Translations under genes and position numbers: made by a program
Part shown: one piece after another, positions 1 through 37,333 of the stretch
Layout: the number at the start of each line of letters is the position of its first letter
How positions within the stretch are numbered: the stretch's first letter is position 1
The notes under the pieces: generated by a model
What the model saw: only the letters and a program-made list of their open reading frames with translations
Told to the model about the DNA's origin: nothing
The model's database searches: none
NCBI GenBank assembly: GCA_030615165.1
Contig: JAUWZW010000003.1
Span: forward strand, 1-37,333
DNA length: 37,333 nt
Direction: 5' to 3'
Source: Candidatus Aenigmatarchaeota archaeon
Lineage (GTDB): Archaea; Aenigmatarchaeota; Aenigmatarchaeia; QMZP01

Positions 1-604
1 TTAGAAAGCGCAGTGACTTAAACCCCTCAGCATATTTTACCTTTCCCTGAAAGCCCCTAAAGTTGGCAACAGCCCTGGCACTCTCTATGATGTCCAGACT
101 GGCTGGATTGGATTTGGTAATTTGAGACTTATACACTTCCAGAAGCCTAATCTTCTCCTCTAAAACATCCTCTATATCCACAAAAACATCAGGTTCAAAG
201 TTACAGGTTGTATAGCCTTCGTAGAATAATACCTTCTTGATATATCTGGTAGCAGAAATAACACATTTGGCCAAGACCCTATGATCCTGATGGATATCAT
301 CAAAATAATTAACATACACCTCATCCGGCTCTACTTCTTTTATCACTTCCTCAATAATAGAAATGGTCTTTTTGTTTACAGGGATTTCCGTATCCTTAAA
401 ACCTCCCCAGAAGACCTTCTTTGCCTGCAGTAACTCAGCAGCCTTTTCCTGTTCCCTTCTCCTCGCAGCAGCTTCACCGCCTGCGCTACCGTCAGTTAAG
501 ACCATAAGATATACATTATCCCCTTTCCTTGTATCTTTAAGCAGTGTTCCGCCACAGCCATACTCAATATCATCAGGGTGGGCAGCAGTAGCCAAAATAT
601 TCAT
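1..604 (-). CDS. PIG-L/LmbE family N-acetylglucosaminyl deacetylase, 3'-partial (C-terminus runs off the window start)
   Basis: My translation of the minus strand from ATG at 604 gives MNILATAAHPDDIEYGCGGTLLKD...DDIHQDHRV... The AHPDD and HxDH zinc motifs are diagnostic of the PIG-L/LmbE family. There is no stop before position 1. The ORF track omits it, presumably because it is an edge ORF. Confidence 0.75.
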   Translation of the reverse strand, partial: MNILATAAHPDDIEYGCGGTLLKDTRKGDNVYLMVLTDGSAGGEAAARRREQEKAAELLQAKKVFWGGFKDTEIPVNKKTISIIEEVIKEVEPDEVYVNYFDDIHQDHRVLAKCVISATRYIKKVLFYEGYTTCNFEPDVFVDIEDVLEEKIRLLEVYKSQITKSNPASLDIIESARAVANFRGFQGKVKYAEGFKSLRFL

Positions 605-637
605 TCTATCTTTCCTCATCCCACCACCTAAAAAATG

Positions 638-1057
638 TTATTTACTTTTCCGTCCGGTTCGCTTGGCTTCCTGTTCCCTCTCCCCGTATTTTTCGAAAAT
701 GCAGCGAACCTTTAAATCCCCTTCATTCATTGTGTTGTGAACGCGATGGAACACCCCCGCGGGGATGAGGACCAGATCCCCCTCCTTCACATAGAACCCG
801 CGATCGTCAAGCTCCATCCCTCCGGTGCCTTCCAGGAAAAAATAAACCTCCTCCTGATTATCATGGCTATGACCCTTTGTACTCTTTCCCGGATGAAGAA
901 TAGTCTCTGAAACTGTCAGGTGGTCGAGCCTGTCTGCCAGGTCAAAAACATCATAAACATCAGTATGCCTTATTCTTTCCGCAATCTTAGTGAAATCATT
1001 CAATGATATTTTTAGTTCCTCTATTGGATAAGCCTGAATTCCTTTTGCCATATTCAA
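638..1057 (-). CDS. cupin-domain protein
   Basis: The two cupin motifs are present: GHSHDNQEEVYFFLEG and GDLVLIPAGVFHRVHN. It is 139 aa. Confidence 0.7.
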   Translation of the reverse strand: MNMAKGIQAYPIEELKISLNDFTKIAERIRHTDVYDVFDLADRLDHLTVSETILHPGKSTKGHSHDNQEEVYFFLEGTGGMELDDRGFYVKEGDLVLIPAGVFHRVHNTMNEGDLKVRCIFEKYGEREQEAKRTGRKSK

Positions 1058-1117
1058 GAGTCATCCTCGAAAGGTAAATACATTTGGTATAAAAAAAATC
1101 AACCAAAAGGTTTAAAA

Positions 1118-1525
1118 CTACAGCTGTTTTTTTGCCTTCGCAGGCTTTGTTTTCTTTCCTTCCACTTTCTTGAGCAGCTCCTCAAAGTCCTTTTCCAGGG
1201 TGGCGAATCCGAAGACCCTCGCAATGCCCAGCAGAAGCAGGGCTGCTCTCACAAAACACAGGGAAGTCAGGACAAATGCTACACCTGTTGATACCAGCAG
1301 CGTGGGCGCATAGATTGACCCCGTTATTGATGAAAGAACATAAAGCATGTTGAGGAATGAGCCGAGTGTGAATGCTACCGCTGCTGCCACAATCCAGTTT
1401 ATGAAACCCTTAAACTCCCCCTTCAGGAACTTCCTGCTCGAGTAATAAAGAACGCACGCTGTAGCCAGGGCTATGAAAAACACAATGGTGTAAACACCTA
1501 TATCCACAATCGGTATCATATACAC
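1118..1525 (-). CDS. small integral membrane protein with a K-rich C-terminal tail
   Basis: 135 aa with 3-4 hydrophobic helices. The tail is KKVEGKKTKPAKAKKQL. No recognisable domain. Confidence 0.45.
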   Translation of the reverse strand: MYMIPIVDIGVYTIVFFIALATACVLYYSSRKFLKGEFKGFINWIVAAAVAFTLGSFLNMLYVLSSITGSIYAPTLLVSTGVAFVLTSLCFVRAALLLLGIARVFGFATLEKDFEELLKKVEGKKTKPAKAKKQL

Positions 1526-1577
1526 CTCGCCTCACAAACTTAACGGAAACATAGACTTCGTCTATGTCAACCCTCCT

Positions 1578-2132
1578 TCAGTTAACCTTTATAATCCTGT
1601 CGCAGAACTGCTTTATCTGCGAGAGCAATATCTCCTCCATTTCCTTTTCCACGACCATGAAGATTCCAGCCAGGCCCAGGAGCTTAACCCTTGTCATGAG
1701 GAAGTGCGAGAACTTTGCAATGGACTTCGATGAATTATAGATTACAAGTGTGCTGAGGGCATCTATAAACAGAAACTTCTTCCCCGGCATTGCCTGAAGT
1801 GCCTGTGTTATCGATATGCCGAGCTCTGTGAGGCTGCCCGGGGAATTGATAAATAAACAATTCCTAACCCTTTCTGACCTGCCGCCGCTTGTTTCTGTTA
1901 TGCAGTCTATAAAGAATACCCTACTGGTATCAATTCTTCCATTTTCCATTACTTTTTTCAGTCTACTGTATGGCTGGTTGATGGCAACGTAAAGACATAA
2001 GTTTTTATTTTTCATTACGGTTTTCACTATTTTTATGTTTGTACTCATCAGTTTTTCCCCTGATGTTATAACCATTACGGCAAGGTCTTCCCCCAGGTCT
2101 CTAAAGCCATCCAGCATTACTTGGTTCTTCAT
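1578..2132 (-). CDS. hypothetical protein, possibly a degenerate RecA/KaiC-like fold without a P-loop
   Basis: 184 aa. LFIDALSTLVIYN...LLGLAGIFMVVEKE resembles the KaiC/RecA-superfamily strand pattern, but no Walker A is present. The function call is weak. Confidence 0.4.
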   Translation of the reverse strand: MKNQVMLDGFRDLGEDLAVMVITSGEKLMSTNIKIVKTVMKNKNLCLYVAINQPYSRLKKVMENGRIDTSRVFFIDCITETSGGRSERVRNCLFINSPGSLTELGISITQALQAMPGKKFLFIDALSTLVIYNSSKSIAKFSHFLMTRVKLLGLAGIFMVVEKEMEEILLSQIKQFCDRIIKVN

Positions 2133-2195
2133 TTGAACCCCCTAAAGCACTAATAATTAATTATTATAATACCCTAAATATAAATTAGTGGTTTT

Positions 2196-2585
2196 ATGGT
2201 TGTTGGTGAATTTATTGGTATCAGCAAGGAATTGATTTCGCAAATCCTGCAGCTTGATGTAATGCTGATATTCATAATACTCTTTGTCTTCATAATAATA
2301 GCCTACAAGGTTTTCAAATACCTGATGAAGGCACTCATTATAGGCATAGTCTTTGCACTCATACCCATACTTGCAAACTTCCTGGGATTTCCCGTAGAAA
2401 TAAACTTTTATGTAATATTACAGTACGCGATATATGGCATAATTATTTTCGTTGTCTACTCTGTCATACACACAGGTCTCAGGATTGTTGGTTTTGCGCT
2501 CTCCCCGTTCAAGAGGTCATTCAAGAAAAAGGAAAAGGTTGTAGTAAAGGAAGTCGAAAAACCGAAAAAGAAGAAAAGGAAATAA
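2196..2585 (+). CDS. small membrane protein with a lysine-rich C-terminus
   Basis: 129 aa with 3 predicted TM helices. The tail is KKKEKVVVKEVEKPKKKKRK. Confidence 0.45.
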   Translation: MVVGEFIGISKELISQILQLDVMLIFIILFVFIIIAYKVFKYLMKALIIGIVFALIPILANFLGFPVEINFYVILQYAIYGIIIFVVYSVIHTGLRIVGFALSPFKRSFKKKEKVVVKEVEKPKKKKRK

Positions 2586-2594
2586 TTTATTATA

Positions 2595-3164
2595 TCAACC
2601 TGTTATCTCTTTCTTCAGAAGGTTATCCCCTCTTCTCAGCTGGATGAATGCATAGATGTTTACCTTGTCCCTCTGCCATTCCACTGTTGCATTCTCTGTA
2701 TCAAACAGTATGGTCATGTTGAATGCAGAGGCAATCCCCGTGAATGTTGTTGAATTTGTTGCATTATCAGGAGCTGTCAGATTTTGTGATGTAGCTCCTA
2801 TTGTGATATTTACTGTCTTGCTGGAGTCCAGAAAATTCCCCACTGTTATATTCAGGTCATTTGTGCTTATGTTCTCTGTGACAATCCACAGGGTTGTGAA
2901 GTTGGCCAGGCGCTCCAGCATTATTCTCTCAACAAATCCTGTGAAGTTCTTCAGGTATTCCATTGGCTTGCTTTCATTCAGACCGAGATTCAGGACATTC
3001 GGAATCTCCCTCTCAAGGTTATCGGACAGATAAGTTAAATCCTGTGTTACAGGCATGACCAGCTGGCCTCCCCTTGGTATCCCCATATAAAACAGGGTGC
3101 AGAGCATGAATGCCCCGAGTATGAAGAATTGCCCCTTGCGTTGATGGATGCCTTTCGCTACCAT
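2595..3164 (-). CDS. archaeal type IV pilin-like / class III signal peptide protein
   Basis: The N-terminus is MVAKGIHQRKGQ|FFILGAFMLCTL: [KR]GQ followed by a hydrophobic helix, as in the archaeal prepilin signal (DUF1628-like). It has many N-x-S/T sequons, suggesting a surface glycoprotein. Confidence 0.5.
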   Translation of the reverse strand: MVAKGIHQRKGQFFILGAFMLCTLFYMGIPRGGQLVMPVTQDLTYLSDNLEREIPNVLNLGLNESKPMEYLKNFTGFVERIMLERLANFTTLWIVTENISTNDLNITVGNFLDSSKTVNITIGATSQNLTAPDNATNSTTFTGIASAFNMTILFDTENATVEWQRDKVNIYAFIQLRRGDNLLKKEITG

Positions 3165-3523
3165 AAAAATAACCTCACTTCGTGCGGGTCGTAACTGTCA
3201 CTGCCAGCTATGAGATAAACCGCAATCCATATGTTGCTTGCATCAGGAGTGGGCCCGACACAGGTGCCGGAATAGTTGCATATCTTTATGCTGTGATTGT
3301 AACTGCCCACTGCTACCAGGGAGTTAAGGCCGGTGTAATTCTTATCAACCACATAGCTCCTGAGCAAGCCCTGGTCATCAAGGCTCTTTAATGTCTCGTA
3401 ACCCATGACGCTCAGGTCTATTGGTTCCGGTAAAGTAATGTATGTTCTCCCCAGTACGGTAAGGAAGCCGATTATAACCACACCAGCAAGTACAGATTCT
3501 ATTATGTACCAGAACCCTCTCAT
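3158..3523 (-). CDS. pilin-like protein (class III signal peptide candidate)
   Basis: The N-terminus is MRG|FWYIIESVLAGVVIIGFL: RG cleavage context, then a hydrophobic helix with Glu near +5/+6. It overlaps the downstream pilin-like gene by 7 nt, so likely the same operon. Confidence 0.45.
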   Translation of the reverse strand: MRGFWYIIESVLAGVVIIGFLTVLGRTYITLPEPIDLSVMGYETLKSLDDQGLLRSYVVDKNYTGLNSLVAVGSYNHSIKICNYSGTCVGPTPDASNIWIAVYLIAGSDSYDPHEVRLFLW

Positions 3524-3567
3524 AACAACCCAATTAATATTTTAGTTCTGGGTAATAAAATAATAAC

Positions 3568-5001
3568 ATGAACCTATACTCTGTTCTCTCTTACATTGGC
3601 ATGATTCTGGAGATACTTGGTATTCTGGCTTTCATACCCATAATCATTTCCCTTATATATGGGGAGGGGCTGCATTTCCCGTTCATTATCACAGGGATAA
3701 TATCTTTTGCAATAGGTTCTATTCTGAGCAAAAGATTCGAGAAAGAGGATTTGGACCTTGGTTCTGCAATGGTTGTGGCTGCCCTGAGTTTCATAGTGGT
3801 ATCCTTAATAGGCTCCATCCCTTATCTCTATTTCCTCAATCCCCTGGATTCCGTATTCGAATCCGTTTCCGGCTTTACAACAACAGGATTAACAGTCATC
3901 CAGCCTGAGGGTTACCCGTTATCCCTCTTGTTCTGGAGGAGTTTCACACAGTGGATCGGGGGAATAGGCATAGTGATTATATTCATTTTGCTCATAGCCT
4001 CGCCCGGAATCTCATCATACCACCTCTACAGGGCAGAGGGAAAGGCAGAAAAGATAGAGGCCGGGATTAAGCACACTGTCAAGAAGATGTTCAAGGTGTA
4101 TGGTTTTTACACGGTTCTTGGGATAATCCTGCTCTGCCTTGCGGGAATGCCCCTGTTTGATTCCCTTCTGACCACATTTACATCCGTATCAACAGGCGGC
4201 TTCAGTCCAAAAAATGCCTCAATAGGCGCGTATGGAAATCCCTGGATAGAGCTGGTGATAATAATCCTTATGATAATCGGAGGGACATCGTTTTTCGTTC
4301 ACAGCAGGATATTTAGTGGTCCTCTAAAAGAGGCCTTGAAAAAAACAAAAACAAGGGTTGTTAAATATTTGAAAAACCCGGAGACAAAGCTTTTCTGGTG
4401 CATAATGGTCGTATTCTTCATCTTAATCACCCTTACTCTTATGCCCCAACAGGATGCCATCAGGCATGGTATATTCCATTCTGTTTCAGCACTGACAACA
4501 ACAGGGTACACAACATTCGCAATAACCCCGTCAGGAAGCGTGCTGTTCTTTTTGATAATCTTGATGGTAATTGGTGGTTATGCTGGCTCAACAGCGGGTG
4601 GTTTAAAGCTTGTCAGGTTCGGGATTGCCGGGAAATCCATTGCATGGCTTGCAAAGAAGATATCACTGCCATTTGAGGCAATAATCCCCTTCAGATTTGG
4701 GAAAAGGGTTATAAAGGAATCAGAGCTGACTATAATATCCCTCTTTGTTGCGATATACATCATGCTCCTTGTGGTAAGCAGTATAATATTCATACTCCTC
4801 GGTTATCCTCCTCTCACTTCCTTCTTTGAGGTGGCCTCTGCACAGGGGACTGTTGGTCTGAGTGTCATAAACATGGCTGCACTGCACTGGCTGGGCAAGA
4901 TAGTTCTGATGATAAACATGCTTCTGGGCAGGCTGGAGATATTCCCGTTCCTGGTCTTAATCTACGGCATATGCAGGACTATCGGGAGGAAGAAGTACTG
5001 A
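3568..5001 (+). CDS. trkH: Trk/Ktr-type potassium uptake protein, TrkH/KtrB family
   Basis: 477 aa polytopic protein with four pore-loop signatures: GFTTTGLTV, STGGFS, ALTTTGYTT, QGTVGLSV. These fit the M1-P-M2 x4 architecture of TrkH/KtrB. Confidence 0.85.
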   Translation: MNLYSVLSYIGMILEILGILAFIPIIISLIYGEGLHFPFIITGIISFAIGSILSKRFEKEDLDLGSAMVVAALSFIVVSLIGSIPYLYFLNPLDSVFESVSGFTTTGLTVIQPEGYPLSLLFWRSFTQWIGGIGIVIIFILLIASPGISSYHLYRAEGKAEKIEAGIKHTVKKMFKVYGFYTVLGIILLCLAGMPLFDSLLTTFTSVSTGGFSPKNASIGAYGNPWIELVIIILMIIGGTSFFVHSRIFSGPLKEALKKTKTRVVKYLKNPETKLFWCIMVVFFILITLTLMPQQDAIRHGIFHSVSALTTTGYTTFAITPSGSVLFFLIILMVIGGYAGSTAGGLKLVRFGIAGKSIAWLAKKISLPFEAIIPFRFGKRVIKESELTIISLFVAIYIMLLVVSSIIFILLGYPPLTSFFEVASAQGTVGLSVINMAALHWLGKIVLMINMLLGRLEIFPFLVLIYGICRTIGRKKY

Positions 5002-5033
5002 GGTTAAGCAAGTAATAAAAATACAAAACCTTA

Positions 5034-5660
5034 TTGATTTTTATGAACCTTCTGAAAATCTATAACAGGCTTCTGAAACATTTCGGCCCGCAGGACTGGT
5101 GGCCAATGCAGCGCGGCTTTAAGCCACCGGAGTGGGAGGTGTGTATAGGTGCTGTGCTCACGCAGAACACGAACTGGGGGAATGTTGAGCTTGCCCTGAA
5201 AAACCTGAAGAAGGCAGACCTTTTATCCAGAAAGGATATTGAAAAAACCAGGAAGAAGAGGCTTGCGGCCCTGATAAGGCCTGCAGGCTATTATAACCAG
5301 AAGGCAAGGAAGCTCAGAATTCTGGCCTCCTTTTCCGGGAAGCCAACAAGAGAGAACCTGCTCGGTTTGTGGGGCCTGGGCCCTGAAACAGTTGATTCAA
5401 TCCTGCTCTATGCGCATGGAGAGCCCTATTTTGTCATAGACGCATACACGCGCAGGGTTTTCTCGAGAATGGGCCTCCAGCTGGATACAAAAACAGATTA
5501 TGAAGAAATCAGGAGCATCTTCGAGGATAATCTCCCCAGGGATGTCAGCCTCTATAAGGAATTTCACGCGCTGATTGTGGAGCTGGCAAAGAGGCACTGC
5601 AGGGCAAGGCCGCTCTGTGAGAACTGCCCCCTGAGTGGGGAGTGCAGGAAAATAATTTAA
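5034..5660 (+). CDS. endonuclease III-related HhH-GPD DNA glycosylase with a 4Fe-4S loop
   Basis: It has a helix-hairpin-helix (LLGLWGLGPETVDSILLYA) and a catalytic Asp region (VIDAYTRRV). The C-terminus has C-x6-C-x2-C-x5-C (CRARPLCENCPLSGEC). Confidence 0.8.
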   Translation: MIFMNLLKIYNRLLKHFGPQDWWPMQRGFKPPEWEVCIGAVLTQNTNWGNVELALKNLKKADLLSRKDIEKTRKKRLAALIRPAGYYNQKARKLRILASFSGKPTRENLLGLWGLGPETVDSILLYAHGEPYFVIDAYTRRVFSRMGLQLDTKTDYEEIRSIFEDNLPRDVSLYKEFHALIVELAKRHCRARPLCENCPLSGECRKII

Positions 5661-5708
5661 ACTGTCAATTGACTTATTATCCCTTTAAGTTGACAATAAA
5701 AAGGGACA

Positions 5709-5738
5709 GGGGAACAGGTTTTGGTAACCCTGTTCCCC
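5709..5738. terminator. perfect 10-bp-stem hairpin (GGGGAACAGG / CCTGTTCCCC) between convergent genes, flanked by A/T runs on both strands
   Basis: It sits directly after the stop of 5034..5660 (+) and after the stop of 5750..6499 (-). It is preceded by the motif TTAAGTTGACAATAAAAAG (5686-5706) that recurs at 26634 and 29124. Confidence 0.6.
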
Positions 5739-5749
5739 AAAATAAATAT

Positions 5750-6499
5750 CTAAGAAATCGCATCCAGGATGAATAAAGCCGCTTTTCTCAGGAGCGCACG
5801 CAATCCCCCGCCGCCCCGAAAACCATAGACCAGTCGGTGCTGACCACGCCGTTTGTAACAGCCTACATTGCCAACGATCTGCTCACATATTTCTCTGTAG
5901 ACATACAGCTCTGGCTGGTAGTCCATTCTAATGGCATAGTCGACTGGCCAGGCATTAGAGTCCAATGACAGTTTGTCATTGGCTGTGGGCTCGATTGTGT
6001 ACCATTCCCAATCACCGGTGAATAAGTCGGTGCACACATCCACCCAGGCATGCCCGTTGCCTTGGAATGCTCCAAGAGGCACCCTTACCATATCGTCCGC
6101 GTATACGTTCAAACCGCTGCCTTGCAATTCATCCAAATATTGGGTTGCAAGCAGCAGTGAACCCAGCAGCCAGGAAACGTCCTCGCAATCCCCTTTGAGC
6201 CTCTTAAGCGTCTCGCATGGGAATGACCAGTATTCAGGTATCCCGTGCTGTTTCCTGTCGGAAACGTATTTGATGGTTCTTACGAAATTGAAGAACACCA
6301 TCAGCGGGTCGTCTCTCCAGCCGTTTTCTTCCATCAGCTTTTGCGCCATGGCTATTACTTCTTTGTTTTCGGGTGTCAGGAACGAATAAACAAAGTAATC
6401 ACCTTCCGGCCTGGCAGGGTATGTAGGGCAGGGTTTCACCACCACCGTATTATCAAGCGAATCGGTCTTTCCTGCGCTTTTAAATTTTAGAGCCGTCAT
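5750..6499 (-). CDS. transglutaminase-like superfamily protein (putative Cys-His-Asp hydrolase)
   Basis: The Cys motif is GDCEDVSWLLGSLL, the His motif is GHAWVDV, and TIEPT lies downstream. This is the typical transglutaminase-core pattern. Confidence 0.6.
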   Translation of the reverse strand: MTALKFKSAGKTDSLDNTVVVKPCPTYPARPEGDYFVYSFLTPENKEVIAMAQKLMEENGWRDDPLMVFFNFVRTIKYVSDRKQHGIPEYWSFPCETLKRLKGDCEDVSWLLGSLLLATQYLDELQGSGLNVYADDMVRVPLGAFQGNGHAWVDVCTDLFTGDWEWYTIEPTANDKLSLDSNAWPVDYAIRMDYQPELYVYREICEQIVGNVGCYKRRGQHRLVYGFRGGGGLRALLRKAALFILDAIS

Positions 6500-6560
6500 A
6501 ATATCACCTTACCTTTGCGAAATTTCCGAAAAGTTGCAGTTATGGACATCCGGTCAACAA

Positions 6561-7703
6561 TCAATCTTTGCCAATATCCCTGACATCCGAAGTCCTTAGT
6601 GCATTGCGAATCTTGCGAATGCGTAAAGGCAGGAACCAGACATTCCGGATTCTGTACCACTCGATTTTGTTCTCGGGGTTGTTGACCACAACATCTCCTA
6701 TGAAGAAAGGCGGCAATGCTCTGAAGAGATTCGGGTATCTCGAATCAGCGTTCTTGGTACCGGCAACCGCGGTTTCGGTGCCGCCGATGAGATAGAACCT
6801 TCTTATGGTCTCGCTTTGCACCCAGTGCATCTTGTTCAGCCTTGTCCATATTATGGAACAAATGATGATAAACATCCAGACCACGCTCCAGACGAAAGCG
6901 AAATTCCTCAAGTCGCCCTGGTAGGCGATATCCAGCTCCACGTAATAGTCCTTGATATCTCCCAATATGTTTATGCCCTGGGTTCTCAAAAGGAAGAAAT
7001 TACCAAGCGGTAGCAGCAATGACAACAGCAAAAGGAACCCAATCATATGCTTGCTCATGGAGTTGTTGAGCGCACAAACAGCGTATACGCCAGTGAGAAT
7101 CCATATCAAGGCGCATGTGTTTGGGCTCAACCAGCCGGCATCGATTATAGGGCCCATAATGAATCCTGCAAGGACCATCCAGGTCAGGAATAGGAAATCA
7201 GAATAAGAGCCAAGTGCAGGCGCACCCGCCTCTGTTTTAATCACGAATAGCCTGATGGGCGCTTTGATTATAATTTTCAGGAACCCCGTTACCTTACCTT
7301 TAGTGTTCCTTCTCATGATAAGCCAGGCAATAACAACAAATGCTGCAGGCACTGCGGTATACATCACTACGGCTTTGCTCGTCTCCCATTCCATTACCAG
7401 GACGGCAATGGATGCGGCTATTCCAGCTATTCCGCATAGCACTCCAAAGACGGCTTTCAGCGTTATGGTATCTTTCCTGGATATTAGTAACAGCCACAAC
7501 ATCACTGCAGCCGTGGGCGCGGCGATATACAGGGCTATCATTTCGCTTGCCTTCCAATGGATTGTGTCCCTGTGGGCAATTATGCCGTATATCAGCGCCC
7601 CCAGATACGTGAATATGAACAGAGAGAACATCTTAGCAACAAGGGCTCCTTTGGAAGTTTCCGCATTTTTATCATTTTTTTGTGTTTTTTCTTCATTCAT
7701 CAT
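6561..7703 (-). CDS. polytopic integral membrane protein, function unknown
   Basis: 380 aa with about 9-10 hydrophobic helices. No recognisable motif. Confidence 0.55.
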   Translation of the reverse strand: MMNEEKTQKNDKNAETSKGALVAKMFSLFIFTYLGALIYGIIAHRDTIHWKASEMIALYIAAPTAAVMLWLLLISRKDTITLKAVFGVLCGIAGIAASIAVLVMEWETSKAVVMYTAVPAAFVVIAWLIMRRNTKGKVTGFLKIIIKAPIRLFVIKTEAGAPALGSYSDFLFLTWMVLAGFIMGPIIDAGWLSPNTCALIWILTGVYAVCALNNSMSKHMIGFLLLLSLLLPLGNFFLLRTQGINILGDIKDYYVELDIAYQGDLRNFAFVWSVVWMFIIICSIIWTRLNKMHWVQSETIRRFYLIGGTETAVAGTKNADSRYPNLFRALPPFFIGDVVVNNPENKIEWYRIRNVWFLPLRIRKIRNALRTSDVRDIGKD

Positions 7704-7762
7704 ATTGCTCCTTTATCAGAAAACTGAACCTGTGGTTTTTGTTAACAATTTTGTCATTTCCC

Positions 7763-8713
7763 TTACGCCCGGTATGTCCGGTATGCTCGGCGGCACTTTC
7801 CAGACACGCTTACTGTATGCCGCTTTATCCGCTTATACAGTCGGACAATTGCCGCGATTAATCTCTTGACTATGTATTTCTCGGGGATATCAAACGGAAC
7901 TTCTGTGGCTATCTGTGATTGTGATACATCCGCCGAGAAAACAATAGCACAAACATTATTCACGAAAAGCTCCTTTTGCCTTCCGTCACTTGGTGGGTCT
8001 TTCCCTGCACATTTAAAGTATGCTTCATTAGCCGCTGAGATGGCAAAGTCAAACAGACTATTAATGTTCTGTTTAAACTTGGATTTGGCGTCTTCAGTGG
8101 TTGTTCTGTAGTTGTCTGTGATGGTCTTGATTTCCCTCTCAAGGCGCCTTGACCTCCAACAGATTCCAAGTATCGTGAACGCCAAAATTAGTGTAATCGA
8201 ACCCCAGGTTGCATTTCTGCTAAAGTCGCCCTCATGTATCGGAATTGTGATACCAAACAAGGACAAAATGAAAAGCACGACAACGGTTAAAACTATACCA
8301 ACACCGCCTATCGCACAGGCCATCAAAAGCAGTCTTATCCCTCCACCAAGAAGGTAAGTCAATTTTTCCTTATTGGTGATGCTTATTCTCCCGTTCTTGG
8401 CATTTAAATGGGCGTCAGCCATCTTTTTGTCGTATTCAATTTTCTCTAAGTTGGTGTGCAGGGCAAGCTTTGACACAATGTCACAAATAGTGGTGGCATA
8501 CAATGACTCCCTGGTGCCTGTTTTAAAGGATTTCATGATATTTAAAAACATTTCAACTACGGCACTCGATGATTTGCCAAACAATGATGCAGGATCTTTA
8601 TCGCGAAAATGATTCCGAACGAACAGCGCATAAGCGAATCTCGCGAGAATCCCAGCAGGGCACATGTCATGCTCAACGGAAATCTGTTCATCTTGTTTTT
8701 TATTATCCGTCAT
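7763..8713 (-). CDS. membrane protein (2 central TM helices), function unknown
   Basis: The long ORF is 7763..8752. The likely start is MTDNKKQ, at the 14th codon. The central hydrophobic block is LLLMACAIGGVGIVLTVVVLFILSLF...ITLILAFTILGICW. Confidence 0.45.
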   Translation of the reverse strand: MTDNKKQDEQISVEHDMCPAGILARFAYALFVRNHFRDKDPASLFGKSSSAVVEMFLNIMKSFKTGTRESLYATTICDIVSKLALHTNLEKIEYDKKMADAHLNAKNGRISITNKEKLTYLLGGGIRLLLMACAIGGVGIVLTVVVLFILSLFGITIPIHEGDFSRNATWGSITLILAFTILGICWRSRRLEREIKTITDNYRTTTEDAKSKFKQNINSLFDFAISAANEAYFKCAGKDPPSDGRQKELFVNNVCAIVFSADVSQSQIATEVPFDIPEKYIVKRLIAAIVRLYKRIKRHTVSVSGKCRRAYRTYRA

Positions 8714-9112
8714 CGGTAAACTCCTTTCTCCCAAAGGGCTAACTAAATCCAAAATACGAAATTATAATTACAACATATAAGAGATCATTGCCTCTTACCA
8801 TATCCCCAACGAACAACCCACAACAACAAACAAACGTCCTTGGTGGTGGGGAAGTGGTGAAAGGCATTGCATGGACTCTTGGTTAATGAAAAGGATTTTA
8901 TCATGTATGGCTATAATGAAGGTTTTATGGCGTTTCCCAAATCGTTCTTTTTCGTTAATATCCATCAAGGCCTATAATCTGTGGTTCAGCATAAAGCAGA
9001 GCAAAGGAAGAGTGAATTACCAACCGCCGTTCTGATGGGCATTATTCCGCTCTTCCTTGCTCTTGCCTTTGCTTCATAGCCATTATGCATGCTATGCTGT
9101 TGAAGTTATTCT

Positions 9113-11371
9113 TTATTCATCTTCACCGGTGGTAGTATCATCATCATCTCTCTGCTTAACTTCGAGGATGTCCCTGATCTTTGTGTATGCTTCAGCCAAC
9201 GTTGCGCTTTTCGTGTCCCTACTCGTTGACACATCGCCTGCACATTCCAGCAGAATCTTTAAGGCGGTTTTATGCTCGCTTCCTACTACTATTTCCACGT
9301 CCCGGTCTGCGCCCATTTCAATGAGTTCTGAAACGGCATCGGTCAACCCCAAACGCGTTGCAGTAATTAGAATGGTGGTTTCATCCGGCTCGTCATCTGT
9401 ATCATGGGCAAGGGGCTTGAAGACCATATTGATGTCATCATCTTCAATAATGCCTTCGTTCAAGCATTCCTGAATCTTATCCGTGGCGCTGCTTGCTTCG
9501 TCTGCCCCTTCCGAGAGTTGGCCTGCGAAGTATGTCATCAGCAACTGTGTGGTTGTTCTTCCGTCGCTATCTATGGCATCAATGTCTTCTTGGCCATCGT
9601 TTTTAATCCATGTCAAGATGTTTATGGCGCCGCACCGGGCTGCCAGGCATTTAAATATTATCATATTCCCGTCGTCTTCCGGATCGGGTACTTCGATATT
9701 ACAATCTTCCCAGACATAAACGAGTTCTTCGGAAGTGCTGCTTCTCCACTGCAACTTTTCATCCCAGAAACCGTTGAGGATATCCGTGTCGTCGTTAGCG
9801 CAGGCTTCCGCAAGGCATTGCAACACCATATCACACGCTGTTTCGCCGTTGTTGTCTGCCACATCATTGAATGCGCCCAAACTGATGAGCCATTTCATGA
9901 CATCGAACTGGAAGTAGCGTGTTGCGATGTGAAGGGTTGTTTTCCCGTCATCTGTCACAGGGAAATTGACGTTCTTATCTGTCAGATGGCCGAGTTTCTC
10001 CAACCCTTTCAGGGCTTGCAGATTGCCTTTCATGGCGGCTGTGGCAATCCTTGCGTTAACCTCATCCGGCGATAACATCGCCGATATCGTTGACTTAACT
10101 ATTTTTTCCATTTCGGCTCTATTTTGCGTTGCAGTTTCTTGTGCCGCAAGGGTTGCTTCTGCACCACCTATTCTCCCAGTATCTCTGACATTGGATGATT
10201 TATTATCCATGAGCTGCCGGTTTTGTTGCATGATTTCGAGGAAGATTTTGCGCAAACCTTTTATGCCCTTAGAACAATTAGGATCTCTGCATTCACTACT
10301 ACCACAAGGTTTACCGTTGATTGCTTCCGCGACAAGCTCCAGGATTTGGCGAATGCTCATCCTACCATAATAATCAGATTCCCTATTGGCGCAAAACAAA
10401 TTATTGATATTCTTTGTTTCAGCGGCAATTTGCTTCAACATTTCCGTTAACTCCGCTGCATCCACGATTCCTTCAAACGGATTACGGTCGGATGAGGGTT
10501 GGACCTGTCTTCCGGCTGTGCCTGCTGTTGACAACTTCTTAATACTTTTTGAGATTCTTGCAAATGCCTTTTTGGTGCGCCTGCCGCGCCGCCACCCGAA
10601 TAGTATTATCAAAACGGCTGCTATTACGATCACCTTAATCATGGTGCGTTCAGCCATGAACCCGGTATAGAGCCCGACAGCAAACCCTTTGGAAACACCG
10701 AAGCCTTCCCAGGCACGCCTTTTCACGGAAACTACCAATGTCTCTGGTTCAGACTCGGTTTCAGACGCTTCAATGGCTTCGGCGTCCGTGGTCTCCAGGG
10801 TGGCAAACTTCACCTGCGGATCCTGTTCGGACCCGGGCCCTGCTGACAGGAGTTCCGGCTGCTGCGCCTTTTCGATTTTGGCGTCCTTGAACTCAATCAG
10901 TCCGGCCATGAGCTTGTACTCAGCAGCGAGCTCTTTCCCATCTTCAGCGTCGATATTGCCTTCATAGTCTTCGAGTTCTGTTCGTTTCTCGGCGATGAAG
11001 CTGTTCGCGTCTTCAACGGTTACGGCATCCAGCCCTGTTGTTTTACAGAGAGCTTTGTCCAAGAGTTCATCTTTAGAACGCATGTGTTTCAGGAACTTGT
11101 TTATCTTGGCCCAGTCTTCCTTGGTTTTTTCCGCGTTGACAACCTCCATATCGTGCCTTATGGACTCCTCCAGCCCAGAGTCGACGACGTACAGGCTAGA
11201 AAGATATTGTGTTGAGGTATTCTTGTCCCTGATTTTCATTGTTTCGTGCCTGTACAGCGGTGTAAGAGCCGCGGCAACAAGCACCACCAAAAATAACATC
11301 ACTATGACTCCCCTTAGCGTGAGTCCTCTTCTTTTAACTGTGATTTTTTCCTTTATGGTTTTCATTGTCAT
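9113..11371 (-). CDS. large membrane-anchored protein with C-terminal ankyrin repeats and an acidic tail
   Basis: The track ORF is 9113..11599, but its first 76 codons overlap the upstream paralog gene. MTMKTIK at 11371 is the more likely start. There are two TM helices (VIVMLFLVVLVAAAL and IKVIVIAAVLIILFGW). The ankyrin-like repeats are DGKTTLHIATRYFQFDVMKWLISLGAFNDVADNNGETACDMV and ITATRLGLTDAVSELIEMGADRDVEI...HKTALKILLECAG. It ends in RDDDDTTTGEDE. Confidence 0.65.
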   Translation of the reverse strand: MTMKTIKEKITVKRRGLTLRGVIVMLFLVVLVAAALTPLYRHETMKIRDKNTSTQYLSSLYVVDSGLEESIRHDMEVVNAEKTKEDWAKINKFLKHMRSKDELLDKALCKTTGLDAVTVEDANSFIAEKRTELEDYEGNIDAEDGKELAAEYKLMAGLIEFKDAKIEKAQQPELLSAGPGSEQDPQVKFATLETTDAEAIEASETESEPETLVVSVKRRAWEGFGVSKGFAVGLYTGFMAERTMIKVIVIAAVLIILFGWRRGRRTKKAFARISKSIKKLSTAGTAGRQVQPSSDRNPFEGIVDAAELTEMLKQIAAETKNINNLFCANRESDYYGRMSIRQILELVAEAINGKPCGSSECRDPNCSKGIKGLRKIFLEIMQQNRQLMDNKSSNVRDTGRIGGAEATLAAQETATQNRAEMEKIVKSTISAMLSPDEVNARIATAAMKGNLQALKGLEKLGHLTDKNVNFPVTDDGKTTLHIATRYFQFDVMKWLISLGAFNDVADNNGETACDMVLQCLAEACANDDTDILNGFWDEKLQWRSSTSEELVYVWEDCNIEVPDPEDDGNMIIFKCLAARCGAINILTWIKNDGQEDIDAIDSDGRTTTQLLMTYFAGQLSEGADEASSATDKIQECLNEGIIEDDDINMVFKPLAHDTDDEPDETTILITATRLGLTDAVSELIEMGADRDVEIVVGSEHKTALKILLECAGDVSTSRDTKSATLAEAYTKIRDILEVKQRDDDDTTTGEDE

Positions 11372-11445
11372 TCCCTTTCTAAATTTTTCGCAAAAAGTGT
11401 GGTTATTGAAGTTTTTTGTTTCGTAAGTGTCAAGTATCCGGGCTT

Positions 11446-11904
11446 TTAGCAAATCCGAATACAGAGGTATATAAACCAGATTACGAAGATTATCCCAAAT
11501 ATAAACCTCAACCGTTTCCTCCAAGCGTCTTCTTTCTGGCTGTGGGGCTGCTGCCTTAACCGCCTGATAAGCCCCGAAGTGATGCTGAACAGGAACCATA
11601 GGGTCAATATGTAACCCGACCCCTTGAGCGCAAAATCATCCCAGGTGTTTATTTGGAGCAGACCTATCCGCAAATGGTTCAGAATCAGAAATGCGAATAT
11701 CAATGCTATACAGAACCGTACGGTGTACTTAGCAAACCATACCAGCCTGTTCCTGCCCATCTTTTCCTTTCTGGCCTTTTTGGCTATTTTCGCTGAATTG
11801 CCAGATAAACCAATGGTTTTCGGAGGCGGCCGCCACAGGCCCAAAGACCACAAGCTGAAACCACTGAAAAAGGCAATTAAGTATATTGCACACAGACTAT
11901 CCAT
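11446..11904 (-). CDS. small membrane protein, member 4 of a tandem paralog array
   Basis: It starts MDSLCAIYLIAFF behind a conserved RBS (GAAAGGAGGCACAAAATGGA). It has 3-4 TM helices. It shares the N-terminal signature with 12664..13140 and 13268..13717. Confidence 0.5.
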   Translation of the reverse strand: MDSLCAIYLIAFFSGFSLWSLGLWRPPPKTIGLSGNSAKIAKKARKEKMGRNRLVWFAKYTVRFCIALIFAFLILNHLRIGLLQINTWDDFALKGSGYILTLWFLFSITSGLIRRLRQQPHSQKEDAWRKRLRFIFGIIFVIWFIYLCIRIC

Positions 11905-12049
11905 TTTGTGCCTCCTTTCGTTTATCCATTTACGGGTTTTCATTATCCATTACCGGGTTTTTTGCTTAAACCCAAGAATTTATGACTGTTTATGGTCGTA
12001 TGACTGTTTTTGTTTATCGTTCATGAAGGCTATAACAAACCTACATATG

Positions 12050-12550
12050 CTAAAGAAGGGGCTGAAAGTGTATAATACATGAAGCTAATACACAGCCTAC
12101 CAAACCTACCAAAGTTATAACCCAGAAAACCAGCCATGTGCCCAACATAAGATCGGTGCCTACACTTTTGAATGGGTACTGAGATTTCCAATTCGCGGCC
12201 TGGTATTTCCCCTGTATGTTGACTTCCTCGATCCTTGACATGAACACGCTAAGGGCCGAGACAACCACCACGAAAGCCCCGCCCCAAAGGAACATGCCTT
12301 TAAAGCCGATGATCTTGAGGCCGAGGACATCAGTGATCAGCATAAGCAGGGCGCCTGCGACGATGAAACGCAGGATGAAACCAAAGCCCCAGATGAACAG
12401 GTTTTTTCTTGCTTGTCTTATTTCCGGTTTACTGCAGTATATGTTCAATACGTCCAATGCCTTCGGCAGCGATTTCAGCAGCTTCACGCGCCAGTTGAAT
12501 GCCGCGACGCCGAGAACGATATACGTTATTATCATGCTGTTCATTATCAT
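12050..12550 (-). CDS. small membrane protein, member 3 of the tandem paralog array
   Basis: FNWRVKLLKSLPKALDVLNI...RKNLFIWGFGFILRFIVAGALLMLITDVLGLKI is near-identical to the corresponding stretch of 13268..13717. The RBS is AAAGGAGAG. Confidence 0.55.
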   Translation of the reverse strand: MIMNSMIITYIVLGVAAFNWRVKLLKSLPKALDVLNIYCSKPEIRQARKNLFIWGFGFILRFIVAGALLMLITDVLGLKIIGFKGMFLWGGAFVVVVSALSVFMSRIEEVNIQGKYQAANWKSQYPFKSVGTDLMLGTWLVFWVITLVGLVGCVLASCIIHFQPLL

Positions 12551-12663
12551 TTGTGTCTCTCCTTTCTTGCATTCATTTCACATTTCTTTTATTGCTTTTC
12601 ATTAATTATCCGCAGGTTGGAGATGTTACCAACTGCGTCCTGATTTACTATTAGTTCACCATT

Positions 12664-13140
12664 CTACTGAAGTATTCTGAGTCTGGACACCACCAGGAGA
12701 ACCACCCAGATGTCAAGTAACACAATCCAATATTTCCACCAATTGGCCGAAATGTCGGTCTCGGCAGTATCCGCGGCGTATTTATGCTGGATGTACACTT
12801 CTTCAGAGACTGAAAAGACCAAGCTCAATATCCAGTAAACGAGTATGTAAGCTGGCCCCAGGGCAAGCAAGCCGCTCCATGTATGGATCCGGGCTCGGCC
12901 GACGAAATGCATGAACAGTGATGTTAATACAAGAATGACGCAAAACCTGCCAACGAATCCGGCGAACCATATCAACCTGTTCTTGTCCGTCATCACCTTC
13001 AGTTCCATAAGACACCTACTACAATTATCATCGTATCGACATTTCACATCAGTATCGCAGTTCAGCTTTTTCAACAGCGTCGTGCGCCAGTTGAAACATC
13101 CGGCAAGGGAAATTATGTATATTGCATACAGGTTATCCAT
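12664..13140 (-). CDS. small membrane protein, member 2 of the paralog array, with a Cys-rich insert
   Basis: It starts MDNLYAIYIIS behind the conserved RBS. The insert is CDTDVKCRYDDNCSRC. It also has IWFAGFVGRFCVILVL. Confidence 0.5.
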   Translation of the reverse strand: MDNLYAIYIISLAGCFNWRTTLLKKLNCDTDVKCRYDDNCSRCLMELKVMTDKNRLIWFAGFVGRFCVILVLTSLFMHFVGRARIHTWSGLLALGPAYILVYWILSLVFSVSEEVYIQHKYAADTAETDISANWWKYWIVLLDIWVVLLVVSRLRILQ

Positions 13141-13267
13141 TTTGTGCCTCCTTTCATTATGCCGAAAAATGCTAATGCTGAATAGCATATACAGTTAAAC
13201 CAATAATTGAAACTATTATCCAGATTACCAGAATTATGAACCATGTCCGTGCACGAATACGGATTGC

Positions 13268-13717
13268 TTAAAGATGACTAACTGTCCACTGAAAAAATCC
13301 TAACCGGTTAAGAACATATATCACAACTATAATGAACCAGATAATCAGAAGTACACTCCATGAAGCCGCCCATACATTAAAAGCTACTCCCTCGGGTGTT
13401 GACAGCTTTATGTTAATGAGTGAAACAACCACCACGAAAGCCCCACCCCAAATGAGCAGGCTCCACACGCTGGTTATTTTGAGGCCCAAGACGTCAGTGA
13501 TAAGCATAAGCAGGGCGCCTACGATGATGAAACGCAGGATGAAACCAAAGCCCCAGACGAACAGGTTTTTTCTTGCACGTCTTCTTTCCAGTTTGCCGGG
13601 ATTAGGGCCGCATATGTTCAATACGTCCAATGCCTTCGGCAGTGATTTCAGCAGCTTAACGTGCCAGTTGAATCCCGAGACAAGAGAAATAATATATATT
13701 GCATACAGGTTGTCCAT
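13268..13717 (-). CDS. small membrane protein, member 1 of the paralog array
   Basis: MDNLYAIYIISLVSGFNWHVKLLKSLPKALDVLNI... with 4 TM helices. Conserved RBS upstream. Confidence 0.55.
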   Translation of the reverse strand: MDNLYAIYIISLVSGFNWHVKLLKSLPKALDVLNICGPNPGKLERRRARKNLFVWGFGFILRFIIVGALLMLITDVLGLKITSVWSLLIWGGAFVVVVSLINIKLSTPEGVAFNVWAASWSVLLIIWFIIVVIYVLNRLGFFQWTVSHL

Positions 13718-13786
13718 TTTGGTCTCCTTTCCGCTTAGCTTATTGTTATTGATGGAACGGGTTTAGAGAAATTATACTGACAAAAT

Positions 13787-13833
13787 CAGCATGCAGGCAG
13801 CAAGTCCCTGACTTGCGTTCCCGCATGGTAACG
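13787..13833. repeat. hairpin-forming element A: CATGC...AAGTC ccT GACTT...GCATG
   Basis: It is about 80% similar to element B at 15683..15727. Both fold as nested inverted repeats: outer CATGC(A)/(T)GCATG and inner AAGTC/GACTT. Together they bracket the regulator cassette. Confidence 0.5.
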
Positions 13834-14276
13834 CTTATGTCATCAAGACAGCTTTCCAGACCAAAATTTAATCTGTCTGGCAATAGCTGTTAAGGTGTGT
13901 ATCTAGGAGCATGATATCAGCACGAAACGGTTTGAAACTGGCTAGCTACAATGAGGTCAATAACAATAGATTAACAAAAAAACTTTATATAGCTATCCAC
14001 CTTCCTTTTCAAAAAATCAGTAAAGTTAATGTTTCGGTTAATCGCAAAAAACAGAAAACCCGCTCCCGCAAACATAATTCCTATTTATGTTCATTTGTGT
14101 CAGGCAGGTTGGGTTCGGGCAAGTGCTGGATGGCTTGTCCCTGCTGCTTCCATTTTCTGTACTCTTCAGTATTGCGGAAGGAATTGATTTCTGTCGCGTT
14201 CGGGTCTTTTGTGATAGCCATTTCGACCTCACTATGAAGCAGAATTGAAAGGTCATCCCTGTAATAAATTGTGTCA

Positions 14277-14567
14277 TTAAAGCGCTTTGGCATTGACTTC
14301 TATTCTGACCAAATAACCCGGCACTTCAAAGACTATCTCTTTATGAAATGGCACAGAATTCGGGTCTATCAGAAAGGTTTCTCCCCGGCCCCCCAGGGTC
14401 CTTGCACCTTCATACATATGCCATCCCAAAGAGAATTCAATTCTTGCTAGTGCTGGTGCATCTGGATTCTGCTTGAATGTATTATTTTCCGGTGTGAGTA
14501 TAATTATTAATAAAAATACACACATGGAAAATACTAACCAAATTATTATCCTTTTTTTCCTTGACAT
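14277..14567 (-). CDS. small secreted or membrane-anchored protein
   Basis: 96 aa. The N-terminal signal-like helix is MSRKKRIIIWLVFSMCVFLLIIIL. It is tightly linked (3 nt) downstream of the LuxR gene. Confidence 0.4.
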   Translation of the reverse strand: MSRKKRIIIWLVFSMCVFLLIIILTPENNTFKQNPDAPALARIEFSLGWHMYEGARTLGGRGETFLIDPNSVPFHKEIVFEVPGYLVRIEVNAKAL

Positions 14568-14570
14568 GGG

Positions 14571-14900
14571 TTAATCCTCCTTATTAAGAAAATCTGCAAC
14601 TTCCATGAATCTCAGAAGCAGAGAAACTTTATTTGTCACCCGGGTTTTTGCAGAAATATGCTTTATATGTTGTTTTACGGTATTGACGCTTCTGTCCAAC
14701 TTCTTAGCAATATCCTTATTGGTTAACCCCTTGCATACAAGTTTCGCCACCTGCAATTGCCGGGGACTCAGATGAAAATGTTTCTGGAGACTTATCCACT
14801 GTTCATTATCAAAAACCTCAAAATCCGGCAGTTTGTTAGGGTCATCCTGGATATTGTTTTGGCGTGCCATTTTTGACATCACCTCCTTTCTTTCAATCAT
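14571..14900 (-). CDS. LuxR/GerE-type HTH transcription regulator
   Basis: The C-terminal region LSPRQLQVAKLVCKGLTNKDIAKKLDRSVNTVKQHIKHISAKTRVTNKVSLL matches the LuxR-type HTH signature. Confidence 0.7.
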   Translation of the reverse strand: MIERKEVMSKMARQNNIQDDPNKLPDFEVFDNEQWISLQKHFHLSPRQLQVAKLVCKGLTNKDIAKKLDRSVNTVKQHIKHISAKTRVTNKVSLLLRFMEVADFLNKED

Positions 14901-14903
14901 CTC

Positions 14904-15482
14904 CTAATAGATAATCGCTGTTGCTTCTTCAATCTTTTTGATAACTTCAGCCACATCGGCAGAATCGGATATGCAGCCGTCAAAGCCCTTCTGCAGCAGG
15001 GCGGCTGACTCGGAATCGTTCAACTCGCCCGCAAGGGCTATAATCTTGATGGTCTGCAAATCCTCATTGGAACGGATGCTTTTGCATAGGCCTGCTGCAT
15101 CTATGTCTTCAGCCAAGAGGTTGACCAATAGAACATGTGGTGCAAATTTCTGGGCGATTGCACCGGTCTCAAAATCACTATGTGTGGTTTGCACTTCGTA
15201 ATCTGTCTTGGTTCGCAAAGTATCAGCCAGGGCCGAGGCTGCTTTTTCGTTGCTGTTCACTATAAGGACCCGGATATTGCCGATTGGAAGTGTTGGCGCA
15301 GGCATGTTATGCGCTTTCATAAACCGGATCAGCTCTGCTACGGGTATCCTCCTGTCCTTGCTGCCAGGTATCCTGTATCCCTTCATCTGGCCTGTATCAA
15401 ACCACTTTGAGACTGTCCGGGGCGCTACATTGCAGATCCTTGCAACATCGCCTGTTGTCAGTACGTTTTTTCCCTTTGCCAT
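14904..15482 (-). CDS. excisionase/MerR-type HTH domain fused to a degenerate (pseudo-)receiver domain
   Basis: The likely start is MAKGKNVLTTGDVARICNVAPRTVSKWF... at 15482, with GGAGGT 8 nt upstream. The HTH is excisionase-family. A CheY-like fold follows (VLIVNSNEK...VLLVNLLAEDIDAAG...IKIIALAG), but the acidic pocket is altered (NS, N, A). Confidence 0.65.
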   Translation of the reverse strand: MAKGKNVLTTGDVARICNVAPRTVSKWFDTGQMKGYRIPGSKDRRIPVAELIRFMKAHNMPAPTLPIGNIRVLIVNSNEKAASALADTLRTKTDYEVQTTHSDFETGAIAQKFAPHVLLVNLLAEDIDAAGLCKSIRSNEDLQTIKIIALAGELNDSESAALLQKGFDGCISDSADVAEVIKKIEEATAIIY

Positions 15483-15682
15483 TGGTATACCTCCTTTCAA
15501 ACACCAAGCAGTACACAAGGCTGGGTTTCAGGTTTTGTGTTTGTCTCCGGTCAATGCTATTCCGCATAGAATAATAACAAATAATACGGGCGCAATAAAC
15601 ATGGCCAGAAAAAGTATCATCGGGTCTGATGTTTTTTATTTTCCATTTCTTGCCCTTTCGCAGAAATTTACCTAACAAAAAC

Positions 15683-15727
15683 AGCCATGCAAGAAGTCTT
15701 TGCTGACTTTCGTCCCTGCATGGTCAC
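15683..15727. repeat. hairpin-forming element B (CCATGCA...AAGTC tttgcT GACTT...TGCATGG), paralogous to element A
   Basis: It lies about 165 nt upstream of the HTH-REC gene. The sequence covaries with element A and preserves both stems. Confidence 0.5.
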
Positions 15728-15858
15728 GATTTAACTTCAAAGCCAAGCTGCCAGAACTGAATCTTCTATGGTTCAGTTATGACGCGGAAATCGCTGTTGG
15801 CTGTAATGTATGTATCAAGGGAACATGAATACTACTGCTTCATAGTTAATAGAAAATT

Positions 15859-16905
15859 TTATATACTTGTGAAATGGTATTTACTCAACTCGGTCCTGAA
15901 CCTCAGAAATCCAGCGACACCGCCCAGGCCCAGGAACTTCTCGCCTGATTCGTGCTCGGAGGAGATTATCACAATCGAGCCGCGCATCTTCTCGACCTGG
16001 TCCATCAGGCCTTCAAACCCCTTGACTTTCTCCTCGGAAACCAGAAGGGTTTCCACAGCGCCCATCCTGGCAGCGCTCTTTGTTTCCTTATCCCCGTAAA
16101 CAGCCTTCCCGTCCTTCCCTATTTCAACAAGAAGCCTCTCGACAAGCCCTGTCTCCTTTGCAACCCTTGTCTCTTTCAGGATTTTGTTCGCTGACCTCTT
16201 TATGACCTCCTGTATCCCTGTCTTCCCTGTGCTTGAGGCATATTCCAATGCAAGCTTTCCTGCGAGCTTTGGGTTTGCCTTATCTATGAACTCCAGAAGG
16301 TTCTCCTTTTCAAACCCTGGACCGGCAATAACCATTGCCTGGCAGCCCTTCTGCTTCTCCAGGACTGATAAAATATCCCTGTAGTAATCGCTCCTGTCCT
16401 CCCTGCCCTTTACCTTTTTGGCAGAAACAGAGCCCTTCATCTCAACACCTGATTCCTTAAGAACTGCAAAATCTGCCTGCTCCCTGTCAAGGATGCATAT
16501 GAACAGGAGGGGCTGCTTTACCATTGCCCTCTTTATCCTTTCAAGCTGGTATTGCTTCCATCCCTGTTCCTTTTTGATAGTCAGCACAGACCAGGGCTCT
16601 ATATTCAGGGTGTGGTAGGAGCTCAGCTTTATGTCCTCAGGGCCTGAAACAATCTTTCCCCTGAGGCGAAGGATTCCTGCCTGCCTCTCAACATCTTCCA
16701 GGTTTATCGTAAGTGTCATTGGCTTTCTCTCACCTTCCAGGATTTCCTTTCCCCTCTTGATTGCCTTCTTGCGCAGGGTCCTGGAGGTAACCAAATCCCC
16801 CTTCTCAAGTATCTTCTCCAGATGCCAGAGGTCATCCGGTGTTTCAACCCTGAACTTTATCTTGCCTTCCTTCCTGTCCTGGTGGATGATTTTCATAACC
16901 TTCAC
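15859..16905 (-). CDS. pelA: Pelota/Dom34 mRNA surveillance protein (eRF1-like)
   Basis: 348 aa starting MKVMKIIHQDRKEGKIKFRVETPDDLWHLEKIL... It has the eRF1 domain 1-3 architecture typical of archaeal Pelota. Confidence 0.85.
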   Translation of the reverse strand: MKVMKIIHQDRKEGKIKFRVETPDDLWHLEKILEKGDLVTSRTLRKKAIKRGKEILEGERKPMTLTINLEDVERQAGILRLRGKIVSGPEDIKLSSYHTLNIEPWSVLTIKKEQGWKQYQLERIKRAMVKQPLLFICILDREQADFAVLKESGVEMKGSVSAKKVKGREDRSDYYRDILSVLEKQKGCQAMVIAGPGFEKENLLEFIDKANPKLAGKLALEYASSTGKTGIQEVIKRSANKILKETRVAKETGLVERLLVEIGKDGKAVYGDKETKSAARMGAVETLLVSEEKVKGFEGLMDQVEKMRGSIVIISSEHESGEKFLGLGGVAGFLRFRTELSKYHFTSI

Positions 16906-17023
16906 CTTGTGAACTTTTTACGGATGCTCAGACTTCGTCTGAGCCAACCCCTTTGCTGCCTTGTTTATTATTTATAAAACTGGATTAATATCATTTTATA
17001 GATTTTGAGCAGGTGCGGAACCT

Positions 17024-17338
17024 GTGCTTATAAATATAACTGTTTTATCTTGGTTTATGGAATATTTTACCCAGTTCTTTGTTGAAGGCGATAAACCTGG
17101 AGAATATATTGGATGGGGAAGGGTACAGTTTAAAGCAATAAGCCGAGGGTATGCAGAAGGAAAACTCCAGAAACTCTTATCTATGGTTCAAGAAAGATTC
17201 CCAGAATTGTTAGTAGGATTAGATAATCATGAGAAATATGAAGGCAAACCAATAAAACTGGGAACTGATGTGTATGAGTCAGAAGACCAGATTACACCTT
17301 TAAGTGAGCCAGACTTGGGAAAAATAGAATTGCCCTAA
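17024..17338 (+). CDS. small hypothetical protein, probably leaderless starting at MEYFTQ (17057)
   Basis: The TATA-like element CTTATAAATATA (17028-17038) lies about 20-25 nt upstream of the ATG at 17057, an archaeal leaderless arrangement. The longer track ORF would start inside the promoter. Confidence 0.4.
   Translation: MLINITVLSWFMEYFTQFFVEGDKPGEYIGWGRVQFKAISRGYAEGKLQKLLSMVQERFPELLVGLDNHEKYEGKPIKLGTDVYESEDQITPLSEPDLGKIELP
17028..17038 (+). promoter_or_regulatory. archaeal TATA box for the 17057 gene; related TTATTTATAAAACT elements at 16966-16980 and 17362-17377
   Basis: These are AT-rich TATA-like boxes 20-30 nt upstream of ATG codons with no intervening SD. The motif TTATTTATAAAACT occurs twice in the divergent Pelota / 17393 promoter region. 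Confidence 0.4.
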
Positions 17339-17392
17339 ACCCTGCGTCAACCCCCTTCTTTTATTTATAAAACTATTGTTAAATACTATTAT

Positions 17393-18529
17393 ATGAGGCA
17401 GCTGAAAGGTGTTGAGGATTTCATATATGTGCTTGCAGTAGCGCTGATTCTGATACTTGTTTTTGCAGCCATATCCGCACTATGGCCTGTAGGGCCGGGC
17501 GGAGGTGTTGTCGGTAATGTTTCCATTGCAGAGTTCTCACTGGGAGGTGTTGGTTATTCAGGGGATTATGAAGCAAGCTCTATTACACTGGGCTCTTTCA
17601 GTGTCGGGGAGACCCAGACAGAGAATCTCAGGACCGCTCCGCAGCTAAGCCTTTCATCAAGCCTGCTCGGTTCGAAAAAAGAGACCTTCAGCATAAATGT
17701 GCTCAGCGCGTACCAGGATTCCCTGAGGGATGTTCTGATAAGCTTTGATGTTTTTGAGACAAACCAGTATGGGGATTTGGTTGTGAAATGGAACGGGAAT
17801 GAGTTCTACAGGGGCAGGGCGAGCCCGAGGGATTACAGCATTGTTATTGACAAGAGCAGCGTGAAGAGCATGAACACGCTGGAGATTTACTGCGACGGGC
17901 CGGGGCTAATATTCTGGGCATCCACTGTATATACGCTCAGGAACTTCAATGTTGACCTGGAATACGGGCCATCAAAGATATTTGCGTTCACCCTCTCCCA
18001 GGGAGAGATAGAGGCATGGGACAGGGGAGAGGTGAGTTTTTACGGCTTTGGAACAGGGGACAAACTGACCCTTGAGGTTAATGATGTTGAGATATATGAG
18101 CAGGCCCCTTCCGGTTCCACAACCATTACGTTCAACTACACGTCTGCCCCGCTCAGGGTCGGGCAGAACCTTCTAACCATTAAAACAGATACAGGTGTCT
18201 TTACCCTGCAGAATGCGGTGTTCAAGATATTCCTTCTCACAAACCTTGTTGCAAAGCAGAGGACATTCGAGCTGGATTCTGACCAGTATGCCAGGCTGGC
18301 AGAGCAGGGTTATGCAGGTGTAATAGAGTTCAAGGTGGATTCCATTGAAAGGTCTGGTGTTCTGGATGTGGAATTGAACAGGAATGACCTGGCAGTGCCC
18401 CTTCCGCGGACAGGATGGAACAACATCACGTTCACTGATGCAGAGGCGAGTATAGGGACCAACACACTCGAATTCTCAGGAAACGGCTACTGGGACATAA
18501 GCGAAGTAAAGGTCAGGCTGGAGAAATAG
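17393..18529 (+). CDS. N-terminally anchored extracellular protein, beta-rich, unknown function
   Basis: 378 aa with one N-terminal TM helix (FIYVLAVALILILVFAAISAL), then a Gly/Thr/Ser-rich beta-like sequence. Confidence 0.55.
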   Translation: MRQLKGVEDFIYVLAVALILILVFAAISALWPVGPGGGVVGNVSIAEFSLGGVGYSGDYEASSITLGSFSVGETQTENLRTAPQLSLSSSLLGSKKETFSINVLSAYQDSLRDVLISFDVFETNQYGDLVVKWNGNEFYRGRASPRDYSIVIDKSSVKSMNTLEIYCDGPGLIFWASTVYTLRNFNVDLEYGPSKIFAFTLSQGEIEAWDRGEVSFYGFGTGDKLTLEVNDVEIYEQAPSGSTTITFNYTSAPLRVGQNLLTIKTDTGVFTLQNAVFKIFLLTNLVAKQRTFELDSDQYARLAEQGYAGVIEFKVDSIERSGVLDVELNRNDLAVPLPRTGWNNITFTDAEASIGTNTLEFSGNGYWDISEVKVRLEK

Positions 18530-18569
18530 GCCCGCTTCTCCTTACACTTGGGATAAAAACGAAACTGGG

Positions 18570-18992
18570 TCAGGAGTTTAGAAGCCTGAGCATTTCCCCT
18601 GGCTTAACAATCTTGATGCCCCTGAATTCTCTAAGATTCAGTATGTGTTTATCATAAGAAACGATATATTCGGCGTTACTGTCAAGTGCAGCATCAAGCA
18701 TGATATTGTCTGCCGGATGCTCTTTTATTACATTAATAACCGATTTTGTATGGATAAGCGTGCTGATTTTCAGAATTGTCCTTATCAAATCCTCTATATT
18801 TTGTTTCCTTTCATCAAGAAAACGCTGGAATTTGGACTCCTTGCTCAACACCGCCGCAATTTCAAGCAGGATATCCCTGGTTATGGTTATTTCAATTCTG
18901 TCCTTTTCCGCTAACTCAATGATTCTGCTGGCTTCCCCTTCCCAGAATATTGCAGAAAGCCAGACATTGCTATCCAGGACCGCTCTTATCAT
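18570..18992 (-). CDS. vapC: PIN-domain ribonuclease toxin (VapC-like)
   Basis: It starts MIRAVLDSNVWLSAIFWEGEAS. The acidic PIN residues are conserved (D at 7, E at 44, D at 100/118). It overlaps the upstream antitoxin by 4 nt. Confidence 0.8.
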   Translation of the reverse strand: MIRAVLDSNVWLSAIFWEGEASRIIELAEKDRIEITITRDILLEIAAVLSKESKFQRFLDERKQNIEDLIRTILKISTLIHTKSVINVIKEHPADNIMLDAALDSNAEYIVSYDKHILNLREFRGIKIVKPGEMLRLLNS

Positions 18993-19261
18993 TTACCAGA
19001 CCTTCTAACCTCTTCTATAAGCACGTCCAACTCTTCCTTTTTGAAACCGGACATTTTTGCTGCCTTTCTAAAGGGCTTCACAGCCTCTCTCCAGGGTTTT
19101 ATCCTTGGCATTTCGATCTTCTTCAGCAGAATCATGTCGTCCTGTGATGTTACTGCAAACGGCGTTCCCTCCTTTAGATGGAGATCCTGCCTTATGTCCT
19201 GGGGTATTACAATCTGGCCCTTTGAGGACAGTTTTGTGAATTCTACCGTCATATTTATCAC
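18989..19261 (-). CDS. vapB: AbrB/SpoVT (MazE-like) swapped-hairpin antitoxin (VapB-like)
   Basis: MINMTVEFTKLSSKGQIVIPQDIRQDLHLKEGTPFAV is a classic SpoVT/AbrB N-terminus. 90 aa. Confidence 0.75.
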   Translation of the reverse strand: MINMTVEFTKLSSKGQIVIPQDIRQDLHLKEGTPFAVTSQDDMILLKKIEMPRIKPWREAVKPFRKAAKMSGFKKEELDVLIEEVRRSGK

Positions 19262-19311
19262 CTGTAAGAATGTAAGATTTGCAGATATTTAAAGCTTTGC
19301 TTTACCTTGAA

Positions 19312-19365
19312 ACGGCACCGGCTACTGGGAAATCAGCGAGGTCAGGGTCAGGCTGGAGAAGTAAG
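19312..19365 (+). pseudogene. remnant 3' gene fragment encoding NGTGYWEISEVRVRLEK*, a diverged copy of the C-terminus of 17393..18529 (NGYWDISEVKVRLEK*)
   Basis: It shows about 85% nucleotide identity over about 50 nt to 18481-18531. An in-frame TGA lies immediately upstream, so only the tail survives. The VapBC module lies between the two copies. Confidence 0.5.
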
Positions 19366-19453
19366 CAGGGTTTTGATAGTCAGTAATACTTAAAAAGCTT
19401 TCCATCAATTATTTATGAGTATAATTCCCACATTTCCCATTCAGGTGAGTTTA

Positions 19454-20377
19454 ATGGAAGTCAGAATACAAAAACCATCGGTTGCATTCACAATAAAGGA
19501 ATTCGAACGTGGTGTTAAACTAAGGTTCGGAAAAAGCAAAGGCATTATTGGACCAGGTCTACATCTTGCAATACCTAGAATCGATGAAGTAAGAATAGTT
19601 GACATAAGGCCGCGGCAGTATGAGGCTTCTTTTGATGTTTTGAGCCAAGACAATTATCCGCTGGCCACGACGGTTGATATAAGGTATAAAATATCAAATG
19701 CTGAGGATGCCGTCGTAAAGGCACCTGAGAATTTTGAAGGTCAGATAGATTTTCTCTTAAAGTCTGAGAGTGGCAAAGAAGCATGTAAGAATATGACAAT
19801 GGACAGTATTCTTAAAAACAGGGATGAACTTGGCAGAAATGTACAAGCTTTTCTGGACGAACATGTAGGTGAATGGGGAATTGATATAGAAACAGTCCAA
19901 GTTAAAGAAGTGGTCCCGCCTTCTGAAGTCCCTGAATTACAAACAGAACTGTACGATGCAAGCATGAAAAGGATAATTGAGCCTGTACGGGCTGGCACTG
20001 AAGCTGAGGTTTATAGAACAAAGGCAGGCGCAAAGCTTGAAATGATGAAACAATATCTCGGGATAATAACTGATGTTGCCGGAGAGCTTGCGAAACAGTA
20101 CGGAGCAAAGGAAGCCAGAGATATCATGTATATTCTTTTCGGCAAGACCTTGGGTTATGAACATCCTGTTACACAGAAAATAAGAACCAAAATGGGAGCA
20201 GAGGGGATGGGCGAAGGGGCAGCAAGTGCTGCAGAAAGCATTGGTGCAGATCCCAAGTATACCTATCTTATGACAACTTTGCAGAACATGAAAGGTATTG
20301 GTATTTTTGATATAAGGTCTTTTGATGACCTTGCTGATTTGGACAAACAATTAAATCAAAAATTATACCCAAAATAA
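19454..20377 (+). CDS. SPFH/band-7 (stomatin/prohibitin-like) domain protein, no TM anchor apparent
   Basis: FERGVKLRFGKSKGIIGPGLHLAIPRIDEVRIVDIRPRQYEASFDVLSQDN...TVDIRYKISNAEDAV fits the SPFH core. The likely start is MEVRIQ, with AGGTGA 6 nt upstream. The track ORF starts at 19415. Confidence 0.7.
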   Translation: MEVRIQKPSVAFTIKEFERGVKLRFGKSKGIIGPGLHLAIPRIDEVRIVDIRPRQYEASFDVLSQDNYPLATTVDIRYKISNAEDAVVKAPENFEGQIDFLLKSESGKEACKNMTMDSILKNRDELGRNVQAFLDEHVGEWGIDIETVQVKEVVPPSEVPELQTELYDASMKRIIEPVRAGTEAEVYRTKAGAKLEMMKQYLGIITDVAGELAKQYGAKEARDIMYILFGKTLGYEHPVTQKIRTKMGAEGMGEGAASAAESIGADPKYTYLMTTLQNMKGIGIFDIRSFDDLADLDKQLNQKLYPK

Positions 20378-20386
20378 GATGATACT

Positions 20387-21157
20387 ATGAACCCAATAGA
20401 CCCTAATGAAATTCTAGGCAGCATGGATTTTTCTGATTTGGATAATTTAGATGAAGTTTCAGATGGCGGAGTCATAATGATGCCTGAAGGTGTAAAAGTG
20501 GCTGAGCCGATTGTGACAAGAGAGGCTGTATTGAAAAAAGTAAAAAGCCAGACAGTTTTGAGAACTAATCATCTTCTTGGTATGCGTTCATGGAGCTATA
20601 ATGAAAGGGGTGGCTATTTAGCGACTCACTTCATAAAGGAAAACGAGAAAAGTTACTGTCTTCCAGTTCCTTCTGGATACGAATATCTTGAACCCATCCT
20701 AGATTATCACCCCTATTCTGTTCGCCATTTTCGAGGGATGGTGCTTATAAGGGATTTACATAATGGTGATCCTGGAAGTGCAAACATTGATAGTAATCCA
20801 GAGCTGAATGGGTTTTCCGAAATGCTTAGTAGAAGAGGGCAATTCGGCGATTTCCTAAAGGGGCGTGGTGATTATGATCAAGGGCATAATCAACATCCAG
20901 TGGCGTGTGCAATCGATATTCTAGACCAACTTGGAAACTATACGAATAGGATTATAAAAAAAGGTAAAACAATTATACGAAAACCAATGGAAAATCTAAG
21001 TCATGACATATGGTACTTCCCTTTATGGGAAGTTCCTATAAAAATATTACCACCTAAAGAAAAAAAATATAACTGGGGAGTAGGTAAACCAGGCCTTGGT
21101 GCTTTCTATTTTGATGGTGTTTTTGGAGTAATGTTTAAGGCACTAAAGAGATATTAA
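20387..21157 (+). CDS. hypothetical protein, paralog A of an unrecognised family
   Basis: 256 aa. Shared with paralog B: an acidic N-terminus LD.LDEV.DGGVIMMPEGVKVA, then EPILDYHPYSV, NPELNGFS, IIRKP, DIWYFPLWEVP, FYFDGVFG. It is 9 nt downstream of the SPFH gene. Confidence 0.6.
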   Translation: MNPIDPNEILGSMDFSDLDNLDEVSDGGVIMMPEGVKVAEPIVTREAVLKKVKSQTVLRTNHLLGMRSWSYNERGGYLATHFIKENEKSYCLPVPSGYEYLEPILDYHPYSVRHFRGMVLIRDLHNGDPGSANIDSNPELNGFSEMLSRRGQFGDFLKGRGDYDQGHNQHPVACAIDILDQLGNYTNRIIKKGKTIIRKPMENLSHDIWYFPLWEVPIKILPPKEKKYNWGVGKPGLGAFYFDGVFGVMFKALKRY

Positions 21158-21178
21158 ATCTTTGTAAGTGGTGACTAT

Positions 21179-22243
21179 ATGAGACATGATGATATTTTAG
21201 GCGGATTGAACATGGAAAGTTTGGATGATTTAGGTGAAGGTGAATACATAGTGATGCCTGAGGGGGTTAAGGTAGCTCCTTATAAGGTCACCGCGGAAGA
21301 AGCAAGGGCTCTTGCACAAAAAGCTGCTGAATCATACAAAGATTCTGATGTATATTTTCATGTTGATCCGGCTGGTAGTGGTTGGGGAGAAGACTTTTTT
21401 GAAGATGGCCCAAGAATGTCCAAAAGATATGAAAATTTGATAAAGACACTCAAGGATAAGATGCCCGCCTTTTTGGAGATTATTGAATCCAAATACAGAA
21501 ACGAGGGACCGTATACTTTCACTGCTGGTTATCTTGGGATAAAACATGTTGATTTCGAGGCTGGTGAGCCAATTCTCGATTATCGCCCGTTATCTGTTTT
21601 TTTAGAGTCGAATCTTCTTCATGTGGAAGATTTGTATACAGGATATCGATATTATTGCAGGGCGACACTGCATCCTGAATTAAATGGTTACTCTAGCATA
21701 CAACCATCAGTTTCTGGGGATGATGAAAATTCTATTCCTTTTTCTATAAGTATGATAATGAATCATGGAAAACCGCTAAGAAAGATAGAAAAATCAGAAA
21801 AAGTTATAATAAGAGAACCCAGAAGAAAGCCTACACGGGGACCAAAAGGTGAAATTTGGTACTTCCCTCTATGGGAAGTGCCAATGGTATCGCACAGAGA
21901 ATTTTTGACTGAGCGGGGGACATACTTCTATCTAAAACGTGGTATTCTTTCCAATAAGTGCACATCGCACGAACACAAGTGGAGAATCCACGTACCTTTC
22001 ATTACCCGAGGTGCGGTATTTTTTGATGGGTTTTCAGGAAAGAAAATATCAAGTGTGTTAGCAGATTCCTTTTTCAATGCTGAAAATCCTCAAGATAATC
22101 AATTTAAATGCTATGCGATTTTGCTTTCGGATAAGAAAGATTTAATAAAAGTAGGATATGCGTATTTGGATTCCTGGCTTAGAAAATGTAGTTTAACAGA
22201 GAAAGAAATAATGAGTATACCAGAACGTATTGAATTTGGTTAA
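21179..22243 (+). CDS. hypothetical protein, paralog B of the same family (longer, C-terminal extension)
   Basis: 354 aa with LDDLGEGEYIVMPEGVKVA, EPILDYRPLSV, HPELNGYS, IIREP, EIWYFPLWEVP, VFFDGFSG. Confidence 0.6.
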   Translation: MRHDDILGGLNMESLDDLGEGEYIVMPEGVKVAPYKVTAEEARALAQKAAESYKDSDVYFHVDPAGSGWGEDFFEDGPRMSKRYENLIKTLKDKMPAFLEIIESKYRNEGPYTFTAGYLGIKHVDFEAGEPILDYRPLSVFLESNLLHVEDLYTGYRYYCRATLHPELNGYSSIQPSVSGDDENSIPFSISMIMNHGKPLRKIEKSEKVIIREPRRKPTRGPKGEIWYFPLWEVPMVSHREFLTERGTYFYLKRGILSNKCTSHEHKWRIHVPFITRGAVFFDGFSGKKISSVLADSFFNAENPQDNQFKCYAILLSDKKDLIKVGYAYLDSWLRKCSLTEKEIMSIPERIEFG

Positions 22244-23177
22244 TCTAATATTAAGTTCACATCGCTGGGGTTCTGATATTTATTCTGCCCAAGCTAATTA
22301 TTTAACAGGTGCTTTAGTGGCAAAAGACAGAATCCTTGAGAACAAGAACTGCCCCAGATGCTGGAACGGCATTCTTTATTCTACGAATATTGTGAGCAAA
22401 AGGAAGCTTGTCTACTACCAGTGTGCATACTGCGGCAGGATGATAACAAGGGGTGTGTTCAGGAAATTGATGGAGAGGATGGAGAAGATAGGAGCAATCG
22501 TGACATCTCATGAAAAGGCTAAGCTGCACAGGAAAAGGATTAGAAAAGCAAGAAAGGAGAAAAAGCCAGGATTCATCGTTGGTGTTGTAAGGGATGTGAA
22601 AAACAAAAAATCCCTTGGAGGGGTTTATGTTTACGTAAGGGGAATAGGCATTGAGGCATTCACCAATTCCTACGGGCAGTATGCATTAAAACCCATTCCC
22701 CCTTCAGAGAATATCACAGTGGAAACATCCAAGCCCGGATACAGGAGGAAGGGAAGGATTCTGAAGAGGGGGATAAAGAGGGGCGAGGTCAGGGAAATAT
22801 ATTTCGGCATAAGGACGTTAAGGGTCAGCAAGACACCCCCTCCGGAGTTCCCCGAACTCAGACCCATATGGGCAAGCCCTGAGGCAAAGAAGGCGCCCCG
22901 CCCGTCAGGCATCCATGGCTTTATCAGGGACAGCAAAGGCAATCCGCTGCAGGGTGCTATAATAACCATCTTTGCCGGGAGAAAGGAATACATAGTCCAG
23001 ACCGATGCAACTGGTCATTACGAGCTGCTCAATGCCCTGCCACCGGGATATTACCATCTCAAGGCAACAGCAGACGGGTTCACATATGACAGGAAAACAG
23101 TCAGGGTGGATTTCATGTTCCTCTCTGCACAGGACTTCAAACTGTTCGTCATGCCGAGGAGAAGCGCGGGCGGCTGA
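22230..23177 (+). CDS. C4 zinc-ribbon protein with two carboxypeptidase-regulatory-like (Cna-B-type) beta-sandwich domains
   Basis: The zinc ribbon is CPRCWNGILYS...YYQCAYCG. The beta domains are GVVRDVKNKKSLGGVYVYVRGIGIEAFTNSYGQYAL and GFIRDSKGNPLQGAIITIFAG...TDATGHYELLNALPPGYYHLKATADGFTYDRKTV. The start is uncertain, because the track ORF overlaps the upstream gene by 14 nt. Confidence 0.55.
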   Translation: MNLVNLILSSHRWGSDIYSAQANYLTGALVAKDRILENKNCPRCWNGILYSTNIVSKRKLVYYQCAYCGRMITRGVFRKLMERMEKIGAIVTSHEKAKLHRKRIRKARKEKKPGFIVGVVRDVKNKKSLGGVYVYVRGIGIEAFTNSYGQYALKPIPPSENITVETSKPGYRRKGRILKRGIKRGEVREIYFGIRTLRVSKTPPPEFPELRPIWASPEAKKAPRPSGIHGFIRDSKGNPLQGAIITIFAGRKEYIVQTDATGHYELLNALPPGYYHLKATADGFTYDRKTVRVDFMFLSAQDFKLFVMPRRSAGG

Positions 23178-23218
23178 TTTTTAAAGAATTTATACATATC
23201 TGGATAATTAATTATTAG

Positions 23219-26200
23219 GTGAAGGATTTGGTCAAGTGTAAGGATGTCGGGGGTCCAGATTGGTGCGATGAGGATGCGGAATATGTAAGGACATATAGGG
23301 AGAGGGGAGGTACTTACGTTGAGCTGAGATGTCCATCCGGTCATTTAAGTGTAATTCCTGTTTCTGAATACAGAGACAAAGTCAGGGCAGAAGAAGCAGC
23401 AAGAAGGATAACCAATGCGGATATTGCGCACTTAAGAATAGAGATAGAATCCATGGTTTTCCAGAGGTTGCCTGAGCGGCAGATGATAAATGAGGTTGTT
23501 CTTTACCTTGAGTCAACAGGAAGGTATGCAGCTTTGAAGAGGGAGGAACTTGAAAAAACAGCACGCAAGCTGTTGGATTTGGTTAGAAAGAAAATAGAAA
23601 AAGAAAGGCTGGGAGCTGTAAGTAAATACATATGTCCTGATTGCAAGAAGGTTTACCTGAATGAAAAGCCCGGGGCGGATGGCAACCTTCTTTATTACTT
23701 CTGCACAGAGTGCAAGAAAAAATTCTCTCCACGTGATATAAAGAGAAGAAAGGTTTATGGGAAGCCTGGTTGGTTGAAGAGGAGAAAGGCATACAGAGAG
23801 AAGAAAAAGGAGTTGAAAGGCACTGCAATCAAAAAGGAGTTGGAGGAGCTTGAAACCTTGGAAGAGAGAAGGCGAGCAGGTTTATTAACTGCTGATGAGC
23901 ATGAAAGGTTGTTAGAATTAAGGGGGACTGCAGCAGAAAAAAGGGAGGAATTCAAGGGTACACTCTTTGGTGCCAAGAAAGAATATAAAACTGGTGTGAG
24001 TGAGCTAAAGGAAAAGGCCAAAGCAGAGAAATGGACCAGGGTAAAATACAAGGAAGAAAAGAGAAAGCTCAAGGAGAAGTACATTAGAAGCAAAAGGGAA
24101 TATAAAGAGAAAGTGGGGAAAGAGAAAGAGAAGAGAAAGGCGCACATAGGAAAGAGGGTAACCGGTTTTATTGAAGATAAATGGGGCAAGGACGTGATGA
24201 AGGCATTTATCGTGATTCTCTTTGCTGCCCTGGGCTTTGCTATCTCAGGTGCTTTTGGAAGCATTTTATTCCTGTTCGGGTTCCTTTCATTGGCTCTTTA
24301 CTACATTTTCCCGAGCCCTGATGAAGAAACCCCGCCCCGGGAGCTGGCGAGACAACTCAAGGAAAACCCCCTGACATGGAGGATGGTGGGGTCAAGGGCC
24401 TTCCTGAGGAATCCCCACACGGTCTGGGGGTTCTTGAAAACAATCTTTAAACTGTCAACATTCATACTGTTCATTTTCGGTGTCTGGTACAGCCCGATGG
24501 TTCCGTTCAAGAATATAGTTTTGATAATACTGTGCTTTGGGGCATACTTCTCGCTCAAGATGACCTATAACACTCATATGCCGCACCAGTTCATAGAATC
24601 CGTGATAAGGTTTGGTCTGCTTGGGGCGTTCTTCATACCGTGGGTTATATTCTACGGGATTTTCCAGTCAGGTCTTCTTGCCCTGCTTGCAATGGCATTC
24701 TTCATGATTCCGCCCATAGCAGAGGACAAGCAGAATACTGAAACCTTTGCAATGTATGAAATGTTTGATAAATTCATATTTTTTGGTTTCATGCTCGTTG
24801 CGCTCATTGCATCCGGGGTTCTGCCTCTTCCATGGTTTGGTGAAGTTGGATGGAAACTTACAGGAACCCTCCAGTGGACATTCCTCTACTTCTGGGTTGT
24901 TTCCTTTGTTGCAGGATTCTTCTCTCCTGCACAGACAAGACCTGCAATGGGTTTCATAATGCTAGGCGCTGCTACCATAATCTACGGCATAGGGCCTGGG
25001 GCGCAGGAGTTCGGGACAGCTTTGCTTGGTCCCTGGTATCCTGTTATACAGAATCTTTTCAGCTCAATTGCAAAGCCGTTTGCTGAAGTATTCGGCCAGT
25101 TTGCAAACACATTCGGCAGTGCCCTGATGCTGCTTGTAAATCCTGTTGGGTATGCGCAGTCTATAATGAACGGAACGTATGCAAGGGATACCACTACAGG
25201 TTTGCAGGGCGCGTACGGCATTGAGATAGAGAGGTTTGAGGTAATGCCCATATACACAGAGAGCCCTTATGTTGTAAGTGTCATGGTTAAGAACAAGGGG
25301 GCGTTTGAGGCAAGGAATGTAATAGTTGCACTTGTCCCGAGCGTTAATGTACCCAGGGAGGAAAAGAGCTGGGTTTGGGGTGTCAAGGAGGCTGTGCTTA
25401 TTATACCGAAAGCTGCTGTGGCAGTTGGAGGTTGGAATCCTCTTAGTATTGAAGTGCACATGCCGTTTCTGAGGCCTAACATAACCATGACAAAGGAAGG
25501 GCTGGGATTTGTTGAAGAGCCTGATACGGACAGGGGCATAACACAGAAATGCATAGATGACAGGCGGTGTGTATTTGCCATAGGCAACATGACAAAGCTG
25601 CAGACAAGCCAGGCAAACTTCTACTCTGATGGTATAATGTGCCCTGCAGTGGTTAATTATGGCTTGATGACAAAGGAAAAGGCGAAAGTGCTCCCGTTCA
25701 TAGGCATGATACAGTATGACTACAACATAAGCTCGAACCTTGAGGTTGAGGCAATGAGCAAGGAGGAATGGGAAAGGCAGGTGGAGGAAATGGAGCTGCA
25801 GCCAAAGTTCAAGAAGCTTACAACCTTCACAAATGCGCCTGTCATGCTCAATCTGGACACACTGGAGCAGCCCATACTGGAGGGCTCACCATTCCATATA
25901 GCCCTGAACATTGTGTCTGCGCACAAGAAGGGGAGGGTAGTGGGCAATGCTACTGTAAGGTTGGAGATACCAACCAACTTCACGAAGGGGAAGGGAGAAG
26001 AAAACCTGCCTCCCTGCGTGCCGGATAAGATCAAACCCAAAATTATAAAGCAAGATGATACAACAACACTTCTCGAATGGAAAGGTCTCACCGAGCCTTA
26101 TGCCATATTCTGCAGCTTCCCTCCTGTGAAGGTTCCTGAAGGTCCTACAATAACATACATGGTAAGGGCTGATGCTAGTTACACATTCAGCAAGTGGGAC

Positions 26201-26617
26201 ACACTTGATACAAGGATGCAGTTCGGGGGGACAGCATGCTGCAAGAAATCCGAGGACTGTCCGATTCCCGGTCAGATATGCGACACATCAATAAATAAAT
26301 GCGGGGCTGGGGAAATTGATATTAGCGAAAGATTGTCTGAGCTTGAGGCGCGTATGAATGAACTCCAGAATGAAGTGGACCAGATAACAGAGGAGTTTGC
26401 TGATAAGCTTATAGTGGACATAAATGCATATGACCAGCTTCTGGATGAGATGGGCATCCTTAAACAGCAATACTCAGGTGATGCTGAGGTCATATCGGCT
26501 ATAGAGAATGTTGAAACCAGTGTTAATAATGCAATAAAAGTGGCATGTGAAAAATGCAGGAGATGGGGTGTGGATTGTCCATCAGACATCTGCAGTTCTG
26601 TGGGTGTTGATTTATAA
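23219..26617 (+). CDS. giant (1132 aa) polytopic membrane protein: N-terminal zinc ribbons + K/E-rich coiled coil + ~8 TM + large beta-rich domain + Cys-rich segment + C-terminal coiled coil
   Basis: The N-terminus has CKDVGG..WCDED...RCPSGH and YICPDCKK...YYFCTECKK zinc ribbons. A highly charged KEKxK block (aa ~190-300) follows. The hydrophobic core spans aa ~330-620. The long C-terminal soluble region has CARDB-like strands (YVVSVMVKNKGAFEARNVIVALVPSV). The coiled coil is EIDISERLSELEARMNELQNEVDQITEEF. Confidence 0.75.
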   Translation: MKDLVKCKDVGGPDWCDEDAEYVRTYRERGGTYVELRCPSGHLSVIPVSEYRDKVRAEEAARRITNADIAHLRIEIESMVFQRLPERQMINEVVLYLESTGRYAALKREELEKTARKLLDLVRKKIEKERLGAVSKYICPDCKKVYLNEKPGADGNLLYYFCTECKKKFSPRDIKRRKVYGKPGWLKRRKAYREKKKELKGTAIKKELEELETLEERRRAGLLTADEHERLLELRGTAAEKREEFKGTLFGAKKEYKTGVSELKEKAKAEKWTRVKYKEEKRKLKEKYIRSKREYKEKVGKEKEKRKAHIGKRVTGFIEDKWGKDVMKAFIVILFAALGFAISGAFGSILFLFGFLSLALYYIFPSPDEETPPRELARQLKENPLTWRMVGSRAFLRNPHTVWGFLKTIFKLSTFILFIFGVWYSPMVPFKNIVLIILCFGAYFSLKMTYNTHMPHQFIESVIRFGLLGAFFIPWVIFYGIFQSGLLALLAMAFFMIPPIAEDKQNTETFAMYEMFDKFIFFGFMLVALIASGVLPLPWFGEVGWKLTGTLQWTFLYFWVVSFVAGFFSPAQTRPAMGFIMLGAATIIYGIGPGAQEFGTALLGPWYPVIQNLFSSIAKPFAEVFGQFANTFGSALMLLVNPVGYAQSIMNGTYARDTTTGLQGAYGIEIERFEVMPIYTESPYVVSVMVKNKGAFEARNVIVALVPSVNVPREEKSWVWGVKEAVLIIPKAAVAVGGWNPLSIEVHMPFLRPNITMTKEGLGFVEEPDTDRGITQKCIDDRRCVFAIGNMTKLQTSQANFYSDGIMCPAVVNYGLMTKEKAKVLPFIGMIQYDYNISSNLEVEAMSKEEWERQVEEMELQPKFKKLTTFTNAPVMLNLDTLEQPILEGSPFHIALNIVSAHKKGRVVGNATVRLEIPTNFTKGKGEENLPPCVPDKIKPKIIKQDDTTTLLEWKGLTEPYAIFCSFPPVKVPEGPTITYMVRADASYTFSKWDTLDTRMQFGGTACCKKSEDCPIPGQICDTSINKCGAGEIDISERLSELEARMNELQNEVDQITEEFADKLIVDINAYDQLLDEMGILKQQYSGDAEVISAIENVETSVNNAIKVACEKCRRWGVDCPSDICSSVGVDL

Positions 26618-26654
26618 TTTTATTTTAAATCCCGTTAAGTTGACAAATAAAAGC

Positions 26655-26685
26655 GGGGGCTGGTTTTTTGGAACCATACCCCCAC
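26655..26685. terminator. conserved GC hairpin (GGGGGCTGGTT tttt GGAACCATACCCCC) between convergent genes
   Basis: It follows the stop of 23219..26617 (+) and the stop of 26708..27253 (-). It is preceded by GTTAAGTTGACAAATAAAAG. The core CTGGTT..GGAACCATA..CCCC is shared with the copies at 29150 and 30953. Confidence 0.6.
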
Positions 26686-26707
26686 CCTTTGGTGTCTCAA
26701 TTCTCAA

Positions 26708-27253
26708 TCAGTTGTTCACGTCTGGAGCCAGAATCACAGCTTCACTGTTCGGCCCGGGAGGAGCAGGCGGCATTGTTCTGGCGCGTATTGTCGTATTCAG
26801 TTCTCGGATCGATTGGGCAACGCTCTGGTTGGCATTCTTCAAGTCTCTCATGTCACTCTGTAGTTCTCCCACTTGGCCTTTCATGTGGTCGAATCCGCGT
26901 TCAAGCCTTTCGACCCTTCGCTCAAAGGCGGCATCGCCCCTGGTTCTCCGGGTAGTCGGTCTCGGAGGAGCAGGCGGAGCAACAGGTGCTGGCCTGTACC
27001 AATTCCTCATGTCTTTGATTACTTCATCGGCTCCGTCGCGTAAGGTTTTGGCGCGGCCGTGTACAGCAGCAGCAAATGCTTCTGCCTTCTCGGCGTCTAT
27101 GTGCAGTTGATTCAGCACTTGCTCTTCCAGGGGTACCGAGTTTGAGCGCTGGCCGATTCCCGGTAGTGGGTCTGCGATACCTTTGTATATAACGCCCCCA
27201 ATGAAGCATGCCACCAACAACACGGCAATAAATATGGTCTTTTTCCAGTCCAT
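26708..27253 (-). CDS. N-terminally anchored coiled-coil protein with Pro-rich segments and C-terminal tail ...EAVILAPDVNN
   Basis: 181 aa. GGAGGT lies 6 nt upstream of the ATG. The TM helix is TIFIAVLLVACFIGGVIY. The coiled coil is RVERLERGFDHMKGQVGELQSDMRDLKNANQSVAQSIRELN. The last ~12 codons and 3' flank are shared with 29209..30114. Confidence 0.6.
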   Translation of the reverse strand: MDWKKTIFIAVLLVACFIGGVIYKGIADPLPGIGQRSNSVPLEEQVLNQLHIDAEKAEAFAAAVHGRAKTLRDGADEVIKDMRNWYRPAPVAPPAPPRPTTRRTRGDAAFERRVERLERGFDHMKGQVGELQSDMRDLKNANQSVAQSIRELNTTIRARTMPPAPPGPNSEAVILAPDVNN

Positions 27254-27342
27254 AACGGACCTCCTTTCATCTGTCTAAACCTTAAATTCCTTTTAGCTTG
27301 TCGCTTGTTTCAGCAGGCAGAAGGCACAACAGCAAAAATACT

Positions 27343-28272
27343 TTAGCCCTGAGTCGGCTGCTTCAGCAGCTTTTCAACCACTTCAGAAACTACCAGCCAT
27401 CTTCCCTTGTCACCAGGTTGTTTCTTGATGACTTTGTCACCGGCAAACCTGTCACGTAGTTGACGTGATTCTTGATTTGACAGATTGAACTTGTCTCTTA
27501 CCTGACTTCTGTTGAATGTTTCTTTATCTTTGAGGTATTCCAATTTCTTCCTGTAATCATCGTCAATGACAGGTTTTTCCTCTTGGGCAACGGTGGTAGG
27601 GGCAGCAGTTGTTGCCGATTCTGGTTCTGGCTCAGCAGGCTCGGGTACGGGTTGCTCGGTTTCGGCAACTGGTTCCTCAGCCTCTGCAGTGGTCTCTGCA
27701 GGCTCTTCCTTTGGCTGCTGCTCAATCTCGGTCTTGATAACCTTTAGCGTTCCCAAATCCAGAAGGGTCTGAAGAATTTCAGGGGTCATTATGCATTCCC
27801 TGCCTTTGTGTTCAACAAATGAACCGAGAACACCAAGTTTCTCCAGCTTGGTTAGAACCGAATCGGCTTCTGCACGTTTGATGCCCAATGATTTAAGCAC
27901 CTTATCATACAGGGAACCCACACCCCAGTTCTTGCCCTTGCCACCGGCAACAACAATGCTGATGATTTTGAGCATTTCTTCGGAAATCTGGGTTGTTTCA
28001 GCAGCTGGAGGGGGAGTAGGTTCAGCGGGTTCGGTGGGTTCAGGTGTTTCAGCGGGCTCATGGGATTCGGGTGTTTCAGGCGCAGTTACTGTCTGGAGCC
28101 CCTCAACTTTTGAAGTGTCAAGCTCCTCCTGAGGCTGGTCAACTGCAGGAGGAGGTTCTTCGATGCCCTGCTGCCGGGGTTGCTTGTCCGGTTGGGACTT
28201 TGACCCCGCGACCAAGATGCCCGCTACTATTAATAACGCGAGTAATACTAAACAAAGTGTTCCTAAATCCAT
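27343..28272 (-). CDS. membrane-tethered protein with Pro/Glu-rich linkers and two small globular (possibly winged-helix-like) modules
   Basis: 309 aa with an N-terminal TM (LCLVLLALLIVAGILVAG). The linkers are PETPESHEPAETPEPTEPAEPTPPP and EPAETTAEAEEPVAETEQPVPEPAEPEPE. GAGGTGA lies 4 nt upstream of the ATG. Confidence 0.55.
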   Translation of the reverse strand: MDLGTLCLVLLALLIVAGILVAGSKSQPDKQPRQQGIEEPPPAVDQPQEELDTSKVEGLQTVTAPETPESHEPAETPEPTEPAEPTPPPAAETTQISEEMLKIISIVVAGGKGKNWGVGSLYDKVLKSLGIKRAEADSVLTKLEKLGVLGSFVEHKGRECIMTPEILQTLLDLGTLKVIKTEIEQQPKEEPAETTAEAEEPVAETEQPVPEPAEPEPESATTAAPTTVAQEEKPVIDDDYRKKLEYLKDKETFNRSQVRDKFNLSNQESRQLRDRFAGDKVIKKQPGDKGRWLVVSEVVEKLLKQPTQG

Positions 28273-28299
28273 ATATCACCTCACTTTCTACAATCTTTT

Positions 28300-28338
28300 T
28301 CTCTATTCTCAAGTCTCATTTCTCTATTCTCAAGTCTC
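28300..28338. repeat. tandem direct repeat, 2 x TCTCTATTCTCAAGTCTC with 21-nt period, in the promoter region of 27343..28272
   Basis: Read directly from the sequence. On the minus strand the repeats lie 30-65 nt upstream of the ATG at 28272. This is a candidate operator or promoter element. Confidence 0.6.
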
Positions 28339-28725
28339 TTTCAACGCTTGAAGCTTATTTTGGGCTCTTGTGCACCAATCAGGTGTTAGGAAAAGAGCGC
28401 GGTGGGCCCTCCAGCCTTTTCCAGTTCGCCCGCGTCTCCATATTACATGCCAGAAGACAACACCATTGCCGCAATCCTTCTCTTCAGGAATATCATCTTC
28501 CAGCCACACCTTAGGATTTGTGAGCTCGCAGGTGACATTGCTTTTTCTGCCATCCTTGCGAAATTTTGGATCATCCGGCGGGTCAATCACTGCAAATACT
28601 TTTCCATGCTTTTTCAGTATGTCGGAAAGATACCCAAAATAGACTTCATAACCTTCATCTGGCTGTGGCGCTTTCACATCAAAACTACCTCCTTTCCTGC
28701 TAAAACAAGCAAACAAGAACAACAA
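28330..28725 (-). CDS. hypothetical protein (weakly supported)
   Basis: 131-aa ORF with no recognisable motif. The start is uncertain. The coding call rests only on ORF length and being in the same orientation as its neighbours. Confidence 0.3.
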   Translation of the reverse strand: MLFLFACFSRKGGSFDVKAPQPDEGYEVYFGYLSDILKKHGKVFAVIDPPDDPKFRKDGRKSNVTCELTNPKVWLEDDIPEEKDCGNGVVFWHVIWRRGRTGKGWRAHRALFLTPDWCTRAQNKLQALKET

Positions 28726-29149
28726 AATAAAACCTTTGAGACACGCTTATCAGGAACCAGGAAGGGGTTCTTCCCGGGTTAAAAAGGATTTGATAGGTTC
28801 GGCTATACAAAAACCCTCATCCCAAGACCGAATGCATGCGCCTATAAGTTTTATGCATTGTTAACTTCTCAAGGCACAATATGGTTTGGGATTCGGTTAT
28901 AGCCAAGTTCTTCAATGTTGTCTGCAACAGAATATTTATTCAAATATCCTGAGGACCCGAATGGGTTTCATGTGATGTTGTATTTGTGGAATATGATGAT
29001 ATGATGTATTGAATATGAAAGTGATATTGCTTAATTATACAGGGGAAAGCTTTATAAACCTTTCTGTATTTGTCACTGTAAAGAAGTTAAATATTTGTTA
29101 TATTTGGTTTATTCTTTGACGCCGTTAAGTTGACAGTTACAAAAGGAAA

Positions 29150-29185
29150 GGCGGGGCTGGTTCTTGGGAACCATATAACCCCGCC
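29150..29185. terminator. conserved GC hairpin GGCGGGGCTGGTTC ttgg GAACCATATAACCCCGCC downstream of the PspA-like gene
   Basis: Followed (on the minus strand) by TTTCCTTTTGTAACTGTCAACTTAAC. This is the same module as at 26634-26685. Confidence 0.6.
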
Positions 29186-29208
29186 TCTTGTCGCCATCTT
29201 GTCGTCAA

Positions 29209-30114
29209 TTAGTTGTTCACATCAGGGGACAGTATTACTACTTCAGGCTCGGCACTTTCAGGCTCCGGCTCTGCAGCAGCTGGCTCCTCAGTGCTGGCAG
29301 GCGGCTCGGTGCCGAAGTAAGCGTTGATTGCTTCAGTAGCATTCCTTGGCCCAACCTCGGCTTCCCAGTCAACTATCTCACCCCTGCCTGTTCCAACCGC
29401 AGTTTCACGGGTAACCCTCAGATCAGCTTCAAGCTCCAGATAACGGTTCTGAAGGGCGTTCATTGCCCTTGTGACACCGCTGGCAGAACCAAGGGGGTCG
29501 CCCTTGATAGCCTTAACAAGTTCTGAAACCTGAACCTCTACCTGTTTGGCAGCGATCTTGGCTTCCCATTCCTGGATTTTGCCCGTAAGTTCATTAACCT
29601 TGTTGGTAGCAATAACCAGCTGACTCTTTGCCTCTTCTATCTCTCTGCTAAGCCCCTCAAGAAGGATTTCCTTCTCTTTTATTTCTGTATCCAGGGCTTT
29701 GCAGCGGTCGATCCGGAGGAGGGCATCCTGGTTAACCTGCTCCCAGGTATAGGATTTGTTGTTGACTGTGATGGAATTGCCAGGCTGGCTGTTGGCAAGA
29801 ACCGTCTTGACTTTCTTCAGTATGGCCTCATTGCCTGCCTTGCGCTCTTTGAGCTCTTCAACATCTTCTGCGATAAGATTTGCCTTGATTTCACCCCTGC
29901 TGATATTCACATGATAGTTGCGAATTTTTCCTCGGCATTTCTCAGCTTCATCTTTGGCTATATCCACAAGGGTGTTAAGAGAGGCCTTATCGTCAAGATA
30001 ATCCGCAACACGTTTGCCCCTTGCATTGATGTGAGCACCCAGGTTGGGGACAATTGTCCAACCTAATACAGCAACTATGGCGACAGCCACTACAATAATC
30101 CAAAAAGTTTTCAT
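29209..30114 (-). CDS. N-terminally anchored coiled-coil protein, PspA/IM30/ESCRT-III-like (tentative), with acidic/Pro tail ending ...VVILSPDVNN
   Basis: The probable start is MKTFW (GAGGTG 6 nt upstream). The track ORF start at 30123 appears to be a GTG. The TM is WIIVVAVAIVAVLGWTIV. Long amphipathic helices (LIAEDVEELKERKAGNEAILKK...; ...GSASGVTRAMNALQNRYLELEADLRVTRE) resemble the PspA helix pattern. It is about 65% identical to 31037..31858. Confidence 0.6.
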   Translation of the reverse strand: MKTFWIIVVAVAIVAVLGWTIVPNLGAHINARGKRVADYLDDKASLNTLVDIAKDEAEKCRGKIRNYHVNISRGEIKANLIAEDVEELKERKAGNEAILKKVKTVLANSQPGNSITVNNKSYTWEQVNQDALLRIDRCKALDTEIKEKEILLEGLSREIEEAKSQLVIATNKVNELTGKIQEWEAKIAAKQVEVQVSELVKAIKGDPLGSASGVTRAMNALQNRYLELEADLRVTRETAVGTGRGEIVDWEAEVGPRNATEAINAYFGTEPPASTEEPAAAEPEPESAEPEVVILSPDVNN

Positions 30115-30120
30115 AATACA

Positions 30121-30245
30121 CACCTCTTTTCTTCACAAAAAGGGTTAACATTTTTGCAAGCTTCCTCAATAATCTGTTCTGTCTGTTTGGGGGATTTTCT
30201 GAATAACCTCCTTTCTGCCAGGGACCCATGCCAGGCAGACAGAAA
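30121..30245. repeat. promoter/5'UTR block copy 1, duplicated at 31863..31987 with near identity
   Basis: About 115 nt are almost identical: ...TTCACAAAAAGGGTTAACATTTTTGCAAGCTTCCTCAATAATCTGTTCTGTCTGTTTGGGGGATTTTCTGAATAACCTCCTTTCT..GGGACCCATGCCAGGCAGACAGAAA. It contains an inverted repeat TCTGCC...GGCAGA. Confidence 0.7.
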
Positions 30246-30299
30246 TATTGGTTCAGCTTGCATCAGTAAGAAACGCTAATACACGAGTCCTTTATTAAC

Positions 30300-30923
30300 T
30301 TAATGTTTATGAACCAAAGACCGCCTTGGTTCCGGGAATTTCTTTCCCGTAACATTCTCATAGAGCCTGGCAAGATTCTTCTCAAGATTCCTCATGTGTC
30401 TGGGGTAAAGGGAAATCACCTTTATACCGTGCTTTCTATAAAGCCATTTCTTTCCATTCATTTTCTCCACGTAGTTCATATCATCATCAGCCAAGCCCCA
30501 GAACTCAATGAAAACCTTTTCTCTGGGCAGATAAAAGTCCGGTCTGAGTTCTATGCCGTCAAGAATCAAAGGGTGCTCATACCTGTATGTGATGCCCCGC
30601 TTGTCAAGCAGTTCTGCTATCCGTTTCTCTGACCTGCTTCTGACCCTGACTCCTGAGTTGGTTCTTACGCTTCTTCCGTTGTATAATGCCCATGTATCAA
30701 GTTTGTCCAAAAGCAGGGAGAGATAGAATTTTGCTCTGATAAGCCAGTCCAAAAACCGGTTTCCTGTCCTTTTAAATTGGGGTCTTTTGGTGCCCCCGCG
30801 GATGAATGAGAAGATGGCCTTGTCCAGTCTGCTGAATTCCCTGCCAGGTGTATTGATAACCGCATCGTCAAGTCTGTCAAGTACCCACATTATTATCCTC
30901 CTTTTCGGTTTTTGCTTATTCAC
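30300..30923 (-). CDS. hypothetical protein, possible DUF559/Vsr-like (PD-(D/E)xK-type) nuclease fold
   Basis: 207 aa. RPDFYLPREKVFIEFWG resembles the RxDF...IE.DG core of endonuclease-like DUF559 domains. This is weak. Confidence 0.4.
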   Translation of the reverse strand: MNKQKPKRRIIMWVLDRLDDAVINTPGREFSRLDKAIFSFIRGGTKRPQFKRTGNRFLDWLIRAKFYLSLLLDKLDTWALYNGRSVRTNSGVRVRSRSEKRIAELLDKRGITYRYEHPLILDGIELRPDFYLPREKVFIEFWGLADDDMNYVEKMNGKKWLYRKHGIKVISLYPRHMRNLEKNLARLYENVTGKKFPEPRRSLVHKH

Positions 30924-30952
30924 ATCTGTTCACCTCTTTCTTAACCAAGAAA

Positions 30953-30988
30953 AGGCAGGGGCTGGTTGGAACCATATAACCCCTGCCT
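30953..30988. terminator. third copy of the conserved hairpin (AGGCAGGGGCTGGTT GGAACCATATAACCCCTGCCT)
   Basis: It lies between the stop of 31037..31858 (-) and the start of 30300..30923 (-). On the minus strand it is followed by TTTTCTTGGTT. Confidence 0.6.
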
Positions 30989-31036
30989 CTTTTAACCAGG
31001 TAATTGCTCCCTACACCAGGGAACACAAGTGCTGGC

Positions 31037-31858
31037 TCATTCGCTTTGCCCTGAGAAGTAGGCGTCAATTGCTTCAGCAGCTTTCCTTGGTGCGATATCG
31101 CCTTCCCAGTCAACGATGTTATCCCTGCCTGTTCCGACCGCGGTTTCACGGGCAACCCTTACATTGGCTTCAAGCTCCAGATAGCGGTCCTGAAGGGCGT
31201 TCATTGCCCTTGTAATCCCGCTGGTAGAACCAAGGGGGTCGCCCTTGATAGCCTTAACAAGTTCTGAAATCTCGACCTCTACCTCTTTGACAGCGATCTT
31301 GATTTCCCATTCCTGGATTTTTCCCGTCAGCTGGTTGGTTTTATCAATAGCAATAACCATCTGCCTCTCCGCATCTTCTATCTCTCTGTTGAGCCCATCA
31401 AGAAGGGTTTCCTTCTCTTTTATTTCGGTATCCAGGGTTTTGCAGCGGTCGATCCGGAGGAGGGCATCCTGGTTAACCTGCTCCCAGGTATAGGATTTGT
31501 TGTTGACTGTGATGGTGTCGCCAGGCTGGTTTTCCTTAAGAGCCTTCCCTGCTTTCTTGAGTATGGCCTCGTTGCCTGCCTTGCGCTCCTTGAGCTCTTC
31601 AACATCTTCTGCGATAAGATTTGCCTTGATTCTGCACCTGCTGATGTTCATCTGGTACTCAGATATCCTTTCAAGGCTTTTCTGGACTTCCTTTTTAGCA
31701 ATGTCAATGAGCTCCTGCAGAGACGCCTTCTTGTCAAGGTACTCCGCAGCACGCTCACCCTTTGCACTGATGTGAGCGCCCAGGTTGGGGATGACTGCAG
31801 AGGCAATGGCACCAAGTATGCAGACAGCCACCACGATAATTAGTATTTTTCTAAACAT
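31037..31858 (-). CDS. PspA/IM30/ESCRT-III-like (tentative) membrane-anchored coiled-coil protein, tandem paralog of 29209..30114
   Basis: The probable start is MFRKILIIVVAV (GAGGTG 4 nt upstream). Many stretches of about 75 nt are identical to the paralog at nucleotide level (e.g. 31441-31516 matches 29700-29775). The C-terminus differs (...AYFSGQSE). Confidence 0.6.
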   Translation of the reverse strand: MFRKILIIVVAVCILGAIASAVIPNLGAHISAKGERAAEYLDKKASLQELIDIAKKEVQKSLERISEYQMNISRCRIKANLIAEDVEELKERKAGNEAILKKAGKALKENQPGDTITVNNKSYTWEQVNQDALLRIDRCKTLDTEIKEKETLLDGLNREIEDAERQMVIAIDKTNQLTGKIQEWEIKIAVKEVEVEISELVKAIKGDPLGSTSGITRAMNALQDRYLELEANVRVARETAVGTGRDNIVDWEGDIAPRKAAEAIDAYFSGQSE

Positions 31859-31862
31859 AATA

Positions 31863-31987
31863 CACCTCTGTTTCTTCACAAAAAGGTTAACATTTTTGCA
31901 AGCTTCCTCAATAATCTGTTCTGTCTGTTTGGGGGATTTTCTGAATAACCTCCTTTCTACCCGGGACCCATGCCAGGCAGACAGAAA
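31863..31987. repeat. promoter/5'UTR block copy 2
   Basis: See 30121..30245. Confidence 0.7.
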
Positions 31988-32055
31988 ACTGACCCGGCCT
32001 GCGTTAAGGAAACAACAGAATTACATGAATCCTCTGTTAACAATAACCGTTTATA

Positions 32056-32727
32056 TCAGCCAATAAGACTTCCTGTAATCATCAGGTTTGCAAGCACAAG
32101 CAGGACACCCAGAGATAAAATGCTCCAGGCAATGGCCCACCCAAGGGCATGGACCTTTGTCATGCTCTGCAACTGCTCTGCATCCGTGTCCCCGCTCTGC
32201 CTGTGCCAGAGCCTTTTCCTGTAATGGCTTATAACAACAAAGGAATAGAGCACAGAACACAACCCAATAAATCTTGCGATAAAGTTTTCAATTGCGCCCG
32301 TAAGGAATATCCCGGCAGCAATAAGCGCTATTCCCGTGGCAATCGAGGAGAAGAACATCCTGGAATCCCTGACCCAGAGGAGCGTAAGGAGCAGGACCAT
32401 CAGGCCCATGAATGTGAGCGCATGGCCGGATGCATTTGTGTACGTCAGGTAGAAAAAGAAGAACCCGATAAGGATGCTGCCCAGGTATCCTGCATTCAGT
32501 ATTAGAAATGTGTTTCCTCCAAGGGTTTCTGTAATCCAGTATCCCCTTACTTTGTCGAATACTATCCCCTTTACCCTGCCTCCTGTAAGCACTGCTGCAA
32601 GGGCATGGCTGGCCTCATGGTAGAGGATGGTGAGCAGCCTTATGGGATAGGTGAAAATACTCCTCCAGCTCATCCATACAAGGATGAAGAGAAGGAGCAT
32701 GAGGATTAATTCTCTGAAATTATCCAT
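32056..32727 (-). CDS. membrane-embedded HExxH zinc metallopeptidase-like protein (site-2-protease/M50-like, tentative)
   Basis: LTILYHEASHALAAVLTGG places HExxH inside a TM helix. There are 5-6 TM segments. The likely start is MDNFRE (GGAGGTG 6 nt upstream). Confidence 0.45.
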   Translation of the reverse strand: MDNFRELILMLLLFILVWMSWRSIFTYPIRLLTILYHEASHALAAVLTGGRVKGIVFDKVRGYWITETLGGNTFLILNAGYLGSILIGFFFFYLTYTNASGHALTFMGLMVLLLTLLWVRDSRMFFSSIATGIALIAAGIFLTGAIENFIARFIGLCSVLYSFVVISHYRKRLWHRQSGDTDAEQLQSMTKVHALGWAIAWSILSLGVLLVLANLMITGSLIG

Positions 32728-32771
32728 GGTAACACCTCCTTTCACAAAACAAGGATTGCCATAACATTTTT

Positions 32772-33845
32772 CTAACGCTTCGGTTTTTGCTTGACCTCAA
32801 AACCTTTCCAAACTTGATGGGGAAGTGGGGATTGTTTTTTCTCTGGCCGGGACTTCTTTGGTTCTGACTTCTCTGGCCGGGATTTTTTGCCGCTCTTTTC
32901 TTCATTTTTTTTCAGGATACTCTCAATTCTCTCATATGCTTTACTATCCTTCTTTTGTTCCTTAAGGGCGGCTCTGAGCTCCGGCTCCACCTCGGTGCCT
33001 AAGTCCACCAGTATGAAGGTGGCATGGTCCTGAATAGCACCGGAACCCTTCAAGCTGTCATTAATGATCCTCCTAACTGGTGACCTGTCTGCCGGGTTAG
33101 TCTGGATGAGTGACTTGTCAGCATATAAACTTAATTTCCTTTCTTCAGGATCGCTGTTTTTTGCATAGTAGCTTTCCATAATCACCTTCAGTACAGGGAC
33201 AGCCGCCTTTGCATTGGGGCCTATCTCTCCTAGGGCTTTTATTGCTGCCAGGCGCACATGAATCTCAGAATCACCCACGGCTGTTTTTACAAGCGCAGGA
33301 ACAGCAGGAGCAGATGCAGGGCCTATCTTTCCCAGGGCTTCTGCAGCAGCTAATCGTATATTACCATATCTGTCAGACAGTTTGGTGTTGAGTGTCTTGA
33401 CTGCATCCTTAGCCCTGGATCCCATCTTCCCTATGGCATTGATAACTGCTACCTGCAGCACCTTCGGTTGCGAATCACCAAGGCTTTTAACAAGCGCGCT
33501 TACTGCTTCTTTTGTATCCTCTGCATCCGGACCTATTTCACCAAGTATTTCAGCAGCAGCAATGCGTATATCAGCGCTTTTACTGCCTAGCTGCTTTATC
33601 AGCGGCTTTACAGCAGGCCTGCCTATCTTTACCAGGGATTTTTGAACGTTCTTTTTTATTCCGGTATCCTTGTATTTCTCGCAGAGGAGTTTGACAAGCT
33701 CTTCAGCGACATCTGCTTCTGTTGGTATGTTGGGGTTTGCCTCGGTATTGGCCTTTTCAGGCACATAGCCCATCGCGATGTTACAGCTGTACAGGATCGG
33801 CAGCAGAACTATTAGTATTCTTATTGTCTTGTTCAGGTGTTTCAT
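32772..33845 (-). CDS. secreted/lipo HEAT-repeat (PBS-lyase-type) protein with a K-rich C-terminal tail
   Basis: The signal peptide is MKHLNKTIRILIVLLPILYSCNIAMG. Repeats are IRIAAAEILGEIGPDA, IRLAAAEALGKIGPAS and VRLAAIKALGEIGPNA. The tail is KKSRPEKSEPKKSRPEKKQ. Confidence 0.65.
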   Translation of the reverse strand: MKHLNKTIRILIVLLPILYSCNIAMGYVPEKANTEANPNIPTEADVAEELVKLLCEKYKDTGIKKNVQKSLVKIGRPAVKPLIKQLGSKSADIRIAAAEILGEIGPDAEDTKEAVSALVKSLGDSQPKVLQVAVINAIGKMGSRAKDAVKTLNTKLSDRYGNIRLAAAEALGKIGPASAPAVPALVKTAVGDSEIHVRLAAIKALGEIGPNAKAAVPVLKVIMESYYAKNSDPEERKLSLYADKSLIQTNPADRSPVRRIINDSLKGSGAIQDHATFILVDLGTEVEPELRAALKEQKKDSKAYERIESILKKNEEKSGKKSRPEKSEPKKSRPEKKQSPLPHQVWKGFEVKQKPKR

Positions 33846-33906
33846 TTATTCGCCTCCTTTCGTTCAAAAACAGGGAAGGGGGCGACCCGAGTAAGCATCG
33901 CCCCGG

Positions 33907-34992
33907 TTAGGTTAAACTGTCCAAACCATCTGGATACCACTTGTCCAGGTCTTTCAGAGAAACACTGGGCCTGGAATCCTGAAGGGCCACCAGGAAGTCC
34001 TGCATGCAGACAGGTCTTACCTGGTTCCTGGCCAGATGGGTGCTGCGCAATAGGGCTGCACGCCTTGCCTTCTGGGCAAGGCCCTTTACCAGGTCTGCAC
34101 CGGAGAAGAGCCTTGTTCTTTCAGCGAGCAGGTCGTAATCAATGTCATCTGTTGTTGGTACTCCATTCATGCTTTTCACGAGAATCTCTTGTCTCTCATG
34201 GATGAGAGGAAGGCCGACAAATATCACCTCGTCGAACCTGCCGGGTCTTTTCAGAGCCGCCCTCATGATTTCTGGTTTGTTGGATGTGCCAACCATCATG
34301 AGCATGTTGTTGTTGCCGTTCCGGCCAAGAAACCCGTCTGTCTCATTCAGGAACTGTGAATTGACTGACTTCTGTATCTCGGAATTTGATTCACGGAGAA
34401 ATCCCTCAATCTCATTGATTATTATCACCACACGCTTGTAACGCCTTACAACCCTGAACAGCTCCCGGACACATTTTACTGATGCCTCCTGGCTCTTCCT
34501 GATTATGTCGGCTGTTGTTATCTCAAAGACCACCATACTGACCTCGTTTGCAACAGCCTTGGCGAGCATGCTCTTGCCGTTGCCGGGCGGACCGACAAGG
34601 AGTATTCCGCCGCCTTCCACAATCTTCAGGAGCCTGGCCTTGTCCCTGTGCTGTAATGGTGTCAGGGCCCGGATTTTAATTTCCTGTTTGGGTTTGTTAA
34701 GGCCGACCACGTCACTAAACCTGACCCTTTGGATTTCGGATTTGTTAACAGGTCTGAACATGGGCTCGTTCGCAGCAACCATTTTGCTTTTTGCAGGAGC
34801 TTTCTTTTTCCTGCTGCGCATGGCAGAAGCTGTCCTTTTACAGCCCCATATGATGAAATCAACAATATGCTCGGCAGTGGTAAAGAGCAGGGACATTGCA
34901 AAGTCAGCAAGGCCCCTGCCCCTTTTGGCCCACTTTCTTCTGGAAGACCCCGGCAATGGTAATGCAAAACCGGATTTTCTGTGCCTTTTCAT
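33907..34992 (-). CDS. AAA+ ATPase (classic AAA clade) with an atypical Walker B (IIINEIE)
   Basis: Walker A is GPPGNGKS. Sensor-1 is TSN. The Arg-finger region is ALKRPGRFDEV. The C-terminal helical lid is FSGADLVKGLAQKA. Walker B reads VVIIINEIEG, with Asn where Asp is expected. It overlaps the upstream gene by 4 nt. Confidence 0.75.
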   Translation of the reverse strand: MKRHRKSGFALPLPGSSRRKWAKRGRGLADFAMSLLFTTAEHIVDFIIWGCKRTASAMRSRKKKAPAKSKMVAANEPMFRPVNKSEIQRVRFSDVVGLNKPKQEIKIRALTPLQHRDKARLLKIVEGGGILLVGPPGNGKSMLAKAVANEVSMVVFEITTADIIRKSQEASVKCVRELFRVVRRYKRVVIIINEIEGFLRESNSEIQKSVNSQFLNETDGFLGRNGNNNMLMMVGTSNKPEIMRAALKRPGRFDEVIFVGLPLIHERQEILVKSMNGVPTTDDIDYDLLAERTRLFSGADLVKGLAQKARRAALLRSTHLARNQVRPVCMQDFLVALQDSRPSVSLKDLDKWYPDGLDSLT

Positions 34993-35663
34993 TGGGGGCC
35001 TCCTTTATTAACATCTACATTCTTCCAGTCCTCATCATTTATCAAGCCCTCTCTGAGCTGCTTCTCCAGCTGTTCCAGTCGCTTTTTGTCTGCATAATCC
35101 CTGATGAGCTTTTCAGATACCTTCACGAGTTTCACCATCTCTGGATTTTCCGTGATTGTACCTGTTGTCTTTACCATGGCAATGACCTCGCGGAGCTTCA
35201 TGTCCTGGTTGGCCAGGGAATCGTTAAAGGACTCCAGCTGTTTCAGCTGCTCTTTCATGTTGCTTATCTTCTTCCTGAGGATGTTGCATTCCTCGGAGTT
35301 CGGGTCATTCTTCTCATAGTTAATGCTGACCGTGAGGGAGTTTTCTTCCAGCTGGATTCTGTCCTTCACACTCTCTATCTGCTCCTTTATCATCTTCCGC
35401 ATTTCGCCCATCCGCATGATTATGACTCCTATGTGCTCAGCAGAGGGATTGTCCAGTATGCCGGGGTTCCCTGGGTTCCCGGGGTTTTCCTGGGGTGCCT
35501 CATGAGACTGCCATTTCTCATACAGTATGTCGTACGTCGGCCGCAGATAAATGCCAAGGGCAAAGCCCACGATAAGAACGACTACCAGGGCAAACAATGA
35601 TCCGAAAAGTCCGTTCTTTTTTGGAACCTTGGAGGGCTGCTGAATTGTCTGTTTATTCTCCAT
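34989..35663 (-). CDS. N-terminally anchored coiled-coil protein
   Basis: 224 aa. AGGAG lies 8 nt upstream of the ATG. The TM is LFGSLFALVVVLIVGFALGIYL. It has a (NPG)3 motif, then long heptad-like segments (IKEQIESVKDRIQLEEN...KISNMKEQLKQLESFNDSLANQDMKLRE). Confidence 0.55.
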   Translation of the reverse strand: MENKQTIQQPSKVPKKNGLFGSLFALVVVLIVGFALGIYLRPTYDILYEKWQSHEAPQENPGNPGNPGILDNPSAEHIGVIIMRMGEMRKMIKEQIESVKDRIQLEENSLTVSINYEKNDPNSEECNILRKKISNMKEQLKQLESFNDSLANQDMKLREVIAMVKTTGTITENPEMVKLVKVSEKLIRDYADKKRLEQLEKQLREGLINDEDWKNVDVNKGGPQ

Positions 35664-35703
35664 AATTCAAACTCCTTTCTGACGCTGTTGCGCCTTTAAA
35701 GGT

Positions 35704-37326
35704 TTACAAATCTCTGGTCTGGAAAAGCTCACAAACCCTTAAGTTACATACTTTAAAGGCTGAAAACATCACACCTATGAAGGCAGATGTGCTGTATATC
35801 AGCAGGGATACCGTATGTATCCACCAGTACCTGAAGTCCAGGATTGAACCAGAAGCATATTTCACAAGGGATATTCCGCTGTTTAGCAGGGTGTTTCTGA
35901 TAATGGGCTCTGCAAGACCTAAAAAGAAGACTGAAGAAATACCTGCCAGCCCCACTATCACAATAACCATCATCACATATATCCAGATTATCCCTGACCT
36001 GCTTGCACCTGCAGACCTCAGTATTCCCATGCGGAACATCCCGGAACGGGTGTTCATCCATATTATCACTAGGATGTTCACCGTGCCGACTATGAGGGTA
36101 CCCAGCACAACAATAAACACGAAGGAAAACAGGGACCTTCCGAGCCTTATCAGGCCCTCCTGTTGAGCGAGGGAATCCTCGGTCTCATAGCCCATTCCCC
36201 TGAGATGTGCAACCACAGGCCGCACCTTATCAATGTTCTTCACATAGACATTGCAGGCTATCCTGCCCTGGCTCTTGTAGATTTCGTGCGGATGTATGAA
36301 CCCCCTGTCAGTGTCATAGTCCAGCAGGCCTTCTTTCCAGAGGGATATCCTATTTGCCAGGTCTACCGGGATATAGCCCCTGTCCCCGGAAACAACCCCT
36401 GCGATGCGCGTCTCTATGTTAAGGCTTGGTTCAAAGAGGAGCTGTTTGTCCTTCTTGAACAGCAGGGTGACGGGCTTGCCGACAATAAACCGCGGTTCAA
36501 TACCCAGCTCCTTTAGTGCTTCTTCCGGCAGGACAGCCTGGTATTCAGAGGTGTCGGACAGCCATCCGCCTGCCTTCAGCCCACCGTTCATGAACATTGT
36601 CATGTCATTGGCATAGCTGCTCATCAGGGTGAAGTCCTTTGATGCACTGGTGCCACTGTCCTGTTGGGCCGGAACCAGGGATGCCTTTGCCGTGATATTC
36701 GGGCATACATTAATGAACATGCGCTCGCTTCTCAGTATGGGAAGGAGCTTCTCATCCATCTTGCCGTCACTGGATATGGCGTCTGTCACATTGTAGCATA
36801 CAATCATCCTGCTCTTTAAGGAGAAAAGCGGCTTCACAGAAAATCCGTCCAGGTATCCCAGCACCTTCTGGTAGTTTGTAACATCCGGGAGCATGATTTC
36901 CGCCATAACCGGTAGCATCTTCCTGGAGGGACCGAAGAAGAAGGCGGGGTTGGAGGCAACAAAATGCCTGTTGATAACCATCAGACCGGGAGGCAGGGAA
37001 TCACTTTTCACTCTTTTCAGAAGGATTTTATGGTGACCCAGGGTGAAGCGGCTCACATCAGAGTAGTATGGGCAGTCGTGATAGTTGATTAATATCTCAT
37101 TGGATTCCATGGAACCGTGATTCCTGGCCCATCCAAAGGGCAGGCGGGTTATTGAGGGGTCGTTGCATATAACAGGTGTGAATATCTGCTCCCTGCTGTA
37201 ATTGCTGAATTTTATTGTTTTGTTAGGGAGCATCTCCAGCTCCACAAGCTCGAGGGTAAAGGGCTCAATACTCATGCGTTTCAGGTATTTTCCCACCTCG
37301 TTCTTGGACATGTGAAGTATTGCCAT
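35704..37326 (-). CDS. FtsX/MacB-like ABC-transporter permease, probably 5'-partial (extends past the window end)
   Basis: The C-terminal FtsX-type domain has 3 TM helices and the GILRSAGASRSGI motif. A roughly 380-aa N-terminal soluble region has no TM1 in-window. The frame stays open to position 37333. Confidence 0.6.
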   Translation of the reverse strand: MAILHMSKNEVGKYLKRMSIEPFTLELVELEMLPNKTIKFSNYSREQIFTPVICNDPSITRLPFGWARNHGSMESNEILINYHDCPYYSDVSRFTLGHHKILLKRVKSDSLPPGLMVINRHFVASNPAFFFGPSRKMLPVMAEIMLPDVTNYQKVLGYLDGFSVKPLFSLKSRMIVCYNVTDAISSDGKMDEKLLPILRSERMFINVCPNITAKASLVPAQQDSGTSASKDFTLMSSYANDMTMFMNGGLKAGGWLSDTSEYQAVLPEEALKELGIEPRFIVGKPVTLLFKKDKQLLFEPSLNIETRIAGVVSGDRGYIPVDLANRISLWKEGLLDYDTDRGFIHPHEIYKSQGRIACNVYVKNIDKVRPVVAHLRGMGYETEDSLAQQEGLIRLGRSLFSFVFIVVLGTLIVGTVNILVIIWMNTRSGMFRMGILRSAGASRSGIIWIYVMMVIVIVGLAGISSVFFLGLAEPIIRNTLLNSGISLVKYASGSILDFRYWWIHTVSLLIYSTSAFIGVMFSAFKVCNLRVCELFQTRDL

Positions 37327-37333
37327 ACAGAAA

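What the first reader, a model, noticed from the sequence alone, without database searches (positions are those of the whole stretch)
13787..15727. Regulatory cassette (HTH-pseudoreceiver + LuxR + 2 small proteins) bracketed by two related hairpin-forming direct repeats
Elements at 13787-13833 and 15683-15727 are about 80% identical. Both fold into nested inverted repeats (CATGCA/TGCATG outer, AAGTC/GACTT inner), with variation that keeps both stems. They flank a 1.9-kb unit encoding bacterial-style regulators. They could be operator or terminator structures, att-like boundaries of an acquired cassette, or a small structured RNA.
Basis: seen in the sequence. Interest (0 to 1): 0.55.

Follow-up and report, generated by a model that had tools for sequence, protein, structure and literature searches.

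The report
Paralogous promoter-leader RNA modules, not cassette boundaries
The two hairpin repeats are the ends of two related ~230-base promoter-plus-structured-leader modules that each sit in front of their own gene cluster in a DPANN (Aenigmatarchaeota) archaeon; they look like brackets only because a regulator gene cluster, carrying its own copy, moved in next to the other copy.

Summary
Both hairpins are real, related and non-random, and they flank a 1.9-kb unit encoding an HTH+pseudo-receiver protein, a LuxR solo and small proteins. The repeat is much longer than reported: about 230 nt on the minus strand. It runs from a strong TATA box (TATATAAA) through a conserved 5' motif, a branched helix domain (P2) and the nested hairpin (P3) plus U4-5, and ends just before an RBS and ATG.

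A close relative (pelota 90% identical) has an empty site: pelota, one E1 copy, then the membrane-protein genes. Its E2 copy lies 7 kb away, in front of its own LuxR cluster. The breakpoints fall 5-7 nt upstream of each TATA box, not in the hairpins. So E2 is the first part of the moved unit and E1 belongs to the neighbouring operon. The att-like reading is not supported, and no recombinase is present.

A covariance model finds only these copies, plus one divergent copy in a more distant Aenigmatarchaeote. That copy keeps the P2 architecture with different stem sequences: 14 pairs changed on both sides, 0 of 500 shuffles as good. There is no Rfam match.

Most likely these are a lineage-restricted family of structured 5' leaders, possibly attenuator-like. 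The mechanism is inferred. Moderate interest.

The parts
13999..15873 (-). Relocated transcription unit ('cassette'): E2 promoter-leader, 30-aa ORF, HTH+pseudo-receiver, LuxR solo, 96-aa and 70-aa ORFs, own T-rich terminator
   Evidence: Absent from the same site in L001/L002. Homology breakpoints were mapped by pairwise alignment. Orthologous E2, 30-aa ORF and LuxR lie 7 kb away in L001.
15858..15865 (-). E2 TATA box (TATATAAA); it overlaps the stop codon of the altered pelota ORF
   Evidence: It lies in a 50-nt stretch around it that is identical in the window and L001 (alignment). Strict TATA-like motifs are rare in the window.
15667..15832 (-). E2 leader RNA (5' motif UUCAUGUUCC, P2, linker, P3, U-tract)
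   Evidence: Covariance-model hits of 175.8 and 156.8 bits. Consensus fold.
15741..15802 (-). E2 P2 domain: closing helix AGCCAA/UUGGCU enclosing two hairpins (three-way junction)
   Evidence: Two compensatory double changes against L001/L017.
15685..15723 (-).
15677..15681 (-). U5 tract directly 3' of E2 P3
   Evidence: Read from the sequence. Conserved in all copies.
15528..15620 (-). 30-aa hydrophobic ORF
   Evidence: 90% amino-acid identity to a called 30-aa gene in L001.
14904..15482 (-). HTH_17 (excisionase/BldC-type) + receiver domain lacking the phospho-acceptor Asp
14571..14900 (-). LuxR/GerE solo regulator
   Evidence: 66% identical ortholog in L001. The nearest other homologs are bacterial.
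14277..14567 (-). 96-aa ORF with an N-terminal hydrophobic segment, no family
14081..14293 (-). 70-aa ORF, no family
14040..14075 (-). T-rich stretch (T4...T6 on the minus strand) after the last cassette ORF: likely terminator of the cassette
   Evidence: Read from the sequence. Function inferred.
13984..13991 (-). E1 TATA box (TATATAAA)
   Evidence: Homology with L001 begins 5-6 nt upstream of it.
13772..13917 (-). E1 leader RNA core (5' motif AUCAUGCUCC, P2, linker, P3, U-tract)
   Evidence: Covariance-model hits of 42.6 bits (model built from E2 copies only) and 125.9 bits. 91.6% identical over 238 nt to L001.
13848..13890 (-). E1 P2 domain (ACAGCU/AGCUGU closing helix, one inner hairpin)
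13790..13827 (-).
   Evidence: All three window-vs-L001 substitutions inside it fall in unpaired positions.
13782..13785 (-). U4 tract 3' of E1 P3
   Evidence: Read from the sequence.
13268..13717 (-). First of four paralogous small membrane-protein genes served by E1 (RBS GGAAAGGAG 8 nt before the ATG)
15859..16905 (-). Pelota gene; its 3' end is altered at the insertion junction

Best explanation
E1 and E2 are two paralogous 'promoter plus structured 5' leader' modules on the minus strand. Each starts with a strong archaeal TATA box. It is then transcribed through a conserved 5' motif (UCAUGYUCC), a branched helix domain (P2) and the sequence-conserved nested hairpin (P3: CCAUGC...AAGUC...GACUU...GCAUGG) followed by U4-5. 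It ends 15-70 nt later at a Shine-Dalgarno sequence and the ATG of the first gene of an operon. E1 serves the membrane-protein array. E2 serves the variable cluster that contains the LuxR regulator.

The hairpin with its U-tract just before the RBS most likely acts as a conditional stop or pause, or as a stability element, in the leader. This would be attenuator-like. Because the two operons share the same conserved hairpin, they would be co-regulated by one factor that recognises it.

The apparent bracketing arose because the E2-led transcription unit was relocated to the position right after pelota, directly upstream of E1.

Shown: the anatomy, the paralogy, the empty site, the breakpoints, the conservation and the covariation in P2. 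Inferred: transcription from these TATA boxes on the minus strand, co-transcription with the downstream genes, and the regulatory role of P3 and the U-tract.
For: Extent and orientation
- The similarity spans TATA box to RBS in both copies.
- TATATAAA occurs three times in the window (once on the plus strand at 11468), and its only two minus-strand copies head these two modules.
- TATA-like boxes elsewhere lie 29-82 nt before start codons. Here they lie 245 and 274 nt before them.

Empty site and relocation
- L001/L002 have pelota, E1 and the membrane genes with no cassette. Their E2 lies 7 kb away, before the 30-aa ORF and LuxR. L017 has the same E2 position.
- Breakpoints fall 5-7 nt upstream of the TATA boxes.

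Leader rather than separate gene
- In L001 and L017 the ATG of the next ORF is about 20 nt after the U-tract and is preceded by the RBS GAAAGGA. That leaves no room for a separate promoter.
- The same RBS context follows E1.

Selection on the element
- E1 is 91.6% identical between genomes, while the gene it precedes is only 72% identical at protein level.
- All 3 substitutions inside E1 P3 are in unpaired bases.

Structure
- Single-sequence folds recover the P2 and P3 architecture for E1 and both E2 copies; the fold of the distant L020 copy recovers the two inner P2 hairpins.
- The E2 trio is 98.3% paired with 3 double compensatory changes; slid controls give 0-1.
- With E1 and the distant L020 copy added, 96.5% of cells are paired and 14 pairs changed on both sides. 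0 of 500 shuffles did as well, and slid controls gave at most 4.

Specificity
- The model built from E2 alone finds E1 at 42.6 bits and L020 at 34 bits. The best background in 745 kb of other archaeal DNA is 17 bits.
- In L020 the hit again sits about 29 nt after a TATA box (TTTATAAAG) and just before an RBS and ATG.

Spacing
- Loop and internal-loop lengths of P3 differ between E1 and E2 (3 vs 6 nt) while the arms are kept. This fits a hairpin better than a rigid dsDNA dimer site.
Against: - There are no transcript data, so the strand and the transcript ends are inferred.
- P3 shows no double compensatory change. Its arms are simply conserved in sequence, and one pair goes G.U to A.C in L001/L017.
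- Hairpin energies do not favour one strand consistently. The sense strand is better in three copies and the antisense strand in two.
- The TATA box is nearly symmetric (TTTATATA on the plus strand).
- U4-5 is a weak archaeal terminator.
- Only six distinct sequences from four organisms are available, and the alignment used was fitted to the model.
- E1 lacks one of the P2 hairpins and L020 lacks P3, so no invariant ligand-pocket-like core is evident.
- No conserved alternative (anti-terminator) pairing could be established.
Confidence: 0.55

Rival explanations
1. Stand-alone small RNA genes. Each module is a TATA-driven transcript of about 160-190 nt that ends at the P3 hairpin plus U-tract and acts in trans. 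The downstream operons are expressed independently or by incidental read-through.
For: A strong TATA box, a structured body and a terminal hairpin with a U-run look like an sRNA gene. Rearrangement junctions coincide with the end of the module: a 174-aa gene is inserted or deleted right after the U-tract.
Against: In L001/L017 the next ATG and its RBS follow the U-tract by about 20 nt with no promoter in between. All six copies are immediately followed by a same-strand RBS and ORF. U4-5 tracts are weak terminators.
Confidence: 0.15
2. Double-stranded DNA operators. The conserved inverted repeats (CCATGCAGG...CCTGCATGG and AAGTC...GACTT) would be binding sites for the LuxR solo and/or the HTH+pseudo-receiver protein. 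The regulator would then auto-regulate its own cluster through E2 and control the membrane-protein operon through E1.
For: Both arms are conserved in sequence rather than covarying. Hairpin energy shows no consistent strand preference. P3 is present in the genomes that carry the LuxR cluster and absent from the L020 copy, which has no LuxR gene in the 12 kb held. The E1 inner repeat is a perfect 7-3-7 palindrome.
Against: The inner half-site spacing differs by 3 bp between E1 and E2, and the outer arms are 21-23 bp apart. Both are atypical for a GerE-type dimer (established knowledge of lux/tra/NarL boxes). The site lies about 150-190 nt downstream of the TATA box, next to a U-tract and an RBS. 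This reading does not explain covariation in the neighbouring P2 domain.
Confidence: 0.12
3. Neutral paralogy. An ancestral promoter-proximal region was duplicated together with a gene cluster, and the hairpins have no function of their own.
For: Only two copies per genome segment. The family is confined to a narrow lineage.
Against: E1 is far better conserved than the gene it precedes. Substitutions avoid paired positions. P2 covaries, including in a distant copy.
Confidence: 0.08
4. Terminators (3' ends) of the upstream genes: pelota for E2 and the cassette for E1.
For: A hairpin followed by a U-run on the same strand as the upstream genes.
Against: Each module begins with its own TATA box. 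The cassette has a separate T-rich terminator at ~14040-14075. The upstream gene differs between genomes (pelota or the 249-aa gene), while the downstream RBS context travels with the element. The consensus terminator scan did not call them. The genome uses a different recurring 3'-end module.
Confidence: 0.05
5. Recombination sites bounding a mobile cassette: att-like sites, integron attC sites, or IS200/IS605-type end hairpins.
For: Two similar hairpin-forming direct repeats flank a unit that is absent from the same site in a relative. Integron attC sites have been reported in Aenigmatarchaeota MAGs (PMC9668308).
Against: E1 is present in the empty site, and E2 lies at another locus in three relatives. 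Breakpoints are about 170-190 nt away from the hairpins. No identical core is longer than 7 nt. No RYYYAAC/GTTRRRY boxes are seen in the sequence. No integrase or transposase is found in the window. There is no Rfam hit.
Confidence: 0.03

Closest known systems
Bacterial transcription-attenuation leaders / riboswitch expression platforms
   Same: A promoter, a long structured 5' UTR, then a GC-rich hairpin followed by a U-run placed just upstream of the RBS of the first gene. The same leader is shared by more than one operon.
   Different: The host is an archaeon (DPANN), where termination needs only oligo-U and attenuation is essentially undescribed. No conserved aptamer-like core exists: E1 lacks one P2 hairpin and L020 lacks P3. 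No alternative anti-terminator pairing was found. There is no match to any Rfam family.
Archaeal sRNA genes with a TATA promoter and an oligo-U 3' end
   Same: The TATA box, a structured body of about 160-190 nt and a terminal hairpin with a U-tract.
   Different: Every copy is immediately followed by a same-strand RBS and ORF with no intervening promoter. It therefore looks like a cis leader rather than an independent gene.
Integron attC sites / gene cassettes (reported in Archaea, PMC9668308)
   Same: Imperfect nested inverted repeats in direct orientation around a gene unit whose regulator's nearest homologs outside the lineage are bacterial.
   Different: There are no R''/R' boxes and no integrase. 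The cassette junctions are not in the hairpins. The unit has several genes, its own promoter and its own terminator. One repeat is present in the empty site.
LuxR-type operators (lux box, tra box, NarL 7-2-7 sites)
   Same: Inverted repeats with a TGCAG/CTGCA-like core next to a LuxR-family gene.
   Different: The arm spacing of 21-23 bp and the variable inner spacing (3 vs 6 bp) do not fit a single dimer site. The position is far downstream of the promoter.

Membership tests
Integron attC site / gene cassette | Conserved R'' (RYYYAAC) and R' (GTTRRRY) boxes at the base of the hairpin | tested here: not met
   Read on both strands of 13780-13840 and 15675-15735. The candidates GTTACCA, GTTCCCG and CGGGAAC do not fit the consensus. 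There is no Rfam match either.
Integron attC site / gene cassette | Cassette junctions lie inside the recombination site | tested here: not met
   Breakpoints against L001 are at window ~13998 and ~15873, about 170-190 nt from the hairpins.
Integron attC site / gene cassette | Integron integrase (IntI) or an array of single-ORF promoterless cassettes | tested here: not met
   No integrase domain was found in any long ORF of the window. The unit has 5 ORFs plus its own TATA box and terminator.
Site-specific att sites (attL/attR) | An identical core sequence shared by the two flanking sites; the empty site carries one hybrid or parental copy at the junction | tested here: not met
   The longest identical run is 7 nt. 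The empty site carries a full E1 ortholog, and the E2 ortholog is elsewhere.
IS200/IS605-type ends | Subterminal hairpins at both ends of an element encoding or depending on TnpA/TnpB | tested here: not met
   No transposase is present in the window. E1 lies outside the inserted segment.
Any curated RNA family (Rfam 15) | Score at or above the family gathering threshold | tested here: not met
   0 hits at gathering thresholds over the whole window. Only chance-level hits at E up to 10 in 13700-15900.
Structured cis-regulatory 5' leader (generic class) | Lies between a promoter and the RBS/ATG of a same-strand gene, in every copy | tested here: met
   A TATA box upstream and an RBS plus ATG downstream were seen for E1 (window, L001), E2 (window, L001/L002, L017) and L020. 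The promoter activity itself is inferred.
Structured cis-regulatory 5' leader (generic class) | Secondary structure supported by covariation | tested here: inconclusive
   P2 has 14 pairs with changes on both sides, 0 of 500 shuffles as good, and slid controls of at most 4. There are only 6 distinct sequences and the alignment was fitted to the model. P3 has no double change.
Structured cis-regulatory 5' leader (generic class) | Transcribed as part of the downstream mRNA, with conditional termination or occlusion | not testable with these tools
   Needs transcript 5'/3' end mapping or in-vitro transcription.
Intrinsic-terminator-like site | GC-rich stem directly followed by at least 5 T in 8 | tested here: inconclusive
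   The consensus scan did not report either element. E2 has T5 two bases after the stem. E1 has only T4.
Response regulator receiver (phosphorylatable) | Acidic pair, phospho-acceptor Asp, and conserved Thr/Ser and Lys | tested here: not met
The alignment to VraR shows DD replaced by NS, Asp55 by Asn, Thr by Ala, and Lys not aligned.

The most novel reading that the evidence does not exclude
The E modules are a previously undescribed family of archaeal attenuator-type leader RNAs. A conserved hairpin plus U-tract just before the RBS is read by a dedicated factor, protein or ligand. That factor would decide whether RNA polymerase continues into fast-evolving membrane-protein and regulator operons of DPANN archaea. 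This would be a clear case of post-initiation, leader-based gene control in archaea. The module would also serve as a portable 'promoter-leader' head for exchangeable gene clusters.
Probability: 0.2. Interest if true: 0.65.

Novelty: new member of a known kind. Interest (0 to 1): 0.4.

Why it matters
In archaea, regulation after transcription initiation is poorly documented. [quoted passage not shown] No cis-regulatory RNA turned up for Aenigmatarchaeota in the literature I searched.

A conserved, structured leader shared by two operons, one of which encodes transcription regulators, gives a concrete and testable candidate for such control in uncultured, host-dependent archaea.

The locus is also a clean natural example of whole transcription units, from TATA box to terminator, being shuffled in the variable region of these small genomes. 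It includes a cluster whose LuxR regulator has its nearest homologs outside this lineage in bacteria.

If the leader turns out to be only a stable 5' UTR, the finding is ordinary.

Tried and rejected
- Exact look-ups of the window's HTH-REC and pelota proteins found nothing on record.
- A hairpin pattern scan of genome contigs gave 8 hits in unrelated organisms (7 bacteria, 1 archaeon). That is about the number I estimated by hand for a pattern this degenerate, and none matched the covariance model.
- A stricter pattern in metagenome contigs gave 0 hits. The viral-contig scan gave 3 chance hits with no model match.
- The LuxR homolog search returned only bacterial contexts, which were useless for the element.
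- A pelota-based fetch of 80 JGI loci (745 kb) and 8 further loci gave no additional family member. Only about 11 of the JGI loci match pelota at 49% identity or better, which I took as Aenigmatarchaeota-like.
- A weak model hit at L002 718-781 was checked and rejected, because its 5' motif is not conserved in the window ortholog.
- C/D-box sRNA reading: UGAUGA...CUGA is present in E1 but absent from all E2 copies, so I rejected it. The H/ACA reading was rejected because there is no ACA box.
- Leader-peptide reading of the conserved AUG: rejected, because E2 in the window has a stop at codon 4 and the peptides are not conserved.
- SD-sequestering pairing of the 5' motif with the RBS is seen in the L020 fold but is not consistently supported in E1 or E2.
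- The strand of P3 could not be settled from wobble pairs or folding energy; the results are mixed.
- No GC anomaly marks the cassette. There is no similarity to known plasmids or phages.
Full report
**Source and layout**

Pelota homologs place the window in the Aenigmatarchaeota (DPANN archaea), and the window is a whole 37,333-bp NCBI contig. All relevant genes are on the minus strand. In order they are:
- pelota (15859-16905)
- the second repeat
- a 30-aa hydrophobic ORF (15528-15620)
- an HTH_17 + receiver protein (14904-15482)
- a GerE/LuxR solo (14571-14900)
- two small ORFs (14277-14567 and 14081-14293)
- the first repeat
- four paralogous small membrane-protein genes (13268-13717 and onward)
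- an ankyrin-repeat protein

**Checking the observation**

The two reported elements align with 36 identities, about 77-80% of their residues. The score is about 6 sd above random 45-mers of the window. A degenerate 26-mer from their shared half occurs only at these two places and never in 100 shuffles. Both fold into the nested hairpin with z-scores of -1.8 to -3.3.

The protein annotations hold. The receiver domain lacks the acidic pair, the phospho-acceptor Asp, the Thr and the Lys (alignment to VraR), so "pseudo-receiver" is correct.

The similarity is not confined to the hairpins. Read on the minus strand, it runs about 220-240 nt from a TATATAAA box to just before the next gene. TATATAAA occurs three times in the window, and its only two minus-strand copies head these two modules. 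I call the modules E1 (13762-13998) and E2 (15655-15873).

**Comparison with relatives**

Two contigs from one close relative (L001 and L002, pelota 90% identical) show pelota followed directly by a single E1 ortholog (91.6% over 238 nt) and the membrane-protein genes. There is no regulator cluster there, so this is an empty site. Their E2 ortholog (82% over 206 nt) lies 7 kb further on, after a 249-aa gene. It sits in front of a 174-aa gene, the same 30-aa ORF (90% amino-acid identity) and a LuxR ortholog (66%). A third genome (L017) has E2 in that same position.

Pairwise alignments place the breakpoints 5-7 nt upstream of each TATA box, at window ~13998 and ~15873. The pelota ORF of the window carries a 5-nt insertion and now runs into the E2 TATA box, so I infer that the window arrangement is the derived one.

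The moved unit is therefore 13999-15873. It begins with E2 and ends with its own T-rich stretch (~14040-14075). E1 lies outside it and belongs to the membrane-protein operon.

The two repeats do not bound a mobile element:
- The hairpins are about 170-190 nt from the junctions.
- There is no shared identical core longer than 7 nt.
- I saw no integron R boxes on either strand of the sequence.
- No recombinase domain occurs anywhere in the window.

**What the modules are**

In L001 and L017 the ATG of the ORF after E2 lies about 20 nt past the U-tract and is preceded by the RBS GAAAGGA. The same RBS context follows E1. There is no room for another promoter. Other strict TATA-like boxes in the window sit 29-82 nt before start codons, against 245 and 274 nt here. 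The simplest reading is a long 5' leader.

E1 is much better conserved between genomes than the gene it precedes, which is 72% identical at protein level. The three substitutions inside its hairpin all fall in unpaired bases.

Single-sequence folds recover a common architecture for E1 and both E2 copies, and the fold of the distant L020 copy recovers the inner P2 hairpins. The elements are:
- a 5' motif, UCAUGYUCC
- a closing helix around one or two hairpins (P2)
- a linker
- the nested hairpin P3
- a U4-5 tract

For the three E2 sequences, 98.3% of cells pair and there are 3 double compensatory changes; slid controls give 0-1.

**Family size and covariation**

A covariance model built from E2 alone finds E1 (42.6 and 32.1 bits). 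It also finds one new copy in a more distant Aenigmatarchaeote, L020 (pelota 65% identical), at 34 bits. The best score in 745 kb of other archaeal DNA is 17 bits.

The L020 copy starts about 29 nt after a TTTATAAAG box. It ends just before a GGAAAGGAGG RBS and an uncalled Zn-ribbon ORF. It keeps the P2 three-way junction with entirely different stem sequences.

Over all six distinct sequences, 96.5% of cells pair and 14 pairs changed on both sides. None of 500 shuffles did as well, and slid controls gave at most 4. The caveat is that this alignment was fitted to the model.

P3 behaves differently. It is conserved in sequence, shows only wobble-compatible changes plus one disruptive change, and is missing in L020.

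Pattern scans and model searches found no further copies:
- representative genomes
- JGI metagenomes
- viral contigs
- about 160 kb of other Aenigmatarchaeota loci

Nothing matches Rfam, plasmids or phages.

**Mechanism**

I commit to the leader reading with about 0.55 confidence. The TATA box drives a transcript whose structured leader ends in P3 plus U4-5 next to the RBS. This acts as a conditional stop, pause or stability element. The shared, sequence-conserved hairpin lets one factor control both operons.

Steps shown: the anatomy, the paralogy, the relocation, the conservation pattern and the covariation in P2. Steps inferred: strand and start of transcription, co-transcription with the downstream genes, and any regulatory switch.

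Points against:
- Hairpin energies do not favour one strand consistently.
- The TATA box is nearly symmetric.
- The U-tracts are short.
- The sample is small.

**Rivals**

- A stand-alone sRNA gene (0.15).
- A dsDNA operator for the LuxR or HTH proteins (0.12). The arms' sequence conservation favours it. The 3-bp difference in inner spacing and the wide arm separation count against it.
- Neutral paralogy (0.08).
- Terminators of the upstream genes (0.05).
- Recombination sites (0.03).

**Comparison with known systems**

The element works most like a bacterial attenuator or expression platform. It is not a member of any curated RNA family, and it fails every defining test for attC, att or IS-end sites. 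It is best filed as a new, narrowly distributed member of the general class of structured leader or small RNAs.

Interest is moderate (0.4). The att-like cassette idea is refuted. What remains is a testable candidate for leader-based control in DPANN archaea, and a clear example of transcription-unit shuffling.

Noticed in passing
window 5679-5745, 26629-26680, 29119-29175 (also L001 ~18395-18450, L002 ~540-600, L017 ~6570-6625): A recurring 3'-end module: a GC-rich hairpin, a T-rich stretch, then the conserved motif TTGTCAACTTAA(A/C)GG. It lies after several minus-strand genes. Synteny with L001 breaks immediately after the copy at 5679. It may be this lineage's terminator module or another rearrangement hotspot.
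   Followed up: partly
window 15859-15900: The pelota ORF has a 5-nt insertion (ACCGA) relative to L001. This shifts the frame past the ancestral stop, so the ORF ends at a TAA inside the E2 TATA box and gains about 12 residues.
   Followed up: yes
window 15620-15667; L001 18752-19276; L017 6930-6960: A 174-aa membrane-protein gene sits between E2 and the 30-aa ORF in L001/L002. It is deleted in the window and, with a different junction that keeps 8 codons, in L017. Short similar sequences (GAAAGGA...AATG..AATAAA) flank it.
   Followed up: partly
window 15528-15620 (minus): An unannotated-looking 30-aa hydrophobic ORF (MILFLAMFIAPVLFVIILCGIALTGDKHKT) is 90% identical to a called gene in L001. 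Its function is unknown.
   Followed up: partly
window 11446-13717; L001 11367-12897; L002 10178-11708: An array of paralogous small membrane proteins varies in copy number and content between closely related strains. The family was found almost only in this lineage (11 hits in 5.8 billion proteins).
   Followed up: partly
window 28726-29100 (minus); L002 520-1040: Another long conserved non-coding leader (81% identity between genomes). It starts at a TTTATAAAG box about 370 nt before the next ATG and is unrelated in sequence to E1/E2.
   Followed up: no
L020 6186-6571: A distant E-like leader is followed by an uncalled 71-aa basic Zn-ribbon ORF (MGKCRGAKRRNCKPRIECSSCGH...).
   Followed up: partly
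window 14571-14900; L011, L015: Outside this lineage, the nearest homologs of the LuxR solo (49-52% identity) lie in bacterial contexts, next to DUF3870, PEP-CTERM/exosortase-type and Kdo genes. This suggests an old cross-domain acquisition.
   Followed up: partly
window 18570-19261 (minus): A PIN-domain toxin plus a MazE/AbrB-type antitoxin pair (VapBC-like).
   Followed up: no
window 29209-30123 and 31037-31879; 33217-33571: Tandemly duplicated paralogous genes (84-92% identical blocks spaced 1741 nt apart). There is also a 4 x ~100-nt periodic repeat inside a HEAT-repeat protein gene.
   Followed up: no

What the first reader, a model, noticed from the sequence alone, without database searches (positions are those of the whole stretch)
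18481..19365. VapBC (AbrB-PIN) module sandwiched between a gene's 3' end and a diverged remnant of the same 3' end
The last 17 codons of 17393..18529 (…NGYWDISEVKVRLEK*) reappear about 830 bp downstream as NGTGYWEISEVRVRLEK*, preceded by an in-frame stop. The toxin-antitoxin pair on the opposite strand lies between them. This looks like a toxin-antitoxin cassette insertion that displaced or replaced most of a paralogous gene, or inserted with a long, now diverged, target duplication.
Basis: seen in the sequence. Interest (0 to 1): 0.55.

Follow-up and report, generated by a model that had tools for sequence, protein, structure and literature searches.

The report
Toxin-antitoxin cassette flanked by gene-end echo
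A small VapBC toxin-antitoxin cassette in a DPANN archaeon sits just after a conserved gene and is followed by a second, diverged copy of that gene's last 17 codons, and four related contigs show the same layout at three different genes, which points to recombination at gene ends as the way these selfish cassettes enter genomes.

Summary
The last 51-53 nt of gene 17393..18529 recur 835 nt downstream at 19314..19364(66), at 82-83% identity. The repeat keeps the reading frame and the stop codon, and the window holds only these two copies. An intact AbrB-PIN_3 VapBC pair with its own promoter lies between them.

The closest relatives (L001, L003) have the same gene but no cassette and no echo. 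None of about 25 syntenic Aenigmatarchaeota/DPANN loci has a tandem paralog.

The layout recurs. A gene's 3' end, then a toxin-type cargo, then an echo of that end appears at the orthologous gene in L005 (two cassettes in tandem), at Pelota in L013 (Fic) and L025 (another VapBC), and at PolB in L035 (a homologous VapBC). L023 is a precise empty site for L013.

Differences between the echoes and the live ends are mostly synonymous (23 synonymous versus 11 non-synonymous codons). Some replacements are residues that other lineages' orthologs carry. The echoes therefore look like alleles of functional genes, not decayed target duplications.

Best reading: the cassette integrated by recombination between the resident gene end and incoming DNA that carried a diverged copy of that end. 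The most likely form is a Campbell-type single crossover of a circular cassette. The recombination machinery was not identified.

I rate this a new variant of a known kind, of moderate interest.

The parts
17393..18529 (+). Target gene ('geneA'): a DPANN-specific membrane-anchored protein with an N-terminal TM helix and three beta-sandwich domains. It is intact.
   Evidence: ORF. There are 41 homologs, all DPANN and all full length. No Pfam or NCBIfam hit. AlphaFold model with pLDDT 88.5 and weak BcsB/CBM-like fold hits. Conserved synteny Pelota | geneA | orf315 | large protein.
18479..18531 (+). Live copy of the repeat: the last 17 codons of geneA (G-N-G-Y-W-D-I-S-E-V-K-V-R-L-E-K-stop) plus 2 nt. 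It encodes the last two beta strands.
   Evidence: It matches the ends of L001 and L003 at 47/51 and 46/51.
18532..18569 (.). Spacer of about 38 nt between the repeat and the vapC stop codon. It resembles no relative's downstream DNA.
18570..18992 (-). vapC: PIN_3-family toxin, 140 aa. The conserved acidic residues D7, E44 and D95 are present.
   Evidence: Pfam PIN_3 6e-16, TIGR00305 5e-19. 132 homologs, the best at 67% identity, mostly DPANN. Invariant columns in alignment A3.
18989..19261 (-). vapB: AbrB/SpoVT/MazE-type antitoxin, 90 aa from the GTG at 19261 or 87 aa from the ATG at 19252. It overlaps vapC by 4 nt.
   Evidence: Pfam MazE_antitoxin 2.7e-8, TIGR01439 1.2e-11.
19262..19307 (-). 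The cassette's own promoter and operator region: a TATA-like TTTAAATA (19286-19293) and two TCTTACA direct repeats (19263-19269 and 19271-19277, minus strand). Homologous VapBC cassettes in other contigs conserve this region.
   Evidence: Read from the sequence. Promoter function is inferred.
19308..19310 (+). TGA stop in the echo's reading frame, just upstream of the echo. The echo is therefore not part of a longer ORF.
19314..19366 (+). Echo: a diverged second copy of the geneA 3' end (G-T-G-Y-W-E-I-S-E-V-R-V-R-L-E-K-TAA; stop at 19362-19364). The longest block identical to the live copy is 15 nt (GGTCAGGCTGGAGAA) at its right end.
   Evidence: It matches L001 and L003 at 41/51 and 39/51, so it is more distant from them than the live end is.
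19415..22243 (+). Second lineage-specific insert at the same site: an SPFH/Band_7 gene (19415..20377) and two paralogous genes of unknown function (20387..21157 and 21179..22243). It is of foreign composition and is probably a separate, earlier acquisition.
   Evidence: Absent from all relatives. Band_7 2.5e-28. GC3 is 0.29-0.34 here versus 0.51-0.62 in core genes. SPFH relatives lie next to a tyrosine recombinase in L028 and next to a paralog of orf256/354 in L029.
22230..23177 (+). orf315 (CarboxypepD_reg domains): the ancestral downstream neighbour of geneA. It marks the far side of the variable site.
   Evidence: Pfam result. It follows geneA directly in L004/L019, L006 and L014.

Best explanation
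The VapBC pair is a compact, self-contained selfish cassette of about 0.78 kb, running from its promoter/operator to the vapC stop. It entered the chromosome by recombination inside the last ~50 nt of geneA. The partners were the resident gene end and incoming DNA that carried, beside the cassette, a diverged copy of the same gene end taken from an earlier host lineage.

I think the most likely form is a single (Campbell-type) crossover between the chromosome and a circular cassette-plus-gene-end molecule. That leaves geneA intact, puts the cassette directly after it, and leaves the second allelic copy (the echo) on the far side. The same direct repeats could later excise the cassette as a circle that again carries one gene-end copy, ready to home to the orthologous gene in another cell. 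Conserved coding 3' ends (geneA, Pelota, PolB) would serve as portable landing pads, and toxin-antitoxin addiction would hold the insert in place.

Shown: the repeat; the intact cassette; empty sites in relatives; recurrence at three genes in five contigs, including a tandem array; and allele-like divergence of the echoes.

Inferred: the circular intermediate, the use of homologous rather than site-specific recombination, and which of the two copies came in with the cassette.
For: 1. Insertion. L001 and L003 align to the window up to the geneA stop codon and lack the cassette and echo. Synteny in about 25 loci shows geneA followed by orf315 or the large protein, never by VapBC.

2. Recurrence. 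An unbiased scan of 395 kb of related contigs tested the last 24 nt of every ORF against its downstream DNA. A reversed-query control gave 0 hits. The scan and a blastn-short follow-up found echoes only in these places:
- window geneA;
- L005 geneA ortholog, twice;
- L013 Pelota, 75-78 nt;
- L025 Pelota, 36 nt;
- L035 PolB, 24 nt.
The only other hits were short exact words (15-25 nt, E 5e-8 to 6e-4) and matches between paralogous genes in the window.

3. Cargo. Five of the six cargoes carry a recognised toxin or toxin-antitoxin domain:
- window: AbrB-PIN_3;
- L035: a homologous VapBC;
- L005 cassette 1: MNT+HEPN;
- L005 cassette 2: a wHTH gene plus an overlapping 217-aa gene, two-gene TA-like layout, family unknown;
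- L013: Fic/Doc;
- L025: VAPB_antitox+PIN.

4. Precise empty site. In L023 the Pelota end is followed directly by DNA 73% identical to what follows the L013 echo.

5. Allele-like divergence. Across the six pairs there are 39 nt differences, 24 of them at third codon positions, giving 23 synonymous versus 11 non-synonymous codons. Pure decay gives P < 3e-4. 'Neutral echo plus constrained live gene' gives P = 2e-4 to 1e-3, even with strongly biased mutation. Echo-specific residues match real orthologs: T, E and R for the window; T and F shared with L007 for the L005 middle echo; K, S and TAG shared with L023 for L013.

6. Homology-guided crossover. In the window the echo is the more foreign copy, and the longest identical block (15 nt) lies at the right end of the repeat. 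In L013 the echo is the native-like copy, and the longest block (21 nt) lies at the left end. A Campbell crossover at the longest identity predicts exactly this. The backbone identity to L001 is about the same on both sides of the island, so the echo does not come from the resident backbone.

7. Short echoes. All echoes are short (24-132 nt) and abut the cargo tightly. L005 shows tandem accretion.
Against: - No circular form, excision junction or within-population presence/absence polymorphism was observed.
- The nearest VapC relative is only 67% identical, so neither the same cassette elsewhere nor a donor lineage could be found.
- Homologies of 24-50 nt at about 83% identity are short for classical homologous recombination.
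- The assignment of 'native' versus 'incoming' copy rests on 51-78 nt and on two or three relatives.
- Only 2 of 7 examined contexts of this VapBC family have an echo.
- The origin of the first gene-end capture is unexplained.
- The SPFH island at the same site has no echo of its own.
Confidence: 0.5

Rival explanations
1. Homology-facilitated illegitimate recombination. Linear DNA from a related lineage, carrying geneA-3'-part plus VapBC, was anchored by homologous recombination inside geneA. Its other end was joined illegitimately to the resident chromosome about 50 nt upstream of the resident stop codon. The resident gene end was left behind as the echo.
For: This explains the allele-like, mostly synonymous divergence. 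It also explains native-like echoes that continue into native downstream DNA, as in L013/L023. The mechanism is established in bacteria (PMC3240628).
Against: It predicts that the echo is always the resident allele, yet the window echo is further from L001/L003 than the live end is. It predicts broadly scattered junctions, yet all six echoes are 24-132 nt long. geneA shows no mosaic break against L001/L003. The tandem array with a repeated intergenic module in L005 is awkward to explain this way.
Confidence: 0.2
2. Site-specific integration by a tyrosine (or other) recombinase supplied in trans. The gene end is an att site, and the VapBC unit is an integrase-less, cis-mobilizable remnant or satellite, like CIMEs next to ICESt1/ICESt3 at the 3' end of fda.
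For: Direct repeats made of a target gene's 3' end, tandem accretion (L005) and precise empty sites are the hallmarks of such elements (PMC3234194). A relative of the neighbouring SPFH gene lies beside a Phage_integrase gene in L028.
Against: No integrase occurs in the cassette, in the 3.7-kb island or in the other echo-flanked cargoes. Three unrelated target genes share no common core sequence. The two copies appear to have exchanged at opposite ends of the repeat in the window and in L013. The repeats are 82-87% identical rather than sharing a long identical core. No attC-like inverted repeats are present.
Confidence: 0.15
3. Insertion with a long staggered-cut or repair-generated target-site duplication. 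The two copies were identical at first and drifted apart in place.
For: It is the simplest geometry. The cargo lies in either orientation relative to the target gene (window and L025 antisense; L035, L005 and L013 sense). In L025 the duplication stops just before the stop codon.
Against: The differences are concentrated in synonymous positions, and the window and L005 echoes are GC-enriched relative to the live ends. The decay model is rejected. L001 and L003 share the live-end states, so all 9 window differences would have to be changes in a neutral echo, yet 7 of the 9 are at third positions (binomial P about 0.008, my calculation). Echo residues match other lineages' orthologs. No known transposition system makes duplications of 24 to 132 nt.
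Confidence: 0.08
4. The echo is the last remnant of a tandem paralog of geneA, most of which was deleted or overwritten by the cassette.
For: Only the similarity itself supports this.
Against: No relative has two copies. Similarity begins abruptly 51 nt before the stop, just after an in-frame TGA. The same short-echo pattern occurs at Pelota and PolB, which are single-copy housekeeping genes.
Confidence: 0.03

Closest known systems
Genomic islands and ICE/CIME elements integrated in the 3' end of protein-coding genes (ICESt1/ICESt3 and CIMEs at fda, PMC3234194; SGI1 at trmE, PMC6531882/PMC8409611 abstracts)
   Same: The insert follows an intact gene and is bracketed by direct repeats made of that gene's 3' end. 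Relatives show empty sites. Tandem accretion at the same site occurs in L005.
   Different: No integrase or any other mobility gene is present. The element is only about 0.8 kb and carries just a toxin-antitoxin pair. The repeats are 82-87% identical with allele-like, mostly synonymous differences, rather than sharing a long identical core. At least three unrelated target genes are used. The host is a DPANN archaeon.
Toxin-antitoxin 'islets' that spread by homologous recombination at flanking core genes (discussed for Photorhabdus, PMC13617665)
   Same: Small TA-only inserts without mobile-element genes lie between conserved genes, and host recombination is proposed as the vehicle.
   Different: That model is a double crossover in both flanks and leaves no duplication. 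Here a short gene-end duplication is left behind, which implies a single crossover or a one-sided event. That paper reports duplicated palindromes (res-like sites), not gene-end echoes.
Homology-facilitated illegitimate recombination (PMC3240628)
   Same: Foreign DNA enters next to a homologous anchor and can leave partial duplications of the anchor region.
   Different: See the rival explanations. The echo lengths and the direction of the native/foreign assignment fit it less well.
Integron gene cassettes, which are often TA modules
   Same: Small, promoter-proximal, single-operon cassettes can stack in arrays at one site.
   Different: No attC-like imperfect inverted repeats are present, and there is no IntI. 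The repeats are host coding sequence.
VapBC type II toxin-antitoxin systems (AbrB/SpoVT antitoxin plus PIN toxin)
   Same: The cargo is a standard member: domain hits, the 4-nt gene overlap, the conserved acidic PIN residues and the repeated operator-like motif in the promoter all fit.
   Different: Nothing unusual in the proteins themselves. The closest relative is 67% identical.

Membership tests
VapBC type II toxin-antitoxin module | PIN-domain toxin with conserved acidic active-site residues | tested here: met
   PIN_3 6.3e-16, PIN 2.6e-5, TIGR00305 5.4e-19. D7, E44 and D95 are invariant in an alignment of 23 homologs.
VapBC type II toxin-antitoxin module | Small DNA-binding antitoxin gene immediately upstream, translationally coupled to the toxin gene | tested here: met
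   MazE_antitoxin 2.7e-8 and the AbrB-family TIGR01439 1.2e-11. vapB 18989..19261 overlaps vapC 18570..18992 by 4 nt.
VapBC type II toxin-antitoxin module | Toxicity neutralised by the antitoxin; RNase activity | not testable with these tools
   This needs expression and kill-rescue assays.
Integrase-mediated integrative element at a gene 3' end (ICE/IME/GI) | Direct repeats (attL/attR) derived from the target gene's 3' end | tested here: met
   18479-18531 versus 19314-19366. The same is seen in L005, L013, L025 and L035.
Integrase-mediated integrative element at a gene 3' end (ICE/IME/GI) | Element-encoded site-specific recombinase | tested here: not met
   No recombinase domain in any ORF between 18530 and 23177, nor in the echo-flanked cargoes of L005, L013 and L025. 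A recombinase acting in trans cannot be excluded.
Integrase-mediated integrative element at a gene 3' end (ICE/IME/GI) | Empty site in related genomes | tested here: met
   L001 and L003 for the window. L023 for L013, with contiguous downstream homology.
Integrase-mediated integrative element at a gene 3' end (ICE/IME/GI) | Identical core at a fixed crossover position | tested here: inconclusive
   The longest identical blocks are 10-38 nt and lie at different ends of the repeat in different cases.
Integron cassette | attC recombination site (imperfect inverted repeats) at the cassette boundary, with an IntI/attI platform | tested here: not met
   No inverted repeats at either boundary of the window cassette. 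No integrase in the window region examined.
Transposon/IS insertion with target-site duplication | Short duplication of fixed length that is identical at birth, terminal inverted repeats, and a transposase | tested here: not met
   The duplications range from 24 to 132 nt. Their divergence is coding-like. No terminal inverted repeats and no transposase.
Campbell-type (single-crossover) integration of a circular cassette carrying gene-end homology (proposed) | Direct repeats that are hybrids of two diverged alleles of the same segment | tested here: met
   Synonymous-biased differences. Echo residues match other lineages' orthologs.
Campbell-type (single-crossover) integration of a circular cassette carrying gene-end homology (proposed) | Existence of the excised circle, and reversibility | not testable with these tools
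   This needs raw reads or PCR across the predicted circle junction.

The most novel reading that the evidence does not exclude
In DPANN archaea, and perhaps more widely, toxin-antitoxin and other toxin-type cassettes form a class of minimal, recombinase-less mobile elements. Each carries a short mimic of the 3' end of a conserved host gene. Each uses that mimic to home, by host recombination, to the orthologous gene in new lineages. The cassettes stack in arrays, and each insertion leaves an allelic 'echo' of the gene end. This would give a concrete mechanism for the long-unexplained horizontal mobility of chromosomal TA modules.
Probability: 0.3. Interest if true: 0.75.

Novelty: new variant of a known kind. 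Interest (0 to 1): 0.55.

Why it matters
Chromosomal toxin-antitoxin modules are known to move between genomes, yet they usually carry no mobility genes, and how they insert is largely unknown.

This locus and its five counterparts give a sequence-level footprint of the insertion event. The footprint is a short duplicated gene end whose two copies differ the way alleles of a functional gene differ. It implies recombination between diverged DNA molecules at conserved gene termini.

The footprint also makes the question testable, by searching metagenomes for echoes, circles and empty sites. In addition, it marks the 3' ends of Pelota, PolB and a DPANN-specific surface protein as recurrent landing sites in organisms with very small genomes.

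If the pattern reflects nothing more than occasional recombination accidents, the finding is a tidy but ordinary example of a TA islet at a variable hotspot.

Tried and rejected
- **Exact-protein look-up of geneA.** It found nothing.
- **Alignment-based locus searches with 26 sequences.** They failed for lack of conserved words. A 9-sequence alignment worked.
- **Third copy of the repeat, or an echo closing the SPFH island.** None found.
- **Close relatives of the cassette, to find a donor or a second insertion site.** The best VapC is 67% identical. SPFH relatives lie on contigs of at most 4.3 kb.
- **Viral-contig scans with SPFH, with VapC and with a VapC alignment.** No confirmed hits.
- **Mosaic test of geneA against L001 and L003.** No breakpoint. 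The last 57 nt are simply the most conserved part.
- **Second contig with the identical L005 protein, hoping for a presence/absence polymorphism.** L056 carries the same array, and the L057 contig ends 220 nt into the first cassette.
- **tRNA genes, Rfam families and attC-like hairpins at the cassette borders.** None.
- **A sigma-70 promoter and intrinsic-terminator scan.** It is uninformative for an archaeon.
- **Echoes in further contexts of this VapBC family (L030, L032, L036, L046, L058).** None.
- **Literature searches.** I found no description of gene-end echoes flanking TA cassettes. Pandey & Gerdes 2005 is not held in the library.
- **Rejected explanations.** Assembly artefact, because the copies are only 82-87% identical and the pattern recurs in independent assemblies. 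Paralog remnant. Low-complexity repeat.
Full report
**1. The observation**

The window is a contig of a DPANN archaeon. The homologs of its genes come from Aenigmatarchaeota and Nanoarchaeota metagenome bins.

Gene 17393..18529 (+, 378 aa, here 'geneA') ends ...FSGNGYWDISEVKVRLEK*. The repeat finder reports 18479-18531 and 19314-19366 as a 53-nt direct repeat at 83% identity, 835 nt apart. In the frame of the downstream copy the sequence reads TGA-N-G-T-G-Y-W-E-I-S-E-V-R-V-R-L-E-K-TAA.

Against the whole window the pair has a blastn-short E-value of 2e-7. There is no third copy at the DNA or the peptide level. The repeat is real, it is specific, and it coincides exactly with the end of the reading frame.

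Two overlapping genes lie between the copies on the minus strand:
- a PIN_3 toxin, 18570..18992 (PIN_3 6e-16; TIGR00305 5e-19);
- an AbrB/MazE-type antitoxin, 18989..19261.

About 45 nt upstream of vapB holds a TATA-like TTTAAATA and two TCTTACA repeats. The same promoter/operator module occurs in front of homologous VapBC pairs in L030, L035 and L058. The cassette therefore appears self-contained, from promoter to toxin stop, within about 0.78 kb.

**2. It is an insertion at a variable site**

The closest relative, L001 (geneA 87% aa; about 85% nt over most of the shared backbone), aligns with the window up to the geneA stop codon. It then continues with the large downstream gene that starts at 23219 in the window. 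L003 (79% aa) also ends its homology at the stop codon and continues with an unrelated gene.

Across about 25 loci the order Pelota(-) | geneA(+) | [orf315] | large protein is conserved. None of them contains VapBC, the SPFH gene, orf256 or orf354. So 18530..22229 is lineage-specific.

That stretch is heterogeneous in composition:

| Segment | GC3 |
|---|---|
| Core genes | 0.51-0.62 |
| VapBC | 0.46-0.52 |
| SPFH-orf256-orf354 | 0.29-0.34 |

The echo itself has G or C at 15 of 17 third positions (read from the sequence). The echo therefore did not arrive from the low-GC source of the SPFH island.

No locus has a second geneA copy, so the 'overwritten paralog' idea has no support.

**3. The architecture recurs**

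I scanned all fetched contigs (395 kb). For every ORF, I searched for its last 24 nt, stop included, in the DNA 60-4000 nt downstream. A reversed-query control gave no hits. A blastn-short version followed. Apart from short exact words (15-25 nt, E 5e-8 to 6e-4) and matches between paralogous genes in the window, the hits were as follows.

| Locus | Target gene | Echo | Cargo |
|---|---|---|---|
| window | geneA | 51-53 nt | AbrB-PIN_3 VapBC |
| L005 | geneA ortholog (48% aa) | two echoes | two cassettes (below) |
| L013 | Pelota | 75-78 nt | Fic/Doc gene |
| L025 | Pelota | 36 nt | VAPB_antitox + PIN |
| L035 | PolB | 24 nt | VapBC homologous to the window's (64% aa) |

- **L005.** The first echo-bounded cassette is MNT+HEPN. 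The second is a wHTH gene plus an overlapping gene of unknown family. The first repeat unit extends about 75 nt past the stop codon and includes a hairpin.
- **L025.** The pair is antisense to Pelota, and the echo lies directly upstream of the vapB promoter. This is the same geometry as in the window.
- **L035.** The echo encodes the identical peptide QKRLHEF*, with four synonymous nucleotide changes.

Five of these six events lie in contigs fetched for geneA, not for toxins. Five of the six cargoes carry a recognised toxin or TA domain, and the sixth has only a TA-like two-gene layout.

L023, a relative of L013, is a precise empty site. Its single Pelota end is followed directly by DNA 73% identical to what follows the L013 echo.

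**4. The echoes look like alleles, not decayed copies**

Over the six pairs there are 39 nucleotide differences. Twenty-four are at third codon positions, and 23 changed codons are synonymous against 11 non-synonymous.

Simulations reject random decay (P < 3e-4). They also reject the expected mixture of a neutrally decaying echo and a constrained live gene, with P = 2e-4 to 1e-3 for the synonymous fraction, even when G/C sites are made 3-6 times more mutable. The echoes are not AT-enriched overall, and those of the window and L005 are GC-enriched.

The replacement residues are ones found in functional orthologs:
- T, E and R for the window echo;
- T and F, shared with L007, for the L005 middle echo;
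- K and S, plus the TAG stop codon, shared with L023, for the L013 echo.

For the window alone, L001 and L003 share the live-end states. An in-place duplication would therefore need all nine changes to have occurred in the echo, yet seven are at third positions (binomial P about 0.008, my calculation).

Most of the divergence thus arose while both versions were coding. The two copies come from different functional alleles that recombination brought together.

**5. Which copy came in, and how**

In the window the live end is closer to L001/L003 (47 and 46 of 51) than the echo is (41 and 39 of 51). Backbone identity to L001 is about the same on both sides of the island. The echo is therefore probably the incoming copy. 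In L013 the echo shares residues and the stop codon with L023 and runs on into native downstream DNA, so there it is probably the resident copy.

A single crossover between a circle (cassette plus gene-end segment) and the chromosome gives both outcomes, depending on where in the repeat the exchange occurs. In the window the longest identical block (15 nt) is at the right end of the repeat. In L013 the longest block (21 nt) is at the left end. That is where such a crossover would have to lie in each case. This is post hoc and rests on short sequences.

All echoes are short (24-132 nt) and abut the cargo. L005 shows two cassettes stacked with a repeated gene-end-plus-hairpin module. These features fit repeated integration at a short portable homology, or an att-like site, better than random illegitimate joining.

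I found no recombinase in or near any of the cassettes and no attC-like structure. The window has no tRNA gene, and the region 16800-23300 gave no Rfam hit.

The three target genes share no common sequence, which argues against a single site-specific enzyme. An integrase acting in trans remains possible. A relative of the neighbouring SPFH gene sits beside a tyrosine recombinase in L028.

**6. Comparison with known systems**

The cargo is an ordinary VapBC module. The integration footprint resembles genomic islands and cis-mobilizable elements that sit in the 3' end of protein-coding genes and accrete in tandem. ICESt1/ICESt3 at fda are examples (PMC3234194). The differences are that this element has no recombinase, is under 1 kb, carries only a TA pair, and has repeats that differ like alleles.

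A 2026 study of Photorhabdus proposes that TA islets without mobility genes spread by homologous recombination at flanking core genes (PMC13617665). That is a double-crossover model and leaves no duplication.

Homology-facilitated illegitimate recombination (PMC3240628) could also leave a displaced gene end, and I keep it as the main rival.

My literature searches found no description of gene-end echoes flanking TA cassettes. The search is limited to open-access full text.

**7. Verdict**

The best-supported account is integration by recombination at the gene end with DNA carrying a diverged copy of that end. Its most likely form is a Campbell-type crossover of a circular cassette (confidence about 0.5 for this specific form). 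I put about 0.85 on the broader claim that two alleles of the gene end were brought together by recombination rather than duplicated in place.

The recurrence at three genes, nearly always with toxin-type cargo, is the most interesting aspect and deserves a genome-wide survey. I rate it a new variant of a known kind.

Noticed in passing
window 16982-17360: A 380-nt segment with a 104-aa ORF (17024..17338, GC 0.38, no family hit) lies between the divergent starts of Pelota and geneA. It is absent from L001, where the two genes are almost adjacent.
   Followed up: partly
window 13999-15858 and Pelota 3' end (15859-15900): About 1.9 kb downstream of Pelota is absent from L001. It holds a GerE-type HTH gene (14571..14900) and an HTH_17 plus receiver-domain gene (14904..15518). 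The window's Pelota carries 12 residues after the conserved FLRF motif, against 4 in L001, apparently through a 5-nt indel. No echo of the Pelota end was detected here.
   Followed up: partly
L001 6886-6937 (minus strand): A 26-nt unit (GAGCAATAGATTAAATTAGATTAAT-T/A) occurs twice in tandem. The first unit contains Pelota's last two codons and its stop codon. This is a gene-end echo with no cargo and could be a footprint of insertion or excision at this hotspot.
   Followed up: no
window 19415-22243; L028, L029: The SPFH/Band_7 gene and two paralogous genes of unknown function (both have an N-terminal ...MPEGVKVA... and an IWYFPLWEVP motif) form a low-GC3 island (0.29-0.34). Relatives are rare and lie on short contigs. 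In L029, SPFH is followed by a paralog of orf256/354. In L028, SPFH lies beside a tyrosine recombinase.
   Followed up: partly
window 23219-24169 versus L001 9279-9965: The first ~313 residues of the 1132-aa protein do not align with the L001 ortholog, although the remainder is 82% identical. L001 also lacks orf315. The variable zone therefore extends into the 5' part of this gene.
   Followed up: no
window 17393-18529: geneA is predicted with confidence (pLDDT 88.5) as a TM helix followed by three beta-sandwich domains. It has only weak BcsB/carbohydrate-binding-like fold matches. It forms a conserved DPANN cluster with a CarboxypepD_reg protein and a protein of more than 1000 aa, next to Pelota. 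The function is unknown.
   Followed up: partly
L005 9180-9272 and 10838-10889: The intergenic module repeated after the first two gene-end copies contains a perfect hairpin (GTTTCACT-N4-AGTGAAAC). In the first copy it is followed by two tandem 20-nt palindromic units (TATTTTCTATTTATAGAAAA). These may be operator, terminator or recombination signals.
   Followed up: no
L057 (contig end at 9372): A second assembly with the identical geneA ortholog breaks 220 nt after the gene, inside the first cassette. This would be expected if strains differ in cassette content, but it is not evidence of that.
   Followed up: no
window 29209-30123 and 31037-31879 (minus strand); 11446-13717: Two neighbouring genes are paralogs, with segments 83-91% identical. 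These produced false 'echo' hits. A run of four small ORFs of similar size (149-174 aa) at 11446-13717 also looks like a paralog array, with repeated matches in L001.
   Followed up: no
L032 3218-5888; L058 1238-3917: Homologous VapBC cassettes are wedged between archease and rtcB (L032) and directly after the threonyl-tRNA synthetase gene (L058). Neither has a detectable echo. This family habitually sits at the 3' ends of housekeeping genes.
   Followed up: partly

What the first reader, a model, noticed from the sequence alone, without database searches (positions are those of the whole stretch)
19415..26617. Tight 5-gene operon: SPFH/band-7, two unrecognised paralogs, zinc-ribbon beta-sandwich protein, 1132-aa polytopic giant
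Five plus-strand genes are packed with gaps of 9, 21, -14 and 41 nt, so they are almost certainly co-transcribed. They are a TM-less SPFH protein, two paralogous proteins of a family I cannot place, a cytoplasmic C4 zinc-ribbon protein with two carboxypeptidase-regulatory-like domains, and a giant membrane protein whose N-terminus also carries two zinc ribbons. SPFH proteins scaffold membrane microdomains and often work with a dedicated partner. Here the partners are unknown proteins, which makes this a candidate undescribed membrane-associated system. It sits immediately downstream of an inserted VapBC module.
Basis: partly seen in the sequence, partly recalled or inferred. Interest (0 to 1): 0.72.

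Follow-up and report, generated by a model that had tools for sequence, protein, structure and literature searches.

The report
Mobile SPFH–partner cassette inside resident operon
The apparent five-gene operon is a mosaic: a horizontally acquired cassette (a membrane-scaffold-type SPFH protein plus two copies of an undescribed partner protein) and a toxin–antitoxin pair have landed inside an unrelated archaeal surface-protein operon, and the SPFH–partner pairing recurs in other archaea as a new two-gene module of unknown role.

Summary
The five ORFs, their domains and the paralogy are real, but they are not one system. In the closest relative (L002) g378 is followed directly by the zinc-ribbon/CarboxypepD_reg gene and then the giant; window ~18529-22277 is absent with a base-exact junction. 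A second relative (L001) lacks it too. SPFH, parA and parB have GC3 of 0.29-0.33 against 0.46-0.62 for resident genes. An orphan copy of the g378 3' end (19314-19366) shows two separate insertions at one hotspot: VapBC, then SPFH-parA-parB. The -14 overlap is a longest-ORF artefact.

Best reading: a mobile two-component SPFH-partner module in which the new family replaces NfeD. Its biological role is unknown.

The parts
17393..18529 (+). g378: resident first gene of the native operon. It has one N-terminal TM helix and no known domain.
   Evidence: 97% identical to L002 and 86.5% to L001 at protein level, and syntenic in both. TM at residues 10-28. A TATA-like TTTATAAA lies 29 nt upstream.
18479..18531 (+). 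Direct repeat D1, copy 1: the functional 3' end of g378. Its last ~30 nt are a surrogate allele of L001 type.
   Evidence: 53-nt repeat, 83% identical to copy 2. Allele switch at sites 18499-18529 while the rest of g378 agrees with L002 at 85 sites.
18570..18992 (-). VapC-like PIN toxin, part of the inserted toxin-antitoxin cassette.
   Evidence: PIN_3 E=6e-16; TIGR00305 68.6 bits against a cut-off of 29.15. Absent from L001 and L002.
18989..19261 (-). VapB-like AbrB/MazE-fold antitoxin. It overlaps the toxin gene by 4 nt.
   Evidence: MazE_antitoxin E=2.7e-8; AbrB domain 44.1 bits against 28.3.
19314..19366 (+). Direct repeat D1, copy 2: the displaced original 3' end of g378, stop codon included. 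Now an orphan fragment.
   Evidence: 1 mismatch in 46 nt to the L002 g378 end, against 6 mismatches for copy 1.
19364..22277 (+). SPFH-parA-parB cassette, inserted exactly between the original g378 stop codon and the TTTATTCT that follows it in L002.
   Evidence: L002 536|537 corresponds to window 18528|22278. GC 0.387 against 0.46 for the rest of the window; GC3 0.29-0.33 against 0.46-0.62.
19409..19416 (+). TATA-like box (TTATTTAT) inside the cassette, 45 nt upstream of the SPFH start. Candidate cassette promoter (inferred).
   Evidence: Pattern scan. The same octamer occurs in the g378 promoter region.
19454..20377 (+). TM-less SPFH/Band_7 protein (307 aa) with a subfamily-specific conserved C-terminal extension.
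   Evidence: Band_7 99.8 bits. Nearest solved relatives are stomatin (8.6e-15) and HflK (4e-11). Orthologs next to family genes are 68%, 51% and 44% identical over the full length. No TM.
20387..21157 (+). parA: the short member (256 aa) of the new SPFH-associated family, carrying the ...WYFPLWEVP... motif.
   Evidence: Paralog of parB. Matches the family profile. No known domain.
21179..22243 (+). parB: 354-aa member of the same family.
22317..23177 (+). Resident zinc-ribbon protein with two CarboxypepD_reg domains (286 aa). Not part of the SPFH module.
   Evidence: 92.5% identical to the L002 gene that directly follows g378 there. Pfam. GC3 0.585.
23228..26617 (+). Resident giant polytopic membrane protein. 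Hypervariable cytoplasmic N-terminus, conserved TM core, beta-rich ectodomain, C-terminal coiled coil. An alternative GTG start lies at 23219.
   Evidence: Homologs at 71-78% identity in L001, L002 and P0006 without an SPFH cassette. N-terminal variability. Layout from TM scan and a low-confidence model.

Best explanation
The region is a mosaic produced by at least two insertions into one hotspot, the spacer right after the stop codon of the resident gene g378. The native arrangement, preserved in relative L002, is g378, then the zinc-ribbon/CarboxypepD_reg protein, then the giant membrane protein.

One event brought a VapBC toxin-antitoxin pair together with a surrogate 3' end for g378. This displaced the original 3' end by 835 bp. 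Another event placed a low-GC, three-gene cassette (SPFH, parA, parB) exactly after the original stop codon.

The cassette is the functional unit of interest. It is a two-component module made of a TM-less SPFH protein with a distinctive conserved C-terminal extension and a dedicated partner from an undescribed protein family, here duplicated in tandem.

Inferred mechanism: the SPFH protein oligomerises as other SPFH proteins do, into rings or cages. The partner binds it as adaptor, anchor or client, filling the role NfeD plays in classical SPFH operons. The partner is non-enzymatic, has a PepSY-like alpha/beta core and a long beta-hairpin, and carries C-terminal TM helices in roughly 40% of family members.

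Shown: the insertion anatomy, the foreign composition and the recurrent SPFH-partner linkage. Inferred: physical interaction, oligomerisation and any physiological role. The role may be membrane or stress surveillance, or inter-genomic conflict.
For: Insertion:
- The L002 junction is base-exact, and L001 has g377 followed directly by the giant.
- tblastn finds no SPFH, parA, parB, PIN or AbrB in L001 or L002.
- GC3 is 0.334, 0.292 and 0.304 for the cassette genes, against 0.57, 0.585 and 0.505 for the flanking genes.
- There is a 53-nt direct repeat of the g378 end, with an allele switch in the functional copy.

Module:
- The profile search finds 25 further representatives among 1.84 billion, of which 23 are credible.
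- An SPFH gene is adjacent on the same strand, with gaps of -4 to 91 nt, in the window, L003, L006/7, L011, L014, L015 and the P0012 contig.
- For the window and four of those loci (L003, L006/7, L011, L015) the SPFH proteins share a TM-less subfamily with a conserved C-terminal extension. The L014 SPFH is a shorter TM-less relative matching only the SPFH domain. The P0012 contig has only a precomputed Band_7 annotation and no DNA.
- No other neighbour is conserved.
- An independent tandem duplication of the partner occurs in L009.

Partner is non-enzymatic and novel:
- Nearly invariant positions are P, Y, L, R and G only.
- No Pfam family is hit by more than one of the 25 members.
- There is no PDB sequence or fold match.
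Against: - No direct evidence of physical interaction or co-transcription.
- In most SPFH-linked pairs neither protein has a predicted TM helix. The 'membrane anchor' version of the mechanism therefore fits only some members, and the complex may be soluble or peripheral.
- One well-flanked lineage (Woesearchaeota, L004/L012) pairs the family with Ser/Thr kinases and a different 284-aa protein instead of an SPFH.
- Only 10 of about 25 family loci could be inspected.
- The reverse test, whether this SPFH subfamily ever occurs without the partner, could not be run.
- No integrase or transposase explains the mobility.
Confidence: 0.68

Rival explanations
1. The SPFH-partner cassette is an anti-virus or abortive-infection type conflict module. 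The SPFH assembly holds or senses at the membrane, and the long beta-hairpin partner acts as effector or sensor.
For: - It is accessory and horizontally acquired, and it sits in a hypervariable hotspot beside VapBC.
- Other loci have MNT-HEPN, HEPN, a weak DUF3800_VII hit or a MazE-domain gene nearby.
- The partner evolves much faster than the SPFH: 68% SPFH identity against ~23% partner identity between the window and L011.
- The partner has duplicated independently at least twice.
- The family's distribution is rare and patchy.
Against: - No PADLOC hit for SPFH, parA or parB.
- No recognisable effector domain.
- No relatives on viral, phage or plasmid sequences.
- No literature link between SPFH and defence in the searched library.
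- Toxin-antitoxin neighbours are common in any variable region.
Confidence: 0.2
2. All five genes form one functional membrane system, and relatives have simply lost part of it.
For: - Same strand and short spacers.
- No TATA-like box before the zinc-ribbon gene, so read-through from the cassette is plausible.
Against: - L002 and L001 keep g378 and the giant (and, in L002, the zinc-ribbon gene) without SPFH or the paralogs, with a precise junction.
- The cassette's GC3 is about 0.25 below that of its neighbours.
- The orphan g378 end marks the original gene boundary.
- None of the other family loci with DNA in hand contains a giant or zinc-ribbon homolog.
Confidence: 0.04
3. The cassette is a remnant of an archaeal virus or provirus, with the SPFH and beta-rich proteins serving as virion or assembly components.
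For: - Foreign composition and an insertion flanked by a duplicated gene end.
- A PHROG family matches the SPFH domain at E=1.7e-13.
Against: - No integrase, capsid, portal or terminase genes.
- No family or subfamily relatives in IMG/VR, INPHARED or the BFVD fold library.
- The PHROG hit is a generic SPFH-domain match.
Confidence: 0.04

Closest known systems
SPFH-NfeD operons (P. horikoshii stomatin PH1511 with PH1510/PH0471; B. subtilis YqfA-YqeZ and YuaG-YuaF; E. coli QmcA-YbbJ and YqiK-YqiJ)
   Same: An SPFH gene is tightly coupled on the same strand to one dedicated partner gene. The pairing is conserved across distant lineages and has a patchy, laterally transferred distribution (PMC2636767, PMC4208085).
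   Different: - The partner is not NfeD. It has no NfeD Pfam hit, no N-terminal TM triplet and no OB-fold, and it is 256-660 aa of alpha/beta fold.
- The SPFH lacks the N-terminal membrane anchor and has a distinct conserved C-terminal extension.
HflK/HflC-FtsH and stomatin ring or cage assemblies (solved structures 7vhp, 9wmj, 8z5g)
   Same: The SPFH domain is homologous (stomatin 8.6e-15, HflK 4e-11, QmcA 1.2e-8) and is followed by a helical region, so ring or cage oligomerisation is a reasonable inference.
   Different: - Scores fall far below the HflK and HflC equivalog cut-offs (67 against 159).
- There is no TM segment, no FtsH or other protease gene in the cassette, and only a single SPFH type rather than a K/C pair.
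TM-less prokaryotic SPFH subfamilies SPFH8 and SPFH9 (Hinderhofer et al. 2009, PMC2636767)
   Same: They have no predicted TM and so are presumed soluble. They are small subfamilies with scattered distribution and no documented function.
   Different: Membership could not be tested because no reference sequences were available here. The paper reports no conserved partner like this family for SPFH8 or SPFH9.
PepSY-fold proteins (B. subtilis YpmB 2gu3, YpeB, FoxB)
   Different: - No Pfam PepSY hit in any of the 25 members.
- The test for an internal duplication was not significant (E=0.11).
- The overall architecture, with strands of 25-29 residues, has no counterpart.
Integrative elements that target the 3' end of a gene and carry a replacement 3' end (as with tRNA-gene-targeting elements)
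   Same: The VapBC insert is bracketed by a 53-nt direct repeat of the g378 3' end, and the functional copy carries a foreign allele.
   Different: No integrase or recombinase is present. The insert is only ~0.8 kb. The SPFH cassette itself has no flanking target duplication.

Membership tests
SPFH / Band_7 superfamily (PF01145) | SPFH domain scoring above Pfam's gathering threshold | tested here: met
   99.8 bits against a cut-off of 23.6, residues 26-201. Stomatin and HflK are the best PDB matches.
SPFH / Band_7 superfamily (PF01145) | N-terminal TM segment or hairpin membrane anchor, present in 10 of the 12 prokaryotic subfamilies | tested here: not met
   Maximum hydropathy of 0.9 over 19-residue windows. 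All six partner-linked SPFH proteins lack a TM.
SPFH / Band_7 superfamily (PF01145) | Homo-oligomeric ring or cage formed through the C-terminal coiled coil | not testable with these tools
   The C-terminal extension is conserved.
HflK / HflC (TIGR01933, TIGR01932) | Equivalog score above the NCBIfam cut-off | tested here: not met
   67.1 against 159.4 for HflK and 28.7 against 134.4 for HflC.
SPFH-NfeD operon | Adjacent NfeD partner with N-terminal TM helices and a C-terminal OB-fold | tested here: not met
   No NfeD hit in parA, parB or any of the 25 family members. The fold is alpha/beta and not an OB barrel. No N-terminal TM.
PepSY domain | Sequence match to the Pfam PepSY model | tested here: not met
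   No member matches at E<=1.
PepSY domain | Structural similarity to a PepSY fold | tested here: inconclusive
VapBC type II toxin-antitoxin | PIN toxin and AbrB/MazE-fold antitoxin as an overlapping gene pair | tested here: met
   TIGR00305 68.6 bits against 29.15; AbrB 44.1 bits against 28.3; 4-nt overlap at 18989-18992.
Known anti-phage defence systems (PADLOC-DB v2) | Any component matching a PADLOC model | tested here: not met
   No hit for SPFH or parA. parB has only a chance-level E=0.05 hit. The giant has only a weak coiled-coil match to LmuB.
Site-specific integrative element | Direct repeats of the target flanking the insert | tested here: met
   D1, 53 nt at 83% identity, flanks VapBC. 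No such repeat flanks the SPFH cassette.
Site-specific integrative element | Integrase or recombinase gene within the element | tested here: not met
   Only PIN, AbrB, SPFH, parA and parB lie in 18529-22277.

The most novel reading that the evidence does not exclude
The TM-less SPFH subfamily and the WYFPLWEVP family together form a previously unrecognised, horizontally mobile archaeal system. It would be a soluble or peripheral SPFH cage whose fast-evolving beta-hairpin partner senses or attacks membranes or invaders. That would make it a new class of SPFH-based stress or defence module with a new protein fold.
Probability: 0.2. Interest if true: 0.75.

Novelty: new variant of a known kind. 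Interest (0 to 1): 0.5.

Why it matters
SPFH proteins are universal membrane organisers, and their prokaryotic functions are mostly understood through their operon partners, such as NfeD and FtsH.

This work defines a second kind of dedicated partner. It is a protein family absent from Pfam, NCBIfam and the PDB, and it is linked to a TM-less SPFH subfamily in several archaeal lineages. That gives a concrete two-protein pair to test for how anchor-less SPFH proteins assemble and what they do.

It also gives a worked example of a small-cassette insertion hotspot in an uncultured archaeon. That example warns against reading tight spacing as evidence of functional coupling.

Tried and rejected
- **Word-index homolog searches:** a search with parB found only itself and parA. 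A search with the 25-member alignment saturated its candidate cap and added nothing.
- **Collection scans with the full alignment:** A 7-member sub-alignment found only one Woesearchaeota contig in the genome and metagenome collections and nothing viral.
- **Fold search:** AFDB50 was unavailable.
- **L004's 284-aa upstream protein as a cryptic SPFH:** rejected, hhalign probability 0.1%.
- **Internal duplication of the family domain (two PepSY-like units):** the expected motifs align, but E=0.11, which is not significant.
- **Third conserved component (large downstream proteins, DnaJ-like genes):** no cross-locus similarity.
- **Giant protein model:** pLDDT 46, not used for fold search.
- **Other negative searches:** plasmid and phage tblastn, Rfam, tRNA scan and a dispersed-repeat search.
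- **Provenance:** look-up of the window's own contig failed, so the host is placed only as an uncultured archaeon, on the Pelota equivalog.


Full report
**Observation**

The five plus-strand ORFs exist as described.
- Pfam confirms a Band_7/SPFH domain (99.8 bits) in the first protein and two CarboxypepD_reg domains in the fourth. It also confirms a PIN/AbrB pair just upstream on the minus strand.
- The second and third proteins are true paralogs, 27% identical with E=3e-17.
- Neither paralog nor the giant matches anything in Pfam, NCBIfam, PADLOC or PHROGs.
- Hydropathy shows no TM segment in SPFH, parA, parB or the zinc-ribbon protein. The giant has a block of TM helices from about residue 329 and one clean C4 ribbon.

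Start-codon contexts and ortholog alignments correct three details:
- SPFH starts at ATG 19454.
- The zinc-ribbon gene starts at GTG 22317. The '-14 overlap' is therefore an artefact, and the real gap to parB is 73 nt.
- The giant probably starts at TTG 23228.

**The region is a mosaic**

The giant has three homologs at 71-78% identity. Their contigs are syntenic with the window.
- In L001 (a 297-kb contig) the order is Pelota, g377, giant.
- In L002 the order is g378, zinc-ribbon/CarboxypepD_reg gene, giant.
- tblastn with all window proteins finds no SPFH, parA, parB, PIN or AbrB in either locus. The flanking genes are 86-97% identical.

At the DNA level, L002 1-536 aligns with window 17993-18528, and L002 537-1479 aligns with window 22278-23221. 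Window ~18529-22277 is therefore absent with a base-exact junction, immediately after the g378 stop codon.

Composition agrees with a foreign origin. GC3 is 0.334, 0.292 and 0.304 for SPFH, parA and parB. It is 0.57 for g378, 0.585 for the zinc-ribbon gene, 0.505 for the giant, and 0.46-0.62 for the other resident genes measured.

**Two events at one hotspot**

A 53-nt direct repeat of the g378 3' end, stop codon included, occurs at 18479-18531 and again at 19314-19366. It brackets VapBC.
- The downstream, orphan copy differs from L002's g378 end at 1 of 46 positions. The functional copy differs at 6.
- Along the 3' half of g378 the window agrees with L002 at 85 variable sites. In the last ~30 nt it switches to the L001-type allele at five sites, including the stop codon.

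VapBC therefore arrived with a surrogate 3' end for g378. The SPFH-parA-parB cassette (19364-22277) sits exactly between the original stop codon and the TTTATTCT that follows it in L002.

The hotspot extends further.
- L001 lacks the zinc-ribbon gene.
- The first ~316 residues of the giant, including its ribbon, are hypervariable among the three relatives. The TM core is nearly identical.

**The SPFH-partner module**

The paralog family is very rare. A word-indexed search of 5.8 billion proteins finds only the two window copies. An exhaustive profile search of 1.84 billion representatives finds 25 more, of which two are repeat artefacts.

Shared motifs are MPxGVKVA, EPILDYRPYSV, DLxTG, PELDGFSS, E(I/V)WYFPLWEVP and GAxFxDGxxG. 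Nearly invariant residues are P, Y, L, R and G only, which argues against an enzyme. About 40% of members end in TM helices.

Ten family loci were inspected.
- **SPFH adjacent (7 loci):** an SPFH gene lies directly adjacent on the same strand, with gaps of -4 to 91 nt and in either order. These are the window, L003, L006/L007, L011, L014, L015 and the P0012 contig. In L015, Pfam missed the SPFH, but a subfamily profile detects it at E=3e-22, mainly through the C-terminal extension.
- **SPFH absent (1 locus):** the Woesearchaeota L004/L005/L012 locus has Ser/Thr kinases and a non-SPFH 284-aa protein instead.
- **Cannot be judged (2 loci):** L008 and L009/L010 sit on short contigs or at contig edges.

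Properties of the linked SPFH proteins:
- Those in L011, L003 and L006 are 68%, 51% and 44% identical to the window's over the full length.
- With L015's, they share a conserved C-terminal extension.
- L014's shorter 263-aa SPFH matches only the SPFH domain.
- All six whose sequences were in hand lack a TM.

No other neighbour is conserved across loci. The partner has duplicated independently in L009. It also diverges far faster than the SPFH: 68% against ~23% identity between the window and L011.

**Structure**

An AlphaFold2 model of parB built on the 25-member alignment is confident (pLDDT 79.5, pTM 0.77). It shows an N-terminal strand and helix, a long helix, a beta-sheet domain and very long beta-hairpins with strands of 25-29 residues.
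- Foldseek against the PDB and against viral models gives nothing significant.
- Profile searches of the PDB and per-member Pfam scans are negative.

The giant's model was too poor to use, with pLDDT 46.

**Interpretation**

Family homologs co-localise with SPFH and never with giant or zinc-ribbon homologs.

The best-supported reading is a mobile two-component SPFH-partner module in which the new family takes the place of NfeD. In the standard survey, NfeD is the conserved partner of SPFH1, 2 and 5. That survey lists only SPFH8 and SPFH9 as TM-less and stresses lateral transfer of small subfamilies (PMC2636767).

Oligomerisation and physical interaction are inferred from family knowledge and gene linkage. 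They have not been shown.

A defence or conflict role is a live alternative.
- For it: a hotspot location, toxin-antitoxin neighbours in several loci, a fast-evolving partner and a weak DUF3800 neighbour.
- Against it: no defence-database or literature support and no viral or plasmid relatives.

Because no TATA-like box precedes the zinc-ribbon gene, while one lies in the cassette upstream of SPFH, the resident downstream genes may now be transcribed by read-through from the cassette. That is an accidental operon, not a functional one.

**Verdict**

The novel element is the SPFH-partner pair, which is a new variant of the known SPFH-plus-operon-partner theme built on an undescribed protein family. 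The five-gene 'system' is not a unit.

Noticed in passing
window 16906-17392 (g104 at 17024-17338; repeats at 16968-17000 and 17361-17393): A 104-aa orphan gene with GC3 of 0.286 is absent from L001, where Pelota and g377 are 62 nt apart. It is flanked by a 33-nt direct repeat containing the TATA-like TTTATAAA of the g378 promoter. This looks like another small cassette insertion that duplicated its target.
   Followed up: partly
window 23219-24170 (giant residues 1-316): The giant's cytoplasmic N-terminus (zinc ribbon plus a K/E-rich helical region) is hypervariable among three relatives whose TM core is nearly identical. L001 lacks the ribbon entirely.
   Followed up: partly
window 13999-15783 and 32772-33845: A gene encoding HTH_17 plus a response-regulator receiver (14904-15518) and a HEAT-repeat gene have no counterpart at the syntenic positions in L001. 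This shows frequent small indels between these related genomes.
   Followed up: no
window 29209-30123 and 31037-31879; 11446-13717: There is a tandem paralog pair of coiled-coil membrane proteins (83% nucleotide identity over 938 nt). There is also a run of four small paralogous genes. Both are conserved in L001.
   Followed up: no
window 33907-35663: A Vps4/CdvC-like AAA ATPase (Vps4_C domain; CdvC model at 128.6 bits, below its cut-off) is translationally coupled to a 224-aa single-TM protein. An M50B peptidase lies nearby. The arrangement is syntenic in L001.
   Followed up: no
L006 2477-2719; L014 6797-7240: DnaJ-type elements sit beside the SPFH-partner module in two loci. In L006 an 80-aa CXXCXGXG zinc-finger protein lies upstream. 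In L014 a J-domain protein lies directly downstream of the SPFH gene. This may be coincidence or a proteostasis link.
   Followed up: no
L009 3-1337 and 1483-2946 (same in L010): Two tandem copies of the partner family (41% identical), both with C-terminal TM helices. The gene caller missed the upstream copy. This duplication is independent of the window's parA/parB.
   Followed up: partly
L004 1-5926 (Woesearchaeota QMQS01000077 = L012): Here the family member follows two repeated pairs of a Ser/Thr kinase with a Beta_helix domain and a 284-286-aa unknown protein. This is an alternative, non-SPFH context for the family.
   Followed up: partly
window 21179 versus 21212: The database call for parB (343 aa) starts 11 codons too late. 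Conservation with parA and a GGTGA Shine-Dalgarno support ATG 21179.
   Followed up: yes

Follow-up and report, generated by a model that had tools for sequence, protein, structure and literature searches.

Two diverged paralogs define a rare archaeal protein family encoded beside stomatin-type SPFH genes

A and B, the products of two adjacent genes in a 37,333-nucleotide stretch of archaeal DNA (the window), are on sequence grounds genuine paralogs that have diverged within an archaeal protein family that is both very rare and undescribed. SPFH proteins, including stomatin, prohibitin and flotillin as well as HflK/C, form membrane cages, and for most of them the central question is which molecules they enclose or recruit. 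We consider it somewhat probable that A and B are anciently diverged paralogs that form a conserved two-gene module with an anchorless stomatin-type SPFH protein, to which they would bind as an adaptor, tether or client. The best reading of the family is that it represents an SPFH operon partner of a new type, whose physical interaction with SPFH, cytoplasmic location and role as adaptor, anchor or client we infer. It would be a second SPFH partner family, unrelated to NfeD and tied to an anchorless stomatin subfamily, and a compact two-protein system for recruiting SPFH proteins to the membrane or for working without one.

Both open reading frames lie on the forward strand at the positions given by an earlier note on this DNA (Table 1), and its proposal that they are paralogs holds: BLASTP aligns A and B with 27% identity over ~250 columns (E 3e-17), and all of the quoted sequence blocks are present and co-linear in both. 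The likeness goes beyond chance: with only the pair as input, a profile search recovered another 23 credible proteins that carry these blocks. Some details of the signature require adjustment. The last block reads AFYFDG in A and AVFFDG in B, such that the two have FDG in common and not FFDG. An acidic N-terminus (residues 1-30 carry a net charge of -8 for A and -7 for B) and the MPEGVKVA segment are likewise common to both, but the LDxLDE element is LDDLGE in B. The longer paralog had also been credited with a C-terminal addition of about 100 residues. This is partly correct, as ~59 residues of B extend past the end of A; in our reading of the alignments, however, the full difference of 98 residues is spread over several places, with most of the remaining extra length in the N-terminal region and in a beta hairpin that is ~20 residues longer in B (residues 236-255). 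A carries its own insert of 14 residues after PELNG. Roughly residues 288-324 of the C-terminal stretch of B are conserved family core missing from A, namely the DSYFD..SS block together with the final strand. The start of B is probably the ATG at 21179, as previously assumed, rather than M12, since GGTGA lies 6 nt upstream and the ILG preceding M12 is common to A; the public call of B (P0001, 343 aa) starts at M12.

Table 1. Genes and conserved blocks around the paralogous pair in the window
Feature	Coordinates	Strand	Residues	Description
SPFH/Band_7 gene	19415..20377	+		320 aa; stomatin-like; conserved partner gene of the family
Paralog A	20387..21157	+		256 aa; short form; ends directly past the G-A-x-F-x-D-G block
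DIWYFPLWEVP block of A	21005..21037	+	207-217	
Paralog B	21179..22243	+		354 aa; full-length form; core complete, with SFF..(E/N) block and final beta strand
N-terminal motif of B, YIVMPEGVKVAPY	21245..21283	+	23-35	h-P-x-G-V-x-h-x-x-P in most relatives
EPILDY block of B	21566..21598	+	130-140	EPILDYRPLSV in B; EPILDYHPYSV in A
PELNG block of B	21674..21694	+	166-172	PELNGYS in B; PELNGFS in A
EIWYFPLWEVP block of B	21851..21883	+	225-235	P230 invariant, P235 nearly so
CarboxypepD_reg gene	22230..23177	+		315 aa; CxxC zinc-ribbon-like N-terminus, two CarboxypepD_reg domains; 14-nt overlap with the end of B
1132-aa gene	23219..26617	+		on a reading of the sequence: Cys-pair motifs, a stretch rich in Lys/Glu, several hydrophobic segments, large C-terminal domain

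Run exhaustively with the A+B profile against 1.84 billion representatives, HMMER returned 27 matches at E <= 0.001: A and B themselves, 23 credible relatives, and two repeat proteins (P0016 and P0025) that were dropped as spurious, having matched the MPxGV stretch only. All relatives are archaeal wherever the source could be assigned. An HMM of the family core scores 2.6e-40 on A and 4e-68 on B. In agreement with the earlier impression that neither protein contains a recognised domain, Pfam gave no match for A, B or any of the 23 homologs, no Pfam family is common to all 25 members even at E <= 1, and NCBIfam, PHROGs, PADLOC and PDB sequences hold nothing matching A or B. Word-index homology searches with B alone, the full alignment or the core alignment recovered essentially the window's own proteins; the full-alignment search was swamped by low-complexity tails. 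A search for related loci with a seven-sequence core returned a single genome contig, and a metagenome scan returned that contig again. With neither a described domain nor a solved structural relative, the family is a small addition to the fold catalogue and to archaeal 'dark matter', and its general importance is limited by its extreme rarity (23 clusters). A neighbour-joining tree separates the two copies. A groups with P0011, P0003, P0005 and P0007, whose genes follow an SPFH gene where the context is known, and B groups with P0004, P0006, P0008 and P0018, a clade whose genes elsewhere lie upstream of SPFH. The duplication itself is not a general property of the family: most loci are single-copy, and the only other tandem pair is L009/L010.

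The gene whose stop codon lies 9 nt before the start of A encodes a clear SPFH protein, with 99.8 bits against PF01145 (cutoff 23.6, E 2.5e-28) and stomatin chains as its best sequence relatives in the PDB (E 3e-23). Its subfamily-specific C-terminal extension (GHPVTQ, DPKYTYLMT.LQN and the end ..KLYPK) is common to the partner SPFH proteins in the alignment, and these form one stomatin-like subfamily; the window protein is 68%, 51% and 44% identical to the SPFH proteins encoded beside homologs in L015, L005 and L006, respectively. A transmembrane segment is absent from all seven partner SPFH proteins examined, six of which have no 19-residue window with a Kyte-Doolittle (KD) value of 1.5 or above and the seventh of which (L018) peaks at 1.18. 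The N-terminal transmembrane helix or hairpin seen in stomatin, HflK/C and flotillin was not found in any of the seven.

A family gene directly adjoins a co-oriented Band_7/SPFH gene in 8 of 12 distinct loci, with one further probable case. The SPFH gene adjoins the family gene in the window, L005, L006-8, L011-14 and L015 (4-nt overlap), and in L017 the gene upstream encodes a protein with 37% identity (E 4e-80) to the Band_7 protein of L011. It lies immediately downstream on the P0008 contig and in L018 (4-nt overlap); a probable further downstream case is L004, whose next gene opens with VRILEYEKGVKF. The adjacency is meaningful. Four loci show no SPFH gene: L003 and L016 (<2 kb each), L009/10, whose tandem pair runs off the contig end, and L001, a Woesearchaeota contig with 3.1 kb of upstream sequence. 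Because the family is almost always encoded beside an anchorless SPFH scaffold protein, its members most likely act as scaffold-binding partners rather than as enzymes. One comparison counts against a partner role: the SPFH proteins of the window and L015 are 68% identical, yet A and P0011 share ~22-30%, a faster divergence than an obligate structural partner would usually show.

Neither A nor B contains a signal peptide, a transmembrane segment or any hydrophobic segment in a KD scan. Among the 23 relatives, nine possess a hydrophobic segment at the C-terminus that reaches KD >= 1.5, and two more are marginal; an extra L009 paralog outside this set also appears to carry one by eye. For the window pair and for P0005, P0008, P0011 and P0018, neither partner has a transmembrane segment, and the idea that the family protein serves as a membrane anchor fails for these cases.

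An AlphaFold2 model of B built on only 25 sequences reached a mean pLDDT of 79.5 and a pTM of 0.77, compared with a pLDDT of 28 for a two-sequence alignment of A and B. It is an alpha+beta arrangement, with a long, curved antiparallel sheet against which the helices are packed. Residues 21-60 form a block with pLDDT 90-97, within which YIVMPEGVKVAPY is modelled as two short strands, and EIWYFPLWEVP opens a beta strand of 29 residues. The C-terminal 30 residues are of low confidence. Foldseek comparison of the model with PDB and BFVD gave nothing at E < 0.2.

The shape of this sheet invites another interpretation, in which the domain forms a cup for lipid binding or transfer and would bind or sort membrane lipids in an SPFH-organised patch. 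A long, curved sheet around a helix is a feature of the BPI/TULIP, NTF2-like, Tim44-C and Ups1 folds, and we regard this reading as unlikely, although it is the strongest of the rivals. Less probable again is a tandem PepSY-like protein, very divergent in sequence, that would act as regulator or inhibitor of another protein such as a protease, in the manner of PepSY propeptides or YpeB. PF03413 is unmatched at E <= 1 in all 25 members, and hhalign of the two halves of the core produced the alignment expected of an internal duplication at a non-significant E of ~0.1 (probability <1%). PepSY domains are typically extracytoplasmic, but A and B have an acidic N-terminus and no export signal or N-terminal anchor, and no protease gene is conserved nearby.

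The patchy and very rare distribution of the family, its fast sequence divergence and the toxin-antitoxin cassettes that adjoin the module (PIN/AbrB in the window, NTase/HEPN in L005) would suit a third possibility, that the pair of SPFH gene and family gene is cargo of a mobile element or an anti-virus/conflict system. Several searches speak against it, and in our estimation it stands slightly below the PepSY reading: A and B are unmatched in PADLOC and PHROG, a family pattern scan of IMG/VR viral contigs, a tblastn search with B against phage and plasmid records and the BFVD comparison were all empty, and neither integrase nor other mobile-element genes were seen beside the module. The earlier note had taken the conserved acidic and aromatic residues as a hint of a binding pocket or an enzymatic core. 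E167 and R212 are indeed conserved throughout the family, and several D/E and W/Y/F positions are common to A and B. However, the other columns conserved at 90% or above are mostly Pro, Gly and Leu (P137, L152, L168, P230, Y135, G155, G170, P235, G278 and G287), with Y135 and P137 of the EPILDYRPLSV block invariant or nearly so and E167, L168 and G170 of PELNGYS kept family-wide; W227, W232 and E233 of the IWYFPLWEVP motif vary among relatives. In the family alignment, no Ser, Cys, His or Lys that could serve as a nucleophile is conserved, nor is a set of metal ligands, and similarity to an enzyme family was found neither by sequence nor by fold. An active site is accordingly the reading to which we give least credence; a binding surface would be plausible.

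Under the SPFH-partner reading that we prefer, the partner SPFH protein would be of a stomatin type that has lost its usual N-terminal membrane anchor. The family protein would be a cytoplasmic, non-enzymatic alpha+beta domain with an acidic, signal-free N-terminus, and would most likely bind the SPFH oligomer stoichiometrically as an adaptor, tether or caged client, in a role comparable to that of NfeD for ordinary stomatins and of YdjG/YdjH for Bacillus YdjI. In the roughly half of the family that carries a C-terminal hydrophobic hairpin (9-11 of 23), this hairpin could place the complex on the membrane. Since neither window copy has the hairpin, the two may jointly serve as a heteromeric partner that is soluble or peripherally bound, with A in the position right after SPFH and B from the clade whose genes precede SPFH in other loci. 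A bolder extension, which we consider about as improbable as the PepSY reading, is that the anchorless stomatin-like protein and the family build a previously unknown archaeal SPFH compartment, a cage either attached to the membrane through the partner's hairpin alone or soluble and closed as in vaults, whose organising or cargo subunits would be A and B, perhaps in cooperation with neighbouring Vps4/PspA-like membrane-remodelling genes.

The core module probably does not extend to the neighbouring genes that were compared. The product of the CarboxypepD_reg gene matches PF13620 (E 1.8e-20) and PF13715 (E 3.5e-14), and this gene probably lies outside the module, as it is not conserved beside homologs elsewhere. 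By tblastn, it and the 378-aa and 1132-aa neighbours have no homolog in the related loci L001-L017, and all three were dropped as candidate members. Scanning the window with Rfam and for tRNAs gave no RNA genes. At a distance of 10-12 kb, the window also encodes a Vps4-like AAA ATPase and a HEAT/adaptin-like protein; the Vps4-like cluster is missing from the genes listed for the other family loci.

Archaeal SPFH genes in a membrane-remodelling context are also found in the euryarchaeal 'Meth_adaptin' ESCRT-like loci, where the SPFH protein differs in having coiled-coil and zinc-ribbon additions; the passages of Makarova et al. (2024) on SPFH, adaptin and HEAT mention no A/B-like family (PMC11188069). 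PepSY-like proteins such as YpmB (2gu3), YpeB and FoxB are secreted, unlike the new family, which is predicted to be cytoplasmic and lacks both a Pfam PepSY match and a significant internal repeat. A closer parallel is NfeD/STOPP (e.g., Pyrococcus PH1510; PF01957), the usual SPFH operon partner in prokaryotes (PMC2636767), which is encoded beside stomatin-type SPFH genes and is presumed to assemble with the SPFH oligomer (PMC2636767, PMC4208085). As in NfeD, the new family adjoins SPFH, and many of its members have hydrophobic helices in addition to a soluble domain. The C-terminal part of NfeD is an OB-fold beta-barrel, and its transmembrane helices are N-terminal or central (PMC4208085, PMC2636767), whereas the new family is modelled as an alpha+beta domain of the helix-on-sheet kind, to which a C-terminal hairpin is added at most; A and B match neither PF01957 nor ClpP-type models in Pfam and NCBIfam, none of the 25 members does so in Pfam at E <= 1, and the partner SPFH protein has no membrane anchor of its own. 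Soluble SPFH proteins have precedent, with 2 of 12 prokaryotic SPFH subfamilies predicted to be soluble (PMC2636767). In Bacillus subtilis, the anchorless SPFH protein YdjI of the pspA-ydjGHI operon requires the operon-encoded membrane proteins YdjG and YdjH for its membrane localisation (PMC8581546). These partners are bacterial, PspA-linked and integral to the membrane, and A and B contain no membrane segments of the YdjG/YdjH type. The logic of an anchorless SPFH protein served by its operon partners may nevertheless apply, by analogy, to the transmembrane-bearing half of the new family.

The data point to a two-gene module that is conserved and tightly coupled, composed of an anchorless, stomatin-like SPFH (Band_7) protein and an alpha+beta protein of an undescribed and very rare family, represented in the window by the paralogs A and B. 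The SPFH stop codon lies 9 nt ahead of the start of A. This conserved pairing with an anchorless stomatin, and not a catalytic motif, is the main significance of the family.

A and B share 27% identity (BLASTP E 3e-17), and both N-termini are strongly acidic. A MAFFT alignment shows A and B to have one common order of the shared blocks (the acidic N-terminus followed by MPEGVKVA, EPILDY.P.SV, PELNG[FY]S, [DE]IWYFPLWEVP and G-A-x-[FY]-F-D-G), confirming the paralogous pair with co-linear blocks described in the earlier note. The roughly 100 residues that note added at the C-terminus of B hold only in part: in the alignments, ~59 of the 98 extra residues lie past the end of A, ~35 of which belong to the conserved family core and are absent from A, and most of the others belong to a longer beta hairpin or to added sequence in the N-terminal part of B. 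In the public annotation (P0001, 343 aa), B begins at M12, and this call is probably 11 codons too short (21179-21211). The 354-aa reading is preferable because a GGTGA Shine-Dalgarno-like site lies 6 nt 5' of the ATG at 21179 and the ILG preceding M12 is common to A.

Searches of Pfam-A, NCBIfam, PHROGs and PADLOC and a profile search of all PDB sequences returned no match to A or B, bearing out the view that neither carries a recognised domain, and no Pfam family was matched by more than one of 25 family members at E <= 1. A word-index protein search recovered only the window's own two proteins. When an A/B profile was run with HMMER exhaustively over 1.84 billion cluster representatives, 27 proteins reached E <= 0.001, namely A, B, 23 relatives that all share the full block set (alignments A2 and A3), and two repetitive proteins, P0016 (747 aa) and P0025 (888 aa). 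The latter were discarded as spurious, their matches being limited to an MPxGV stretch; P0016 matches the profile's N-terminal '..MP.G(V)..' stretch 11 times and P0025 four times. The P0025 repeat (GY.TMPGGE..QVPPDVQ.AA.KMM) loosely resembles the family motif and the helix after it. The family is archaeal where its source can be assigned: in the window an eRF1/Pelota-type gene accompanies one for a Vps4-like ATPase, locus L017 has genes for ribosomal protein S8e, for an S-layer protein (PF07752) and for RtcB with an intein, locus L018 encodes RNA polymerase subunit N, and locus L001 is labelled Woesearchaeota.

The contigs of twelve homologs were examined, giving 12 distinct loci including the window and one contig without DNA sequence. 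SPFH adjoins the family gene in eight of these 12, and probably in one more. It lies directly upstream in L005, L006-8, L011-14, L015 (4-nt overlap) and L017, whose upstream gene has no Pfam match of its own and is 37% identical to the L011 Band_7 protein (E 4e-80). It lies directly downstream in L018 (4-nt overlap) and on the contig encoding the relative P0008, and probably downstream in L004, where the next gene starts VRILEYEKGVKF at the contig end. SPFH was not seen in L003 and L016 (contigs <2 kb) or in L009/L010, where the contig ends within a tandem pair. The neighbourhood is recurrent but not invariable, a point that the earlier note had wanted checked; the sole informative locus without SPFH is L001, from a Candidatus Woesearchaeota MAG from Guaymas, with none in 3.1 kb upstream.

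The partner SPFH proteins constitute a separate subfamily. They can be aligned over their full length, and all carry an extension of ~100 residues at the C-terminus (GHPVTQ, DPKYTYLMT.LQN and a terminal ..KLYP). Stomatin is their closest solved structure (PDB sequences, E 3e-23). No partner SPFH protein examined has a membrane-spanning hydrophobic segment, which is unusual, since Hinderhofer et al. predicted only two of 12 prokaryotic SPFH subfamilies to be soluble (PMC2636767).

AlphaFold2 failed with a two-sequence alignment (pLDDT 28); a 25-sequence alignment gave a model with mean pLDDT 79.5 and pTM 0.77. An N-terminal signal or TM segment is absent from every family member. A C-terminal hydrophobic segment (19-residue hydropathy of at least 1.5) occurs in 9/23 relatives and is marginal in two more; by eye, many of these show a pair of glycine-rich helices, in some cases with a charged, coiled-coil-like tail behind them. 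A, B and the relatives P0005, P0008, P0011 and P0018 lack such a segment, though their genes adjoin SPFH. A role in membrane anchoring could therefore hold for only part of the family, and pairing with SPFH is its general feature.

Most loci carry a single family copy, contrary to the suggestion that homologs are always duplicated. The second tandem pair, in L009/L010, has an upstream copy overlooked by gene calls (core HMM E 6e-54); the L009 copy is not among the 23 relatives. By eye, the upstream paralog carries TM helices at its C-terminus, with a zinc-ribbon-like tail rich in Cys. In an NJ tree without bootstrap, A clusters with P0011, P0003, P0005 and P0007, whose genes lie 3' of SPFH where context is known, and B with P0004, P0006, P0008 and P0018, where SPFH is downstream when present. 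Because A and B fall in separate groups, the window pair looks like an old duplication or a joining of two family lineages, not a recent duplication. The two L009 copies group with each other and with P0003, and this pair is a separate event. Between the window and L015, SPFH is 68% identical and A is only about 22-30% identical to P0011; the family partner evolves much faster than the SPFH scaffold.

Coordinates of features in the window (other contigs where named) and of elements in the AlphaFold2 model (residues)
Feature	Position	Orientation	Remarks
378-aa TM protein	17393-18529		one N-terminal hydrophobic helix after short charged leader MRQLKGVEDFIYVLAVALILILVF..
53-nt direct repeat	18479-18531; 19314-19366		83% identity; brackets cassette
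PIN/AbrB cassette	18570-19261
SPFH	19415-20377		directly upstream of A; PF01145, E 2.5e-28
A	20387-21157	co-oriented with B	ORF, 256 aa
B	21179-22243	co-oriented with A	ORF, 354 aa
CarboxypepD_reg protein	22230-23177		zinc ribbon, two CarboxypepD_reg domains; ahead of 1132-aa gene
1132-aa membrane protein	23219-26617		by eye: Cys-pair (zinc-ribbon-like) motifs, long Lys/Glu-rich stretch, many hydrophobic segments, large C-terminal domain
Gene cluster	26708-37326	minus	convergent with SPFH operon
Coiled-coil protein, one of several	29209-30123	minus	sub-threshold PspA_IM30 match, E 0.0076
M50B peptidase	32056-32745	minus
HEAT/adaptin-like protein	32772-33845	minus
Vps4-like AAA ATPase	33907-34992	minus	AAA and Vps4_C domains
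FtsX-like permease	35704-37326	minus
Upstream tandem paralog	L009 3-1334; L010 3-1304		runs off contig end; gene calls put small reverse-strand genes there
757-aa ORF	L001 37-2310		by eye: Ser/Thr kinase domain, right-handed beta-helix-like repeats
Two short strands (model)	N-terminal		from MPEGVKVA motif
Helix (model)	39-51
Linker (model)	61-80		low confidence
Long helix (model)	85-107
Four or five strands (model)	111-161		block
Helix (model)	185-196
Very long antiparallel strands (model)	225-253, 260-283, 289-298, 311-324
Tail (model)	from 322		low confidence

The remaining genes of the window's apparent operon, which encode the 378-aa TM protein, the 1132-aa membrane protein and the protein with a zinc ribbon and CarboxypepD_reg domains, have no counterparts in L001-L017. 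The 378-aa protein has no Pfam or NCBIfam match, and its leader may be an archaeal pilin-like signal. A PIN toxin/AbrB antitoxin cassette sits between its gene and SPFH. The second repeat copy, just upstream of SPFH, preserves 17 codons from the 3' end of the 378-aa gene (..GTGYWEISEVRVRLEK*) as a fossil, with a TGA at 19308 closing it on the upstream side. This suggests that SPFH and the 378-aa gene once met at a junction that was broken by the cassette or by a rearrangement. The minus-strand cluster may be an ESCRT/PspA-like membrane-remodelling locus. Its Vps4-like, HEAT/adaptin-like and coiled-coil genes recall the links of SPFH with ESCRT and with PspA in the literature (PMC11188069, PMC8581546). 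Among the genes listed for the other family loci there is no AAA or Vps4 Pfam family, and the linkage is not seen there. In L001, the family gene lies downstream of the 757-aa ORF, with a 284-aa TM protein between them.

We classify the family as a new SPFH-partner family, and consider it on balance probable that it is a physical and functional partner of SPFH. On the cytoplasmic side, its proteins would bind the oligomer formed by SPFH; TM-bearing members would tether it to the membrane, and those lacking TM segments, A and B among them, would act as adaptor or client; in the window, A and B may act as a heteromer. Any specific sub-role is held with much less assurance, and we infer every step beyond adjacency and topology. 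The family is of moderate interest, chiefly for SPFH and archaeal cell biology.

Other readings are all unlikely. In a test for tandem PepSY-like modules, hhalign matched one half of the core to the other, hairpin on hairpin as expected, but only at E about 0.1 and a probability <1%, so PepSY-like and lipid-cup-like folds are kept as leads, not findings. A lipid-binding cup, which is compatible with SPFH partnership, is an outside chance. A PepSY-like regulator is more doubtful. The family is not assigned to PepSY, as no match to the PepSY profile was found and its predicted location is wrong for PepSY. Slightly less probable again is cargo of a conflict system or mobile element; a family pattern scan of IMG/VR viral contigs and tblastn with B against phage records and plasmids found nothing.

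Least probable is an enzyme, the enzymatic core of the earlier note. The family consensus reads F-E-x-G-x-P-I-L-x-Y-x-P-Y-x-V, D-L-x-S-G, P-E-L-D-G-F-x-S and I-I-R, then E-x-W-Y-x-P-x-W-E-V-P, G-A-x-F-x-D-G-x-x-G and D-S-Y-F-D-x-x-x-x-S-S. The columns at least 90% conserved (P137, L152, L168, P230, Y135, G155, E167, G170, R212, P235, G278 and G287 in B numbering) are structural residues except E167 and R212, and the tryptophans and glutamate of WYFPLWEVP are not constant among relatives, which argues against such a core.

SPFH partnership has precedents among known systems. NfeD is the standard operon partner of prokaryotic SPFH proteins (PMC2636767), and stomatin-NfeD offers an analogy for the role of an SPFH operon partner (PMC2636767, PMC4208085). 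The module works in the manner of such a partner. Searches gave neither an OB-fold nor a ClpP match, so the family does not belong to NfeD. A closer analogy for the proposed role is the anchorless SPFH protein YdjI with its operon partners YdjG/YdjH (PMC8581546).

What the first reader, a model, noticed from the sequence alone, without database searches (positions are those of the whole stretch)
26631..26745. Reused 3'-end module: C-terminal ...IL(S/A)PDVNN tail + conserved hairpin + TTAAGTTGACA shared by two otherwise different genes
The last ~12 codons of 26708..27253 and 29209..30114 and their downstream ~80 nt are about 80% identical (TCAAT(C/T)AGTTGTTCAC(G/A)TC.GG...CTTCA ; GGGGCTGGTT..GGAACCATA(TA)ACCCC ; GTTAAGTTGACA). 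The rest of the two proteins is unrelated apart from architecture. This implies either a mobile or recombining 3' cassette, or a conserved C-terminal peptide (a possible sorting or partner-binding motif) coupled to a conserved 3'UTR element. Related hairpin copies occur at 30953 and, with the TTAAGTTGACA box, at 5686-5738.
Basis: seen in the sequence. Interest (0 to 1): 0.6.

Follow-up and report, generated by a model that had tools for sequence, protein, structure and literature searches.

The report
Shared gene tail, terminator and DNA box
Two unrelated membrane-protein genes of an uncultured archaeon end with the same nine amino acids, a similar terminator hairpin and the same 14-base DNA box, but these are three separable conserved features, and the box, which has no known function, also follows terminators of unrelated genes.

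Summary
The 3' ends of A (26708..27253, -) and B (29209..30114, -) align over 127 columns at 72% identity (score 70; shuffles 14.8±2.3). The "module", however, splits into three features found apart elsewhere.

1. **Tail.** VIL(A/S)PDVNN is translated and under purifying selection: differences between copies fall almost only on third codon positions. It occurs only on membrane proteins of this cluster. It has been lost, or separated from the reading frame, in some A orthologs.

2. **Hairpin.** A G+C-rich hairpin plus T-run looks like an intrinsic terminator. It also follows genes without the tail.

3. **Box.** T-GTCAACTTAA(C/A)GG lies 0-20 nt after the T-run. It is 95-100% conserved across six independent gene contexts and their orthologs, while flanks are 31-46% identical. 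It occurs about once per 10 kb, also next to a histidyl-tRNA-synthetase-like gene. It marks the junction of a 5-kb insertion/deletion.

B belongs to a wider family with weak PspA/Vipp1 resemblance. A and B share nothing else beyond coiled coil.

Best reading: an old shared 3' segment kept by three separate constraints, not a mobile cassette. The functions of the tail and the box are inferred, not shown.

The parts
26708..27253 (-). Gene A: 181-aa protein with N-terminal membrane helix, helical region, Pro-rich linkers, coiled coil and C-terminal tail
   Evidence: ORF and translation. Identical protein P0007 on record, with orthologs P0008 and P0009. No Pfam family.
26708..26737 (-). Tail of A: nine codons VILAPDVNN plus stop TGA
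   Evidence: Compared with B there are 6 nucleotide differences, 5 at third codon positions. Compared with the L108 A ortholog there are 3 differences, all synonymous.
26649..26689 (-). Terminator-like hairpin of A: 12-bp G+C-rich outer stem, 1-nt bulge, 5-bp apical stem UGGUU/AACCA; the 3' arm runs into the T-run
   Evidence: RNAfold structure; dG -24.0 for the 44-nt window.
26632..26645 (-). Box TGTCAACTTAACGG. It directly follows CTTTTATT and lies 14 nt beyond the stop of the convergent gene 23219..26617 (+)
   Evidence: Identical core in three A-context orthologous loci (L001, L107, L108), where flanks are about 40% identical.
29209..30114 (-). Gene B: 301-aa membrane-anchored coiled-coil protein of a wider family with weak PspA/Vipp1 resemblance, ending in an acidic Pro-rich linker and the tail
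   Evidence: 108 remote homologs; PspA_IM30 in 10 of 40 members, best E 8.9e-07, below Pfam cut-off; AlphaFold2, pLDDT 80.8; top Foldseek hits Vipp1/PspA, E 3e-3.
29209..29241 (-). Tail of B: VVILSPDVNN plus stop TAA
   Evidence: The L001 ortholog has the same peptide with 2 synonymous differences.
29148..29187 (-). Terminator-like hairpin of B (GAGGCGGGGU...GGUUCC/GAACC...CCCCGCCUUU), followed by the T-rich CCTTTCCTTTTGTAAC
   Evidence: dG -26.8. Conserved with changes in L001, L105 and L106.
29122..29135 (-). Box TGTCAACTTAACGG after B. There is no convergent gene here. An invariant archaeal-type promoter lies about 75 nt further downstream on the same strand
31037..31858 (-). Gene C: tandem paralog of B (71% identity), ending ...AYFSGQSE* without the tail
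   Evidence: (repeat families D1, D4).
30950..30991 (-). Hairpin after C. Same type as B, with a compensatory C-G to A-U change in the stem. No box; the next gene starts about 25 nt later
   Evidence: dG -25.4; L001 copy.
5709..5738 (-). Hairpin after the unrelated gene 5750..6499: different stem sequence, same apical GGTTACCAAAACC
   Evidence: dG -20.1. Conserved in L118, L119 and L120.
5682..5695 (-). Box variant TGTCAACTTAAAGG after CCCTTTTTAT, 21 nt beyond the stop of the convergent HhH-GPD gene 5034..5660 (+). It is the junction of a 5-kb insertion/deletion relative to L118

Best explanation
The shared 3' end is an old homologous DNA segment. Three independent constraints keep it recognisable, and each also acts elsewhere on its own.

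1. **Tail.** The last nine codons encode a short C-terminal peptide, (V/A)-V-I-L-(S/A)-P-D-V-N-N. It hangs on a disordered Pro/Glu/Ala-rich linker at the end of membrane-anchored coiled-coil proteins of one gene cluster. I infer that it is a docking or recognition motif for a partner common to these proteins.

2. **Hairpin.** The G+C-rich hairpin plus T-run is the transcription terminator of the unit.

3. **Box.** T-GTCAACTTAA(C/A)GG, immediately after the T-run, is a lineage-wide DNA signal placed at strong unit boundaries: before a convergent gene or before an independent promoter. I infer that it is the binding site of a protein that reinforces termination or insulates neighbouring units, in the manner of a roadblock placed just downstream of a T-rich release site.

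**Shown:** sequence similarity, coding constraint on the tail, hairpin conservation with changed stems, box conservation, separability of the three parts.

**Inferred:** termination itself, what binds the tail, and what the box does.

A and B carry all three because both are the last gene of a transcription unit in the same cluster and both use the tail.
For: **Similarity beyond chance:**

**Tail**
- Differences between copies fall on third codon positions: 5 of 6 for window A against B, 3 of 3 for window A against L108 A, 2 of 2 for window B against L001 B.
- The motif is found at only 4 of 1369 stop-to-stop segments of at least 50 aa in about 190 kb of related loci. All four are membrane proteins of this cluster.
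- Similar ends occur in more distant B-family members: LDLIPDSVN, ETVLPNVD, VVSVPASIN, VVELVPID.
- The tail region is predicted disordered.

**Hairpins**
- All copies are strong.
- Stems differ between contexts but stay paired: GGCGGGG/CCCCGCC, GGCAGGGG/CCCCTGCC, CGGAGG/CCTCCG, GGGGAACAGG/CCTGTTCCCC.
- Each is followed by a T-run downstream of a stop codon.

**Box**
- Identity is 100% in four A-context loci, 90% in three B-context loci and 95% in three D-context loci. It is 95% among six independent contexts, against 31-46% for the ungapped 25-nt flanks among those six contexts.
- It always has the same orientation after hairpin and T-run.
- It is present next to a histidyl-tRNA-synthetase-like gene in another archaeal contig.
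- Density is 3 per 37 kb in the window and 4 per 39 kb in the ENA contig.

**Separability:**

**A and B terminators are closer to each other than to other box-bearing terminators**, which fits common descent of the segment.
Against: - No transcript data, so termination at these sites is an inference. Published 3'-end maps of four archaea found U-tracts without hairpins (PMC8716108, read), so hairpin terminators are not the expected archaeal type.
- The partner of the tail is unknown. The neighbouring AAA ATPase has no recognisable MIT domain, and the membrane topology of A and B is not settled.
- The role of the box rests on position only. The sample is small: six independent contexts, about 190 kb of related sequence, no complete genome.
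- In most contexts the box also lies 1-25 nt from the stop of the opposite-strand gene. Which strand 'owns' it is not fully settled.
- With only four A orthologs and no outgroup, tail loss against tail gain in A cannot be polarised firmly.
Confidence: 0.6

Rival explanations
1. One mobile or recombining cassette. Tail, hairpin and box form a unit that is copied between gene ends, like a miniature inverted-repeat element, an in-frame palindromic element or an integron attC-type site, with the box as the recombination site.
For: - Similarity between A and B is contiguous from the tail through the stop codon (TGATTGAG / TAATTGAC) to the box.
- The sequence over the stop codon is partly complementary to the box, so an outer stem encloses the hairpin in A and B.
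- ACTTAAC within the box fits the integron inverse core RYYYAAC (read directly from the sequence).
- The window's gene-D locus equals the left flank of one L118 box joined to the right flank of another. The 5 kb between them is missing, so an insertion/deletion joins exactly at the box.
- The tail sits on different proteins in different genomes: A in the window, a 165-aa neighbour in L001.
Against: - The parts occur apart in every combination.
- The left arm is absent in the independent contexts D, L118 position 15867, L109 and L111. So there are no general terminal inverted repeats and no target duplication.
- The polarity of the core-like motifs is opposite to attC.
- No integrase or transposase appears in the window, in L001 or in the 5-kb variable segment.
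- Gene order around A and B is conserved in three genomes.
- Copies are 72-78% identical with saturated synonymous sites, so there has been no recent movement.
Confidence: 0.15
2. An RNA-level 3'UTR element. The box is transcribed and pairs with the stop-codon region, forming a long stem around the hairpin that controls mRNA stability or translation termination of tail-bearing genes.
For: RNAfold predicts pairing of CUGAUUGAG (A) or UUGACG (B) with the box region, enclosing the hairpin. In L107 the stop-codon region TAAGTGAC is also an inverted near-copy of the box.
Against: - The box lies after the T-run and would be transcribed only on read-through.
- The pairing partner is missing in contexts D, L118 position 15867, L109 and L111.
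- There is no covariation: the L108 change T to A in the box is not compensated.
- No Rfam family matches.
Confidence: 0.1
3. Recent gene conversion between the neighbouring genes A and B homogenised their ends. No function need be attached to the tail.
For: The two genes lie 2.5 kb apart on the same strand, and the similarity is contiguous.
Against: - Only 72% identity.
- 5 of 6 differences in the tail are at third codon positions.
- The same tail with further synonymous changes is found in other genomes for both A (L108) and B (L001). The similarity is therefore old and maintained by selection on the peptide.
Confidence: 0.03
4. A generic terminator only. The resemblance of the two ends is what any two terminators of this genome would show, and the peptide match is chance.
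For: Hairpin plus T-run follows many genes here, including genes without tail or box.
Against: - A 9-residue match (8/9) at the extreme C-terminus of two neighbours, repeated in orthologs, with a synonymous-only substitution pattern.
- The box is 95-100% conserved while the flanks are not.
- 3 box matches against 0.09 expected.
Confidence: 0.03

Closest known systems
Bacterial intrinsic (Rho-independent) terminators
   Same: G+C-rich stem-loop directly followed by a T-run, placed 20-110 nt after a stop codon. An A-rich stretch before the stem gives partly bidirectional geometry at convergent genes.
   Different: The host is an archaeon, where mapped terminators are U-tracts without hairpins (PMC8716108). 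There is a conserved apical GGTT...AACC stem and an invariant 13-14-nt box after the T-run. Neither is part of the bacterial model.
Archaeal U-tract terminators assisted by aCPSF1/FttA
   Same: T-runs of 4-8 after the gene. The organism is archaeal: Pelota/eRF1 domains, BRE/TATA-like promoter, and the nearest genome hit is labelled Aenigmatarchaeota.
   Different: The known signal needs neither a hairpin nor a downstream sequence box. Whether aCPSF1 acts here cannot be tested with these tools.
Roadblock terminators of eukaryotic RNA polymerase I (T-rich release element plus Reb1/TTF-I site); the comparison rests on my own knowledge
   Same: Architecture: a T-rich stretch followed within about 10-20 bp by a conserved, oriented protein-binding-sized box at the end of a transcription unit.
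   Different: No binding protein is identified, there is no experimental evidence, and the polymerase and domain of life differ. This is a resemblance of layout only.
REP/BIME-type intergenic repeats of bacteria
   Same: Hairpin-containing repeats in 3' intergenic regions, often between convergent genes, at many copies per genome, with a short conserved motif beside the palindrome.
   Different: In REPs the palindrome itself is the conserved repeat. Here the stems differ between contexts and only the box and the apical 4 bp are constant. No RAYT-type or other transposase was seen.
Integron attC sites (including those reported in Archaea); the comparison rests on my own knowledge
   Same: A structured element directly after the cassette ORF. 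ACTTAAC / GTTAAGT fit the RYYYAAC / GTTRRRY core consensus. One insertion/deletion is joined at the box.
   Different: The polarity of the core-like motif is reversed relative to attC. There is no paired R''/R' in independent contexts, no IntI, and gene order is conserved rather than a variable array.
C-terminal short linear motifs on flexible linkers, such as the MIM motifs of ESCRT-III proteins that bind the Vps4 MIT domain
   Same: Helical-hairpin core with weak PspA/Vipp1 (ESCRT-III superfamily) resemblance, then a disordered acidic/Pro-rich linker, then a conserved short motif at the very C-terminus. An AAA ATPase with a weak Vps4_C match (E 1.5e-05) is encoded in the same cluster.
   Different: The tail matches neither the MIM1 nor the MIM2 consensus. 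The ATPase N-terminus shows no MIT domain and is closest to Cdc48 D2. B has an N-terminal membrane anchor, and the PspA assignment is below family thresholds.

Membership tests
Intrinsic (hairpin + U-tract) terminator | Stable G+C-rich stem-loop | tested here: met
   dG -20 to -29 kcal/mol for 44-nt windows, z -3.9 to -4.7. Stems differ in sequence between contexts but remain paired.
Intrinsic (hairpin + U-tract) terminator | Run of T directly 3' of the stem, downstream of a stop codon on the same strand | tested here: met
   CTTTTATT (A), CTTTCCTTTTG (B), CCTTTTCTT (C), CCCTTTTTAT (D). The same layout is seen in all related loci.
Intrinsic (hairpin + U-tract) terminator | Transcripts end at the U-tract | not testable with these tools
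   No transcript 3'-end data for this organism.
Integron attC site | R'' (RYYYAAC) at the 5' end and R' (GTTRRRY) at the 3' end, pairing with each other | tested here: not met
   RYYYAAC (ACTTAAC) lies at the 3' end in gene orientation. A partly complementary left arm exists only in the A and B contexts, not in D, L118 position 15867, L109 or L111.
Integron attC site | Integron integrase (tyrosine recombinase) nearby and a variable cassette array | tested here: not met
   No recombinase domain in the Pfam scans of the window, L001 and L118 genes. Gene order around A and B is conserved.
MITE / in-frame palindromic element | Terminal inverted repeats and target-site duplication bounding near-identical dispersed copies | tested here: not met
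   No consistent left end across independent contexts. Copies are 72-78% identical at best.
REP-type repeat | The palindrome itself is conserved among many copies, with an associated RAYT transposase | tested here: inconclusive
   Stems vary between contexts, and only the box and the apical GGTT/AACC are constant. No transposase was seen, but no complete genome was available.
ESCRT-III MIM / Vps4 MIT interaction | MIT domain at the N-terminus of the AAA ATPase | tested here: not met
   Pfam scan of residues 1-125 at E up to 1 gives no MIT. PDB matches cover only the AAA core and are best to Cdc48/p97 D2.
ESCRT-III MIM / Vps4 MIT interaction | C-terminal motif fitting the MIM1 or MIM2 consensus | tested here: not met
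   VVILSPDVNN has neither the (D/E)xxLxxRLxxL(K/R) pattern nor the phi-P-x-phi-P pattern. The tail sequence is; the consensus is from my own knowledge.
PspA/IM30/Vipp1 (ESCRT-III superfamily), for protein B | Significant match to the family profile | tested here: inconclusive
   PF04012 at E 0.0075 (16.3 bits, cut-off 33.9) for B. 10 of 40 family members match, best E 8.9e-07. The profile against PDB gives Vipp1/PspA at E 0.02-0.07.
PspA/IM30/Vipp1 (ESCRT-III superfamily), for protein B | Long helical-hairpin fold | tested here: inconclusive
   AlphaFold2 model: helices 46-107 and 124-204 form a hairpin with a beta tip, pLDDT 80.8. Top Foldseek PDB hits are Vipp1/PspA, but E is only 3e-3 to 3e-2 and TM 0.25-0.45; other coiled coils follow closely.
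Archaeosortase-type C-terminal sorting signal (PGF-CTERM and relatives) | Motif followed by a hydrophobic helix and a basic tail | tested here: not met
   The protein ends 2-3 polar residues after P-D (VNN*), with no C-terminal hydrophobic segment.
Roadblock-type terminator (T-rich element plus factor-binding box) | Oriented conserved box within about 20 bp downstream of the T-rich release site | tested here: met
   The box starts 0-20 nt after the T-run, always in the same orientation, in 13 instances from 6 independent contexts.
Roadblock-type terminator (T-rich element plus factor-binding box) | A DNA-binding protein occupies the box and stops the polymerase | not testable with these tools
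   Needs binding and transcription assays.

The most novel reading that the evidence does not exclude
The 13-14-nt box T-GTCAACTTAA(C/A)GG is a new kind of archaeal boundary element. A dedicated DNA-binding factor would sit on it just downstream of the hairpin/U-tract. That factor would enforce termination and insulate convergent or tandem units, in a layout like Reb1/TTF-I termination of polymerase I. Because the same short sequence ends many units, it would also serve as a preferred junction for recombination that shuffles whole units and gene 3' ends. That would explain the 5-kb box-to-box insertion/deletion and the tail appearing on different proteins of the cluster.
Probability: 0.2. Interest if true: 0.75.

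Novelty: new variant of a known kind. Interest (0 to 1): 0.5.

Why it matters
Archaeal termination is currently described as a U-tract plus the cleavage factor aCPSF1, with no hairpin and no further sequence signal (PMC8716108).

A lineage in which terminators carry conserved hairpins, followed by an invariant oriented 13-14-nt box at unit boundaries, would point to an extra, sequence-specific layer of termination or insulation. The evidence in hand does not allow a reading of the box as a recombination-prone boundary mark to be excluded.

Separately, the tail marks a small set of fast-evolving membrane-anchored proteins, at least one of them weakly PspA-like, as clients of one unknown partner. 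These proteins sit in a cluster with an ABC/FtsX-type transporter, an AAA ATPase and an M50B-type protease. The tail gives a handle for finding what this uncharacterised system does. Both claims can be tested with simple experiments.

Tried and rejected
**Searches that led nowhere**
- Exact look-ups of window proteins: searches found nothing. The window's own proteins appear only through homology searches.
- Rfam at gathering thresholds found nothing. No tRNA genes.
- Literature search for the box sequence returned only unrelated primers.
- Cluster look-up gave no names or taxonomy.

**Collection scans**
- The genome collection scan with the B-family alignment returned one true relative, cut by its contig end: L103, labelled Candidatus Aenigmatarchaeota. 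It also returned one distant bacterial hit. It gave the likely phylum but no 3' end.
- The viral scan of the 14-mer gave 101 hits, which I first read as chance singletons. A second scan showed that 33 of them are one homologous site in closely related viral contigs: GGTTGACAGTAAACCGCTTTTGAGCGGGGTTGTCAACTTAACGG, 52% G+C, with no hairpin or T-run. This is one coincidence multiplied by redundancy and is unrelated to the window.
- The metagenome scan had to be made very specific to avoid chance hits. It therefore under-samples the element: 9 hits, of which L109 and L111/L116 are convincing.

**Method limits**
- MAFFT plus RNAalifold on the ten hairpins recovered only 8 pairs, because indels misalign the stems. 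I relied on single-sequence folds instead.

**Hypotheses rejected**
- Sigma-70 promoter (the box contains TTGACA on the plus strand): there is no -10 element at the right spacing, and the organism is archaeal.
- Integron attC, MITE and MIM/MIT: see the membership tests.
- Archaeosortase signal: no C-terminal helix.
- Recent gene conversion: the synonymous divergence argues against it.
- A and B as recognisable paralogs: only an ambiguous coiled-coil hhalign hit.
Full report
**1. The observation**

The window is a whole 37,333-bp contig of 45% G+C.

On the minus strand, gene A (26708..27253, 181 aa) ends SEAVILAPDVNN*. Gene B (29209..30114, 301 aa) ends PEVVILSPDVNN*.

Their 3' ends align from TGAAG, three codons before the tail, to AACGG at the end of the box.
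- The alignment has 127 columns and 91 identities.
- The score is 70, against 14.8±2.3 for shuffles (MAFFT view).
- The 12-mer GTTAAGTTGACA occurs three times in the window against 0.09 expected.

Each site has a strong hairpin followed by a T-run.

BLASTP of A against B finds only the tail. Profile comparison adds an ambiguous 40-column coiled-coil match.

**2. The organism and the neighbourhood**

The contig looks archaeal.
- It encodes a Pelota/eRF1-type protein and DUF7504.
- It has BRE/TATA-like promoters.
- The only species-representative genome that holds a B relative is labelled Candidatus Aenigmatarchaeota. The window's own taxon was not established.

A and B lie at the end of a minus-strand cluster containing:
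- an FtsX-like permease (paired with an ABC ATPase in L001);
- an AAA ATPase closest to Cdc48 D2, with a weak Vps4_C match (E 1.5e-05);
- a HEAT-repeat protein;
- an M50B-type peptidase;
- the tandem paralogs C and B;
- several small membrane proteins.

**3. Related loci**

A syntenic 297-kb ENA contig (L001 and L118), Logan contigs (L107, L119, L120) and JGI contigs (L105, L106, L108) carry orthologs of A, B or gene D, 5750..6499. Two further metagenome contigs (L109, L111/L116) carry hairpin plus box in unrelated contexts.

**4. The three parts occur apart**

| Combination | Where seen |
|---|---|
| Tail + B-type hairpin + box | window A and B, L001 B, L108 A (L105 B has variant tail VVELVPID and box TGTAAACTTAAAGG) |
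| Tail variant (VAVLSPDE*) + unrelated hairpin, no box | L001 165-aa gene |
| No tail, hairpin + box | window gene D and its orthologs, L001 A ortholog, L107 A ortholog, L118 position 15867, L109, L111/L116 |
| No tail, B-type hairpin, no box | C in the window and in L001 |

The "module" is therefore a co-occurrence, not a unit.

**5. The tail**

Between copies, differences fall on third codon positions:
- 5 of 6 for window A against B, the sixth giving Ala/Ser;
- 3 of 3 for window A against L108 A;
- 2 of 2 for window B against L001 B.

Under random placement, 5 or more of 6 at third positions has a probability of about 0.02 (my calculation). This is purifying selection on a translated peptide. 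It also excludes recent gene conversion.

The motif was found at the end of only 4 of 1369 stop-to-stop segments of at least 50 aa in the related loci. All four are membrane proteins of this cluster.

In the A family the tail has been lost or split off in several lineages.
- The L001 ortholog ends ...TMPTPHRH* without it.
- L107 has an in-frame TAA followed by the remnant VTVFPE*.
- L108 keeps an intact VILAPDVNN* in another frame after a 1-nt deletion in CCTCC(C)GGG. This may be an assembly error.

The tail is thus probably ancestral in A and is being lost in some lineages.

Evidence on the B family:
- It has 108 remote homologs.
- Ten of 40 members give sub-threshold PspA_IM30 matches.
- The profile touches Vipp1/PspA in the PDB at E of about 0.02.
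- An AlphaFold2 model (pLDDT 80.8) shows a membrane helix, a long helical hairpin and a disordered C-terminal region.
- The best Foldseek hits are Vipp1/PspA at E 3e-3.

This is a lead, not membership.

Several of the nearer homologs end in similar peptides: LDLIPDSVN, ETVLPNVD, VVSVPASIN.

I infer a docking or recognition motif on a flexible linker. Its partner is unknown. The ESCRT-III MIM/MIT analogy fails on the ATPase side.

**6. The hairpin**

All copies are stable. Stems differ between contexts yet stay paired.
- One example is a C-G to A-U exchange between B and C.
- Stems are entirely different in D, the L001 A ortholog, L118 position 15867 and L111.
- The apical GGTT...AACC pairs recur.

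Each hairpin is followed by a T-run downstream of a stop codon.

This is the layout of a bacterial intrinsic terminator. Published 3'-end maps of four archaea found U-tracts without hairpins (PMC8716108), so the type is unusual for an archaeon. Function here is inferred.

About seven such hairpins lie at gene ends in the window, and three carry the box.

**7. The box**

The consensus is T-GTCAACTTAA(C/A)GG.

Identity of the 13-nt core against the ungapped 25-nt flanks:

| Comparison | Box | Upstream flank | Downstream flank |
|---|---|---|---|
| Four A-context loci | 100% | 43% | 39% |
| Three B-context loci | 90% | 43% | 37% |
| Three D-context loci | 95% | 92% | 40% |
| Six independent contexts | 95% | 46% | 31% |

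The high upstream value in the D context reflects the closely conserved hairpin region in those three loci.

The box always follows hairpin and T-run in the same orientation, 0-20 nt after the T-run. Density is about one per 10 kb.

Where it occurs:
- At junctions with a convergent gene, 1-25 nt from that gene's stop. In L118 it overlaps the stop.
- Before an independent promoter, as in the B context.
- It is missing where the next co-directional gene follows at once, after C and after the AAA gene.

One structural difference has its junction at the box. The window's D locus equals the left flank of L118 box 10817 joined to the right flank of L118 box 15867. The intervening 5 kb is missing, apart from a GerE-type gene that has a 66%-identical homolog elsewhere in the window.

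No recombinase was found.

I infer a protein-binding boundary signal that reinforces termination. A role as a recombination junction is a minority reading.

**8. Why A and B look alike end to end**

The A-context and B-context terminators resemble each other more than they resemble other box-bearing terminators. Similarity also continues across the stop codon.

The simplest account is common descent of the last 130 nt or so, through an old duplication or transfer within the cluster. The peptide, the hairpin and the box were then preserved by separate constraints. The direction and mechanism of that event cannot be resolved with four A orthologs.

**9. Verdict**

The feature is real and only partly explained.
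- The conserved peptide is supported.
- The cassette idea survives only weakly.
- The most interesting item is the box, which I could not match to any described element.

Noticed in passing
window 28730-29085 (minus strand); L001 12700-13040; L105 2930-3360; L107 2150-2320: About 75 nt after B's box lies an invariant archaeal-type promoter (CAGTGACAAATACAGAAAGGTTTATAAAGCTTTCCCCTGTATAATTAA; TATA at 29051-29058). It is followed by about 330 nt of conserved non-coding sequence (GGCGCATGCATGCGGTCTTGGGATGAGGG..., hairpin AACCCGGGAAGAACCCCTTCCTGGTT) before gene 28330..28725. This could be a structured leader or a small RNA. No Rfam family matches.
   Followed up: partly
window 5682-5695 compared with L118 10817 and 15867: A 5-kb segment lies between two direct copies of the box in L118 and is absent at this place in the window. 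It holds genes of 174, 101 (GerE), 218, 358, 328 and 101 aa. The junction falls at the box. L119 and L120 have the L118 arrangement.
   Followed up: partly
window 13788-13950 and 15680-15859 (minus strand); L118 3480-3740: Two diverged copies of a ~230-nt leader, with a TATA-like ATATAAA and a hairpin/T-run (CCATGCGGGAACGCAAGTCAGGGACTTGC...), flank the segment with the 96-aa, GerE and response-regulator genes. The ENA contig has a single copy and no such segment there.
   Followed up: partly
L108 470-540; L107 4425-4455: In two A orthologs the tail-coding sequence is cut off from the reading frame. In L108 an intact VILAPDVNN* lies in another frame after a 1-nt deletion in a C-run. In L107 an in-frame TAA precedes the remnant VTVFPE*. 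The cause could be assembly error, decay or recoding.
   Followed up: partly
window 29209-30245 and 31037-31987: B and C are tandem paralogs. They are 84% identical over 300 nt of coding sequence, and their 5' regions are 92% identical (30120-30245 / 31862-31987), which is higher than the coding parts. C lacks the linker, tail and box.
   Followed up: partly
window 11446-13717 (minus strand): Four small paralogous membrane-protein genes (149-174 aa) lie in a row, with repeated 5' ends and ribosome-binding regions (repeat families D2, D3, D5, D7). No Pfam family matches.
   Followed up: no
window 32772-33845: A HEAT-repeat gene is present between the AAA ATPase and M50B peptidase genes in the window but absent at that place in the syntenic ENA contig.
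   Followed up: no
window 18570-23177: A block with a PIN/MazE toxin-antitoxin pair, an SPFH/Band-7 protein, two unknown proteins and a CarboxypepD_reg-domain protein lies between genes that are adjacent in L001. It looks like a lineage-specific insertion.
   Followed up: no
IMG/VR loci L004, L009, L017 and others (33 contigs); also L110, L117: One conserved site in a group of closely related viral contigs (52% G+C) reads GGTTGACAGTAAACCGCTTTTGAGCGGGGTTGTCAACTTAACGG. It contains the 14-mer box exactly but has no hairpin or T-run. I judged it unrelated.
   Followed up: partly
L118 10830-10846, L120 6631-6647, L109 2951-2968: The sequence just right of the box is similar in three loci (TAYCTACTCAYGATGG). 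It may be the start of the neighbouring unit's upstream region.
   Followed up: no

What the first reader, a model, noticed from the sequence alone, without database searches (positions are those of the whole stretch)
29209..31987. Tandem duplication of a PspA/ESCRT-III-like membrane-anchored coiled-coil gene together with its promoter/5'UTR
Genes 29209..30114 and 31037..31858 share long stretches of identical nucleotides. Their upstream 115-nt regions, including the SD and an inverted repeat TCTGCC-N14-GGCAGA, are near-identical (30121-30245 vs 31863-31987). The duplicates are separated by an inserted DUF559-like gene and a copy of the conserved hairpin. The identical leader suggests shared regulation such as a structured 5'UTR or operator. 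The helical pattern resembles PspA/Vipp1/ESCRT-III, but with an N-terminal TM anchor, which is unusual for that superfamily.
Basis: partly seen in the sequence, partly recalled or inferred. Interest (0 to 1): 0.7.

Follow-up and report, generated by a model that had tools for sequence, protein, structure and literature searches.

The report
Duplicated PspA-like gene, conserved RNA leader
An archaeal contig carries two tandem copies of a membrane-anchored coiled-coil gene, which is ordinary, but each copy is preceded by a folded RNA leader that matches no Rfam family, is far better conserved than the protein, and probably controls the gene's expression.

Summary
Two minus-strand paralogs (29209-30114 and 31037-31858) are 81% identical in DNA, and their 125-nt leaders are 122/125 identical. 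Each copy ends in a terminator-like hairpin.

The duplication is an old copy of a whole expression cassette, later patched by gene conversion. orf207, the "inserted DUF559-like gene", is actually the ancestral partner. Copy B is the insert.

The protein belongs to a rare family of about 120 representatives. It has an N-terminal TM helix and a long helical hairpin. Its link to PspA/IM30 is weak but consistent and below Pfam's threshold. TM-anchored PspA/Snf7-like proteins in AAA/ABC/permease operons were already described by Ravi et al. 2024.

The interesting part is the leader. A roughly 145-nt element (30150-30294 and 31892-32036) also precedes orthologs whose proteins are only 23-38% identical. 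It is non-coding and matches no Rfam family. Two long-range helices, P1 and P2, show compensatory changes and cross each other as a pseudoknot. G·U outnumbers A·C 57 to 4, so the signal is in the sense-strand RNA. Between the helices lie an invariant Shine-Dalgarno-like AGAAAGGAGGU and a C-run.

Most likely this is a new cis-regulatory leader RNA. Its signal and mechanism are unknown.

The parts
29209..30114 (-). Copy A: a 301-aa protein with an N-terminal TM helix, a long helical hairpin and an acidic Pro/Glu-rich tail.
   Evidence: ORF. Family and alignment. Sub-threshold PspA_IM30 hit (E = 0.0075, 16.3 bits).
31037..31858 (-). Copy B: a 273-aa paralog, 71% identical in protein, without the acidic tail. 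It is the inserted duplicate.
   Evidence: AF2 model with pLDDT 83: TM 2-22, helix 47-109, beta-hairpin 115-124, helix 125-205, helix 215-236. Single-copy loci lack it.
30150..30294 (-). Structured RNA leader element, copy A. The full leader runs on to the start codon at 30114.
   Evidence: Covariance-model hit of 148 bits, E = 5.6e-28. Covariation.
31892..32036 (-). Structured RNA leader element, copy B. The full leader runs on to the start codon at 31858.
   Evidence: Covariance-model hit of 145 bits, E = 2.3e-27.
30281..30290 (-). P1 5' strand, copy A (GGACUCGUGU). It pairs with 30222-30231. In copy B the strand is 32023-32032.
   Evidence: Found as the best helix. 98% of cells paired, with one pair split CG:7/UA:6. 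Coordinates.
30222..30231 (-). P1 3' strand, copy A (GCAUGGGUCC). In copy B the strand is 31964-31973.
30255..30261 (-). P2 5' strand, copy A (GCAAGCU). It pairs with 30156-30162. In copy B the strand is 31997-32002.
   Evidence: Predicted independently by RNAalifold. 3 pairs show double changes on the structure-naive alignment, and 5 of 7 on the model-fitted one. Coordinates.
30156..30162 (-). P2 3' strand, copy A (AGCUUGC). In copy B the strand is 31898-31903.
30214..30239 (-).
   Evidence: 89% paired, almost all changes one-sided and G-U compatible. Pairing drops to 54% on the antisense strand. Its loop is the P1 3' strand, so P1 and P3 probably cannot both form fully (inference).
30205..30216 (-). 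Near-invariant Shine-Dalgarno-like block AGAAAGGAGGUU, about 90-100 nt upstream of the real start. In copy B it is 31947-31958.
   Evidence: GAAAGGAG is invariant in all 13 copies. No start codon follows it at a usable distance (read from the sequences).
30183..30199 (-). Conserved C-run block GAAAAUCCCCCAAACAG. It could pair with the SD-like block (P4). In copy B it is 31925-31941.
   Evidence: P4 is 96% paired but nearly invariant, so covariation says nothing about it.
29147..29188 (-). Terminator-like hairpin plus U-tract after copy A.
   Evidence: -28.4 kcal/mol, z = -4.45.
30950..30991 (-). Terminator-like hairpin plus U-tract after copy B.
   Evidence: -26.6 kcal/mol, z = -3.08.
30300..30890 (-). 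orf207 (196 aa from the ATG): a PD-(D/E)xK nuclease-fold protein and the conserved upstream partner of the family.
   Evidence: PADLOC HEAT_CxxC_PD-DEXK, E = 8.6e-21 over residues 84-184. No Pfam domain. Sits directly upstream of the family gene in 10 of 13 loci, including the Saccharibacteria-labelled contig L005.
32056..37326 (-). Conserved upstream module: M50B peptidase 32056-32745, HEAT-repeat protein 32772-33845, AAA ATPase 33907-34992, TM coiled-coil protein 34989-35663, and an FtsX-type permease 35704-37326 that is cut by the window end.
   Evidence: Pfam. Synteny in L001, L004, L010, L018 and L107. The AAA is closest to the Cdc48/p97 D2 domain.

Best explanation
A complete expression cassette was duplicated in tandem in an ancestor of this lineage. 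The cassette consists of a structured RNA leader, the gene for a membrane-anchored PspA/IM30-like coiled-coil protein, and a terminator hairpin. The new copy (B) landed between the M50B peptidase gene and orf207.

The two copies have since diverged, but they are repeatedly homogenised in patches by gene conversion. That explains the long identical runs and the 98%-identical leader block.

The leader is not conserved merely because of the duplication. It is an old, roughly 145-nt non-coding RNA element that also precedes single-copy orthologs in distantly related genomes. It folds on the sense strand into two long-range helices, P1 (10 bp) and P2 (7-8 bp), which cross as a pseudoknot. Two local hairpins (P3, P4) enclose an invariant Shine-Dalgarno-like AGAAAGGAGGU and a C-run.

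The most likely function is inferred, not shown. The element would act in cis on the downstream gene's mRNA to set translation or stability in response to a signal, which could be a protein partner or a small molecule. It may work by switching between P1 and the mutually exclusive P3, and it may use the SD-like block as a ribosome decoy or standby site. This would give both paralogs the same post-transcriptional control.

The protein is most likely a distant, membrane-tethered relative of PspA/IM30. It would work at the membrane together with the conserved ABC/FtsX permease, AAA ATPase, M50B peptidase and PD-(D/E)xK module.
For: Duplication and its history
- Cassette alignment and identities.
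- Single-copy loci have the order M50B, orf207, leader, gene (L004, L010, L016, L017, L107). L018 has M50B, leader, gene.
- Variable coding blocks group by paralog type: winA is closest to L2A and winB to L2B. High-identity blocks group by genome: in codons 113-160, winA-winB is 0.94 and L2A-L2B is 0.88, against 0.81 between orthologs. That pattern is gene conversion.

Leader
- It is present upstream of orthologs with 23-38% protein identity.
- L010 has stops in all three frames, and close copies differ by 1-2-nt indels, so it is non-coding.
- No Rfam match.
- RNAalifold finds P2 with compensatory changes.
- On the structure-naive MAFFT alignment, 92.5% of cells pair against 28-49% when partners are slid, and 0/500 shuffles reach the covariation score.
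- On the CM alignment, 8 pairs show double changes against 3.7 +/- 1.2 in shuffles, again 0/500.
- G-U to A-C is 57:4. Antisense pairing falls to 54% for P3 and 83% for P1.
- The covariance model finds only these two copies in the window and none in 0.8 Mb of unrelated DNA.

Protein
- 122 family representatives of consistent length, with the TM helix present in 67/71.
- PspA_IM30 is the dominant Pfam match, in 16/71 members with best E = 5e-8. The register is consistent; for example P0036 residues 52-230 align to profile positions 28-182.
- Best PDB matches of the family profile are Vipp1/PspA at E = 1.7e-4.
- hhalign gives P = 1.2e-4 against about 0.1 for reversed controls.
Against: - Only 13 leader copies from about 9 lineages were available, with no transcript data.
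- AT-rich, TATA-like sequence sits just upstream of the P1 5' strand. If that is the promoter, the P1 5' strand might not be transcribed.
- The single-sequence fold of the leader is not unusually stable (z = -1.3).
- P3 and P4 have little or no true covariation.
- The proposed switch and the role of the SD-like block are inference only.
- The PspA link is below Pfam's threshold for every member tested and covers mainly helices alpha3-alpha4.
- Fold matches are non-specific.
- The short, basic N-terminus before the TM helix looks like a signal anchor, so the coiled coil could be extracytoplasmic. That would not suit a PspA-like role.
- The neighbouring AAA ATPase is Cdc48-like rather than Vps4-like and has no MIT domain.
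Confidence: 0.6

Rival explanations
1. The protein is not a PspA relative. It is a generic coiled-coil hairpin displayed outside the membrane, and it couples to the large extracytoplasmic domain of the neighbouring ABC/FtsX-type permease. The coiled coils of EnvC, PcsB and RipC couple to FtsEX in this way.
For: - Every long locus has an ABC ATPase and a roughly 1150-aa FtsX-domain permease upstream, including L013, which lacks AAA, M50B and orf207.
- The N-terminus is a short basic stretch followed by about 20 hydrophobic residues, like a signal anchor.
Against: - PspA_IM30 is specifically enriched among Pfam hits, 16 members against at most 3 for any other coiled-coil family.
- Profile matches to PspA/Vipp1 keep a constant register and beat reversed controls by three orders of magnitude.
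- There is no LytM, CHAP or NlpC domain, and no remnant of one.
- K/R residues are more numerous after the TM helix than before it in 46 of 67 members.
Confidence: 0.25
2. The conserved leader is a DNA-level signal. The distant inverted repeats would be operator half-sites for a transcription factor acting at the promoter, rather than RNA helices.
For: - P1 is a long-range inverted repeat (GGACTCACG ... CGTGAGTCC).
- Its 5' arm lies just downstream of AT-rich, TATA-like sequence, which is where an archaeal repressor site could sit.
- P4 and much of the core are invariant, as a protein-binding site would be.
Against: - Departures from Watson-Crick complementarity are almost all G-U, 57 against 4 A-C. 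Independently drifting DNA sites would give both kinds about equally.
- Pairing is much poorer on the antisense strand.
- P2 flips between A-U, G-C and G-U even between close orthologs, for example winA against L001A.
Confidence: 0.07
3. The element is a separate small RNA gene or an intercistronic processing/stability site in a polycistronic transcript. It would not be a sensor that regulates translation of the downstream gene.
For: - In copy A the element starts only about 12 nt after the orf207 stop codon (from the coordinates). In copy B it starts about 25 nt after the M50B stop. Both fit read-through transcription.
- A T5 run follows P2 in some copies.
Against: - In every locus the element is on the same strand as a family gene and 85-100 nt upstream of its start. 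It was duplicated together with that gene.
- The T-run is not conserved.
Confidence: 0.1
4. The identical leaders are only a by-product of a recent duplication or gene conversion and have no function of their own.
For: Gene conversion does operate between the copies. The 98% identity of the 125-nt block is higher than that between orthologs.
Against: - The element precedes single-copy orthologs whose proteins are only 23-38% identical, and it is much better conserved than they are.
- The upstream third of the element has diverged between copy A and copy B to 62% identity, yet it keeps P1 and P2 pairing.
Confidence: 0.03

Closest known systems
PspA / IM30 (Vipp1) family, PF04012, in the ESCRT-III superfamily
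   Same: - Size of about 220-270 aa for the helical part.
- A long alpha1 / alpha2+3 helical hairpin followed by shorter helices.
- Weak sequence-profile similarity in a constant register over alpha3-alpha4, including the loop plus the 'A..a...R' motif.
- Association with the membrane.
   Different: - An N-terminal transmembrane helix replaces the amphipathic helix alpha0.
- A small beta-hairpin sits at the hairpin tip (residues 115-124).
- Scores are below Pfam's gathering threshold.
- None of the known Psp partners (PspB/C/F, LiaI/F) is present.
- Topology is unresolved.
Membrane-anchored divergent Snf7/PspA proteins in AAA+ / ABC ATPase / permease operons (Ravi et al. 2024, mSystems, PMC11237479; example OGG56892.1)
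   Same: A TM-anchored, coiled-coil, PspA/Snf7-like protein encoded with a classical AAA+ ATPase, an ABC ATPase and a permease.
   Different: - Their example is bacterial. It has a two-domain AAA+ protein and a PBPB+OmpA solute-binding protein.
- The cluster here has a single-domain Cdc48-like AAA, an M50B peptidase, a PD-(D/E)xK protein, HEAT proteins and a VWA protein.
- I could not test whether the two protein families are the same.
- No RNA leader is described in that paper.
Cis-regulatory structured leader RNAs (riboswitches and protein-binding leaders)
   Same: - A conserved non-coding element immediately upstream of one gene family, on the sense strand.
- Helices supported by compensatory changes, a pseudoknot, and invariant unpaired blocks.
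- A possible pair of mutually exclusive helices, P1 and P3.
   Different: - No match to any of the 4227 Rfam families.
- No known ligand or binding protein.
- The SD-like block is about 90 nt from the real start codon, so the usual picture of sequestering the gene's own SD does not obviously apply.
- The transcription start is unknown.
FtsEX with EnvC / PcsB / RipC coiled-coil partners
   Different: - No hydrolase or degenerate hydrolase domain.
- The protein carries its own TM anchor.
- The permease is about 1150 aa, far larger than FtsX.
- Sequence profiles point to PspA rather than EnvC.

Membership tests
PspA/IM30 (Pfam PF04012) | Score at or above Pfam's gathering threshold of 33.9 bits. 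| tested here: not met
   Copy A scores 16.3 bits (E = 0.0075) and copy B has no hit. Family members tested individually score 26.8 and 24.1 bits. 16/71 members hit at E <= 0.01, with best E = 5e-8.
PspA/IM30 (Pfam PF04012) | Profile-level sequence similarity to bona fide PspA/Vipp1. | tested here: inconclusive
   The family profile against PDB puts Vipp1/PspA on top at E = 1.7e-4, with query 133-237 aligned to 89-189. hhalign against an enterobacterial PspA profile gives P = 1.2e-4 and probability 56%, while reversed controls give P of about 0.1. Only alpha3-alpha4 is covered.
PspA/IM30 (Pfam PF04012) | An alpha1 / alpha2+3 helical hairpin followed by alpha4 and alpha5. | tested here: met
PspA/IM30 (Pfam PF04012) | An N-terminal amphipathic helix alpha0 for peripheral membrane binding. 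| tested here: not met
   It is replaced by a hydrophobic TM helix, present in 67/71 members.
PspA/IM30 (Pfam PF04012) | Assembly into rings or rods that remodel membranes. | not testable with these tools
   This needs purification and electron microscopy.
ESCRT-III / Snf7 with Vps4 | A Snf7-family sequence match, plus a Vps4 partner with an MIT domain. | tested here: not met
   No Snf7 hit for either copy. The neighbouring AAA has a basic, hydrophobic N-terminus with no MIT domain, and it is closest to the Cdc48/p97 D2 domain. Only the short Vps4_C helix matches.
FtsEX-coupled coiled-coil activators (EnvC/PcsB/RipC) | A coiled-coil hairpin plus a C-terminal (pseudo)hydrolase domain, encoded with FtsEX. 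| tested here: not met
   Hairpin and linkage to an ABC/FtsX-type pair are present. No LytM, CHAP or NlpC domain is found.
Known RNA families (Rfam 15) | A covariance-model match. | tested here: not met
   No hit at E <= 1 over the element in the window or in six other loci.
Cis-regulatory structured leader RNA (generic class) | Conserved secondary structure supported by covariation, on the sense strand, upstream of one gene family. | tested here: met
   The model finds the element only upstream of family genes.
Cis-regulatory structured leader RNA (generic class) | The element lies within the transcript (5' UTR), and its structure changes expression in response to a signal. | not testable with these tools
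   No transcript data are available. The promoter scan covers bacterial promoter types only.
DUF559 / Vsr-like endonuclease (claimed for the intervening gene) | A Pfam DUF559 or Vsr match. | tested here: not met
   Only Vsr at E = 0.16 in Pfam and E = 0.011 in NCBIfam, far below the cut-offs. Homologs have no precomputed Pfam domain. The PD-(D/E)xK fold is supported by PADLOC at 8.6e-21.
Tandem segmental duplication with gene conversion | Paralogs group by type in some segments and by genome in others. | tested here: met
   Block-wise identity matrices for winA, winB, L2A, L2B and L4A.

The most novel reading that the evidence does not exclude
The leader is a new class of archaeal riboswitch-like sensor. 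It would be a pseudoknotted RNA that toggles between P1 and P3 on binding a small molecule or a protein of its own gene cluster, for example the PD-(D/E)xK protein encoded just upstream or the PspA-like product itself. In doing so it would switch on a membrane-stress effector. That would be the first dedicated RNA control of a PspA/ESCRT-III-superfamily gene.
Probability: 0.25. Interest if true: 0.8.

Novelty: new member of a known kind. Interest (0 to 1): 0.55.

Why it matters
- **Few examples exist.** To my knowledge, few cis-regulatory RNAs are known in archaea. This candidate has good comparative support, matches no Rfam family, and is tied to a single gene family in a conserved membrane-associated gene cluster.
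- **A different mode of control.** In bacteria PspA-type proteins are induced by envelope stress through protein regulators such as PspF and LiaRS. An RNA-based control of a PspA-like gene would be different, and it would give a direct experimental handle on what this uncharacterised cluster responds to. The cluster comprises an ABC/FtsX permease, an AAA ATPase, an M50B peptidase, a PD-(D/E)xK protein and the TM coiled-coil protein.
- **Natural replicates.** The two paralogs share the 3' two-thirds of the leader but have diverged in the 5' third while keeping the pairing. That makes them a ready-made test of the structure.
- **The ordinary parts.** The duplication itself and the TM-anchored PspA-like architecture are not new.

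Tried and rejected
- **Small peptide or uORF in the leader:** rejected. L010 has stops in all frames, close copies differ by 1-2-nt indels, and no start codon follows the SD-like block.
- **Second long-range helix a:c (UUUCCUUAA with UUGAGGAA):** rejected. It is no better than shuffled sequence in 10 of 13 copies.
- **Extra copies of the RNA element:** none found elsewhere in the window, and none in 88 viral-collection stretches that share the SD-like 15-mer.
- **Defence-system reading:** PADLOC gave only generic AAA (IetA) hits and PD-(D/E)xK/HEAT domain hits, not a known system.
- **Vps4 partnership:** the AAA is Cdc48-like.
- **More close relatives:** genome and metagenome scans added only L004 and L005 and re-found L003. 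A search with the deep alignment failed because it lacks conserved peptide stretches.
- **Source organism:** not retrievable.
- **Single-sequence thermodynamic folding of the leader:** not informative, z = -1.3.
- **Sigma-70 promoter and terminator scan:** not applicable to archaea, and the counts were at chance.

Full report
**1. Observation**

Two minus-strand ORFs, 29209-30114 (301 aa, copy A) and 31037-31858 (273 aa, copy B), are clear paralogs.
- Coding DNA is 80.8% identical, with exact runs of 77, 44 and 42 nt. Proteins are 71% identical.
- The 125 nt before each start (30121-30245 and 31863-31987) are 122/125 identical and include a 74-nt exact run and the Shine-Dalgarno AGAGGTG.
- The inverted repeat TCTGCC-N14-GGCAGA is exact in copy A (30214-30239). 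In copy B (31956-31981) it reads GGTAGA.
- Each gene is followed by the same stable hairpin and a U-rich tract. These sit at 29147-29188 (-28.4 kcal/mol) and 30950-30991 (-26.6 kcal/mol). The hairpin's core 16-mer occurs only at these two places in the window.

So a whole cassette of leader, gene and terminator is duplicated.

**2. The protein**

The window is archaeal. It encodes an aRF1/Pelota-type protein, and the closest named contig, L004, is labelled a Candidatus Aenigmatarchaeota MAG.

Close relatives of the protein are extremely rare: six in 5.8 billion clustered proteins. An exhaustive profile search found 122 representatives, mostly 265-300 aa and matched end to end. An N-terminal hydrophobic helix is present in 67 of 71 aligned members.

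With the 71-sequence alignment, AlphaFold gives a confident model (pLDDT 83). It shows:
- a TM helix at 2-22;
- a long antiparallel hairpin of helices 47-109 and 125-205, with a small beta-hairpin at its tip;
- shorter helices at 215-236 and 260-270.

Sequence evidence points to PspA/IM30, weakly but consistently.
- Copy A hits PF04012 at 16.3 bits, against a threshold of 33.9. Copy B does not hit it.
- 16 of 71 family members hit PF04012, and no other family is hit by more than 3.
- Members tested individually reach 24-27 bits, with a register that maps residues 52-230 onto profile positions 28-182.
- The family profile's best PDB matches are Vipp1/PspA at E = 1.7e-4.
- hhalign against a PspA profile built from database sequences gives P = 1.2e-4 (probability 56%) over copy B residues 151-245 against PspA 98-190. 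Reversed-sequence controls give P of about 0.1.

I read this as probable distant homology, not membership. There is no Snf7 hit.

The TM anchor is not unprecedented. Ravi et al. 2024 describe a membrane-anchored divergent Snf7 protein in operons with PspA, AAA+ ATPase, ABC ATPase and permease genes.

Topology is unresolved. The N-terminus is only 3-4 residues and basic, like a signal anchor, yet K/R residues are more numerous after the helix in 46 of 67 members.

**3. Context and history**

The paralogs end a conserved minus-strand module: an FtsX-type permease (cut by the window end), a TM coiled-coil protein, an AAA ATPase, a HEAT protein and an M50B peptidase. Related loci add an ABC ATPase and a VWA protein upstream.

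The AAA is closest to the Cdc48/p97 D2 domain. It has a Vps4_C-like end and no MIT domain.

The gene between the paralogs, orf207, has no Pfam domain. Its C-terminal half is a PD-(D/E)xK nuclease fold (PADLOC E = 8.6e-21).

tblastn across 13 loci shows the following arrangements.
- M50B, orf207, leader, gene as a single copy in L004, L007, L010, L016, L017 and L107.
- M50B, leader, gene in L018.
- orf207 plus gene, without the leader, in L005 (labelled Saccharibacteria) and L108.
- Both copies in L001 and L002.

So orf207 is an ancestral partner, and copy B is the inserted duplicate.

Block-wise identities show that variable coding segments group by paralog type, so the duplication predates the split from L002. 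High-identity segments group by genome: in codons 113-160, winA-winB is 0.94 and L2A-L2B is 0.88, against 0.81 between orthologs. That is concerted evolution by gene conversion, and it accounts for the long identical runs.

**4. The leader**

The leader core is also present upstream of orthologs whose proteins are only 23-38% identical to the window's (L007, L010, L016, L017, L018, L107). It is much better conserved than the proteins.

It is non-coding. L010 has stops in all frames, and close copies differ by 1-2-nt indels. No Rfam family matches.

Thirteen distinct copies were aligned.
- RNAalifold independently predicts P2 (GCAAGCU with AGCUUGC; copy A 30255-30261 with 30156-30162) with compensatory changes.
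- A further helix, P1, comes out as the longest helix in most copies. In copy A it is GGACUCGUGU with GCAUGGGUCC, 30281-30290 with 30222-30231. It crosses P2 and P3.

On the structure-naive alignment, 92.5% of cells pair against 28-49% when partners are slid, and 0/500 shuffles reach the covariation score. P1 is 98% paired, and one of its pairs is split evenly between C-G and U-A. On an alignment made with a covariance model that did not include P1, 8 pairs carry double changes against 3.7 +/- 1.2 in shuffles (0/500). Those 8 include 5 of the 7 pairs in P2.

G-U cells outnumber A-C cells 57 to 4. On the antisense strand, pairing falls to 54% for P3 and 83% for P1. The constraint is therefore on the sense-strand RNA and not on DNA.

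The model finds exactly two copies in the window (30150-30294 and 31892-32036), and none in 0.8 Mb of unrelated DNA.

Copies A and B are only 62% identical over the 55 nt that hold the 5' strands of P1 and P2, yet both keep the pairing.

**5. How it most likely works**

Shown:
- A duplicated cassette with gene conversion.
- A conserved, covarying, pseudoknotted RNA element immediately upstream of every archaeal-type family gene examined.

Inferred:
- The element lies in the mRNA, either in its own 5' UTR or in read-through from orf207 or M50B, and acts in cis on translation or stability.
- The loop of P3 is the 3' strand of P1, so P1 and P3 probably cannot both form fully. That suggests a two-state switch.
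- The invariant SD-like block lies about 90 nt from the real start and has no start codon after it. It could be a ribosome standby or decoy site, or the partner of the C-run.

None of these inferred steps is tested, and the signal is unknown.

Caveats: there are only 13 copies from about 9 lineages. AT-rich sequence just upstream of P1 could be the promoter. The single-sequence fold is unremarkable.

**6. Comparison, novelty and verdict**

- The duplication is ordinary.
- The protein is a new and rare family. It works like, and is probably distantly related to, PspA/IM30. It fails the family's threshold and lacks helix alpha0. An EnvC-like role as the outside partner of the FtsX-type permease remains a live rival (probability about 0.25).
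- The leader is a new candidate cis-regulatory RNA motif: a new member of a known kind.

Overall interest is moderate, at 0.55, and nearly all of it comes from the RNA element.

Noticed in passing
window 32056-37326 (minus strand); L001, L004, L010, L013, L018, L107: A conserved multigene module recurs around the family gene in distant genomes. It comprises a VWA protein, an ABC ATPase, a roughly 1150-aa FtsX-domain permease, a TM coiled-coil protein, a single-domain Cdc48-like AAA ATPase, sometimes a HEAT protein, an M50B peptidase and a PD-(D/E)xK protein. I found no description of it. The AAA plus membrane metallopeptidase pairing resembles a split FtsH.
   Followed up: partly
window 30300-30890 and 32772-33845; L007 2397-3416; L107 2088-3185: orf207 matches the nuclease end of the PADLOC model HEAT_CxxC_PD-DEXK, and the nearby HEAT-repeat gene matches its HEAT end. 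It looks as if a protein that is fused in candidate defence systems is split into two genes here. HEAT genes also recur next to the family gene in L007 and L107.
   Followed up: partly
L005 559-1962 (contig labelled Saccharibacteria) and L108 1827-3262: The pair of orf207-like gene and TM coiled-coil gene also occurs on contigs that lack the RNA leader and, within the short stretches available, M50B. One of them is labelled as a CPR bacterium. That suggests a two-gene core that has moved between domains.
   Followed up: no
window 33907-34992 (minus strand): The first 70 or so residues of the AAA ATPase are very basic and contain a hydrophobic stretch (FAMSLLFTTAEHIVDFIIWGC) in place of an MIT or Cdc48-type N-domain. 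This suggests direct membrane association.
   Followed up: no
window 19415-26617 (plus strand): A block on the other strand encodes an SPFH/Band-7 protein, two unannotated proteins, a protein with two CarboxypepD_reg domains and a 1132-aa protein with no domain hit. The 1132-aa gene and the 378-aa gene at 17393-18529 are syntenic in L001. SPFH proteins are known partners of PspA in bacteria, but no link was tested here.
   Followed up: no
window 27343-28272 (minus strand): Just downstream of copy A lies a 309-aa protein with an N-terminal TM helix and long Pro/Glu/Thr-rich linkers. Its composition resembles copy A's acidic tail. It has no family hit and only 44% identity to its counterpart in L001.
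   Followed up: no
L018 2946-5927: The AAA ATPase in L018 is 71% identical to the window's, but its TM coiled-coil protein is only 23-24% identical. The coiled-coil gene therefore evolves much faster than its neighbours, or it has been replaced, while the RNA leader in front of it is retained.
   Followed up: no
window 30128-30149 (minus strand): In copy A the single-sequence fold pairs CCCUUUUU with AAAAGAGG, which partly covers the real Shine-Dalgarno sequence. This local hairpin is not conserved in distant copies.
   Followed up: partly
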